This document shows positions 1 through 64,000 of a stretch of DNA of 64,000 bases, piece by piece. The position numbers were made by a program, and so were the translations under genes. Origin of the DNA: Selaginella moellendorffii (taxonomy: Eukaryota; Plantae; Lycopodiophyta); the NCBI RefSeq assembly GCF_000143415.4, contig NW_003314323.1, positions 996,499-1,060,498 on the forward strand, written 5' to 3'. The notes beneath the pieces were generated by a model, which saw nothing but the letters and a program-made list of their open reading frames with translations, was not told the origin of the DNA and searched no databases. The first letter of the stretch is position 1, and each line of letters opens with the position of its first letter.

Positions 1-979
1 TCCGACCGTTATTTTGCTCCAAGATTCTACAGTTTGGTGTGCATTGACCTTTCCATTGACACTGCAAATGGACACCACAATCAGATGCGGGATCACAAGA
101 AACCAACTTCACTAACTCTAGTTTCACCAAGATCTACGTAAGGAGTTATGAAATGAAAGGACCCTCTCTATTGAAATGTGTTTATGGTCCTAGGGGCATT
201 GTGACATATCCTTTGATATCTGGGCAAATGTTGTAAGAGGCAGATACCGAGCAGATGTATCTCAGGCTAGCGAAGGGGACAAACGAAAGTTAGCTATAAA
301 CATGACGGGATGCAAATAGATTACTAGGCTGGTCCTGCGAAAATCAAAAACCATAATTGAAAACATTGAAAATGCAAAAAGAAAGGTTTATAATATTTTA
401 TAATTTTAAGCAACCAAAGGAATGTAAGTAGGGCATGTGTTTGTAAGTTTAAAAATGCCTCAACCACTTAAATTCCCAAGTAAATAAAGCTGTTTCTATT
501 TTTGGTACAGGTAAACTTTATAGCGTGTGGGCTCATGCAATTTTGAACCCAAAAATGCACCAAAAAATGCTCGACTAGCATTATTCTTTGAATGGCGTGT
601 GGCCTTATATTGCCATAAATGGACGTACACACACAGCATAATTATTCCTTTACACGGCGAATAATCTTGGTGCGGATCGCTGACATGGCATAGTAAAGTT
701 CGAATCACTGACATGGCACAGCTGGATCGAGGCAAGGACATGATGTGACAAAGTTCAACCTCCGACAGCAAAGTCTAGAAGCTACTCAGTTTGAAATTTG
801 TCAGAGGAATCATAAGATCTAGTTTGTCAGAGGATTTGATGTGACGTTCAAGCGTGTGTTATTTTTGAATTCTCGAACTCATTCCTAGGTCTATCATTTT
901 TGTGCGCCGTGTTCTTAGTTCCGCTGAGCGCAGTGAGCGTTGCTTGTGTAAGCGGCATTGTGAGCTGTGGTTTATGCGT

Positions 980-1112
980 CTACGAGCGGTTGCGGCATTG
1001 CGAGCGCTATTGCGAGCGGCAGTTTATGCGAGTGGCAGTTTGTGCGAGCGGCGCTACGAGCAGTTGCGGTGTTGCGAGCGGCACTACGAGTAGTTGCGGT
1101 GTTGCGAGCGGC
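980..1112 (+). repeat. CpG-rich 30-bp tandem repeat upstream of transposase (copy A)
   Basis: Repeats of TACGAG(C/T)AGTTGCGGTGTTGCGAGCGGC(A/G)C plus shorter TGCGAGCGG units. Confidence 0.85.
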
Positions 1113-1478
1113 ACTATCTTTGGTGTGGCTACCGCTTCCTCTTGATATTCGGCATTTGTGCTTCCTGGTATGTTCACCATGGAATGGCTTAGGACCACAT
1201 TTAGAAATGGCATGAGGCCACATGCCATCTTGGGCCCTTGCAATTTCATGGCTAGCGTATTGTCATGTATGTTTTTACTTGCCTCCAGCTGTGTGTATAT
1301 CAAGATGGCATGAGGCCTCATGCCAATTTTGTGAATGCGAAATTTCACGTGGGTGTCAATAGCATGTTTGAATAATGGCATGTGGCCTCATGCTATTGAG
1401 GTTGTTTGGTATGTTATGATTTAGGCCATTCTCCAATCATTTTTTGTATGGTTTTAACTTCTTTTCTGCACTTTCAGA

Positions 1479-4400
1479 ATGGCCTTCAGGGTTGGGGAAA
1501 AGGTTTACATTTTGAATGGTGGGAAGAGAGTTGCAAAAGGGACCCTTGTGTCTATGGATCGGAACTTTGTTATACACTGTCAAAGGCTTGGGGAAGGCAA
1601 TGCTGCTGTATCAGTAGAGACTGTCTTCGATGGGAATGTGGTCGCTATTGAACGAGGAGAGATGGTCGTCGGGGTAAATGTTGTTGTTGCCTTGAAAAAT
1701 CTTCAGAAGAAAGCAAATGTTGGGGACAGCGCAAGTGCGACGCATGTTCCCTCCGTGGATCTTAAGAACCGTGCTACATGGATTCAGGCGAAGGTGTTTC
1801 TAAACAACCCCGAGGGGGAGGTGGTAGCTGAGGGCTTAGCCACAGTTGTCGATCCAAGAGATGCGGTTGCTAATCAAGAATTGGGCTGGGATGATATTGG
1901 AGTTGTGATTTTAGAGGTTGTTGACACAGAAGAAAACAGTCTGACTATTGGAAGCATTGTGCGGTGGAAATTGAGGCACTTAGTGTTTGAGAATGTGAAG
2001 GATTCACAATCAAACACCACTACAATTGATGACAGAACATCTCTTCATGGGAAAAGAAAGTACACCTTCCTAAAGCGCAGCCAAAGGGATCTGAGCAACG
2101 AACCGAAAAGGCAGAAAATGGCGATGGAGGTTCGAATGGTCTCGACAGTTGCTTGTTGCAAGAGGAGGTGCTGTCAACATGCTGATTGGGATGCTATTGA
2201 AGAGGAGAGAGCAAGATACAAGACATTGTCCTGGAAGGCAGCTCGCAATTTTGTGTATGAGGCATTACGGTCATCTGTTGATGCTTCAGAACATCAGGTG
2301 GGGGGCATGGTCTTCCAGAGGGGTTTGGTCTGCATGAAGGCATGGAGAATCATTTATGGAGTCCCTCGAACCACATTCTACAGAATCAAAACTGAGTTCG
2401 AGGAACAAAGGGTTCAACAGGCAGTCCATGGGAACGACGGTACGCACAAAACCAGGGGTCATGTTGTATATGGAGAGGCAATCTTCAAGAGGTTTGTCGA
2501 GATATGTAGCGAGCAGCAACCACATAAAACCCGCCTCTTGGAAGATGGAACACGAGACACCCAACGAGTTCTCCCTTCCATGTATACCAAGGGGGCCATA
2601 TTGGAAGATGTGAATCGGGAACTCCAGAGTAATGGCTACAGGAAGTTGAGCCAATCTAGATTTAGTAGATTGTGGAGCAACAGGTTCAGGGATGTGAGTA
2701 TAGGAAAGTACTCCAGCTTTTCAAAGTGTGACGAGTGCACTGCTATCAAAATGGCTTTGTCGAAGAACTCTTGCAGCGCTCAAGAGCGAGAGACGTTGGT
2801 TAGAAGGCGGCTCGACCACAACATCGAGCAGAGAAGCTGCAGGACTGCATATTATCATAACAGGATTCTCTCCATGGAGAGACCTGACTCTTACCTCTGC
2901 ATCATCCACGACAAAATGGACCAGAAAAAGACGTGCTTACCTCGACTCAATCCTGCCCCCAAGGCAATCTCTTCATCCATGCAGCTGTCTGTGTCTCTGT
3001 TTGGCATAATCGCTCATGGGCATGGTGCCCAGAACTATGGGAACTTCTTTGTACCTCTATGGGGTGGCGGGGGTGCAAACATGATGATTGCGTCCCTAGC
3101 AAAACACTTAAGGTCTCTGCAAAGTGCGCAGACTGAGCTGAACGGCCAACCCTTGCATAAGGCCCTTGTCGATTGAACCCCATACAGGGTTCAGCTGGAG
3201 GAGGAGCAAAGGCTTGCAGTATCGCGTGGGGCCCCATGCCATCCCAGTGAATATGTTGGCCGTCAGATTGTAGGGTTATCACGTGAGGCCTCATGCCATT
3301 CCGACGAGGCTGGTCGCCCGGTGAATGCACAGCCTCATCCAAACGAAGCAGAATCTCAAGGAAGTTCTTGCGGCCGATGTGGCCTTCCACCCCATCTTCT
3401 GCTCCAAACAGACAATGCTGGCAGTGAGAACAAAAACATGTACGTCTTTGCGTACTTGGCGATGCTTGTTGCCAAAGGCATATTTGAAACGGTTACACTT
3501 GGCTTTCTCATGGTTGGGCACACTCATGAAGACGTCGATGCCATGTTCAGTCACCTAGCAGAGTCCCTCCGGCGATCCAATGTCCTCACCCTCCCACAAC
3601 TCTACGATGAATTCCAAAATTGCATCAAAGGCACTGTTGAAGCTGCACTTCTGACAGAGGTTCCAGACTTTAAGGGGTTTGTAAGAGGCTACATCAGGGA
3701 CGGATCCGAAACGCTGATTGGCCACTCCAAGCCTCTTCAGTTTCATTTCAGCATGTGTGACGGTGCTCCAGTGATGAGGTACAAGATGAGAGAATGGGAC
3801 ACAGTGTGGCTGCCAGTGGACGGCATTGAACTCTTCAAGAGAGATCCCATAACTGGGGAACCTATGATTCCTTAGGGTTCCCCACGGCCGATGCACCCGG
3901 ATGGACTCAAAGACTAGGAAAGTATAGTGGCCGGGATTAGACAGCATATTGCCTTCTGGAAGAGGGGGTTGGTGTTTGGTGGAGAATCCTATTTTCAGAG
4001 GTGCAAGCCTTTGCTCGAATACTGGGAGAAGATTATATCTGCTATCCAAAATGGGCCGGTTGTATATGAAGAATTGGAAGAGTCCTTTTGGCCAGAACCC
4101 AGAGCACCAGATAGTAGCGGAACAATGTCGTCTGGAAATGCAGTGACAGATAACGATGTTGAGGATCACTATTGTGGGCCGAGGAACAAGAAGCCGGATT
4201 CAGCATTCAATCCAGTACAGGTCTGCAAAGGAATGGTCGTGCTTGTCAGACCCAGTAATAAAAAACAAATGATATGGGTGGGGCGCTACATCACTGATGC
4301 AGAGGAGGACGCGGAAACTAACTCCTTCAATGTAACTGTGGAGTGGTTCAAGCCAAGTTCCGGATATACGAAGGATTGCCTAGAAAAGAGATGGGTGCTG

Positions 4401-4620
4401 AATCCAAGGGATCCCAGCATGAGCATATCGGTGGATAATGTTGTGCATGGTTGGATGCGGAAGCAGAGTGCCACCATCACCTTGCCAGACCATGCAAGAG
4501 ATGCAGCAAGAGCATTCATAACCCGGGTTCAAGGTGAGATTCATTAATATTCCTTTACTAAGTTTCTAATGTATTTTATTTCAAGGTGAACAATCCGAAT
4601 CTGAATCAGAGGAGGCCTGA
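1479..4620 (+). pseudogene. DDE transposase (DUF7869/Sola1-like), copy A, with three in-frame stops
   Basis: Same-frame ORFs 1479-3176, 3321-3875 and 3927-4547. Motifs HDKMD, QTDN..ENKN, FLMVGHTHEDVD. Stops TGA 3174 and TAG ~3915 read CGA and CAG in copy B; TAG 3873 is shared. Probable last intron 4534-4585 and terminal exon GEQSESESEEA*. Confidence 0.85.
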
Positions 4621-5732
4621 TATAGTGTGTGAGGTAAAACAAAGATGATGTGACATATGCATTTACCAATCACACGTGCATAAATCTAATAATATGGCGT
4701 GTGGCCCATATTAATGGCACATAAACCCATATTGTGGGCTTATGTACTTTATGTACCATCATTCCCTTGCAGCGTGTGTGTTGGTTTCCTTTTATAACAC
4801 AACGAACTCCATATTTTAGGGTGAAGAGCGTTCTCATGGCAAGCACAAAATCTGTAAGTGAGGCAGAAAAGGAGACGGAGAAGGAGATAGGTGAAGATGT
4901 AGAATATATAAGTCTTCCAAACTCCCCGTACTATACTCCAGGTGATCATTTTTCTGAACAAACGGCAATATTAACAACTATCGAGAACGCCCCAGTAACG
5001 TCAGAGACAACAATCCAAAGCAAAACAACTGACCCAGAGAAGGATGATAGTACCGCTGAGAGTACCAAAAAGGAGGTGTCCACTAGCGCTTAGGCTTATA
5101 ATGGCGTGTGCCCTCATGCCATTTACTTGATCACCAAATACCCTTTTCCCTTTGCACTAGTATATCTTAATACCGGTCTGAGAAATAGAATGGCATGTGC
5201 CCTCAGGCCTTTTACTAAATCACCTTTGAAAGAAATGCAAGCCTCTATGTCGTAAAAAAAAGGTACTAGAGAAATTCCTTAATAATATGAATGTTATTTA
5301 GTTTCATGAAAATACACTAAGGGTGGTCAAATGAGTTAAATGACTTCTCCAGACTAGCAATGCCTCTTGCTACACCTTCACAATTAGATTCGTTAGAAAA
5401 AGATAACATTGAATAATATCTAAATGTTCTCACCATTAAGTGATATGTCTGGCTAATAGGAATGACGTTCATCTTGGAAAGCTCACCACACGCTTAATGA
5501 ACAAACAAATAGTGTGTGCGCGCATGCCATCGCTCTTCTTTAGCTTCAGATTCGGCTTGTTCACCTTGACAATGAGATTTATTATACAACCAGATGGACT
5601 CAATCTGGACATAAAGTCACCGCGCTAGTCACCATGCCCCAGATATGTCTAGCCCCTGGACAAAAAACATATAATTTCACGTCATTTTCAAATACTTAAA
5701 AATTTGTACCTAGTCCCATTTTACTGAATAAA

Positions 5733-5756
5733 TCCCACTTTAACGAAATAGAGCTT
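5733..5756. repeat. Terminal inverted repeat of copy A (transposase-side end)
   Basis: 21-bp core identical to 23819-23839 and to the reverse complement of 10526-10546; followed by CTT and then CTTC. Confidence 0.9.
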
Positions 5757-6343
5757 CTTCGCTATCATGCCCTTTGTGTTAGTCTCATTTCAGTCCTAAA
5801 TGCTATTTATAGAAAGTGTCTAGATTCGCTCATTTGGCATCTTTACGGAATGTAGAGGTCGGCCTGAACACAATGGTGTTTGTCCCGTGTCCAAATTTGC
5901 AATTTAGCACCATTCCATATTTAGTAAGTTTTGAGCTTGTCCTAGAGACTAACTCTTGGTACTAAGGGAGGCTTGGGGTGAAAGCCCAAAGCGTGTGTTC
6001 CTCAAGGGGGGGGGGGCTATGGGGGTTCCAAATGTATAGTAGGGATAGTGGTTGGAATGCATATCTGATTACCTGAGACATTAGTTTGGCTTTTGCTGGG
6101 CTATGTCGCTCTTTGTTCTGCGTCTGGCTTAGGTCTAAGCCAAAGCTCCATGCTGCTCTAGTTGGTGGAGTACCCTCCTCCTCGCGTTAGACCACCAGTA
6201 TGCCAAAATTGTGCCAGACTCTATCTGACACCATTTTGCGTGTAGGTGCTAGATACGGGGAGCTGGTGCTCGTGGGATTGTACCGAACCCTCGTTTGTAA
6301 TGCAATGGGCTTGGAGTTTGGCTCCAAATTCATGTGCACTACA
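5757..6343 (+). mobile_element. Displaced distal part of the 3' LTR of the Gypsy element at 23843-30608
   Basis: Homologous to the reverse complement of 29691-30275; ends ...CACTACA followed by TAACC, matching the GGTTA flank at 30609-30613. Confidence 0.88.
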
Positions 6344-7860
6344 TAACCAAAGTCGAAGATACCTTACTCAGTATCCGAGATTAATTCTTCAACAATACTC
6401 AAGTATATATAACACATTATCAAAGAGTGATTCACCACATCCAAGACTCAATAAAATCTAATACCACAGACTAAACATAACCAAATGATATCAATAGAAG
6501 TATAGTCAATATGCTAACATAGAAAAACCATGCAAGTTTAATGATATGATCCTCCGCAACACCACCCAGTAAAGCAAGCTCATCATTGCTAAATCATCAT
6601 CGAGCGAAGCACGTGTTCCAGTCTTTGATAAAGTCTAGAAGCAATCATTAGTTGCAAATCAACTAACAATCACTTTTCAACTTGCCTTCACAAAACCCAA
6701 ATACTAAATTCATATCATCAAGTCATATGCTTGTTTAACATGAATATAATATCCTAAATATAAGATATAGGAACATGGACAAGCACAAACTAAGTGACTA
6801 CTCGAATCCAACTCAACCGCAATAAACTCACCAATATGTTTAGCCAATAGCTCTTAGTATGCCTTGAAGAGGCTTGCTATGCATGATTAACACTTAGTCG
6901 AAACTATAGTAAAGATCATGAAATGGACTCATGTTAGTACATAACCTCCTGATAGACAAGCTATAATATGGGTACCAACATCTCAACTTTAAACAACTAA
7001 GTTGGATATCACCATCCTTAGCTAAGATGCAAAGCTACCAAGACCAAGTCAGGATCAATGAGAGCTCACTACTCTCATAGAGTCTTAACGAAATACAAGG
7101 TGCAACCTACCACCTAGCAAAGTTCTACAAAAGAAAAACACAAAGGTTACCTTTCTAGAAAAGTGCAATAGCCACTTTTCTACACCAACTCTAAACCTTA
7201 TTCAACTCAATTGCCTTATCTCTAAAAGTTAGTATCCCTTTCAGGTTGCATCATACAAACTATCTACTAAGGTGTAAACCAACTAAAGTCAACTCCAGCC
7301 CCTTCATTAATTTGTACTGGCTTACAAAAACGGAATGGTTTTCGAGAAATGTAACTGACAAACTAGCCATTACAAAAGCCTAAGAAAATTTGTGAAAAAT
7401 TTTCCATCTTAGAGAAAGAATGACTCTTTATCCAAGAATGCAAACTTTCAAGACTCAACCAACTTTTTTCTACCAACAACTTCACATATATTCACCTCAA
7501 CACAAATTCTCATGACCCAATAACATGCTTAAGTATCAAACATCATACCCATAATTCTGACATTTAATACTAACATCTGCAAAATGCAAAATGAACATTT
7601 AAAGCTTGATCACAAAAATTATATCTTTAGATATTCACATTGCACTAACACTCTTCTTCAACCACTTTCAAGATCTAATATGAAGCCAAAACACTAATTA
7701 AAAAAATGACATGAAAAATTAAGCTCTAAGAAAAATTTCTCATCACTTGAAATAACAATGCCACTTCCACTAACACAAGTGTTAGCAATGCTAATACTTC
7801 AACTACACACTTTCTCCATCTAACAACCTACTCCAAATGCTAACGGATAAACCGATAACG
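6344..7860 (-). mobile_element. Internal fragment of non-autonomous LTR element (LARD-like), inverted
   Basis: Reverse complement of ~37770-39282; its sequence continues at 30609. Confidence 0.8.
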
Positions 7861-9274
7861 GATAAACGAGCCACTAAATGAAGGAATAGAGCCAAACTCC
7901 TAAGGTTGAAGCCAATGAGTAAAGGAATTAGAGCATGGAGTAACTCTCAAGTGTATAGCCCAAGGAGTGAAGGGACAGGAGTATGGAGTGACTTAGAATA
8001 GTCCTAGAGTATCCAGCATCCCAATGCTAGTGTCGCAAATGTGACTTCGAAAGATATTTGTCGGCCAATCCTTACGGACACTCTTTCCTTACTACCATGA
8101 TAGTAAGATGTTGGTACTACTGGTTCTCATCATTAGCCCCTCTTGTCCAAATGTTAGTAAACTAGGCTTAACATTTGTATTTAGCCAGATGGACATAAAG
8201 TAGGAACTCTTATGTGTATCTAGCTGAGCATTCTTAGCCTAGCTTTTAGTTTTCTTTTGCTCTATCTTGCATTAGCTTGGCAAGAACCCTTGTGTATTGA
8301 GATTAATCCCTCAATATCACTAGATGATAGCTTACTGTGTCTGCCAAGCACCCTTGCTATCATGCCTTTTGTATTAGTTTCATTTCGGTCCTAAATGCTA
8401 ATTATGGAAAGTGTCTAGATTTGCTCATTTGGCATATCTACAAAATGTAGATATTGGCTTGAACACAATGGTGTTCATCCCGTACCCAAATTCGCAATTT
8501 AGGGATATTCCATATTTAGTAAGTTTTGAGCTTGTACTTCAACTACACACTTTCTCCATCCAACAACCTACTCCAAGTGCTAACGGATAAACCGATAACG
8601 AATAAACAAGCCACTAAATGAAGGAACAGAGCTAAACTCCTAAGGTTGAAGCCAATGAGTAAAGGAATTAGAGCATGGAGTAACTCTCAAGTGTATAGCC
8701 TAAGGAGTGAAGGGATAGGAGTATGGAGTGACTTGGAATCGTCCTAGAGTATCCAGCATCCCAATGCTAGTGTCGCAAATGTGACTTCGAAAGATATTTG
8801 TCGGCCAATCCTTACGGACACTCTTTCCTTACTGCCATGATAGTAAGATGTTGGTACTACTGGTTCCCATCATTAGCCCCTCTTGTCCAAGTGTTAGTAA
8901 ACTAGGCTTAACATTTGTATTTAGCCAGATGGACATAAAGTAGGAACTCTTATGTGTTTCTAGCTGAGCATTCTTGATATTGAGGGATTAATCTCAATAC
9001 ATAAGGGTTCGTGCCAAGCTAATGCAAGATAGAGCAAAAGAAAACTAAAAGCTAGGCTGCCGGATGATAGCTTACTGTGTCTGCCAAGCACCCTCGCTAT
9101 CATGCCTTTTGTATTAGTTTCATTTCGGTCCCAAATGCTAATTATGGAAAATGTCTAGATTTGTTCATTTGGCATATCTACAAAATGTAAATATTGACTT
9201 GAACACAATGGTGTTCATCCCGTGTCCAAATTCGTAATTTAAAGATATTCCATATTTAGTAAGTTTCAAGCTTG
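7795..9274. repeat. 740-bp tandem duplication (7795-8534 / 8535-9274)
   Basis: TACTTCAACTACACACTTTCTCC recurs at 7795 and 8535; LTR start TGTCGCAAATG recurs at 8031 and 8771. Confidence 0.85.
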
Positions 9275-10493
9275 TCTCAGAGACTAACTCTTAGTATTAA
9301 GGGAGGCTTGCGGTGAAAGCCCAAAACGTGCGTTCCTCAAGAAGGAGGGGGGGGCCTATGAGGGGTTCCAAATGTATAATAGGGATAGTGGTTGGAATGC
9401 ATGTTTGACCACTTAAGACATTAGTTTGGCTCCTGCTGGGCTATGTCACTCTTTGTTCTCCATCTGGCTTGGGTTTAAACTTAAGCTCCATGCTGCTTTA
9501 GTTGGTGGGGTATCCACCTCCTCGCGTTAGGCCACCGATATGCCAAAATTGTGCCAAACTCCGTCTGACACCATTTTGCATGCAAGCACTAAATATGGGG
9601 AGCTGGTGCTTGTGGGATTGTATTAGACCCTTGTTTCGTAGTGCAATGGGTTTGGAGTTCGGCTCCAAATTCAGGTGCACTACAACTAGGACTAGCACAT
9701 AAAACGAAGCCAAACGGAGTTTGGTGCTATTTCAATATACCGGTGGCTTAATACGAGGATATAGGTACTCCACCAGTTAGTATAGTGTGGAACTTGGGCT
9801 TAAACCCAAGCTAGATGCAGAATTAGGACAAACACACAAGCAAGAGTTAGATTATGCCTTAGGTTGGTCAACTATACCTAACATGGCCACTATCCCTATT
9901 ATACATTTTGAAACCCCCTATAACCCCCCCCCCCCCCTCCCCTTGAGGAACACATGCTTTTTAGCTGGTTGGTCTCTAAGACAACTCTAAGACAAGCTTC
10001 TAAGACAAGCTTGAAACTTACTAAATATGAAATGTCCTTAAATTGCGAATTTGAATATGGGACGAACACCATTATGTTCAAGACAATCTTTACGTTCTAT
10101 AAATATGCTAAATGAGCAAATCTAGACACTTTCCATAAATAGCATTTGGGACTAAAATGAGACTAACACAAAAAGCATGATAGCGAGGGTGTTTAGCAGA
10201 CATAGTAAACTATCATCTAGCAATATTGAGGGACTATTCTCAATACACAAAGGTTCTTGTCACTAGCCAGTGCAAAACACAACGAGATGGGAACTCTTTA
10301 CCAGGCTAAGTATGCTTAGCTAATAATATGTAAAAATTCTGTCCTTATACTCGTTCGGTCTAAGTACACTCGAAATGCCTAATTAACTCCACTAGCACAA
10401 GAGGGACCTCCTGCCATCGTGATAATAAAGAAAGAGTATCCGTAAGGATTAGCTGACAAGTAACTTTTGATACCCGAAGTCACATTTGTGACA
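7865..10493 (-). mobile_element. Minus-strand LTR interrupted by a plus-strand solo LTR and a tandem duplication
   Basis: Starts TGTCACAAATGTGACTTCGGG on the minus strand at 10493; sequence before 8031/8771 continues at 9685. Confidence 0.75.
8771..9684 (+). mobile_element. Solo LTR
   Basis: TG...CA termini (TGTCGCAAAT...GCACTACA); flanks GCTAG / ACTAG form a 4/5 TSD. Confidence 0.8.
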
Positions 10494-11658
10494 ATTAACA
10501 TGCTTGAGAGTTGTGGACTTGAATGCTCTATTTCGTTAAAGTGGGATTTATTCAGTAAAATGGGACTAGGTACAAATTTTCAAGTATTTGAAAATGACGT
10601 GAAATTATATGTTTTTTGTCCAGGGGCTAGACATATCTGGGGCATGGTGACTAGCGCGGTGACTTTATGTCCAGACTGAGTCCATCTGGTTGTATAATAA
10701 ATCTCATTGTCAAGGTGAACAAGCCGAATCTGAAGCTAAAGAAGAGCGATGGCATGCGCGCACACACTATTTGTTTGTTCATTGAGCGTGTGGTGAGCTT
10801 TCCAAGATGAACGTCATTCCTATTAGCCAAACATATCACTTAATGGTGAGAACATTTAGATATTATTCAATGTTATCTTTTTCTAACGAATCTAATTGTG
10901 AAGGTGTAGCAAGAGGCATTGCTAGTCTGGAGAAGTCATTTAACTCATTTGACCACCCTTAGTGTATTTTCATGAAACTAAATAACATTCATATTATTAA
11001 GGAATTTCTCTAGTACCTTTTTTTTACGACATAGAGGCTTGCATTTCTTTCAAAGGTGATTTAGTAAAAGGCCTGAGGGCACATGCCATTCTATTTCTCA
11101 GACCGGTATTAAGATATACTAGTGCAAAGGGAAAAAGGTATTTGGTGATCAAGTAAATGGCATGAGGGCACACGCCATTATAAGCCTAAGCACTAGTGGA
11201 CACCTCCTTTTTGGTACTCTCAGCGGTACTATCATCCTTCTCCGGGTCAGTTGTTTTGCTTTGGATTGTTGTCTCTGACATTACTGGGGCGTTCTCGATA
11301 GTTGTTAATATTGCCGTTTGTTCAGAAAAATGATCACCTGGAGTATAGTACGGGGAGTTTGGAAGACTTATATATTCTACATCTTCACCTATCTCCTTCT
11401 CCGTCTCCTTTTCTGCCTCACTTACAGATTTTGTGCTTGCCATGAGAACGCTCTTCACCCTAAAATATGGAGTTCGTTGTGTTATAAAAGGAAACCAACA
11501 CACACGCTGCAAGGGAATGATGGTACATAAAGTACGTAAGCCCACAATATGGGTTTATGTGCCATTAATATGGGCCACACGCCATATTATTAGATTTATG
11601 CACGTGTGATTGGTAAATGCATATGTCACATCATCTTTGTTTTACCTCACACACTATA

Positions 11659-14600
11659 TCAGGCCTCCTTTGATTCAGATTCGGATTGTTCACCTTGAAA
11701 TAAAATACATTAGAAACTTAGTAAAGGAATATTAATGAATCTCACCTTGAACCCGGGTTATGAATGCTCTTGCTGCATCTCTTGCATGGTCTGGCAAGGT
11801 GATGGTGGCACTCTGCTTCCGCATCCAACCATGCACAACATTATCCACCGATATGCTCATGCTGGGATCCCTTGGATTCAGCACCCATCTCTTTTCTAGG
11901 CAATCCTTCGTATATCCGGAACTTGGCTTGAACCACTCCACAGTTACATTGAAGGAGTTAGTTTCCACGTCCTCCTCTGCATCAGTGATGTAGCGCCCCA
12001 CCCATATCATTTGTTTTTTATTACTGGGTCTGACAAGCATGACCATTCCTTTGCAGACCTGTACTGGATTGAATGCTGAATCCGGCTTCTTGTTCCTCGG
12101 CCCACAATAGTGATCCTCAACATCGTTATCTGTCACTGCATTTCCAGACGACATTATTCCGCTACTATCTGGTGCTCTGGGTTCTGGCCAAAAGGACTCT
12201 TCCAATTCTTCATATACAACCGGCCCATTTTGGATAGCAGATATAATCTTCTCCCAGTATTCGAGCAAAGGCTTGCACCTCTGAAAATAGGATTCTCCAC
12301 CAAACACCAACCCCCTCTTCCAGAAGGCAATATGCTGTCTAATCCCGGCCACTATACTTTCCTGGTCTTTGAGTCCATCCGGGTGCATCGGCCGTGGGGA
12401 ACCCTAAGGAATCATAGGTTCCCCAGTTATGGGATCTCTCTTGAAGAGTTCAATGCCGTCCACTGGCAGCCACACTGTGTCCCATTCTCTCATCTTGTAC
12501 CTCATCACTGGAGCACCGTCACACATGCTGAAATGAAACTGAAGAGGCTTGGAGTGGCCAATCAGCGTTTCGGATCCGTCCCTGATGTAGCCTCTTACAA
12601 ACCCCTTAAAGTCTGGAACCTCTGTCAGAAGTGCAGCTTCAACAGTGCCTTTGATGCAATTTTGGAATTCATTGTAGAGTTGTGGGAGGGTGAGGACATT
12701 GGATCGCCGGAGGGACTCTGCCAGGTGACTGAACATGGCATCGACGTCTTCATGAGTGTGCCCAACCATGAGAAAGCCAAGTGTAACCGTTTCAAATATG
12801 CCTTTGGCAACAAGCATCGCCAAGTACGCGAAGACGTACATGTTTTTGTTCTCACTGCCAGCATTGTCTGTTTGGAGCAGAAGATGGGGTGGAAGGCCAC
12901 ATCGGCCGCAAGAACTTCCTTGAGATTCTGCTTCGTTTGGATGAGGCTGTGCATTCACCGGGCGACCAGCCTCGTCGGAATGGCATGAGGCCTCACGTGA
13001 TAACCCTACAATCTGACGGCCAACATATTCACTGGGATGGCATGGGGCCCCACGCGATACTGCAAGCCTTTGCTCCTCCTCCAGCTGAACCCTGTATGGG
13101 GTTCGATCGACAAGGGCCTTATGCAAGGGTTGGCCGTTCAGCTCAGTCTGCGCACTTTGCAGAGACCTTAAGTGTTTTGCTAGGGACGCAATCATCATGT
13201 TTGCACCCCCGCCACTCCATAGAGGTACAAAGAAGTTCCAATAGTTCTGGGCACCATGCCCATGAGCGATTATGCCAAACAGAGACACAGGCAGCTGCAT
13301 GGATAAAGAGATTGCCTTGGGGGCAGGATTGAGTCGAGGTAAGCACGTCTTTTTCTGGTCCATTTTGTCGTGGATGATGCAGAGGTAAGAGTCAGGTCTC
13401 TCCATGGAGAGAATCCTGTTATGATAATATGCAGTCCTGCAGCTTCTCTGCTCGATGTTGTGGTCGAGCCGCCTTCTAACCAACGTCTCTCGCTCTTGAG
13501 CGCTGCAAGAGTTCTTCGACAAAGCCATTTTGATAGCAGTGCACTCGTCACACTTTGAAAAGCTGGAGTACTTTCCTATACTCACATCCCTGAACCTGTT
13601 GCTCCACAATCTACTAAATCTAGATTGGCTCAACTTCCTGTAGCCATTACTCTGGAGTTCCCGATTCACATCTTCCAATATGGCCCCCTTGGTATACATG
13701 GAAGGGAGAACTCGTTGGGTGTCTCGTGTTCCATCTTCCAAGAGGCGGGTTTTATGTGGTTGCTGCTCGCTACATATCTCGACAAACCTCTTGAAGATTG
13801 CCTCTCCATATACAACATGACCCCTGGTTTTGTGCGTACCGTCGTTCCCATGGACTGCCTGTTGAACCCTTTGTTCCTCGAACTCAGTTTTGATTCTGTA
13901 GAATGTGGTTCGAGGGACTCCATAAATGATTCTCCATGCCTTCATGCAGACCAAACCCCTCTGGAAGACCATGCCCCCCACCTGATGTTCTGAAGCATCA
14001 ACAGATGACCGTAATGCCTCATACACAAAATTGCGAGCTGCCTTCCAGGACAATGTCTTGTATCTTGCTCTCTCCTCTTCAATAGCATCCCAATCAGCAT
14101 GTTGACAGCACCTCCTCTTGCAACAAGCAACTGTCGAGACCATTCGAACCTCCATCGCCATTTTCTGCCTTTTCGGTTCGTTGCTCAGATCCCTTTGGCT
14201 GCGCTTTAGGAAGGTGTACTTTCTTTTCCCATGAAGAGATGTTCTGTCATCAGTTGTAGTGGTGTTTGATTGTGAATCCTTCACATTCTCAAACACTAAG
14301 TGCCTCAATTTCCACCGCACAATGCTTCCAATAGTTAGACTGTTTTCTTCTGTGTCAACAACCTCTAAAATCACAACTCCAATATCATCCCAGCCCAATT
14401 CTTGATTAGCAACCGAATCTCTTGGATCGACAACTGTGGCTAAGCCCTCAGCTACCACCTCCCCCTCGGGGTTGTTTAGAAACACGTTCGCCTGAATCCA
14501 TGTAGCACGGTTCTTAAGATCCACGGAGGGAACATGCGTCGCACTTGCGCTGTCCCCAACATCTGCTTTCTTCTGAAGATTTTTCAAGGCAACAACAACA

Positions 14601-14800
14601 TTTACCCCGACGACCATCTCTCCTCGTTCAATAGCGACCACATTCCCATCGAAGACAGTCTCTACTGATACAGCAGCATTGCCTTCCCCAAGCCTTTGAC
14701 AGTGTATAACAAAGTTCCGATCCATAGACACAAGGGTCCCTTTTGCAACTCTCTTCCCACCATTCAAAATGTAAACCTTTTCCCCAACCCTGAAGGCCAT
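11659..14800 (-). pseudogene. DDE transposase (DUF7869/Sola1-like) with two N-terminal Tnp1/En-Spm-like barrel repeats, Cys-rich region and C-terminal SH3/BAH-like barrel; one in-frame TAG
   Basis: 798-aa ORF 12404-14800 continues in frame past TAG into 11732-12388. Motifs CCKRRCC, KCDEC, HDKMD, DN..ENKN, GHTHEDVD. Two VAxG...LG...V repeats at the N-terminus. Superfamily assignment is by motif resemblance. Confidence 0.85.
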
Positions 14801-15166
14801 TCTGAAAGTGCAGAAAAGAAGTTAAGACCGTACAAAAAATGATTGGAGAATGGCCTAAATCATAACATACCAAACAACCTCAATAGCATGAGGCCACATG
14901 CCATTATTCAAACATGCTATTGACACCCACGTGAAATTTTGCATTCACAAAATTGGCATGAGGCCTCATGCCATCTTGATATACACACAGCTGCAGGCAA
15001 GTAAAAACATACATGACAATATGCTAGCCATGAAATTGCAAGGGCCCAAGATGGCATGTGGCCTCATGCCATTTCTAAATGTGGTCTTAAGCCATTCCAT
15101 GGTGAACATACCAGGAAGCACAAGTGCCGAATATCAAGAGGAAGCGATAGCCACACCAAAGACAGT

Positions 15167-15300
15167 GCCGCTCGCAACACCGCAACTACTCGTAGCGCCG
15201 CTCGCAACACCGCAACTGCTCGTAGCGCCGCTCGCACAAACTGCCACTCGCATAAACTGCCGCTCGCAATAGCGCTCGCAATGCCGCAACCGCTCGTAGA
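15167..15300 (-). repeat. CpG-rich 30-bp tandem repeat in transposase 5' leader (copy B)
   Basis: GCCGCTCGCAACACCGCAACT(A/G)CTCGTAGC repeated about 2.4 times plus degenerate CGCTCGCA units. Confidence 0.85.
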
Positions 15301-15669
15301 CGCATAAACCACAGCTCACAATGCCGCTTACACAAGCAGCGCTCACTGCGCTCAGCGGAACCAAGAACACGGCGCACAAAAATGATAGACCTAAGAATGA
15401 GTTCGAGAATTCAAAAATAACACACGCTTGAATGTCACATCAAATCCTCTGACAAACCAGATCTTATGACTCCTCTGACAAATTTCAAACTGAGTAGCTT
15501 CTAGACTTTGCTGTCGGAGGTTGAACTTTGTCACATCATGTCCTTGCCTCGATCCAGCTGTGCCATGTCAGTGATTCGAACTTTGCCATGCCATGTCAGC
15601 GATCCGCGCCAAGATTATTCGCCATGTAAAGGAATAATTATGCTCTGTGTGTACGTCCATTTATGGCAA

Positions 15670-16990
15670 TATAAGGCCACACGCCATTCAAAGAATAATG
15701 CTAGTCGAGCATTTTTTGGTGCATTTTTGGGTTCAAAATTGCATGAGCCCACACGCTATAAAGTTTACCTGTACCAAAATAGAAATAGCTTTATTTACTT
15801 GGGAATTTAAGTGGTTGAGGCATTTTTAAACTTACAAACACATGCCCTACTTACATTCCTTTGGTTGCTTAAAATTCAAAAATATTATAAACCTTTCTTT
15901 TTGCATTTTCAATGTTTTCAATTATGGTTTTTGATTTTCGCAGGACCAGCCTAGTAATCTATTTGCATCCCGTCATGTTTATAGCTAGCTTTCGTTTGTC
16001 CCTTTCGCTAGCCTGAGATACATCTGCTCGGCATCTGCCTCTTACAGCATTTGCCCAGAAAGGGCATCTTTCTTCACGCAGCATTTGCCACATGTTTAGG
16101 GTTTAGGGTTTAGGGTTTAGCAATTCAGTAGCTTGATAAACATGCAAATACAGAACTTGATGCAAAATCCTTTGATATGTCACAATGCCTTTAGGACCAT
16201 AAACACATTTCAATAGAGAGGGTCCTTTCATTTCATAGCTCTTTACGTAGATCTTGGTGAAACCAGAGTTAATGAAGTTAGTTTCTTGTGATCTCGCATC
16301 TGATTGTGATGTCCCTTTGCAGTGTCGATGGAAAGGTCAATGCACACCAAACTGTAAAATCTTGGAGCAAAATAACGGTCGGATCTATAGCAAATGCCCC
16401 TGAAACATTGTAAGGCTCGTGTGGTCTCATGTGGTGTCCGATCGAGATGCTTCTTTGCAGGGTCATCAAGAAAGACATTGTATACCATTCTGTAAAATCT
16501 AGTTGCGATCTAACGGTTGGATCTCCAGAAAACTCAAAAAAATCTCGCGCATGTCAGAATATCCTAGGAATATACTCCTATGTGCCCCTGAAAATGGCAT
16601 GCGGCCCCACGCCATTCAAGAGATAACGCTAGATGACGCCGAGAATTTTTTGGTGCATTTTTTGGGTTCAAAATTGCATGAGCCCACACGCTATAAAGTT
16701 TATCTTTCCCAAATAGAGAAAAGTTTATCTGTGTCATGTGAGGTAGTTACAGTCCTTTGTGCTCGGCATCTGCCTCTTGCAGCATTTGCACTGAAAGGGA
16801 ATTTTTCTCCATTCAGCATTTGGCCCTCAAAATGGCATGCGCCCACACGCCATTCAAGGAATAACGCCACAGGACGCCTGGATTTTTGGGTTTAAAATGT
16901 TTAGGGTTTTTTGGGTTTTTTCAAAATATTTTGGGTCCAACGTTTTTTGGGTTTCTTTGGTTCAAAATTGCATGAGCCCACACGCTATAA
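15670..16990 (+). repeat. Three dispersed ~100-150 bp direct repeats, each with two 22-bp palindrome copies, between the divergent genes
   Basis: CACGCCATTCAA...TTCAAAATTGCATGAGCCCACACGCTATAA recurs at ~15680-15760, ~16608-16697 and ~16846-16990. Confidence 0.8.
16095..16120 (+). repeat. Short plant telomere-type repeat (TTTAGGG)3TTTAG
   Basis: Read directly; absent from copy A, which has a deletion here. Confidence 0.9.
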
Positions 16991-17335
16991 TATTGATTTG
17001 AGAGAAAAATAGAAACAGATAGAATTTCTTTATTTAGCTGAACATCTGCCATTTTTGGAAATACAAGATGCTTTGGAATATCCAATCATGCATGGTATAA
17101 ATATAGCGAGGGTATTAAATGATATCCCAATCATGATCTTTCTTTTGGATTTCGCGTGCATGCAGTCCGAGGAATGATGACGTTGCGGATTTCTTTTGGA
17201 TTTTGCGTGCTTGCATGCGCACGGCAATCCAGAAATTAATGGTGGCGCCCAAGTCCGAGGAATGATGACGTGGCGGGATTACCAACCGTTGTGACATTTC
17301 GTGCGTGTGAGGTTAGATTTTGCATTTTGCTTCGT

Positions 17336-17612
17336 ACTCGCGCTCTCACACTCGCGCTCGCGCTCGCATCACACTCGCGCTCGCGCTCGCGCTCGCATCA
17401 CACTCGCGCTCGCGCTCGCGCTCGCATCACACTCGCGCTCGCGCTCGCATCACACTCGCGCTCGCGCTCGCATCACACTCGCGCTCCCGCTCGCATCGCG
17501 CTCCCACTCGCGATCACGCTCACTTCTCTACAGGTTTCTCGTGTGCATCGGCGTCCACTCGCGCTTGCATCACACTCGCGCTCGCATCGCACTCGTGTGC
17601 ATCGGCGTCCAC
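17336..17612 (+). repeat. CpG-rich minisatellite (CTCGCG)n / CATCACA-CTCGCG units upstream of the cargo gene
   Basis: Read directly; explains the low-complexity ORFs at 17270-17828. Confidence 0.9.
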
Positions 17613-17821
17613 TTCAAGACACACCCAGTTTGTAACTTCGCCGCCAACTCCGCCGCCCACTCCGCCACCCACACGCAGCCCACTTGGCGTCCCGGGAGAT
17701 TTCAGCGCCACTCTCCAACTGTAAGTGGCAGAGTAGCCTTGCTGCTACGATCCGCTGCACACACAGTGCACATTCGCCAGCGAGTCCGGCCTCGATTGTC
17801 ACGGCCTCCATTCGGCTTCAA

Positions 17822-20800
17822 ATGGTAAGTCTTTTAGGCCAAGTAGAAAATGGCATGAGGCCACATGCCATTCAGTAGCAACATTGGCATGCACCGATTG
17901 GGCTCTCGAGTGCAGTCCGGTTACAGATGGCGTGTAGCCTCATGCCATCTTAGGATGCAGCCTCAAGACATCTGATGCAGTGGTGAATGGCGTGTGGCCT
18001 CATATTATTTCCAGCTGCTAGCTTTTCATCTGTCAGCTCTAATTGTTGTGCATTTCTGAACAGGCGAGGAATTGCGTTCTTCTTCCAGCCACTGTCAATG
18101 TGGATGCAGAGAAGGGGGAGGAGCTCACCAGTTGGACTTTCGGGATGGAAGGCGAGGATCTGATGCTGTACAACACAGATGGTGGGAGAAAAGAATGCAT
18201 GGAGATCCTCATCCAAGTGACAGACACTCCATGCAGTTCCATGCAAGAATATGGACTGGCACTTGTGGTAGAGACAACATCCGCCTTCAAGATCCACCTT
18301 GCACATCCTAGCGGCTTCCCGGAGGGGGGCAGCGGCTATGAGGAATTCCTAGAGGGAGCTAGGGAGAGGTTGTCCAGGAGGCCCACAATTTCAAAGACGC
18401 TGCGGGTCTATGAAGATCACATGGAATCCACGGACCTCACCTACGGCGATGTTCAAAAACTATATTCCAACATTGAGCCGTTGAGAGTGCCTCCAGTTCG
18501 CGAAGCGAAGGGGAAGGGGGTCGATCTGGAAACTACCCCGAAGCTGAAAAGGGTGGTCAAGCTCAAGCCGACGTCCGACTCTGCTGCTCCAAAAAAGAAG
18601 CTACTCGGTGATGCCATTGCCTCGGGTTCGAACACTACACCCACCAAAAAGAAGAGCCGCAAAGAGTAGAAAGAGCAAGAAGAGGCAGCAAAAATCGTCG
18701 CAGATAATAGTACTTGTTACTATTTCAACAAAGTATATACAATCGACGTGAGCCGTATCGACATCCAAAGCAAATACAACCACAAGCTAGTATCTGATGA
18801 GTGGGTGGAGAAACTGAAGCAGAAGATGCTGGCAAGTCTAGTAACACCCGACATCGCAGACGTGATCCCCTACTACCAAACAATGAATGGCGAGACGAGG
18901 TTTCCAAACTTGATCAATAGGAAGGTGTTGGACGATCAGAACATCCGGTTCTATGCCGTCTCCGGGCAGCATTCTAGCTTGGCGATGCAAGAGATAGTTC
19001 TGGATATTATGGTGGGCGAGGAGGTGAAGAAAGTCTTCAAGACAAGAGTTGTCCGCCTGATAAAAGGCAACTCGCCCCTCCGATCTATCATATCCATCTC
19101 CCACGTGCAGAATGTCAAGCAAGAAACGTGCTACAAATCGGGTCTGCACGAGACATTGGCACGAACACGGAAGCTCTGGGTTCAACTGAAGAAGCCACAA
19201 AAACCAGGACAAGGACGTGCACTAGCAACTAGCGCCTGGCAGGTAAGCCTCGTTGCATGTGGCATAGCATGTGGCCTCACGCCATTTCCATTGCAGGAAT
19301 TCTTGAGTCTTCTCTCGAAAACACTGGGGGTCAATGACACACTCAACATCCATAACATTCTACTCGCGACAACAGTTGTTTTTGACAAATGGGTAGATGT
19401 GCTGAGGAGGTACCATGACGGGGAGTTGCTAAACTCAATGGGTGTGGAGGACGGCCGGAAGCCCAATGATTTGAAGCTCAACGCCTTGTGTTTCTCGCGG
19501 TCTCTAGACGACGACGACCTTCTGATAGTGGCTAATGCTCTTCTACGTGGTGAGGTAATCTTCAACAAGACCAAAATGACTCCCGGCCATATTGTGACAT
19601 ACGAGGACTTGTGCACGACTCTGAGAGCTCGTGCGCTATTGAAGGATTGGATCTTCGAGCAAGTGGCCGTGGAGAGGGTGAGCATCGACACCACGCAAGA
19701 GATGATGGAAGAGCTGGACTTGTCAAATGAAGACATCGACGAGTACGTGAAGGGGGCCCCCAAGTTCATCGATCTGCTGCGGGATGCCACGAAAAGTAAA
19801 GCTGAGAAGTTGGATTAGTATCCAAATTTCATTAAGAGGGATGTCGACCGCCGGCTTCAGAAACAACTCGACCCCGCAGCAGAGGCCTATCGAGAACCTT
19901 ACCGGGTATACGTGAATTCGGATGAGGATCAAAGGTGGAGGAGCATCGTTTCCTGCGGAGATGAGTAGGTCAAGAGCATCTTTTGTGTGATGGACTTCAC
20001 AAACGAAGAGATCACTCATGCAGACGAAGTCAGCTCCATCATTGACTTAATGGTGGGACTTGCGGAGGTGGAATCTTTAGTTCACTATATGATCTACGAC
20101 TCCGAATCCTATCACAAGTTCTGGAAGGCCTTGAACGAGGTGAAGGCTCGGTTGAAAGGCAAGGAGATGCGAGAGATCCATGGGATAATGGCTAAGAAGA
20201 AGATACTGACGAATGTCCGCATCTTCACACTCGCCCTTGTTATTGGTCCTGCAACAGAGTGGGACTGGAGTGACTTCCCAGCTTCGTTCGACAAGCCCGA
20301 TCGAATTGATCTGAGGGAGGTCAATTTACCCGTGCCTGAGGAACTGAAGACGGCTATGGAGCTTTCGAATCCAAAGAAAGCTCCAGGTGCAGCATGGGAA
20401 ATGCTCAGCTGAGTCTTCAACGCAATAGCGGGTGACACCAAGGGCAAATGCGTTGTCGAGTACAACTGCGGCGGACTATTCTTTCGAGCCGCACTACTCA
20501 AGGGTGTCCCGTGTGTTGCGGTGACAAACTCCATTGAAGAGGTGACTTCAATGGAGCATATAATTACAGTTGCCAAAGAAAAACAGTATCTTCTCTGCGA
20601 ACCTGGTGAGTACGCACTTTAAGTTTAAATATTATCTCACAAGCTCTGTATGCAGGAGCGTGGCCACCCCCAGATGCTGAAACGGCGTTAACAGCTACTG
20701 ATGTTAGGCCGAGCTCACAACCTGCACAAGGTAAGGTCACGTGAGGCCTCACGCCATTTTGATTATAGATTGTTGTGAATATTCAGACACGAGGACTAAA

Positions 20801-23379
20801 AAGCGCACTGGTGGCGCGTCGAAGAAGGACAAACAAACAAGCAATAGGAAAAAAGGAGGTACAAATTATATTTGCAATGGCGTGTGGTCTCATGCCATTC
20901 CTTGCAGGAGACACTTCTTCAAAGGCAAAACAGGCAAGCACCAGCCAAGCTCAAACTGACAGTGGTCATAAAAAGCGAAAGCACATTGGACAGTCGTCAG
21001 GATCAGAGGCGTTTGATTCGAAAAGGAAGAAGGGCAACGAAAAGATGATAGGTAATGCCTCGCGGTTATGGCGTGTGTGCTCATGCCATTCATTGCAGAT
21101 CAAGGGCTGAGTGAAAGGAGCCAGTCACCACCTCCTGACTCAGATTCCTATGGCGGACTCCCCTTCCCCAATCTCAATGGAGAGGTACAATGGATGAGGG
21201 ATGCTTTTCAAGTCAGGGCCACGTTTTTCTCATCTCGTCGTTTTCGAAGGGTGCAAGAACGTGCAGAAACCATGTTAAGACAGTCGGGTGAGGATACGGT
21301 CCTAGGTCAAGTACTGAAATAGGCTATGGATGTCTTGTATTTTGAGATGGAGACTCGGCCAGATGATTTTCCCAAGATGGTCCTTGAAAAACAAGCCATC
21401 CAGCCTGAGCAGCCTATGGAAGAAATGCAGGAGGGGGATGAGGAGCCAGAGAAAGATAATGAGCAGGAAGAGCAGAAGGACGAAGAGGAGGACAAAGAGG
21501 AGGAGGACGAAGAAGAGGAGGACGAAGAGGACTTGGATGGTCCTCACAATGGTGACGATCACAATAACGACGATGACGATGATGACGACGATGGCCAGCC
21601 TGAGGTGGCCAAAGAGCAGCGGAGGAAGGTCATACAAGACAAACCATCAGGTAAATAATAGTACATCCATTCCTAACCTTTTACCATTTCTAACATTGTC
21701 CATGTAGGTCGCAGAAGAAATGGTAAGTAGAGATTATTCAGTTGAATTAAGATACAAACTCTAGCCTTTAGTGTCGAGGAAGGATAGTGCCAAGCAAGGG
21801 TCGAAACGTATGTCCAATCCTTCAGAATCAGCAGTGCGCCCAATAGCAGTTGATGGTAAATACAGTATAGTCGATTCAATGTGCTAATGAGTTTGTTTTT
21901 AGTAGCCAGTAGGGAGGATACCATCTCAATCGAAGGGAGATATTTGGACATGCATATGGATCCGCTAGTGGACTCTACTTGCCTGCAAGAGTCATCAGAG
22001 CTGGTGGAGGCTACTATCCATATCAACGCCAAGCAAGCTGACCAGGCTCCACTTGATGCTGCCCATACCACTAAGTCAATCTTGTCCACGTATCCAACTG
22101 ACGGTGACCAGGCGCCATTGGACCCGCATAAGGCCGCCCCAGCCGCCGAGCCGGTCGTATCCTCATTTCCAACGGACTCAACGTGTGCCCAATCGTCTGA
22201 CTACGCGCCGTTGGAACCTCCCTACACCGCCCCTGCTGCCTATTCGGTCATGTCCACTTTGCCAACGGAGGCACCAGCTGAAATGGCGTGTGATCACACG
22301 CCATCGGAACCACCCCATGCCACTGTTGAGCCAGTTGTACCAGAGTCTACAGCTGAAATGGCATGTGCCCACATGCCATCGGATGCGATTGACCCCACAT
22401 TGCAGAGGAGAGTATTTCCGCCCTTCACGTTTCCTTGACCAAAACCCTCTGAACGACCATCGGGAGCACCATTCGCTAATATTGTAGATGGTAAAATTGA
22501 CTTGTACCATTTTTTATGCTGACGCATTTCATTTCAGAGTCACGGCGAAAGTACTGTATCGTTTTTGATCTGAATGGTGTCCTTTTCTCCCATGAGCGTG
22601 GCTCGTCCTCGAATGTCACTGCACCCTCCAAAGCCTGCAGTCGCAAGTTGGTCAAAAGAGACAGATTCACATTAATCACACGGGAGAAACTGCGGGATCT
22701 AATAATAACCATGCGACACTTAAAACAGAGGGCTGGGTTCAATTTGCAATTGGGAGTTTGGACATCCATGATGCGCCACAATGCATTAACGTTGCTACAG
22801 ATGATGCACGATCAGACGCGAGTAATATTACCATTTGACTTTCTCCTAACGCAGGAGGATTGCTTGACTATGGTCCATGTGAGGGGTAGCAAGCCCATCT
22901 TCGTCAAGCCAGAGGTTGTAGTGATGAACCGGACTGCTAGGTCAAGTGAAATCCTCATCATCGATGACTCGCCGATTAAAACTGCAGCGAACACGCACAC
23001 ATATGCAGTGCACCCCATCTCTTGCAGTATGGAAACTAGGGAGAAGAAACCGTATGTTCTGGGGGACCTTGCAAAACGGCTTGAAGCGATGGTGATAGAG
23101 AACCGGCCAGTCCAGGAGGTGGCTGCAGAAATCAACCAAATGGCAGATGGAACGGTATATCAGAAGCCATTTGATCGGACAGACACCAGTCATCATTTAT
23201 GGCATGTATATTGTCTAGCCAAGCACTATCCGCATCTCCATAATCTGCTCAACCGGATGGGTTCTTCGACCACTGAACATGAGCGTGGACGTATTAGAAA
23301 AGAGATGGCATTACTATTGGGTTTAAATCCTGATAGTGTGGAGAGTGATGAAATTCCAAGATTATTGTATAGGCGTTAG
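17822..23379 (+). pseudogene. Transposon cargo gene, multi-exon: ParB/Srx-like domain, degenerate DNA MTase-like fold, acidic/low-complexity region, FCP1/NIF-type HAD phosphatase-like domain
   Basis: ATG 17822 is followed by intron 17825-18063, which joins in frame to ARNCVLL. ORFs 18043, 18748 and 19987 share one frame and are broken only by single TAG/TGA codons. GT-AG introns at 19243-19296, 20606-20655, 20731-20786, 20859-20907, 21052-21098, 21651-21707 and 22491-22537; the last is phase-correct into ESRRKYCIVFDLNGVL. Exons between 21708 and 21905 are not fully resolved. Confidence 0.7.
22538..23379 (+). CDS. FCP1/NIF-family HAD phosphatase-like exon (intact reading frame)
   Basis: IVFDLNGVL (motif I variant), GVWTS, IFVKP, LIIDDSPIK. 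Confidence 0.8.
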
Positions 23380-23842
23380 AGGCAAAAAATAACAGTCTGA
23401 GATGGCATGTATTTATTTAAAAATGTAACTTATTATGGCATGGGGTTCCATGCCATTGTATTAATATTAAAAGACAATTCTTTGAGAGGATTTGCATTAT
23501 ACTAGAAGTGTTACAGCATGTTATTGGAAGTCTACGAAATTGTTTTATTAATAAGGGGAAAGTAAAGATTGAATGGGGACTTGGGCTCCACCTAGACTCG
23601 GAGCAACTAAGCCAATATTAAAAGGATAGAAAGAAATTGGACGACGATGACAAGGAGAAGAGAGAGGTGAAGCAGTGGCAGGAGGAGGAGAAGTGATTGA
23701 GTAGACATTTCCTTGTTTAAAATAAAATGGCATGTGCCTTAATGCAGTTGAATTTTGTTATATTTATATACTATATAAAGGTTTGGAAACCTTATTTTAC
23801 AAGTGGGATAATGACAATTCCCACTTTAACGAAATAGAGTTT

Positions 23843-26800
23843 GAAGGTGTTTGGCAAACATGGTAAGCTATCATCTAGCAAATATTGAGGGACTAGTCTC
23901 AATATCGCAGAGGTTCCTAACACTAGCAAGTGCAAGTCGGCATCTTGAGTTTCTCGTCACTATGTCAAGTATGCTTAACTTAATGACAACTTAGGATTTC
24001 CTTCCTTAGTGCCCTTCCGGTCTAAGTGCACATGTGCTGACCAGTTTCTCAACCAGCTTGGGTGGAGACCATAACGGGAACCAGCAGTACCAACCTCCTG
24101 CCGTCGTGGCAGTAAGGAGAGAGTGTCCATAAGGACTAGCCGACAAGTATCTTTTGATACCCGAAGTCACATTTGCAACACTCTCCCCCCCTTGGGGAAG
24201 ATCGACATCCTCATCGATGCATACTCGAGTCTAGCAAACCGTCAAGGAAACAACTCTGAAAGTTAACGGAAAGCACATTATGTGGGAAATGCACCGATTT
24301 AAATGAGTTATAGAATGACCTCTCCTCTACATCTAAAGACATTAAGACTCAGACACCCTCCGGCCGTCACCGACAAGGAAATGACTAACAAAGTTAGCCA
24401 CCCTTGCTGCTCCGAGTGCCACTCGGCTTACAAAGGAATGATACATCCCTACCTGTAGGGACATAGGGAGAAGGCCAGAGGCCCAACTGCCCCTGAGCAA
24501 GAAATCAACCCCACCGGGAAGATTTAGATAATTATTATAAACTGGCAGATTAAGTTGTTTACACGACCAAGCCCTTTTGCAAAAGTGAGTCATCAAAAGA
24601 GAGGCGGGGACTTGTGATCAGTCTACAATAGATATCCCCATGGTTATGGATTGGACCCATGCACCAAAGTGCCGAAGTCAGCCTGCCAAAATTGACCCAA
24701 GTACTAACAAACAAGAGAAACAACAGTTTGATTTATAAAAATATATTACTTTATTAATTTGCAAGATTTATTACAAGATTTACAAAAGCTAAGTTTTATT
24801 ATTATTCTCATACTGCGTGACAAGCTCACGAGCATGTGTAAGATTCTTAAGAGGTTCCCAAGTTGATTCACAAGATGGGTAACCTTTCCACTTAACAAGA
24901 TATTCCTTCGTACAACCACCACGTGTCTTATGAGACAAAAGGATAGCTTCAACCTCATACTCCAGTTCACTATCAATAACATTCAGAGCTGGAGGAACAT
25001 CCCTAGAGTGGCCAGGATCCTTATGATATGGGGCCAGTAAACTGACATGAAACACATCATGAAGGCTGGACATCGCTTGTGGAATATCCAACTGATAAGA
25101 TACATCACTAAGTCGTTTCAACACCCAATAGGGTTTAACATATCTCGGCAAGAGCTTCCGAGACAAAGAACCCTTAATGTTCAAGTTCCAGGAAGATAGC
25201 CACACCTGATCTCCCACTTGATAGGATACATCCCGACGATGCTGATCCTTATCACGTCGATACCTATCCTGAGCTTTGCCCATCGCCTTAGTAGCTCTAG
25301 ACCAACCTTGGCGTAGCTGCTCTACATAAGTCTCAACAGCTGGGACCAACATTTCGGACATTGGTTTTGGTACAATAATCTGTTGAGGGACCCCATGAGC
25401 ATTCCCTTGCAACATCTCCCATGGAGAACAGCCTATAGTGCTGTGAAATGTGTTATTATAACAGATTTTTATTGTGTCTAAATGCTCAACCCAGTCGCGT
25501 TGGTCCACTACGACATAGTACTGCAGATAATGCGCAACTTGAGCATTCACACGTTAAGTCTGCCCATCAGTCTGAGGGTGATAAGCCGTACTAAACTTCA
25601 ACTTGGTATCGAATAGCTGGAACAGTGTGCCCCAAAACTTCCCCGTAAACCTCGAATCCCTATCCAAGATCATCTCTTCGGGAACACCATGAACTTGCAC
25701 TACTTCATGGAAAAAGAGCTTTGCTGCTTGTTTCACATTTATTGTTCCCATAGTTGGAATGAAGTGTGCAATCTTCGACAACCGATCCACAACCACCATC
25801 AAAGTATCATAACCCTTAGACTTTGGCAAACAAGTGACAAAATCAAGTGTCACACTCTGAAATGGCCATGCTGGTGTTGGAATACACTGCAACTTTCTAG
25901 CTTGCTTCTCAGTTCTGCGCTTACATTGCTGGTATATAGGGCAGGAACAAACATAATCCGCTACATCACCTTCCATACCAGACCAGAAAAATCCCTTTTT
26001 CAATGAAGCCAGAGTCTTTCGCTTTCCACCATGTCCCACTGCCGGAACATCATGATGTTCCCGTAGAAATAATTGCTGAAGATCCTTAGAGGGAAGATAC
26101 AATTTTTGTTGCTTATAGAATATAAGCCCACCCCGAACTGAGAAGTGAAGCCTTGCATTAGTGCGACTAGCAACTTTCGCTACCAGGGCTCTGCTTCAAC
26201 AACCCCGCATGGCATAAGATTGCCTTTGCCAATGGATCACTTCCATATGAAGCCCGCACGTCCTCTAACTAGTCCAAACTGATTGCCGATATTGACCAGA
26301 ATTGAGCCTGACGACTCAATGCATTCGGAACAACATTGTCTTTACCAGGTTTATATATGATTTCAATATCATATCTAGCAAGCTTCTCTTGCCAACGAGC
26401 CTGCTTTGGCGTAAGCTTAGGCTGCGTAGCAAAGTAGCTCAGTGTGTTATTATCCATATAAACCTTGGTATGTCCACCCAAGTAGTGTCTCCAGTGTTCC
26501 AAGGCCAACACTATAGCAAACATCTCTTTCTCATGCGTTGGTCATCTTCGTTGGGTTTCATCCAATTTCTTGGAATAGAACGCAACGGGACAACCATGTC
26601 GCCTTAACGTAACACCAACCGCTTTGTCACAATCTTGCTGCAACACGGCACCAATAGCATAGCCAGATGCATCACAATGCACTTCAAAGGGTTTATCAAG
26701 ATCTGGGATCCTGAGAATAGGAACCGTAGTCAAGATCTCCTTCAATAGTACAAAAGCACATTCACAAGCTGGTGTCTAGTGAAACGGAATACTACTCTTT

Positions 26801-29800
26801 GTCAACTCAGTCAACAGAAGAGCAATTCTTGCAAAATTGCGAACAAACTTGCGATAGTATCCCGCCAAACTGAGAAAGGAACGAACATCTGAACAGTGGT
26901 CGGAACTTCCCAGGATTTCACCGCTTCCAACTTCTTTGGATCGACCTCAATTACGCCACCACCAACTATATGTCCAAGAAAGTTTACGTGCAATTGTCCA
27001 AAAGCGCATTTACTTTCCTTAGCATACAGTTTGTGTTCGCACAACTTCTGAAACACTAGCTCCAAGTGTTTCCAATGATCCTCCAATGTTTCACTAAAGA
27101 CTAGAACATCGTCGATATATTGGACAACAAATGTGTCTAAATAATCTCCGAATATTCTATCCATCATAGTGCTGAACGTTGCCAGAACATTGCATAACCC
27201 GAATGGTATGACAAGGAACTCATAAGATCCGTACTGAGTCTTAAAGGCTGTCTTCTCCACATCCTGATCCGCCAACCATATCTGATGATACCTGAACCAC
27301 AAGTCAAGTCGCATAAAATACTTAGCCTTTAAGAATTGGTCAAACAAGTCATCAATGCGAGGCAAAGGATAACTGTTCTTGACCGTGATCTTGTTGAGTG
27401 CTCGATAGTCAATACACATCCTCATGGTTCCATCCTTTTTCATAACAAAAAGGACTAGCGCTCTATAAGGTGACTTGCTTGGTCGGATATGACCTTTGTC
27501 AAAAAGCTTTATGAGTTGCTTCTTGAGTTTAGCCATCTCCTTGATGTTCAATCGATACGAAGCCTTTGTAGGCGGTTTAGAACCCAAAATAACCTCAATC
27601 TGATGATCAACCTCATGGCTAGGAGGTAGCCCTGGCAGCAAATCTTTCGGAAAGATATCCTGATTCTGCGCCAACAACTCCAATATCTTCTTTGGTACAG
27701 GATCAACTCTGTCGCCAATTCAAACTGAGTCACCAACACCCTTAGCTTCCATCACTTGAACCCAAAAGGTCCGACATCCCCTCTTAGCTGCTTTTTGAGT
27801 GGCCCTCGTAGTCAGGAATTTTGCATCCCAATCCTTTGAGGAATGCTTTTGCAACTAGAAGGACACATTGGGATGTCCTTCGGACTTCAACGTGATACGA
27901 CTTTGTCCAGCACCGTAAATCCCTTTTATATATTTGTTGAAGAAGTCTATACCAAACACCATCTGAAAATCTAGTATCTTCAACACTACCAAGTCCACTC
28001 TTTCTTTCCACTTGGATATCTTTATTGGAACATCACTCACAAACTTTCTGGCTATTTGCCCACCTTCCGCAAACCGGAAGTGCATAGGCGACATTTGCTC
28101 AGCATTCAATCCTAACAACTTAACTAAGTCTTCGGATATCATGCTATGCGTAGCTCCCATGTCAATCATCACTTGGATTCGGTGTCTGCGGACAAAGCCT
28201 ACCAGATACATCAACGGATCAGTGTTTGCATTGACTGCAAGAAAAGCTTGAGGAAAGCAACAAAAGTTACTCACCTCCTCTTCCTCATAGTCTGCATTGA
28301 CCAACTCGTTAACCCCTTCAGCTTCACCACCACCGTCTTCCCTTATGACATTAACATGAAACCTTGTCTTATGCTTGTTGGGACATTTCGAGGACCTATG
28401 TCCCGACTCTCCACAATGGAAGCAACTCTCCACAAACACTCTCCACACTACCCGTTCCACTAGGAGCAGGTTTTGCAAGTTGCTGCTGCTTGTACCCACC
28501 AGGAGGAGGAACAAAGGGCCTAGGACCAAAAGAAGCTGCTGGTGGTCTCCAACCACCACCACCTTTGTTAACCGTTGCTTGTGAGCCTCCAGGGCGGAAC
28601 CTGCTTTCCACCTTCTGTTTCCGATCACCTTGTTTATTCCTAGAATTCCTATTCTTATCCGAGTTACCAACATACGGTTGCTGATATTGTTCCATGAGCG
28701 AGTGACTAAAGGCAACTTGCTACGTTGCTTCCTTACACTCCAGGTACGTCTTCGACTTAAACTTCAAAATCTCATTACGAGAAAGTGAACTTAAACCCTC
28801 TAGGAAATAGCTTTGAGCATCTTCGTCACTCATATTTGCAATCATAATGCGCTTCTGAGCAAACATATTAACATAATGCATGAGATCCCCTCGTTGCTTT
28901 AACCACCGTAGCTCCGCATGAAGTCTCAGACCAAGATCATCTGGCAAGTATTCCTTACAGATACGAGACCGCATCTTGGTCCAACTTCTAGTCTGCACTT
29001 TTTCAGCACACACCTGACGCCACCAAGTTTTGGCATGATCAGTGAGAAAGGATTGCGCGCATGCAACTTTTGTACAATCATCTACATCTACCGCTATGAA
29101 ATAGTTTTCCATATCGTAGACCCAGTCCTCCAAAACTTGATAGTCCCGCATGCCTCTGAAGTTGGGAGGCTTGAACTTTGAAACTCGTGCAACCGAGGGC
29201 GGCTGCTAAACTTCATTGTCCTCAGAACTTGAAGAGGAGTCCAGTTGCTTAGGCTTAGCTGGTTTAGCTGCCTCAGCTTTTTTCTTCCTCTTCTTGTTCT
29301 CCTTCTTCAATTTGCGAATCTCCCTTTGCAAATTCTCGATCTCTACTTCTTGAGCCGCCTGCTGTAATGCCACAGCATCTGGCTCTTCCTCTTCTGACTC
29401 AGCCTCAGCCTCTTCCACAGCATCTCTAGCAGGAGTTTCCTCCTCTTGATTCGCCCGTCTAGAGGTTTTAGTGTCATCAGCACGGTTCCTCTTCACCATC
29501 CTGTTAGCTGCATGCATGCCTCTATTAGTAACTGAACATGCATACAACGTTCTTACTGAATGGTGTAATCCAACTAATCTTACATAGGTCGCTTTGGATC
29601 TACTAGAAAAGTCTTTGCGTATGTAACTTGAGTCAGAAAATCCGACAAAAGTTGAATAGAAATCGCTGAAACAATTCCTCTGATACCAAATGTAGCGCAC
29701 CTAAATTTGGAGCTAAACTCCAAGCTTGTTGCACTACGAACGAGGGTATGGTACAATCCCACGAGCACCAGCTCCCCATATCCAACACTTGCACGCAAAA

Positions 29801-30608
29801 TGGTGTTAGACGGAGTCTGGCACAATTTTGGCATACCGGTGGCCTAACACGAGGAGGAGGGTACTCCACTGACTAGAGCAGCGTGGAGCTTGGGCTTAGA
29901 CCCAAGCCGAACATAAAACAAGGAGCGACACAACCCAGCAGAAGCCAAACTAATGTCTCAAGTGGTCGGACATGCATTCCAACCACTATCCCTACTATAT
30001 ATTTGAAACCCCCCCATAACCCCCCCCCCCCCCCCCGTGAGGAACACATGCTTTGGGCTTTCACCCTAAGCCTCCCTTAGTACCAGGAGTTAGTCTCTGG
30101 GACAAGCTCAAAACCTACTAAATATGGAATGGCGCTAGATTGCGAATTTGGACATGGGACGAACACCATTGTGTTTAGATCGACCTCTACATTCCGTAGA
30201 GATGCCAAATAAGCGAATCTAGACACTTTCCATAAATAGCATTTGGGACCGAAATGAGACGGGTATGATAGTGAGGGTGTTTGGCAAACACGGTAAGCTA
30301 TCATCTAGCAAATATTGAGGGACTAGTCTCAATATCACGGGGGTTCCCAACACTAGCAAGTGCAAGTCAACATCATGAGTTTCTTGTCACCATGTCAAGT
30401 ATGTTTGACTTAATGACAACTTAGGATTTCCTTCCTTAGTGCCCTTCCGGTCTAAGTGCACATGTGCTGACCAGTTTCTCAACTGATTTGGGTGGAGACC
30501 ATAACAAGAATTAGCAGTACCGACCTCCTGCCGTCGTGGCAGTAAAGAGAGTGTCCGTAAGGACTAGCCGACCAGTATCTTTCGATACCCGAAGTCATAT
30601 TCCTGACA
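23843..30608 (-). mobile_element. Ty3/Gypsy chromovirus LTR retrotransposon (decayed); 5' LTR 29691-30608, truncated 3' LTR 23843-24180
   Basis: TG..CA LTR; PBS TGGTATCAGAGG at 29677-29688; PPT GGGGGGAGAG at 24181-24190; gag-PR-RT-RH-IN-chromodomain order. Confidence 0.95.
24789..29499 (-). pseudogene. Gypsy gag-pol with stops and frameshifts
   Basis: Gag capsid; zinc knuckle CFHCGESGHRSSKC; protease IDMGATH; RT RMCIDYRALN and YIDD; RNase H CDASGYAIGAVL; integrase HH-CC and TAYHPQTDGQT; chromodomain YEVEAIL..YLVKWKGY..STWEP. Confidence 0.95.
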
Positions 30609-33600
30609 GGTTAGCTTGGTTGTTAGAGAGTTTTGAGTGGTGATTCACTCTTGCTTTCTTCTATATTTTTTCTGGTGTTGATAACATTGAAGTGATGCCT
30701 TATCATTAACATTATTAATATTGAGATTTGAGTGAAGTGAGATGCCTCTCCGTATGATTGATATTAATTTTCATTAGTCTTGATGTAAATAGTGTTGATA
30801 CTTGGGCTATAGCTTTGTGTTATTAGTATTCATACATTTGCTAGTTAACAACTGTTTTGATGTTCAAACAAACCGAATGGTAAGTTTGAGTTACTTATGT
30901 ACTAAATGAAATTATTTAGTAGAGGTTTAGATTTAGCTTTTCCTTGAAAAGTGGTTTAGTCATGGATAATGCTAACTTTACGTGATGAAGAGTTAGTGAT
31001 TGATATTGAAATTTTAAATCCTTATTGGATTTGAGTTGGAATATATTGATCATTGATGATTCTTTTTGTGTTAACAAAGCTATGCTCAACAAATGATTAC
31101 AAAATGATCCTCCATGAATTCATCTATAGCAAGATGTAATTCACTTTATAACAATGTTTGACTTTTGGATTGATGCAGATATGCTCTTCATTAATTTTGC
31201 ATTATGAAGTTTAGTTTATGGATGTGTTAAAAATGATATTATGGGTTATACTATAATTTCTTCTTTAGCATTGAAGTTAGTTCATATGAGATTTGTGATC
31301 ATTATTATTCAAGACTTAACTAGACTTCTTTGAGCTTTTGGTTCCTTAAATTTTCATATTTGTGGTTCATTTGTTTGAAATTGTTGGGGAAGGTATTTTG
31401 GCTTATTAATTTCGATGTTAAATTTAGATTTTGCATCTAGTAATCATTGGTGATGATTGACTATCATCTAGGATAGTTGATTACTTTTGTCAAAAGTTTT
31501 ACTTGATTATTATTGATCTAGAATGATTTGCCGTTCTTCAGGATGGTGGATTCTTTTCTTCGGCAATGATTATGTATTTCTTTATTGATGGGATGATTGA
31601 TGATTTTTTATGATAGTTAGTTGTTCTCTTTGAGAGTTTATGGTTTTTTGCATTACCACAAATTCTTTGTAGTTTGCTCTAGATTGGTCTCTTGGGTTTG
31701 AGATATTAGTAAGATGTTGCTAACACTTGCTTAAGCAACTTGAGTTCTTTTGTATTGTTGATTGAGATCTATTCAAATTAGCTAATACGATAGTTGGCAT
31801 GAACACTATGTTTGTTGATCTTGTAACATTTATTCTGTTCTATTAATTATTGTTCAAGTTAGTTTTGATAGATTTAGATATTATTTCTTTGGGTGATACA
31901 TTTGCAAGTATTTTGTTTGCCAGTAAATAATACTTTGTGTTCCTTGAGTTGTCTTTTGTAAGTTGTTTGGCATGCTATTTATAATCTTTAGTAGTTAAGT
32001 TTTATCATTGAGTTTACTTGATGGTACATTGGCTATTGAATTTTGTTAGATAGTAAATCGTATGTTTTCCAACTATAGTGATCTTGATGGTTCCTATACT
32101 CGGATAATAATTTACTTGGAATACTTTTGTGTTCTAATCTAAGATTTAATCACTGATAATTAAGTCTCTAAGATATCATTGTTCTTGACTTTTGGGCCAG
32201 TATAGGTAGACTAGCTTCGGCACTTCATGTGCATGGTGAAATTGTTGCGAATATGACTTCGGGTATCGAAAATTACCTGTCAATTAGTCCTTTCGGATAT
32301 TCTTTCCTTACTACCACGATGGCAGGAGGTCGGTATTGTTGGGCCCGTTATCAGTTCCCACTTAGGCTAGCTAAGAAACTGTTCAATGACCATGTACTTA
32401 AATTGGATAAACATAAAGTAGGAACCCTATGTGTTTCTTGCTAAACATACTCGGCCTGGTTTGAGAAACTCTTGTCATTGGCTTGCACTTGCTAGTATCA
32501 AGAACCCCCGTGATATTGAATTTGGTCCCTTAATATCGCTAGATGATAGCTTACCGTATTTGCCAAACACCCTCACTATCATGTCTTTTGTGTTAGTCTC
32601 ATTTCGGTCCCAAATGCTATTTATGGAAAATGTCTAGATTCGCTCATTTGGCATATCTACGGAATGTAGAGATTGGCCTGAACACAATAGTCTTCATCCC
32701 ATGTCTAAATTCACAATCTAGGAATATTCTATTTTTAGTAAGTTTCGAGCTTGTCACAGAGACTAACTCCTGGTACTAAGGGAGGCTTGGGGTGAAAGCC
32801 CAAAGCGTCTATTCCTAGGGGAGGGTGGGGCGGCTGTGGGGGGTTCTAAATGTATAGTAGGGATAGTCGGTAGGTCAGGCATGGCTGACTAACTTGAGGC
32901 ATAGTTTAGCTCCCACTTGTGTGCCGTCCTTGTTTTGCATCCGGCTTGGGTCTAAGCCCAAGTTCCATTCCATGCTAGCTAGTGGAGTACCCATGTTCTT
33001 GCGTTAGGCCATCGATATGCCGAAATAATGCCAGACTCCATTTGGCTCTGTTTTACATGCTGGTCCTAGCATTAAGATGTTAGTTGCTCTAAGACTGTTC
33101 CAAGTCGCTCTAAGCTCCTATCCCTTTGCTCCTTGGGCTATATGTTTGGGAGTTACTCCATAGTCCGGTTCCGTCATTCCTTGGCTCCATGCTTGGGAGT
33201 TTGGTACTGTTCCTTCGTTCAGTGGCCCAAGGCCCTGAACCTCGGGTTCCACACCATTGTCCTATGCACACGTAGCATATGACATGTGGCACATGGAGGG
33301 TTTAGGTTCCGCTTCGTGGTGTTATCCTATGGTAAATCACCATAGGATAAAGGGTAAAACACCACATGTGCTACATTTGGTATCAGAGGATGAGTCTCAG
33401 TGAGTACTATCTAATGAGATTGGGTGACTAGTCTCATTGTATACACAGAGATGAAAACGATGATCCAAGTGGGTACACATTTGGGTGTAAAGGCTTCGCG
33501 TTCATTCTTTAGGTATGGATTTTGGTTACCTTTTTGTACCGCATTGTATGAGCTTACTCTTGGGCTCATAAGAGTTGGGTGTAAAATGTTCTATTTGTAT

Positions 33601-35376
33601 GAGTTTGCGCTTGGGCTCGTGAATGAGGCACATTAGCAACTCAAGGATAATAATTTACTTGGAATACTTTTGTGTTCTAATCTAAGATTTAATCACTGAT
33701 AATTAAGTCTCTAAGATATCATTGTTCTTAACTTTTGGGCCAGTATAGGTAGACTAGCTTCGGCACTTCATGTGCATGGTGAAATTGTTGCGAATATGAC
33801 TTCGGGTATCGAAAATTACCTGTCAATTAGTCCTTTCGGATATTCTTTCCTTACTACCACGATGGCAGGAGGTCGGTATTGTTGGGCCCGTTATCAGTTC
33901 CCACTTGGGCTAGCTGAGAAACTGTTCAATGACCATGTACTTAAATTGGATAAACATAAAGTAGGAACCCTATGTGTTTCTTGCTAAACATACTCGGCCT
34001 GGTTTGAGAAACTCTTGTCATTGGCTTGCACTTGCTAGTATCAAGAACCCCCGTGATATTGAATTTGGTCCCTTAATATCGCTAGATGATAGCTTACCGT
34101 ATTTGCCAAACACCCTCACTATCATGTCTTTTGTGTTAGTCTCATTTCGGTCCCAAATGCTATTTATGGAAAATGTCTAGATTCGCTCATTTGGCATATC
34201 TACGGAATGTAGAGATTGGCCTGAACACAATGGTGTTCGTCCTGTGTCTAAATTCACAATCTAGAGACATTCCATATTTAGTAAGTTTCAAATTTGTCTC
34301 AAAGACTAACTCTTGATACTAAGGGAGACTTGGGGTGAAAGCCCAAAGCATGTGTTCCTCAAAGGGGGGGGGCTGTGAGGGGTTCCAAATGTATATTAGG
34401 GATAGTTGGTAGGTCGGGCATGGCTGACTAACATGAGGCATAGTCTAACTCCTACTTGTGTGCCTGTCCTTGTTCTGCATTTGGCTTGGGTCTAAGCCCA
34501 AGTTCCATTCCATACTAGCTAGTGGAGTACCTATGTCCTTGCGTTATGCCACTGATATGCCGAAATAATGCCAGACTCCATTTGGCTTTGTTTTACATGC
34601 TGGTCCTAGCATTAAGATGCTAGTTGCTCTAAGACTGTTCCAAGTCACTCCAGGCTCCTGTCCCTTCACTCCTTGGGCTATATACTCAGGAGTTGCTCCA
34701 TGGTCCGGTTCCGTCACTCCTTGGCTCCATGCTTGGGAGTTTGGCACCGTTCCTTTGTTTAGTGGCCCAAGGCCCTGAACCTTGGGTTCCACACCACTGT
34801 CCTATGGACACGTGGCATATGACACATGGCATATGGAGGGTTTAGGTTCCACTTCGTGGTGTTATCCTATGGTAAATCACCATAGGATAAAAGGTAAAAA
34901 ACCATGTGCGCTACAGAAATCTCTAATCATGGGGTAGCTATTGTTAATTGGTCATATCACCCACCTCTCTGTCGATGTTCCTTATTCCGTTAAAAGGGCA
35001 TGATTACCTGTTTACAGTAGTCTATCTAAACTTTACCGATGGGTTTGGTTTCTTTGCTCATGAGGGTTGGGGCCTTTGGCTTCTCTCTCTATATCCCTAC
35101 AAGTAGGGGCATACCACACTTTTGCAAGCTAAGTGACACTCAAAGCAGCAAGGGTGGCTAACTCCATTGGTCATGTTCTTATTTGCAACGGTCAAAAGGT
35201 GTATGAGTTGGTAATGCATCCGCATTAGACAAAGAGGTTACCTTAACTCATTTAAGTTGGTGCATTTCTCACATAGTGTGAGCACCGTGAACTTTTTCTA
35301 GAGTTGTTTCTTTGCCAGTAGTCTAAATTCGAGTATGCATCATCAAGAATGTCAATCTTCCCTAAGGGGCGGAGAG
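30609..35376 (+). mobile_element. Continuation of non-autonomous LTR element internal region, carrying a nested LTR-element insertion
   Basis: Homologous to 39278-41174; ends in PPT AAGGGGCGGAGAG immediately before LTR 35377. Confidence 0.8.
32243..34915 (+). mobile_element. Nested, internally deleted LTR element (LTR 32243-33375, PBS, LTR 33786-34915)
   Basis: TG..CA termini; PBS TTTGGTATCAGAG at 33376; TSD GAAAT at 32238-32242 and 34916-34920; empty site visible at ~40696. Confidence 0.85.
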
Positions 35377-38300
35377 TGTCACAAATGTGACTTCGGGTAT
35401 CGAAAGTTATATATCGGGTAATCCTTACGGACACTCTTTCCATACTACCACAATGGCAGGAGGTTGGTATTGCTGGACCTTTTATCAGTCTTTCTTGTGC
35501 TAGTGAAGTTAACTGGGCATTTCGAGTGCACTTAGACTAAACGAGCATAAGGACGGAATTCCTATATGATATTAGCTAAGCATACTTAGCCCAGTAAGAA
35601 GTTCCCATCTCATTGTGTCTTGCACTGGCTAGTGACAAGAACCCTCACGTATTGAGACTAGTCCCTCAATATCGCTAAATGATAACTTACCATGTCTGCC
35701 AAACACTCTTGCTATCATGCCCTTTGTGTTAGTCTCATTTTGGTCCCAAATGCTATTTATAAAAAGTGTCTAGATTTGCTCATTTGGCATATTTATGGAA
35801 TGTAGAGATTTTCCTGAACACAATGGTATTTGTCCTGTGTCCAAATTCACAATCTAAAGACATTCTATATTTAGTAAGTTTCGAGCTTGTCCTAGAGATT
35901 AACTCCTGGTACTAAGGGAAGCTTGTGGTGAAAGCCCAAAGCATGTGTTCCTTAAAAGGAGGGGATGGGGGAATATGAAAGGTTCCAAATATATAGTAGG
36001 GATAGTGGGTAGGTTGGGTATGGCTGACTTACCTAAGGCATAGTCTAGCTCTTGCTTGCATGTTTGTCCTTGTTTTGCATCTGGTTTGGGTCTAAGCCCA
36101 AATTCCACACCATGCTAGTTGATAAAGTACCCATATCCTTGCGTTATGTCACTGATATGTTGAAATAGCACTAAACTCCATTTGGCTCCGTTTTGCGTGC
36201 TAGTTTTGGCATTGGGATGCTAGATATTCTAGGACTGTTCCAAGTTGCTTCGTGCTTTTGTCCTTTCGCTCCTTGGGCTGTCTGCTTGGGAGTTGCTCCA
36301 TAGTTTGGTTTCATTGCTCCTTTGTCCTTGGACATGTGGCATATAACACATGGCATATGACATGTGGCACATGGAGGGTTTTGGTTCCGCTTTGTGGTTA
36401 TCCTAGTATGGTAAATCATTATAGGATAAAGGGTAAAAACCACATGCACTACATTTGGTATCAGAGGATATGTCTCGACAAGTACTATCCAATGAAATTG
36501 GGCAACTAGTCTCGTTATATATGCAGAGATGAAAATAATTATCCAAGTGGGTACACATTTGGGTGCAAAGACTTCACATTCGTTCCTTAGGTATGGATTT
36601 GGTTACCTTTTTGTACCGTAATAATATGAGCTTGCTCTTGGGCTCATAAGAAGGATTGAGTTATTCCGTTTGCACGAGTTTGCGTTTGGGCTTATAAATG
36701 AGGCACATTAGGAACTCGAGGTTATGCTTTGAGTTGGCAGGATTAATGTGAGCTTATCGGGGGTTATCATAAGTGGTTCTATGTACTATGGGTGAAAGTA
36801 AACCTCCCTTGGGTTTGCTATGAGTGGCAATAAGTTAGTGTGTAGCTATTTAGCACAACATTAATGGATCCTTCCTAGGCATAATTATAAGTGGATCAAT
36901 CAAGATTGTAAAGATGAGTCTATTGATGCAAGTAATCATTGCCATGCTCTCTCATAAATTTTTCTTGGATTAGACTAATGGCAGTGCAAAAGTAAAATTC
37001 AGGTTTAGTTAAAAATGAGGCCGAAAAGAGAGTCATCAGGGACAAAGGATCAAACACATAAATCATTTTCTCTTTTTAGAGAAATGATTTGCAACGAAAT
37101 ATGACTCATTGCTTGTGTTCATATCATGCAATCAAGAGTCCCTATCTTGGTGCATATTAGAAATGATGGTTTTATAAATGGTAAGTTGTGGGATGGATAG
37201 CAGTGAAGCACTATACCATTTTGTCTAGGCTTGCTATTGGAAGACTTAGGTTACAATGCTCAATTCTTTTTCAAGGAACCTTGCTATTGATACTTGAGTA
37301 ACTTGGTGTTGGATTAGTTTTGAGTTTGGTCAGAAAGAGAGTGGCATGAGTTTATCTGTATTGTGAAAAAAGTTGGTGTTCGATGTTGTAAATTTTTATC
37401 AGTGGGATGTGGCATTTATGTTGCATTTTGTCGAATCGAGTTGACATTTGATACTCATGTAAACCTTTGTAATAATGACATGGGTGTTGCTCCTGGTATC
37501 ACTCAATTGATGATCAAGTCATTGTGATACTTATATCATATCTATGTGATAATGAGCAATGTGTTTACAAAGTTGCTTGATTAGACGATGATCAACCCCA
37601 AAGTGGTTGATAGTGAAGCTAGTCTACTTACACATAGTAGCATTGTAGTAGTTTTGACTGGGTTCTCAATAATGATCTATGATATGCTAAGCTTAAGTTG
37701 GCACCTTGTTTCCTCGAGGGTTTGCCCATTAGGTGTTGGAAAGGGTTATAACATTCACTTGCTATGGTTTGTTGATTTATACGTTAACACTTGGAGTAGA
37801 TTGTTGGATGGAGAAGATGTGTAGTTGAGGCATTGACATCATTAGCACTTGTGTTAGTGGAAGTGGTATTGTTATTTCGAGTGATGAGGAATTTTCCTTA
37901 GTCTTTGATTTTCTATATCATTTTTTTTGTTACTATTTTGGCTTCATATTGGATTTTAAAAATGGTTGAAGAAGAGTGTTAGTGTAATATGAATATCTAA
38001 AGATATCGTCTTCATGATCAAGCCTTGGATGTTCATTTTGCATTTTTGCAGATGTTGGTGTTGGATATTAGAAATATGGGCATGATGTTTGAAGCTTAAA
38101 TATACTATGGGTCATAAGAATTTGTGTTGAGGTGAATCTATGTGAAATTATAAATAGGAGGAAGTTAGTTGAGTCTTGAAAGTTTGCATTCCTAAACTGA
38201 GAGTCATTATTTCTTTAGGATGGAAAATTTTCCACAAATTTTTTTAGACTTTTCCAATGGCTAATCTGTTAATCATTTTGTCCGAAAACCTTTCCATTTT

Positions 38301-41300
38301 CATAAGCCAAGTACAAACTAGTGAAGGGGTTAAAGTTGACTTTAGTTAGCTTAAACTTTAGTAAGTAGTTTATATGATATGGCCCGAAAGGGATGCTAAC
38401 TTTTGGGGCTAAGATAATTGAGTTAGATAAAGTCTAGAGTTGATATAGAAATGTGGCCGTTACACTTTTCTAGAAAGGTGACCCTTGTGTTTTTCTTTTG
38501 TAGTATTATGCTTGGTGATAAATTGCACTTTACATTTTGTTAGACTCTATAAGAGTAGTGAGCTCTCATTAATTTTGAGTTGGTCTTGGTAGTCTTGCGC
38601 CTTGGTTGAGGATAGTGATATCCAACTTAGTTATTTGAGGTTGAGATGTTGGTACCTGTACTATAGCTTTATCTATGAGGAGGTTGTGTACCGATATGAG
38701 TTCATCTTATGGTTTTCACTTTAGTTTCGACTAAATATTAATCATGCATAGCTAGCCTCTTCAAGACATACTTAGAGCTAATGGCTAGATGTGTTGATGA
38801 GCTTATTGCAGCTGAGTTAGATTCGAGTGGTCATTTAGTTTGTGTTTGTCCATGAACCTTTATCTCATGTCTAGAGTATTACATTCATATTGGACAAGTA
38901 TATGACTCGATGGCATAAGTTTAGTGTTTAGGTATTGTGAAGAGAAGTTGAAAGAGTGATTGTTAATTGCTTGGAAATTAATGATTTCTTGTAGACTTCA
39001 TTGAGGATTGTTTGACACTTGTTTTGCTCGATAATGATTTAATAGTGATGAGCTTGCTTTACCGGATGGTGTTGCGGAGTGTCATTAAACTTACATGATT
39101 TTTCCATGTTGGTATATTGACTCTACCTTTGTCGATGTCATTTGGATATGTTTAGTCTGTGGTGTTAGATTTCATTGAGTCTTAGATGTGATCAATCACT
39201 CCTTGATTATGTGTTATTTGTAACTGAGTTTTTCTGAAGGTTTAATCTCAAATACTAACTAAGGTATTTTCAATTTTGGTTAGCTTAATTACTATAAAGT
39301 TTTGGAAGGTGATTCACTCTTGCTTTTTTTTATTTTGTTTTAGTGTTGATGGCATTGAAGTGATGCCTTGTCGTTGACAATATTGATGTTGAGATTCAAG
39401 TGAAATAAAATGTCTCTCCTTAGGATTGATATTGAGTTTCATTAGTCTTAATGAAAATAGTGTTAATGATTTGGCTATATCTTTGTGTTATTGGCATTCG
39501 TGCATTTGCTAATTAGCAACTATATTGATGTTCAAATGAACTAAGTGGCAAGTTTGATTTAGTTGTGTTTTAGACGAAATTGTTTAATAGGGGTTAAGGT
39601 TGGGCTTTTCCTTGAAACGTGATTCATTCATGAACAATGTTAACTTTACAAGAAAAAGAGTTAGTGATCAATATTAAAATGTTTGAATCCTTTTTGGATT
39701 TGAGTTAGGGATATATTGATCATTGATGATTCTTTTGTGTTTATTATGAAGTGAGTTACATCTTGCTATAGATGAATTCATGGAGGACACTGTGGCATCT
39801 CAGTACGCCCACAGTGAGGAGGTGTGTTGTGTCTGTTCGTTTTTGGATAAACTAAAACAATCCAGGGAGAGACAAGCGGGGACAAGCGAAGAGAGGAATA
39901 TGATGCTGCTGCTTGCTGGGCGATCTGATCTGGGACGAGAGAGATCTTATCTTACACAGGCCAATTTACGCAGAAGCTAGTGTTTTTTCGTATGAAAATC
40001 GTTATTTAGTGATCACTTGTTGAGCATAGCTTCATTATACTTAGTTTTTAGATTGATGTTGACATGCTTTGCATTAGCTTTGGCATTATAAAGTTGGATT
40101 GGTCTCTTGGGTTTGAGACATTGGTAAAATGTTGTTAACACTTGCTTAAGCAACTTGAGTTCTTTCATATTGTTGACCAGGATCTATTGAGCTTAGCTAA
40201 TGCGATAATTGGCATACACAAGTGTTTGTTGGTTTTGCGACATTCACTCTATTCTGTTGATTATTGCTATAGTTATTTTTGATAGATTAAATGTTACTAC
40301 ATCTAGGTGATACATTTGCAAGCGTTTTGCTTGCCAGTCAATGATACTTTGTGTTCTTTGAGTTGTCTTTTATAAATTGTTTAGCATTGTATCTAAATTC
40401 TTTGATAGTTATGTGTTACCATTGACTTTTGTTAATAATACACTTGCTATTGAATTTTGTTGGATAGTGAATCCTATATTTTCCAACGATAGTGATCTTG
40501 GTGGTTTTTATCCTATCATACTGGTTTATCGGATGATAACTTACTTGGAATACTTTTGTGTTCTAATTTAAGATTTAATCACTGATAATTAAGTCTCTAA
40601 GATATCATTATCCTTGACTTTGATATTATCCATCTATTAATGTTTGATTTTGGGTCAGTATAGGTAGACTAGCTTCAGCACTTCGTGTGCATGGTGAAAT
40701 CTCTAATCATAAGGTAGCTATTATCAATTGGTCATATCACCCGCCTTTCTGTCGATGTTCTTTATTCCGTTAAAAGGGTGTGACCGTGTAAACAACTCTA
40801 ATTACCTGTTTATAGTAGTTTATCTAAACCTTACTGACAGGTTTAGTTTCTTTGCTCAAGAGGGTTGGGGCCTTTAGCTTTTCTCTCTATGTCCCCACAA
40901 GTGGGGGCATATCACACTTTTGTAAGCTGGGTGACACCCAGAGCAGCAAGAGTATCTAACTCCGTTGGTCATGTCCTTATTAGCGACAGTCAAAAAGTGT
41001 CTAAGTTGGTAGTGCATCCGCATTAAACAAAGAGGTTACCTTAACTCATTTAAATTGGTGTATTTCTCACATAATGTAAACACCGTAAACTTTTTCTAGA
41101 GTTGTTTTCTTGCCGGTGGTCTAGACTCGAGTATGCATCGTTAAAGACATCAATCTTCCCTAAGGGGGGGAGAGTGTTGTGAATATGACTTCGGGTATCG
41201 AAAGTTATCTATCAGCTAGTCCTTACAGACACTCTTTCCTTACTGCCACGACGGTAAGAGGTCGATATTGCTGGACCCTTTATTAGTCTCTCTTGTGCTA

Positions 41301-42344
41301 GTGAAGTTAATTGGGCATTTTGAGTGCACTTAGACTGGGCAAGCATAAGGACAGAATTCCTACGTGATATTAGCTAAGCATACTTAGCCCGGTAAGGAGT
41401 TCCCATCTCATTATGTCTTGCACTGGCTAGTGACAAAAACCCTCATGTATTGAGACTAATCCCTTAATATCGCTAGATGATAGCTTATTGTGTCTGCCAA
41501 ACACCCTTACTATTATGCCCTTTGTGTTAATCTCATTTTGGTCCCAAATGTTATTTATAAAAAGTGTCTAAATCTGCTTATTGAGCATATCTATGGAATG
41601 TAGAGATTGTCTTGAACACAATAGTGTTTGTCCTGTGTCCAAATTTGCAATCTAAAGACATTCTATATTTATTAAGTTTCAAGTTTGTCCTAGAGATTAA
41701 CTCTTAATACTAAGGAAGGTTTATAGTGAAAGCCCAAAGCATATGTTCCACAAAAAGGGGGGTTCTAAATGTATAATAGGAATAGTGGGTAGATCGGGCA
41801 TGGTTAACAAACTTGAGGCATAATTTAGCTCCCACTTGCGTGCCTATTTTTGTTTTACGTCCGGCTTGGGTCTAAGCCCAAATTCCACACCATGCTAGTT
41901 GGTAGAGTACCCATATCCTCGCGTTAAGCCACCAGTATGCTAAAATAGTGCCAAACTCTATTTGGCTCTATTTTGTGTGCTAGTCTTAGCATTGAGATGC
42001 TAGATATTTTAGAACTGTTCTAAATCGCTCCGTGTTTTTGTCCCTTCACTCCTTGAACTATATGCTTGAGAGTTGCTCTATAGTCTGGTTCTATCATTCC
42101 TTGGCTCCATAGTTAAGAGTTTAGCTCCATACCTTTGTTCAATGGCCTAAAGCTTTGAAACTTGGGTTCCACACCACTATCTTTGGACACGTGGTATATG
42201 ACATGTGGCACATAGAGAGTTTTGATTCCGTTTCATGGTTATCTTATGGTAAATCACCATAGAATAAAGGGTAAAAACCATATATGTTACATTATCCTAT
42301 GGTAAATCACCATAAGATAAAGGGTAAAAGCCATGTGTACTATA
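35377..42344 (+). mobile_element. Non-autonomous LTR retroelement (LARD-like): LTR 35377-36453, ~4.7-kb non-coding internal region, LTR 41175-~42344
   Basis: PBS at 36454; PPT at 41162-41174; no gag/pol ORF; LTR and 3' UTR homologous to the chromovirus. Confidence 0.88.
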
Positions 42345-42836
42345 CTAATACATGAATGCTCAAAGGGATTGGAATTAGTATTATCCATTCTAATTATGTC
42401 AAATGAAATAAGCTCCATTAGTACGGATCTTGGCACTCATTTGATTTTCTCCTAAATTTAATTTATCATTTAATTCCCATCAGATAAAATATCTATCTTT
42501 AACAATATTAGCCCCTTTATAAAGGTTTCAAATTAAAAATAAAAAATTATATTTTTTGTTTGCTTTAGCAAAGTAGTGGATATACCTAGAATATCTTTAG
42601 ATATTCTAGGATGTTCTAACGGATTGTTATTCATTTAGATTAATCATTTATTTATAATTTTTACATATTTATAATTTATAAAATTTTCTATAGTTTATTC
42701 TAATGGTTGATATTCAATCTTGTGTTTATAAATTATATATTTTCATATGATCAATTGGATTAATAAATAAAAATAACACTACTACTAAGTAAACCAAGTG
42801 TTGCTACATGCAATGTGCAGCAAATTATTTTATATA

Positions 42837-42966
42837 TTGTGTTTTTTATGAACCTAAAAATTTCCCTTGATTATTGAAATTTAATATAATTTTTATATAT
42901 AATTTTATATATATATATATATATTTCAATAATCAAGGGAAATTTTTAGGTTCATAAAAAACACAA
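42837..42966. repeat. Perfect 44-bp inverted repeat with AT-only loop
   Basis: 42837-42880 is the exact reverse complement of 42923-42966. Confidence 0.9.
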
Positions 42967-43937
42967 GTTTCATCAGTAGTGTCATACACCACAACATGGC
43001 CAGTATTTTCTACACATAAAGCCATTGCTTTAAATTTATTTTTCCAGTATATATCATATGTCCAGAGTGTTTCATGATTTTCATTGTATATCACAAGATT
43101 ACCATCAATTTGAATTTTTAATTTGCAACCACTTCCTTTTAAAATTATTTGCCAGAATACAATTTTACCTTTGTAAAGCACAAGGTTGCAATTCATGTGC
43201 AATAATAATATAAATTGATGATTAGTTGATTCTAAATATTCTCCACTTTGTAAGTTTGAGAAATATGAAGAATCATAAATACTTCTAATACATGAACGTC
43301 TCCATGAACAATCATGTATAGATAAAAGTTTTGGGTTTTCAGTAATACTGTTAGTATGGTATATAGTATTATTACTATTATCCTTATTGTGTAAAGAGTA
43401 TATTTCCTCATTATCACCAAGTTTAAAGATTAAACTAAAAGCTTTTGTAATATATTCATTGACAGCAAAATTTGTTATCTCATTGTCATTTATAATAGCA
43501 ACACTTAGTAAATATTGAAGATTTCGTTGTACTGTCTCACCAAAAAAAAAAGATTGATGATCTGGAAAAATATCACAAAGTAAATCATAAAATGGTGGGG
43601 GTTTTTGTTGGTGTAAAGCAGTTATTAAAATTTTAATTCCATTATATGTATAGATAACTGACTTTCCAGCAAAAAATTTAGCCTTAGGATCAATCTGACT
43701 AATCACCATGGGTATTGCTTTTAAAATAAGATCTTTAAGTTGTGGAGAGAAATGTTGGGGGTTACTCCTTGAAACTCTTACTGCTAGATGTTTTCCAAAT
43801 AAAATAATGAATACAAGAGAGAAAATCATTCTATAGCAAGCCATACAGAAAAAAAGGGTAAGTGTGACTGTATACATGTTTGTTTTTGGAGTCTTGTATG
43901 TGTAACATGTTGAGTAAATCAGCCAAATGTATGGCAA
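42933..43937 (-). CDS. Protein with C-terminal bulb-type (GNA-like) lectin domain; 5' end uncertain
   Basis: LQSGEYL..HMNCNLVLY..W..GCKLKIQIDGNLVIY..W..NTGHVVVYD matches the three beta-prism repeats. Confidence 0.7.
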   Translation of the reverse strand: MPYIWLIYSTCYTYKTPKTNMYTVTLTLFFCMACYRMIFSLVFIILFGKHLAVRVSRSNPQHFSPQLKDLILKAIPMVISQIDPKAKFFAGKSVIYTYNGIKILITALHQQKPPPFYDLLCDIFPDHQSFFFGETVQRNLQYLLSVAIINDNEITNFAVNEYITKAFSLIFKLGDNEEIYSLHNKDNSNNTIYHTNSITENPKLLSIHDCSWRRSCIRSIYDSSYFSNLQSGEYLESTNHQFILLLHMNCNLVLYKGKIVFWQIILKGSGCKLKIQIDGNLVIYNENHETLWTYDIYWKNKFKAMALCVENTGHVVVYDTTDETCVFYEPKNFP

Positions 43938-46900
43938 ATGCAGCCACTATGCAAAATGATGTCCTTAATCTACATATGGCATATAAAAAATGATATATAA
44001 TTTAAACATAGTTTTATTTTTGTCATATTATATATTATGAATCTATGCACACCATTGTTTGTAAATCCAAATCTGAAATCCATGGCCAAGCAACATTTCA
44101 GTGTAAATCCTAATCTATTTTCTATGCTAAAGCTGGGTAGTGCACTCCATCTCTTGTGAACAGTTAGGTTTTTGGAAGGTCTAAAGTTGGATATATTGAT
44201 AGCAACCAGGGAGTTTGTCTTTTGCATCTGTCATCTTGCAGTAAAGGCAACTCAAAACTTGGCACCATTCATTCGTTGGAATGTTGTGTCTTTGGGTGAT
44301 GTTATGAATTTTTACTTAGTTTCTTCCGGACAAGTGGTGTTAATGCCTCCTTAAAGGTTGAAGATCTAAGCTGTGACAGCTCCATGGTGGAAAAGAAAAG
44401 GAACAAATGGTGAAAGAAAGAAGAAAAAAATTTTAAAACAAAGAAAGGAAAAAAAGAGTGAAAGAAATCACTGAGTGTTGCCCACTCAAATGCAATGAAT
44501 CTTTGATGTTTGGTGGAGGCTCCTTGAGCTGGAAGAACCTTGGTTTTAACTCCAAAAGGTTGGCTAGACTTGGGAAAATCCTATTAATTCCTCTTGGGGA
44601 CCATCAAAGGTGATTCGTTTCCTAGGAGAAAGAGAACTCCTTGTCAAGTGTTTTGATGCAGGGAAAGACGTCCTACTTCTCTATTATTGATCTAGTGGCC
44701 TTGTGCAGTGGTGAGGGATGCAAAGACTGTCTTGAATTTCCCTAAAGGATGAAGGAATTTGCTCAGGTATATGGTCTTCTTTGTTGACTGGAAGTGACTG
44801 GTGGAGACAATGTCTATCATATCTTGTGCTACATGGCCTTCTAATGATGAATTCGCTGCCCCCAAAGTCAAAGATTGCAACTAGAACATGTGTTATGCTT
44901 GTGAACTGCTTCTTAGTCTAATTGATCTGGTGACTAGTGCTCTGGAATGTTGTTGGTGATGTACAGTAACAAGTAATGTTCCTGAATCATCCATGCTGGA
45001 GGAACCTCAGACGCTGATGTAAGAAGTTCAAGTCCCATCTCACTTGACTAGCCGAAGCTTTTTCTCAAACCTTTGGAGTTGTACCACTACTTTGTCTGCT
45101 TTTTTGTACTAATGTTTACCTTTTAGAATTTTCTCTACAAGTCCATGTACTTTACCATGCTACTTTGTGGTGACTCTCCACAGCTTTGAGCCAGTTCCTG
45201 TTGGTTGGCACATCTTCATTTTTTTGTCATGAGTTAGAGTGTTTTTGTCCTGCTTCAATAGTGTCAAGTTGATGGTCTCTAGCTGCTCAACATCAAGGAA
45301 AATTGTTAGTTCCTTGTCGTCATCTTTCTTGGGCATCCGTTGCTCTACGAACTGCTCTTGCACACATGCTGTATGTTTGGTTGGCTCTCTGCAGCTTTGG
45401 AAGACTCTAGACTCTTCGTGAGTGTTCTCATGTTGATAAAATCTGAAACAGTGACCCAGAAGATAGAAATCTCCTCTTCTCTTGGTGTAGCAATTATTTG
45501 TGTCATCTCAAGAATGTTGGCTATTGTGTGTGTGTATTGGATGAAGTCCAGGCTGCTGAAACTTGATACCCCAATCACTTTCACAAGTTTCCGTCATCCA
45601 TTCATGTTCTATCCAGACTACAAGGCCAACAATAGATAAACAGACATATAATAAACAGGCAGCAACAAACATCATCACCAATCACAAGATACTACTTTGC
45701 CCGCATATGTTATATTCCTGGAGAGATTCCCCACTTGGGATACTACTCACTACAAACACAAAAGTGACACTTCGGGTGCCTGACACCACCTTTTAAGCTT
45801 TGTTTACACGTGGATACTGTTGTGCAGGGAAAAACAACTTTGTCCAAGAACACTTTTGACATATAGCAAACCAGCACTAATTTACCATCCATTCATATAT
45901 TCCACTTTGTTTCACCCTTGGAATCTTGGAGCCAACACGAGGTACTTTTGGGATTGTGGGAGCCTTGGAGTTGAGGATTCAAGTTTGTGTTATCTCCTCT
46001 AAACTCATCTTTCCTCTTTGTTTCAGTTTTTCCACTTTTCTTTTCTCTTTCTCATCTATCTTTATAAGATTACCCTGAATCCTAAAGTGCTGTTGTGCCG
46101 AGCTGCTGCCGAGCTGCTGCCACAGCTGACCACCAAAATGGAGACACCACCCTAAACCCTGGGGGAAAATTAGAATCATGCTAGCTGTGTTGGTCATGGA
46201 AGGCCGAAAGTTTGATGTGGAGGATTGGCAATATGTCCTAGTAGGTAATGTGGAGAATCCATTACCATACTCCATTAATTGATTGGAGAAGTGTATTAAC
46301 CTTTATGATATAAAACCTAAAGTTTTGTCCTGATCTGATGACTCTATGTGTCACACAGACAAGCAACATGCAATTTCTTCAATTTTTTGGACCATTTCTC
46401 AATTTGTGTCATGCTATATTAATGTTTTCTATATTCAAATTTTATCTAGTAATGTTTTGGTGTGAATGAGGGCAATGGACCAATCTTTATCATGGCATAG
46501 CATTCTGACTTCTTGGGCAGTTAGATCCAAGCCACTTCATCACACAAGTTTAGTGAGAATTCACCCTCATTTCCACTCATTCCTCCTGGTTATGTCATGG
46601 CTGGGGTTATTTATGTGTCAAGCGCTTTTGAAAAGTGATTGACACCACACATATAGAGATAGACAGACAGACAAACCCATCGTCTTTGGAGTGTGTTGTC
46701 CATTTCTCATTCAGATTTTTCAACTTTTTTTGACTTTCTTCATGTGTTCTTTCTTCACTTAGCTCTCTCTTTCACTGGGCAGATTGAATCTAGAAGACAA
46801 GAAAAGCAAAAAAAGAGTTAGCACTATAAGAAGCGCTTGGAAGTTTCAATACCTCGCAATCTTGCCCGACTTGGTCATCCCTCCAATCTGGTCATCAAGA

Positions 46901-47648
46901 ACTAAAAACTCTCTCTAAGAGAGAGAAAGAGACCAAAGTTCTAGTTTTTTCTCACCTCAATTAGGCGACTTTATTTGAGCACATGTTTCTCACAGTCCTA
47001 ACGTCCAAAAATCCTGATATTTCTTGAGTCTGGTAGAGTTATATTTCTAATTCTGTTGAGGTATAGCACATTTGAGACCGCTGTGTGGTTTGAGTGAGAA
47101 TCAGACATTTATAAGCCAGGCTGAATTATAATAGAGTTTCCTTATGTTTTGATGTCAAAGTGCCAATTTTTTTCCATCTTTTCTTTGTTTCAGGGATATC
47201 TTGGTTATAACTTCCTGTTAAGCTTAAATCCACTCCATTTGGTCGTCAATTTCACGTATACAAGTCGTTTCCTTCAATTCCAATTCTTTTTTATGACAAA
47301 TATATAGTTAACTTTCCACCACCATATATTGGCCTGAATCTCCAATATCACTTCAAATGGTGTGATACTTGATTGGAACATTGTATTCCATTTTTCCATG
47401 AGCGTAAGTTTATCTATGTTTCAGGGGTGGAAGATACTTCGTTCAAATTGTTATTGTTCTGTGAGGGTGTGCAGCTTTTTCAAGGGGGACCGTGTTGATA
47501 CTGCAGCCTATAACCAATTAAAATCCCCCAAGCACTTCAAGTCCAAGCAAGATGGAGATGCACCCTGGAAGTGGTTCAAGTTCACATTGGATTGTTATAA
47601 ACAACGTAGTTGTATGGAGCATAATGCAAGTGTTGCTCCAGTTTTTTT

Positions 47649-47850
47649 ATGATTTGCCGGCGTCAAGATCGTAGAAGAAGGAACTCGAGATCGTAGAACG
47701 TGGATCCCAGCTGTAGTTGAAGTTCCTGCCATTTGGGAAATCACACCAGAGCTTGCAGTGCTCCAGCCACGGCGTTGGAGTGGGGATTCCAAATCCGGCG
47801 CCGCAGAAAGAAGAATCGCTGCATAGGCGAGCTTACCATAGCCGACAAAA
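47649..47850 (-). pseudogene. Deleted paralog fragment of the gene at 50745-51465
   Basis: Shares GCCACGGCGTTGGAGTGGGGATTCCAAATCCGGCGCC and other blocks with 51180-51470, with several deletions. Confidence 0.8.
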
Positions 47851-48051
47851 AATATCAGGATATATATCAGAAAATATACATGGATTTCAGGTTCTACCGA
47901 TGCGGAACATGTATGTGCCTCGGCTGCACACTTTCCCTGTCCCGTCGTTTGTTGGGGGTGCTCCTAGACCTCCTTGGTGGTAGTAGCAAGTATGGCGCGT
48001 AAAATTTCATATCTTTACATTCAAGGAAATGTGTATCAAACCATTATTTCG

Positions 48052-49504
48052 CTACTCTTTGGAGCTCCACTCCTGATACCTGTGCAAGCTCCCTGGAAAA
48101 TCCGTGAAGAGTCCATCGACTTTAACAGTCTTGATCCAGTATTCGAATTCCTCGTATGGATCCTCATGAAAATCAAAATGGAGGAACTGGTTCTCGTTCC
48201 TAAACGTGTAGGGATGAACCTTAAGAACAGAAAAAATCGAGGGTAGCGAAAGGTAGAAAATTTGGAGCGGACAAACCTGGAGATGCCGAGAGTGAGCTCT
48301 TGAAACCAGGTGTGTCGCGTTCATCAAATAACCAGTGGTGATGTTTGGAGGCACTATCGTATCCTTCCAGGGTCCAATGCCAACAACATAGTTGCTGATG
48401 AAATCCAAGTATCGGTTTGATGTTATCTCTGCATAACTCTGCCACAATTGAAGCTTTTCAGCATTCAATCGCCTTTGGTTTGTGGATACCTGGTTTGTGT
48501 CCTGCGTACGAACCGTGGCATCGTCGATCAGAAAGATTTTTGGAGAGTCTGTGATGTTCGAGATGTACATAAGCGACGTTGGAGCAAAGCTTTGTATAAA
48601 GATTGGCTGCTTGTTCCAGTCGTCCGATTTATATTTTCCTTTGTAGCCATACTTCTGTAGGATTTCCATGAAAGAATCTTCTACTCTCTTGCCTTGAGGC
48701 CACTGTACCTGTTTGCAGAAAGGATTTCATTTTTAAGAAAAAACAAACACGAGAGAGAAGAAAAGATTGTTCTTTTTTTCTCACTTACATGTTTGTTCAT
48801 GAAGACCGGACTCTTGATTTCCGGATAGATTCCAACTGTGCGAGACGCCTCCAAGGCGATTGAGATAAAACGTTCGAATGTGATGATTTGAAGCTTTCCT
48901 GCAAAGCACTAGATAACGCGTCCAGAAACTTTTTCTAGAAAGAAAAATCACCGTTGAATGAAGGATCCCGAAAGCTATACCGCTGGCGAAGTCTTAGTCT
49001 TTGAAGCTCTTCAAATGTAAAGTCCACTAGACAAAGAAGGGAGATGATGAGATACAGAGGAATGAACAAAAAAAAGTTCCTCTTACCAACAAAGAACCCC
49101 GTGAGATTTTGGCCCTCGAATTCGTACGTAGCTCTTCGTCCTCTAAATTCCGGATGCGCAGCAATGTCCGTGACATCATCGAGAATTGGATCGTGGAAGC
49201 AAATAAGAACGCAATCCTTTGTAGCTGTGATGTCCGCTTCTATAAAATCGGCTCCTTCCTCGATTGCTCTCTGGACAGAGAAATTGAAAGTAATCCATGG
49301 CTCCCAAACTTCACTACTCACCTTATACGCCAGTGCCGTTTCCTCTGGAATTTCCCCATTTGATCCGCGATGAGCGACATTGAATGGCCTCCAGTCCTGG
49401 ATCGCAACCCTGGCCGACCGTGGGAAGCGGTACAATCGAGCAGCGCCGCACGATGATCCAGCGACCGCGGCGAGAAAGACGATGAAGAATGTTCCCACCC
49501 ACAT
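48052..49504 (-). CDS. GDPD: Glycerophosphodiester phosphodiesterase (GDPD6-like), multi-exon, signal peptide
   Basis: AHRGSNGEIPEET, GADFIEADI, ICFHD, FIQSF, VHPYTFRNE, VDGLFTDFP. Confidence 0.92.
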
Positions 49505-50005
49505 TTAGGGTTTGGGGTTCTTCCCAGACCTAAAAGTTGACTTGGTCAAAGACCTCGTTTTCCCTCTTTCGGGCTAGAAGAGCGAATTTCATGTGGATGA
49601 GAACGTAGTAGCTCCTTTACCACGATTCAATTTCTCTGCACGTAAGAATTTGATCAGAATCCCCACACGACTGCAGTATGAGCACTGAGTTAGTGCTCTT
49701 CCTGACGTTGAGCTGCAGGTGACAAGCTTTCGGTGGAGCTACTTTACTCTCGCTAGACTTTGCCGGGTCCAAACGTTATCTATCAGTGATTAAACGCTAG
49801 TACACGTTAACTGGGAATTTAAAGATCAACGTGGAAGCCATAAAGTCAATCTGAAAACTTTCACGCTCCGCAAACCCTCAAGAGCATGTCTCGCATTTGC
49901 ATTTGCGTGAAAACGAAGTCAATCTCGTGTATAAGTGCCGCTCCAATCTCTTTCCTTTAATCATCACTAGTTCTTATAGATCTCTTCCAAAAGTTCCATG
50001 TTCTT

Positions 50006-50704
50006 ATGAACACTCGGAAGAAGATGGTGGTCCCAAAATCCATGAATTCGTTGTCACTGCTGCTGATGATGACGATCATGATCGTCTCTCTTTCATTCTC
50101 AATCCGTGTCAATGCCGCCGATCCGGATCCACTGCAAGACTTTTGCGTCGCCGACCTCTCCAAGGATCTCACCATCAATGGCTTCCCTTGCAAAAAAGCC
50201 TCCAACACCACCACCGAGGACTTCATCTTTGGCGCCCTCAAGCGTTCAGCCAAAACGAACAATCCACTCGGCGCTGCAGCGGTGTTTGGAACCGTCAACG
50301 AGTACCCGGGTCTCAACTCGCTCGGCCTCTCCATCGCGAGGCTCGACTTCGCGAAAGGCGGCTTGATTCCTCCTCACACCCACCCCCGCGCGTCCGAGAT
50401 GATCTACGTCGTGAAGGGGAGCATGTACGCCGGGTTTGTCACCACGGACAACAAGCTCTTTGCTCGAGTCATCTCCAAAGGCGACGTGATGATCTTCCCT
50501 CGGGGTTTGATCCACTGGCAGCTCAACGTTGGAAACACCAGTGCAGTGGGGATCGTTACGCTCAACTCGCAGTTCCCTGGCTTCCAGCTCATCGCCAACT
50601 CCTTGTTTGGATCCAAAATCCTGGACGAGGTGTTGATGAAGACCTTCTTTCTCGACAAGAAGACCATACAGCAGCTCAAGTCAATCTTCACTCCCTCTGG
50701 CTAG
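50006..50704 (+). CDS. Germin-like protein (cupin)
   Basis: Signal peptide, ADPDPLQDFCVAD, PPHTHPRASE, FPRGLIHWQ; the true start may be a downstream Met. Confidence 0.95.
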   Translation: MNTRKKMVVPKSMNSLSLLLMMTIMIVSLSFSIRVNAADPDPLQDFCVADLSKDLTINGFPCKKASNTTTEDFIFGALKRSAKTNNPLGAAAVFGTVNEYPGLNSLGLSIARLDFAKGGLIPPHTHPRASEMIYVVKGSMYAGFVTTDNKLFARVISKGDVMIFPRGLIHWQLNVGNTSAVGIVTLNSQFPGFQLIANSLFGSKILDEVLMKTFFLDKKTIQQLKSIFTPSG

Positions 50705-50744
50705 AAAAACAAATTCGATAGTGTTCACCTTGAAATAAAGTTTG

Positions 50745-51465
50745 TCACATACGAGATCTTTCCGCCATATCCAAGAGTGTCGTGTGCTTGAGAACGCTCC
50801 AGAGCTCACTTGGTACCTTTAGATCACCTCCATTTTCTTGGAAACTCTCGTTTTCTTCGCGATCAAAGCAGTACCATGGAGCTTGCCAGGCTTCGTCCTC
50901 GAGCACCTTGCCTGGCTCGAAAGTCATGACATACTGTGACATCCCTGGAAGATTTTCATTCTTAGTTCTTACAGGAGAGCGAAAGAAAAGAGACTATACC
51001 TGTGAAGAAGAGCCAGTGCACAGGCCTCTTCGTCTCCACATCCTCGTAGTAGACGATGAAACCGTCGGCCTTGGACCAGACATTGCAAGTGAATCCTCCC
51101 ACTTTCTCCACACCAATGTAGGTGGAATTGCTCACCAGCCAATCCGGCGACAAAATCCCCACTGGGAAATGCATCGTCTTGCAGCTGCCGGCGTCGAGAT
51201 CGTAGTAGAAGGAGGTGCCGTTTGTCCACTCGAGATCGTACAGCGTGGATCCCAGCTGGTGGTGGATGATATTGAAGTTCCTGCCATTCGGGAAATCATA
51301 CCACAGGTCGATCGTGGAGAGCTTGCCGCTCGAATTCTGGAAGAGCAGCGCGTGGAATTGCTCCGGCCACGGCGTTGGAGTGGGGATTCCAAATCCGGCG
51401 CCACAGAAGGCGAGAAGAATCGACGCGAGGGCGACACGATTAGCCGCATTGCCACGCGACGCCAT
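50745..51465 (-). CDS. Secreted plant protein, At4g14100-like, 2 exons
   Basis: Signal peptide then [33 protein letters not shown]; second exon [22 protein letters not shown]. Confidence 0.85.
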
Positions 51466-51516
51466 AGCCAACGAGAATGAATTCAAATTTAGGGCTCTTT
51501 GCCTTCTCAACCATGA

Positions 51517-53355
51517 ATGGCATTGCGGAAGACGCTGCGATCCAGGAGGAAGAACAGCGGCCGCCGCGAGCACCCGCATTGCATCGATCAGCTCCAGGAA
51601 GAGGAGCTTTCCAATCTCCCAGAGTCTCCCGATCCCTCTTTCTTTGCCTCTCTCCTCCGAAATTGTTCTCTTCTTTCCCAAGGGCGGTATCTCCACCGCC
51701 ACATCGCGCTGAGCGGCCTCGAGCCCACCTCACGGTTTCTCGCCAACATGCTAATTCACATGTATGGCACCTGCGGTAGCATTGACGATGCTTGGATTGT
51801 TTTTGGTCGGATGCAATCCCCCAGGAACGTTTTCTCATGGAACATCATGTTTTCAGCAAATGCCTCAAATAGGCATTTTGATGAAGCACAGTTTGTGTTT
51901 AACTCCATGCCACAACATGATAACGCTTCGTGGACGCTGTGCATTGCTATGTTCGCTCGATCCGGGCAAATTGTTACAGCAAGAAATGTTTTTGATGCGA
52001 TTTTCCAGCCGGATGTTACTGCCTGGAACGCGATAATTGCAGTCTATGCCGAAACCGGGCATAACAAAGAGGCGCAAGCGGTCTTTCAGAAGCTGGATCT
52101 CGAGGGAGTCCACCCGGATAGCATCACTCTCATCTCCGTGCTGGATTCCTGCGACGATATCCAGCTCGGGAAGACCATCCACAGCGAGGCCGAGCTCGGC
52201 GGCTTCCTTGATTCGAGTGTCAACCTGGGAACCGCGCTGGTGACGATGTATGGGAGGTGCGGGAGCTTGATCGCTGCCGAGCAAAGCTTCTCGCGAATGC
52301 CTCGCCGAAACGTCGTGAGCTGGAGCGCCATGACTGCCGCATTCGCTCGCAACGGGGAGATCGATCGAGCGGAGCTGACTTTTGAGAGGATCCCGTCTCA
52401 CTGCTCTATCTCCGCCAACACGATGATCTGGGCTTTCGTCCAGAGCAGCCAGCTCCAGCGCGCTAGGAAGATCTTCGACGGAATGCTGGAGAGAGATAGA
52501 GTTTCTTGGAGCTCGATGCTGTGCGGCTACACCCAGCGTGACCATCTACATCTCGCGCGGGAGTTCTTCCACTCGATGCCAGGGCGTTTTGTGAGCGTGA
52601 GCGCGTGGAACACAATCGTGGCGGCCTACGCCCGCGCCGGGGACTTCCCAGAGACGGTCCATCTCTTCAAGCGCATGGATCTCGAGGGATTCCCAGCGGA
52701 CGAGCTCACCTTCTCGAGCGCATTCGAGGCTTGCAGTGGCCTCTCGGACGTGAGAACCGGGAGGATCCTTCACGAAAACTTCGACGATCACGGCCTCCCG
52801 CTGGACGAGTACGCGGGAACCTCGCTCGTGACAATGTATGGGAGCTCCGGGAGCTTGGAAGAGGCCGAGGCTGTCTTCTCGGCCATGCCCAGCCGCAACG
52901 CCGTCGCCTGGAACGCCATGATCGCGGCCTACGATCACAATGGCCGCGGGAAGAGAGCGCTGGAGAAGTTCCGGGAGATGGAGCTTGTGGGCGAGCTTCC
53001 GGATCAGATCACGTTCATCACTGCTCTGGCGGCGTGCAGCCACGTCGGGCGTGTGGAAATCGGGCGCGAGTTCTTCTCGAAGATGGCGGACTATGAGATC
53101 TGTCCGGTGGTGGATCACTATCTATGCATGCTCGATCTTTTGGGGCGAGCCGGGCGCTTGCAAGAGGCCGAGGAGCTGCTCGAGAGCATGCCGTTTGTGC
53201 CTGACGATGTTGCATTGACTACTTTGCTGGCGGCTTCCCGAGTTCTTGGAGATGCGAGGAAGGGTGCCACCGCCGCAGACAAGGCAGTGAAGATGGAGGG
53301 TGGCGACTCTTCGTTTTACGTGTTGCTTTCTAATGCTTATACCTCGACTGATTGA
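51517..53355 (+). CDS. PLS-class pentatricopeptide repeat protein (E-type)
   Basis: Repeated NVVSW / MYGRCG motifs; [36 protein letters not shown]. Confidence 0.95.
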
Positions 53356-53673
53356 TGTAGTGAGATGAGTTCAGCTCAAAGTTTTATTTATTTTTAACTT
53401 TTATTGACTTCCTTTGATTTTCATTGAATAATTTTGTGAGTCTCAATGATCATTTACCACTTTTTTGCTCAATTAAGAAACAAAAACAAGAGGCATAATC
53501 TTACTTTGAATTTCATTTTCACTCGAAGTTCAAGAATGATAAACATTTTTTGTTATTGTTCAGTCAGGAGCCTCTGAAAAATATCCCTAACGATGAAGAC
53601 TATTCATTTTAGATCAATAGATCTTGATGTTTCATTTTATTGGGTTGTACCTTAACAATATCAATGAAAACAG

Positions 53674-54269
53674 TTAATGGAGCGAGGTGGTAAAGGAGAC
53701 GGTCTGGAGAGGACTCCCACAGTGATACTGCCGGATGATATCAGCCAGAGAGAGAACAATTCGGCTGTCCATGGGCTTCACCAAGGGATTCCTCTGTGGC
53801 ACAAGCACGAAATCATACGTGTGGTTCTTTGCACTGAATGGATTTGGGTAGTGGATGTTGTTGCTTGTGTTGGAAGGAGCAACATAAGGCTCCAAAATGC
53901 TCCCATTTACAGTTCCTTTCACGCCAAAGCCACCAACAGATCCAATCAACATTAGCTCAAAGATAACGTAAGTTTGTAACACTTACCAGAGCTGCCCGCA
54001 GGAATGTTTGCAATCCAATAGTTGATGTAGGGATAGACTGCATTTGGGCTTGGCAGTGCTTTTTGATCTGCCATCACCACTGAAAAGAGACGAACGCTAC
54101 CATTTCCACGAAATCCTTCAATGTCAACCGTGGGAGGCGAATTGGTGCTGCTCAAGGGGATGAAGTTGCCATTCCCGACCGTGGTAGAACCATATTGTAC
54201 AAGCAAACCCATGGCTGCATAAGCACTCAAGAGGCACACAAGGAAACAAGACACCAAAGAAGCCGCCAT
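53674..54269 (-). CDS. Divergent secreted PEBP-family protein, 2 exons
   Basis: Signal peptide; PPTVDI..FSVVMAD..YWIANIP | YVAP..HTYDFVLVPQ follows the PEBP pattern; short intron near 53940-53986. Confidence 0.6.
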
Positions 54270-54540
54270 TGTGAATGCAAAACAAAATGAAATATTTTGG
54301 TTTTAGAGATTATTTCTTGGGCATTTATACAAGGTCCCAGGTATCTAATTTCGTCCTCAAATCCAGAATTATACAAGCTTTCTAATAGGGGCCAGTGGTG
54401 GTTTTTACATTTCGATACTTGTAATGACAATGTTGCAGTTACGCTGAAGTTCTTAAATATTTGAGGGTTTATCCTTATAATCATTTGTTTATATACAAAC
54501 TATATACCTTGTTAGCATCACAAGATCCACTCTCTCGCAT

Positions 54541-56752
54541 TTATTTTCTATACACTGGAGCCTTCAAAGAGGAGAGGTAAGCAATATCTGCCTTCACAAT
54601 CCCATCAAAGAGTTGTCCAAATGGTGCCATTTTCACGTATCTCCCGGCCCCTCTAGCAACGTTGAGTCTCTCATTTTCCCACACAATCCTGCCTTGGCTG
54701 ATGGTCACTTCTATATTCCCCTGGAAGATGGAAGAACATCTCAGTGCCCGCGATAAAATGAAGCATAAAGTTATTACCTTGATTTGCCATCCTTCGTATA
54801 TGTTAGTGTCAATATTCGAGTGGTGAGCTTTTGCAGAGATCGTTGTTGTTTTGTTGGGATTCAAGATGATAAGATCCGCGTCTGAGCCAGGCAACACCGC
54901 GCCTTTCCTCGGATATACGTTGAATATTTGTGCACTGATTGAGCTTAAAATCAATAAAAAGTCGAAAGCAAGAGAATGACCTACTCACCAGGCAGTGCTT
55001 GATATTCGAACATAATCTGATGGAGAAATCTTCCCAGAGTTCTGTTCCAGAAAATATTGGACGCTAGAAAAACGAGGAAGCTGCTGTTACTTACCACCAT
55101 AGCATCCCACACAATGTGCATTCGCTCTTCTATGCCTGAAAAAAATCAATTTTCACAAAAGCACCATGGAAGCAACACAAATGTAAACTTACCATTGACA
55201 CCATTCGGGATTTTCCGAAAATCGCCTCTGCCGGCTGCTTTTTGTGATGAATTGAAAGGACAATGGTCTGTGCCGACAAGCTGAAACGTCGTGTTAGCTC
55301 GATTTTTAGAGTACTAGAATTTAGTAGATAGTATATTCACCTGCAAAACTCCACTTGAGAGGGCGGCCTGAAGTGCCGCATTATGTCCAGCAGGCCTTAT
55401 AGGAGGGCTCATCACGTATCTGCAAAGAGAGGAAAACTTGAAAGCAGAAACTTTTAAAGGCATGCATACGTACTGTGCAGCTACCCGAAAGTCTGGATCC
55501 CACAACTTGGAGTCGTCCAAGACCAAACCAGATGCAACTGGCTCGCCAATCACTCGTTGTCCTGCCAAAGCTTCAATTTTAGACGAAGGTTCTAAATACC
55601 AAACCGACCTGCTTGACGAGCTCGAGCAATCTCTTCCAGTGCATCTATGCTCATTACGTGAACCACATACAGAGGCGTGTTTACAAACTTTGCAAGTCTG
55701 ATGGCTCGTGCTGTGGCTTCTCCTTCCAGCTTCGCATGTAAAAGAAAAGTATGAAGAAAGAAATATTAAAAGTTTTGCTTACCAGTGATGGCCGAGACAG
55801 CGCATGACCCTCCGGTCCAGTGATGCCCAAGTCGTAGATTCGAGATTGACCTTCGGCCACGGCATCACCGTTTTCCGCATGAACTTGTGGTAGTGCGCCA
55901 AGGCTTTTACACGTCTTAAACCCTTGCAAGAGCTGTTCGTCCGTCACCATCAAACTCCCCTTGTACGCCATGAAAAATTTGAAAGAGTTGATTCCTACAG
56001 CACGAGATCAACACAAACTTGTAAAATACGAAAACGAAAACTAGCTCACCGTGTTCTTTCACGAGAGTTTCCATGTCTTGTGCCACTTTGTCGTTCCAGG
56101 TCGTAACAGCCATATGAAAGCCGTAGTCCATGCAAGAGGGCTCGGCTTTTCTTCGGTAGCTCTCAAACCCCTTCAGAAGGTCACCATCGATCGGGAGTGC
56201 GAAATCAATATGCATGGTTGTACCTCCGGCTAGCGCAGCGGCTTGGCCACTGAAGAAGTCATCGCAAGTTTCCTGGCCCATGAACGGCATTGCGAGGTGT
56301 GTGTGAGGATCAATCCCTCCTGAAGCGAAAACAAATGTAGAAACAATGAAAAGAAATGCGAGAGAAGAAGCTAATCCTCACCTGGCATTACGTACTTGCC
56401 AGTCGCATCGACTACACGAACGCCGTCTAGAACCTGTCATGCCAATCGTTCTTTAGCATCCACAAGAGAAGGGCGGGCGGGTAAGGAGGACGCTACCTTC
56501 AAATCTGGAGCTACCAATTTGATGATTCCATCCTCGATATACACGTCCGCATGGAACTGGCGATCGGCATTCACCACTGTTCCTCCGCGGATCAAAATCT
56601 TGCTGCTGTCATCAGTCTCAGCCAAGCACATCTGCCAGAAAAGAAAAATTTCCAAGCTAAGAAAAATCGCTCGATCGAAATCTCCTTCCTCTCACCGCAT
56701 CATAAATCCCAGGCGCAGCAGCAGCAGCATCGCAGCTGGATCCATGCGCCAT
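54541..56752 (-). CDS. PYD2: Dihydropyrimidinase, multi-exon
   Basis: [57 protein letters not shown]. Confidence 0.93.
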
Positions 56753-56880
56753 CGGGAAGAATGTACCGACGATTAGAGCGGCAAGGAGCGCCAAAATCCC
56801 CCCCATTCCTTGTAAACCCTAGGCTAGGCTCTATCGGAGCCAAAATTTTAAAAGCGAGGAGGCTAGGCTAGGGTTCTTCG

Positions 56881-58711
56881 ATGACGATATTTCTTCTTTC
56901 TCTCTTCTTCTTGCTCGCTGCCTCCGCGGCAGCTGGATCATCGCCGCCGGAGCCGCCCACCGCGCAGGAGGATGCGGCGGCGCTGGACCGATTCAAGCGC
57001 TACCTCCAGATCCCCTCGGTGCATCCCAATCCCGATTACTCGGCCACCACCGATTTCCTGCTCGCCATCGCCGGGGAGCTGGGCCTGGCATCCCGCGTCC
57101 TGGAATTCGTCCCGGGCAAGCCCGTCCTCCTCTTCACCTGGCAGGGCAGCGATCCCTCCCTCCCGTCTCTCCTCCTCAATTCCCATGTCGACGTCGTCCC
57201 GGCCGAGCCCTCCAAGTGGAGCTCTCCCCCCTTCGCCGCCGCGGAGGATTCTCGCGGCAATGTCCTGGCTCGCGGATCCCAGGACATGAAGTGCGTGGGA
57301 TTGCAGTACCTCGAGGCGATCCGGCGGCTCAAGAGGGCGGGATTCAAGCCGCCACGCTCAGTCCATGTCTCCTTCCTCCCGGACGAGGAGATTGGCGGCA
57401 ACGATGGCGCTGGGCAATTCACAGGCTCGAAGGAGTTCCAGGATCTTAACGTGGGGCTCGCGCTGGACGAGGGATTGGCGTCCGAGGGGGACGAGTATCG
57501 GGTGTTCTATGCCGAGAGATCGCCGTGGTGGCTGGCGGTGAAGGCCATGGGGCGGCCCGGCCATGGATCCAAGCTCTTCGATAACAGTGCCATGGAGAAC
57601 TTGGGGAAGAGCTTGGAGATTGTGAGCAAGTTTCGAGCGGCGCAGTTTGATCTTGTCAAGGCTGGGATCGCGGCCGAGGGCGAGGTGGTGTCGGTGAATC
57701 CAGTGTTTCTCAAGGCTGGAACTCCTACTCCCACGGTAAGTTCCTCGTGCTCCATTCTTTCTTTCCTTTTCCCTTGTTCTTTATTCTCTTCCATGGTACC
57801 AATCAATTCTAGAATCCTAGGTGCTATCCAGATTTTCAGCTTGCGGTTCCATGCATTCGTGATTCTTGAGAACTTTTGACGTGTTTTCTTCGAGCGAAAA
57901 TATCGGCTTGTTTCGATGCTATTTCTTGGTTCATGCAATGTTTGCTTTGCGTGGTTTTCCCAGTCTTTCTTCTGCTTGACTGATGTCCTTGATCAAAATG
58001 TCTTTTCTAGCAATTTAGTTTTTTTTTTCTCGTTCCACCTTTTCTCTTTGTTCTTTCCTTCTTATGCTAGCCGCCTTGTTTTTCTTCGCCAGGGATTTGT
58101 CATGAACCTCCAACCATCCGAGGCCGAGGCCGGATTCGACGTAAGAATGCCTCCTTTCGCAGACCCCGTTGCCATGGAGAAGAGAATCGCCGAGGAATGG
58201 GCTCCCGCCTCGCGAAACATGACTTACGAGGTAAATCAAGCTTTCAAAGTTCCCTCTCTCGTGTTGATTTTGCCAAGCTACGTGAAAGTTTCGCCTTGTC
58301 CAGTTCAAGCAGAAAACTCCAGTGAAGAGAAGAGATGGTTCCTTGAACTACACTCCGGTCGATGACTCCAATCCTTGGTGGTCAGTCTTCAAGGAAGCCA
58401 TATCCAAATCCAACCAGAGACTCGCAAAGCCAGAGATCTTCCCTGCCTCAACCGATGCTCGCTACTTCCGTGACTTGGGAATTCCGGCCTTTGGATTCTC
58501 GCCAATGGCGAACACTCCCATTCTTCTCCACGATCACAACGAGGTTCAGTGATTCTTCCCTTGCTGCCTTTTCTAACGATTTCTTTTTGCTTTCCAGTTC
58601 TTAAGCTCTCGAGAATACTTCAAGGGGATTGAAGTGTATCAGATTCTCTTGAATTCTCTTGCGAGCTTTGTTGGTTCAAAGGATGACACAACGAGCCATT
58701 CTGAGCTTTGA
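56881..58711 (+). CDS. Aminoacylase-1 (M20 peptidase), multi-exon
   Basis: [46 protein letters not shown]; ends HSEL*. Confidence 0.93.
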
Positions 58712-58911
58712 GATTGGAAGAGTGAGTTTTGTTTTAATCCGTCAGTTGTTTATATCTCGAGAATGTGACCAGATTAAATAAACCTTTATATCGTTTCTCG
58801 ATTTGTACGAAAACCCTGATAAGAACAGATGCTACACTTGATCTTGCTGAGATCTGATTGTTCACCCACCCATTTATATACACTTCAAAAAGTTTAAAAC
58901 AAAATTGTTGC

Positions 58912-58983
58912 TATCAGAGGGAGGTTTCGATCCTCCGACCTGTGGGTTATGGGCCCACCACGCTTCCGCTGCGCCACTCTGAT
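58912..58983 (-). tRNA. Initiator tRNA-Met (CAT)
   Basis: ATCAGAGTGGCGCAGCGGAAGCGTGGTGGGCCCATAACCCACAGGTCGGAGGATCGAAACCTCCCTCTGATA; A1:U72 pair, GAUCGAAA T-loop. Confidence 0.97.
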
Positions 58984-59191
58984 TTTGTAACAATCAAATC
59001 TTAGTTTTTATATTTAAAAAAGCTTTCAAAACTAAATAAAATTTTAAAAAATAATTTTTAAGAAAAATTGTATTTCCCTTTAAAGTTTTGGATCACTCGT
59101 CGTTATTGCAGGAAAATTGTGATGAGGACGAGAACAGCAAAAAGAGAAGATTATTCTTGTGCTTGTTGATTAAATAGCGCCGCCTCAAACT

Positions 59192-61277
<2,086 letters not shown>

Positions 61278-61531
61278 TGATCGGAGAAGAGAGTCGAGAA
61301 GGGAGAAAAAGACCTGCGATGATAAACCCTCGTTGGCGAATAAAAACTCGGCACGAATAAGACAAAGTATATTCGTGCAAGCATATTCTTTGCGGGCCGC
61401 AGAATATTCGCATAGTTTGAAAACCATATACTTTTTCGCGAGAGCCCGAGTGGCAAACAAAGGGACCCGAGCCCGATTTAAATCATTGCATTGAGACCGT
61501 GAACGAACCAGAGGCGCACACACAGAGGGCC

Positions 61532-62250
61532 ATGAGGATTTCCATTGCAATTTTTGTGCTCTTGGCCGGCATTTTCCAAGGTAAGCTCTCAAGCTCATGG
61601 ATCGAGAAAAAATTTAGTTCATGCAATGTCCCATCCACCTCAAGGAACGTCACGCTGAGACTAAAGAACGCTTGCCCCTTCACAGTATGGCCGGCCTGGC
61701 TGGGATCTCCCAGACGAATCTTTCGACATCGTGGTGCCCCGGGACTGGTCGGCGGCTCGAATCTGGGGGCGCACAAACTGCCAGTTTGGAGACCACCTCC
61801 AGCGACACCACCCTGGGCTGCGACACCGGCGAGCTGGAATGCCGGGGTATTGGCGGCCAGCCGCCGTTTACCATCGCGGAGCTCACGCTGGACGGCTCCG
61901 ATCGCAGCGATTTCTACGACGTGTCGCTCGTGGACGGCTATAACCTGCCCGTACGGATCGTCCCCGTGCACAGGAACTGTACGGCAGCGGGGTGCCACAG
62001 CGATGTGAATTCCAACTGTCCGATGGAGCTGCGCGTTCTGGGACGGAATGGCGACGTGGTGAGAAGCGCCTGTTCGGTATTCCAGACAGATAGATTCTGC
62101 TGCCGCGGGCTTAGCTCCGAGCCGTCCACGTGTGCGCCCACGATATATTCCAAGATGTTCAAGGCCCACTAGGCGTCGATCACAGCAGCACATTTACTTG
62201 CCATTCCGGGACGAATTACGTGGTGGAATTTTGCCCCGGCAGGAGCTGAT
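61532..62250 (+). pseudogene. Thaumatin-like protein, frameshifted
   Basis: NACPFTVWPA, WSAARIWGRTNC and DFYDVSLVDGYNLP lie in three different frames; early stop at 62170. Confidence 0.8.
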
Positions 62251-62518
62251 ATCCGCCCTTGGATGCCATGTGACGCGATTTTGGTCACTAATCATAAAGA
62301 AAACAATGCGTGGTTGTTTTTTATTATCTTGGCAACAAAAGATTGGCCCAACAATCGAAGAGCCACCGAACCAGGAGAGAATTTTGACAAATGCAGCTCC
62401 ATGAAAGCCTCTCTCTCGTCCAAAGAAAACAAAATATGACGGAAAGAAAAAGGAAAAAGAAAATATTTTTCTGCAAAGAATCTCCAAGAATCTCTAAGAA
62501 AAAAAATCACCTTGATTC

Positions 62519-64000
62519 TCAAACTGCAACTGGCGGCTCGTTGTATCTCGAGCTTCCTCGATTTCCAGCCTCGACGGCTTCGTTGTAGAGCCCATGCTTG
62601 GACGAATCATACTTCTCGCCATCGCCCCACAGGGCGTAAGCCTCCTCGCCGTGCGCGGCGTCGTCCCCGATCATCAGGTGTTCTTCCGGCATCCGGAGAG
62701 GAACGATCTTGCTGATCACCCAGCAGATTATGCTGGTCATCACCAAATTCCAGGAGATGATAAACAGCGCCCCTCCGAGCTGCTTCACCACCTGCATGGC
62801 TCCCCTAATGTCGTGGTTGTAGAACGCACCGTGAGTTCCCGGGACTGACGAAAACATTCCCGTCACCGTTGGCTGCGCGAAAAGACCCGTGAGAAATCCC
62901 CCGAGAGTTCCCGCCACCGCGTGAGTGTGGAAAACCGCCAGAGTGTCGTCAACTTTCTGAAGGAAGGGCGATCGCTTGTGCACGACCATCATCGTGTACC
63001 ATGGAATGCTGCCGGAGAGAATCCCCATGCAAATCGCTGCCCACCCTTGCACGAGACCTTGAAATTCACACAATGTTTGTCAGTATAGATTGGAGATAAG
63101 AAATGCTTGATTTTGTATACTCACCAGCTCCAGGAGTGATGCAAACGAGCCCGGTGATCATCCCTTGGACCGCTCCAATTACGGACGGCTTGCCAAAGAA
63201 GATGGTGTCGAAAGCCGTCCAGACGAGCAGGCTTGCGGCGGCACAGATGTTTGTGTTTAGAACCGCGAGGGATGCATCGATGTTTGCGGCGTAGGGATCT
63301 CCTCCGTTGAATCCAGCCCAGCCCATCCAGAGCAATCCAGCGCCACCCAACATGAGCAGAACATTGTTTGGGGGAAATCTTTCGCGGTCCTTTGTCAGCC
63401 TCGGACCAACCTGCGCGAATAACTTTGAAGTTTAGAATAACTTTGTGATCGATCGAGAGTGATATTACCCAATATGCTGCTGTAAATCCCGCCACCCCTG
63501 ACGAGAGATGGATCACATACCCTCCAGAGTAATCGAGAACTCCCCACTGGAACAAAAACCCGCCGCCCCACAGGCTAAATGCCCCGACCGTGTACGAAAA
63601 CGTGAGCCAGAGCGGCACAAACAGCATCCACGCGTGGATGTTCATCCGCCCGAGCAGCGATCCTGCGATGAGGATCAAGCAAATGGCCGAGAAGACGAAC
63701 TGGAAGAACACCATCGTCGCCATGGGGTAGAACGGCTGCACCATCTGAGTTTCGACCGTTCCATTGTGGAATTTGTACTCGGTGGCGGAGAGATGGGCTT
63801 GGCGGAGGAGGAATTTCTGATCGAGCGCCGGCCCGGCTTTGCCCCAGAAGGGGAGGAGCTGGTGCCCGAAAGACATCTTGTACGCGAAGGAGACCCAGCA
63901 GATCAAGACGGCGGCGAACGCGTACAGGGCCATGAAGGCCGAGTTCACGGCCCATTTCTTCTTGACGATGCTGCCGTAGAGGATCACGAGGCCCGGGACG
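62519..64000 (-). CDS. AMT2: Ammonium transporter, AMT2/MEP subfamily (5' end beyond window)
   Basis: [63 protein letters not shown]. Confidence 0.96.

Follow-up and report, generated by a model that had tools for sequence, protein, structure and literature searches.

Architecture of the element

The stretch of Selaginella moellendorffii DNA analysed here (the window, 64,000 nt) contains a Sola-like transposon with a transposase gene and a cargo gene in divergent orientation. Its main features are given below in window positions; the motif is the palindrome described in the following section, and all introns are predicted.

1..5756, no strand: inverted second copy of the element's transposase half, 99% identical
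10523..23842, no strand: Sola-like TIR DNA transposon of 13.3 kb, two divergent genes, 24-bp inverted termini
10523..10546, plus strand: left TIR, 24-bp inverted terminus
11660..14800, minus strand: DUF7869 transposase gene (Pfam PF25273, E 2e-42; alignment A3)
11694-11745, minus strand: motif-free intron of 52 nt near the 3' end of the transposase gene
14802..15111, minus strand: 5' intron of the transposase gene, GT..AG, terminating right before the ATG
15738..16988, no strand: five intergenic motif copies (15738, 16594, 16673, 16832, 16967)
17822..23379, plus strand: cargo gene, 11 predicted exons, 1620 aa, six premature stops in this copy
18670..19242, plus strand: predicted ParB/Srx-fold domain in exon 2, with an SGQHS motif
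20410..20605, plus strand: end of a methyltransferase-like region, with motif-I-like VVEYNCGG
22283..22379, plus strand: exonic motif pair (22283, 22358), 75 bp apart, in a low-complexity protein stretch
22538..23379, plus strand: last exon, NIF (FCP1-like HAD) phosphatase-like domain (Pfam PF03031, E 5.6e-6)
23819..23842, minus strand: right TIR, followed by GAAG, the inferred 4-bp TSD

The 24-bp TIRs were found at three ends, and the TSD GAAG stands at both sides once an inverted spacer is allowed for, in a comparison of this one insertion with seven empty LTR copies. DNA run X2 covers the element from one end to the other at a contig depth of approximately 240-260. The alignment of the DUF7869 transposase shows D477, D644 and D684/D686 as invariant, and at three of the premature stops of the cargo gene the family contigs have C in place of T. 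Viral contigs contained neither the motif nor the transposase.

A palindrome dispersed over the element

The motif is a 22-bp imperfect palindrome, ATGGCRTGNGNNCNCAYGCCAT, of which the element holds 24 copies, compared to a mean of 0.165 (maximum 2) in 200 dinucleotide shuffles. With as many as 4 mismatches allowed, it is absent from 23.8-64 kb of the window, i.e. from the approximately 40 kb beyond the element, and the inverted half-copy has nine. Within the element, the predicted introns carry 10 copies in 1059 bp, compared to 4 copies in 7951 bp of exons and 10 in 4285 bp of other non-coding DNA (p = 3e-7 and 0.002). The densities are 9.4, 0.5 and 2.3 per kb, respectively, which makes the motif about twenty times denser in predicted introns than in coding sequence; this calculation took the small intron of the transposase gene as 54 nt instead of its real 52 nt, which leaves the counts unaffected. 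For the small introns alone, the enrichment over other non-coding DNA is borderline (p = 0.054).

An earlier note on this DNA had placed 22-bp palindromes inside the introns of the cargo gene and proposed a comparison of introns with exons, which for this gene came out positive (p = 1.4e-5). The palindromes are indeed present in these introns, but they are imperfect, and others lie in exons or elsewhere: beyond the cargo introns there are 2 exonic copies in the cargo gene and 15 copies elsewhere in the element. Altogether, 20 of the 24 copies are non-coding and 14 of the 24 are outside introns. The motif is an element-wide feature and is not specific to introns. Three copies (14883, 14953 and 15051) are found in the 5' intron of the transposase gene, two more (12980 and 13037) lie in frame within a variable loop of the transposase, and the intergenic ones are partly products of local duplication. 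The copies form ten clusters with gaps of 687-1846 bp, a spacing which, in a post hoc test, is more even than random (p 0.011-0.018).

At the level of single bases, T7 is conserved in 48 of 48 half-sites, G8 in 47 and G10 in 45. Position 9 takes A or T and in many copies does not pair with position 14, and R6 and Y17 vary independently. Taken together, these features are better explained by a dimer that reads the bases than by a hairpin. The copies at 20736 and 17987 each deviate from the consensus at 3 positions, and their outer Watson-Crick pairs amount to 5/8 and 4/8. Rfam gave no credible match for the palindrome.

Predicted introns of the cargo gene and their putative branch points

17825..18063, plus strand: intron 1, phase 0, motif copies at 17850, 17927 and 17987
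19243..19296, plus strand: intron 2, phase 0, motif at 19264, motif A at -18
20606..20655, plus strand: intron 3, motif-free, CTCAC at -17
20731..20786, plus strand: intron 4, degenerate motif at 20736 close to the donor, possible earlier acceptor at 20768
20859..20907, plus strand: intron 5, motif at 20877, motif A at -16, predicted RNA hairpin
21052..21098, plus strand: intron 6, motif at 21068, motif A at -16, predicted RNA hairpin
21651..21707, plus strand: intron 7, motif-free
21723..21771, plus strand: intron 8, motif-free
21856..21902, plus strand: intron 9, motif-free
22491..22537, plus strand: intron 10, motif-free

The eight introns listed in the earlier note all run GT...AG and join in one reading frame, although they remain predictions. 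That list lacked the motif-free introns 8 and 9, which we added because the NIF exon must be reached in frame. Its count of one motif in each of introns 2, 4, 5 and 6 and three in intron 1 is correct, and introns 3, 7 and 10 are free of the motif, as it stated, even when up to 4 mismatches are allowed. Hence, five of the ten cargo introns carry the motif. It occupies 39-47% of each small motif intron, in agreement with the former estimate of about 40%, and these introns are as long (47-56 nt) as the small motif-free ones (47-57 nt). Moreover, the view that the motif introns have no other sequence in common was borne out: flank similarity scores of introns 2, 5 and 6 among themselves are 11-19, compared to 4-20.5 against motif-free introns. 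A homology of these three introns beyond the motif was dismissed, since the scores stay within the range of the motif-free controls.

In seven RNA-labelled runs, of which three were sampled to about 12%, cover of the gene was next to nil and no spliced junction was seen. The few RNA reads and contigs on the cargo gene are unspliced, and several of them span the acceptor of intron 1. The RNA depth at 17718-17757 belongs to a different abundant RNA.

In introns 2, 5 and 6, the right arm of the motif (CTCAY) is the sole branch-point-like sequence, located at -16 to -18, and yTnAy is present at -15 to -17 in five of the six small introns that lack the motif. The motif thus stands at the place expected for a branch point in three of the four tiny motif introns; the test of this register is post hoc (p about 0.02). 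Intron 1 has a separate branch-like site, CTAAT at -22. The RNAs of introns 5 and 6 are predicted to form an 8-bp stem across the putative branch A, with -14.5 kcal/mol (z -2.5) for intron 5 and -16.2 kcal/mol (z -1.7) for intron 6, whereas introns 2 and 4 show no folding advantage over shuffles (z 0.45 and -0.40).

Judged by protein alignments, the position of intron 2 is old. Homologs span the intron 2 junction and lack the 18-aa insert, which supports the prediction of this intron, and the position is common to relatives at 20-30% identity. Among 37 anchored relatives, 21 have V at this spot, 16 of them as VS; P0081 reads VS and then stops, and P0112 goes on with EF. Such an old position argues against the motif as the maker of introns.

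Predicted domains of the cargo protein

The predicted order of domains in the cargo protein is ParB/Srx fold, methyltransferase-like region and NIF domain, of which Pfam searches with pieces of the protein matched NIF only. The initial homolog search with exon 2 gave no match, and sequence searches of PDB, NCBIfam and PHROGs gave no ParB or HTH match. The fold of exon 2 was modelled with AlphaFold2 from an alignment (pLDDT 86.6, compared to 30 for a single-sequence model), and Foldseek matched the model to Noc/ParB, with VIA Z scores of 9.4 for PadC and 8.9 for KorB. With Z 8-9.4 and a TM of about 0.4, the match is of moderate strength. The canonical CTP box of ParB reads GxxRxxA. At this site the cargo family has G-Q-H-S-x-x-A, with G99, Q100, H101 and A105 conserved and the Arg of GxxR replaced (SGQHS). 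Profile and atlas searches found no HTH after the ParB domain, though a conserved helical stretch follows. The methyltransferase-like region aligns with the Riccia protein P0047, which has a sub-threshold N6_N4_Mtase match (E 2e-4) and matches M.RsrI at E 0.05 only. The layout from ParB to NIF was also found in Adiantum proteins.

Related elements and known systems

Palindromes of their own, in 5-17 copies compared to 0-3 in shuffles, were found in 12 of 68 related loci of at least 4 kb, counts which come from loci that are not independent and in part from tandem units; a control window with repeated LTRs scored 6. The palindrome sequence differs between related families, and several related loci have palindromes with no detected cargo. 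The loci L009-L011 combine a divergent NIF gene with a tandem array of their own motif. In 80 related transposase loci we found no ParB match and no copy of the present motif at up to 3 mismatches, and a ParB cargo together with a motif occurs in 0 of 80; the cargo alignments are too variable for locus scans.

Bao et al. (2009) reportedly described a long Physcomitrella element, Sola1-1_PP, whose second gene ends in a NIF domain and whose interior contains a repeated palindrome. We know of no description of an intron location, a branch-point overlap or a ParB fold for it. The literature search, which did not extend to that work and is no proof of absence, brought up no publication that treats palindromes within introns of Sola elements or a ParB cargo. 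Physcomitrella Sola1 appears in Table 1 of PMC9033089. Short TIRs and a 4-bp TSD are shared with Sola1, but the hallmark TSD of Sola1 is AWWT in the text available of PMC3845634, and the single inferred TSD here is GAAG (n = 1).

The nearest known parallel, VANC of the Arabidopsis VANDAL transposons, differs in its membership. VANC-type proteins belong to Mutator-like elements, whereas the present element has a DUF7869 transposase and a cargo with ParB/Srx-fold, methyltransferase-like and NIF parts, of which Pfam matched only NIF in the cargo pieces searched. According to the accessible parts of Hosaka et al. (2017; PMC5735166), VANC21 binds its own family's motifs, which lie in introns and in intergenic and terminal non-coding DNA. 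In both systems a DNA transposon has an accessory gene, and short motifs specific to the family are concentrated in such non-coding DNA; VANC motifs were also amplified as tandem repeats. However, VANC motifs are non-palindromic and 8-9 bp long instead of 22 bp, and binding and demethylation are demonstrated for VANC (PMC5735166), while binding by a protein of the present element is a prediction.

Bacterial ParB-parS, Noc-NBS and KorB (PDB 7ol9, 7bm8, 8qa8, 6ryk) likewise join a ParB/Srx fold with dispersed palindromes, but the cargo protein has a replaced CTP-box Arg, no detected HTH, no ParA and a eukaryotic gene that is predicted to be spliced. The fold is also found in sulfiredoxin and a free serine kinase, so it does not by itself show a function. 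Introners also place a common sequence in several short introns, but their similarity, as defined in the available part of Gozashti et al. (2022; PMC9860276), reaches the splice sites. In the motif introns the common sequence is an interior 22-bp piece with no end-to-end similarity, and it occurs outside introns as well.

Interpretation

The palindrome is, in our assessment, a likely double-stranded DNA site for a dimeric protein encoded by the element itself, comparable to VANC/VANDAL, with introns as tolerated slots. The ParB-fold cargo protein is the most probable binder, though we name it only tentatively, and the transposase is an unlikely one. The cargo protein would coat the element in steps of 0.7-1.8 kb, as VANC coats VANDAL, and could protect it and leave its own genes undisturbed; anti-silencing would be the first guess for the outcome. 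Introns would predate the motif and have been colonised because they are the sole free sequence inside genes, and in intron-less gene stretches the motif would have been placed in frame in variable parts of the proteins. Since an intron of 47-54 nt barely fits a 22-bp site together with a branch point, the right arm CTCAY may serve as both in introns 2, 5 and 6. The idea that introns act as coding-neutral carriers of spaced sites hence gains from the enrichment and the even spacing, but neither full neutrality, given the branch-point overlap, nor intron-specificity could be maintained.

A palindrome that has no function, spreads by local duplication or conversion and persists where it is unselected would explain the visible duplications behind intergenic copies and the CpG-decay-like character of much of its variation, and purifying selection alone predicts depletion from exons. 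We nevertheless regard such a neutral by-product as improbable: four exonic copies are kept in frame, the equal lengths of motif and motif-free introns exclude a plain 22-bp insertion, the clusters are evenly spaced, a conserved core stands amid unrelated flanks, and relatives repeat the theme with different sequences. Somewhat less probable still is a role mainly in RNA. In introns 5 and 6, a hairpin over the predicted branch A would mask the branch point, hold back splicing and decide whether the full NIF protein or a short ParB-methyltransferase-like product is made. The stems in these two introns, the branch-point register and the frame shift on retention of either intron agree with it, but introns 2 and 4 do not fold better than shuffles, the 14 extra-intronic copies include many between the divergent genes, and the sense strand has A-C mismatches. 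In its more general form, the proposal that the motif might affect splicing receives partial support from its location in three of the four tiny introns.

A host transcription or chromatin factor which turns the element on in some cell type could account for the clusters that lie between the two promoters and in the first intron of each gene. It is quite unlikely, as no copy occurs in the adjacent 40 kb of host and retrotransposon DNA, the motif sequence varies between related families and sites occur throughout the element. It is very unlikely that the motif marks an intron-generating process, either introner-like insertion or intronisation of a motif-bearing exon. The motif can provide a branch point 9-11 nt ahead of AG, and the exonic pair in the transposase gene lies within a weak in-frame 90-nt GT..AG interval in the same 9-nt register, one of many such pairs. 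But this part of the earlier proposal is not supported, in view of the age of intron 2, which probably exceeds that of the motif, of the equal intron lengths and of a similarity that stops short of the splice sites, unlike that of Introners as characterised in the accessible text of PMC9860276; furthermore, half of the cargo introns lack the motif, and run X2 held no intron-less DNA copies at a share of 5%.

The reading as sites for an element-encoded dimer can be extended, more speculatively and with a rather low chance of being right, to a eukaryotic ParB/parS-like system run by Sola-like transposons of seedless plants. The protein would load at the family's palindromes and spread over 13 kb, its methyltransferase-like and NIF domains would act against silencing, and, with the palindromes acting as branch points in the tiny introns of its gene, it could adjust its own splicing. 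In the portions of the literature covered, sequence-specific self-protection of a transposon is well shown only for Arabidopsis VANDAL. If the reading as sites for an element-encoded protein is true, the present element would add a second case, from another superfamily and from seedless plants, in which long palindromes are read by a ParB-fold protein, and this would represent convergence. It would also offer natural protein-site pairs with swappable specificity, and a DNA site that is at the same time a branch point would be a compact dual coding in minimal introns. The right arm of the motif as the only branch-point-like sequence in introns 2, 5 and 6 is an observation new in this analysis.

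Gene model and motif positions

The imperfect 22-bp palindrome ATGGCRTGNGNNCNCAYGCCAT (hereafter the motif) has 33 matches with at most four mismatches in the window, all within 520-23748. The 13.3-kb Sola-like transposon (the element) contains 24 copies, compared to 0.165 in 200 shuffles, and encodes two genes:

unit 10523-23842, minus strand: DUF7869 transposase
unit 10523-23842, plus strand: cargo gene

All eight introns previously proposed for the cargo gene have GT-AG ends, and a single reading frame is kept through intron 7. The last exon is reached only with two added tiny introns (21723-21771 and 21856-21902), which results in a ten-intron gene of 4863 nt and 1620 aa with six premature stops. 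Because family contigs have C at three of these stops where the window copy has T, the window copy looks decayed by deamination. The earlier note had placed seven copies of the motif inside cargo introns; they were found as placed there, in five of the ten introns, and the observation is real. Introns 3-10 (window 20606-22537), which are predicted from splice signals and frame, are all in phase 1 and thus delimit seven consecutive symmetric exons. An alternative acceptor of intron 4 may lie earlier, at 20768; the intron would then be 38 nt long without a change of frame, and its motif A would be at -18.

Among the cargo introns, only intron 2 lacks a stop and keeps the frame when read through. 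Over its junction, annotated proteins of Riccia and Adiantum can be aligned without the 18 extra residues. The anchor residue is present in 37 of 41 relatives, and 21 of the 37 have V at the homologous spot; 16 of these 21 read VS, mostly stopping soon after, and represent one subfamily, i.e. they are not independent. At the spot where P0081 has VS, the near-identical cargo relative P0112 goes on with EF. As read from the relatives' proteins, intron 2 is probably an old phase-0 intron. Seven RNA-labelled runs, with cover near nil, contained no spliced joints, and their material on the cargo gene is unspliced, including the intron 1 acceptor, which counts weakly against the introns being real. 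The DNA-like run X2 covers the whole element at approximately 240-260 contig depth, without any intron-skipping joints across it and with indels of 12 and 24 nt in cargo exons. At 11658-11666, X2 family contigs extend into sequence absent from the window copy, including another motif-like copy, and in a different contig, at 14954-14974, the motif stands between unrelated flanks.

Enrichment of the motif in introns

Within the element, introns hold ten copies in 1059 bp, exons four in 7951 bp and other non-coding DNA ten in 4285 bp. In the comparison of introns with exons that the earlier note suggested, introns are enriched in this element (p=3e-7; cargo gene alone p=1.4e-5). Introns are also enriched over the other non-coding DNA (p=0.002; small introns alone p=0.054), and the predicted 5' intron of the transposase carries three copies, too. 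The copies fall into ten clusters separated by 687-1846 bp, a more regular spacing than random (p 0.011-0.018, post hoc). One exonic pair is located in a variable transposase loop and the other in a low-complexity cargo stretch, where no intron is available. The transposase pair (12971-13060) is enclosed by a weak in-frame 90-nt GT..AG ending 9 nt past the motif, which one contig spans unspliced.

In introns 2, 5 and 6, the last 40 nt before the acceptor contain a single yTnAy, a putative branch point. It is formed by the CTCAY of the right motif arm, its A being located at -18, -16 and -16, respectively; the motif of intron 4 is found at the donor end. Five of the six motif-free small introns have their yTnAy A at -15 to -17. 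This register in three of the four small motif introns has p=0.02 under random placement (post hoc). Since introns with and without the motif are equal in length, space limits suffice to explain it and an extra function is not needed.

Possible role of the palindromes

Motif conservation tracks bases rather than pairs, with positions 9 and 14 often mismatched and G10 kept; R6 and Y17 vary independently. The motif is absent from the TIRs. These features fit a dimer, which would read two half-sites at motif copies along the whole element. As a working model, VANC21 comes closest: it binds its own motif within VANDAL21, both in introns and in intergenic and terminal non-coding DNA, and removes methylation (PMC5735166); the element resembles VANDAL21 in carrying its motif in introns and other non-coding regions. 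With some reservation, we favor the view that the palindromes are putative dimer sites of this kind.

Neutral accumulation of the motif seems unlikely, and its action on splicing at the RNA level is slightly less likely still: introns 5 and 6 are predicted to fold a stem over the putative branch A (z -2.5 and -1.7), but no such stem is predicted in introns 2 and 4. Binding of a host factor to the motif is regarded as improbable. The least probable explanation is that the motif marks intron generation, because the similarity between cargo introns stops short of the splice sites, whereas Introners require similarity reaching them (PMC9860276).

For exon 2 of the cargo gene, phmmer gave 14 relatives and a profile search 44; homologs come from Riccia and Adiantum. 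The structure model of this exon (pLDDT 86.6) matches Noc, ParB, PadC, KorB and sulfiredoxin (best match Z 9.4, rmsd 2.7, 99 residues). Profile and atlas searches detected no HTH in the cargo protein. At its end, exon 3 can be aligned with a protein from Riccia bearing a sub-threshold N6/N4 methylase match. The last exon is NIF, which 11 of the 13 scanned Adiantum homologs share. A review of eukaryotic adenine methylases mentions ParB-linked methylases, but not the cargo family, in the portion seen (PMC4738411).

Related transposons

Of 409 confirmed metagenome loci whose transposases are related, the best 80 contained neither the window motif nor a ParB match. However, 12 of the 68 loci of at least 4 kb in this set have their own palindrome in 5-17 copies, several with a window-like GGCCAC core. 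Three loci (L009-L011) combine a divergent NIF gene with a tandem array of their own motif, which in L010 (5918-7105) is an 18-bp palindrome with a 24-bp and then approximately 50-bp period between NIF gene and transposase. Since these loci are related to one another, some of the counts stem from tandem units and a control window with repeated LTRs scored 6 in the same palindrome count, the family-specific palindromes are supportive of the dimer-site reading, but no proof. In the intact relatives L001 (641-1584) and L003 (8730-9390), own-palindrome clusters are situated just upstream of the transposase and end close to a likely splice acceptor.

Bao et al. (2009) reportedly described a Sola1 element from a moss that combines a NIF gene with a repeated palindrome, so the element type and the dispersed motif are probably already known. 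In the literature searched, which did not include that work, no report was found of the intron enrichment, the branch-point overlap, the ParB fold or family-specific palindromes.

Structure and surroundings of the element

The 24-bp inverted repeats occur at three ends (10523, 23842 and 5756), and the two inverted element copies flanking the spacer 5757-10522 are 99% identical. The 5756 and 23842 ends carry two halves of one LTR and, with seven empty LTR copies as reference, a common GAAG duplication. Hence, the spacer appears to have been flipped, either by recombination between the copies or as an assembly effect. TIRs and TSD length agree with Sola1, but the one inferred TSD, GAAG, does not match, as a single case, the AWWT target preference of Sola1 (PMC3845634).

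Both divergent genes are preceded by CG-rich tandem repeats (17340-17600 and 15170-15340). Ahead of the cargo ATG, a stretch of 40 nt (17718-17757) matches a very abundant RNA. It also shows a weak match (E 0.35) to eukaryotic LSU rRNA, at Rfam positions 3338-3373 of the 3' end, and on these two matches is a putative captured rRNA fragment. A chromodomain-bearing Ty3/gypsy retrotransposon (24789-29700, minus strand) adjoins the element, many related LTR pieces are scattered between 5.7 and 42 kb of the window, and host genes for a B-lectin-like protein, a PPR protein and an M20 peptidase are located at 42933-57879.
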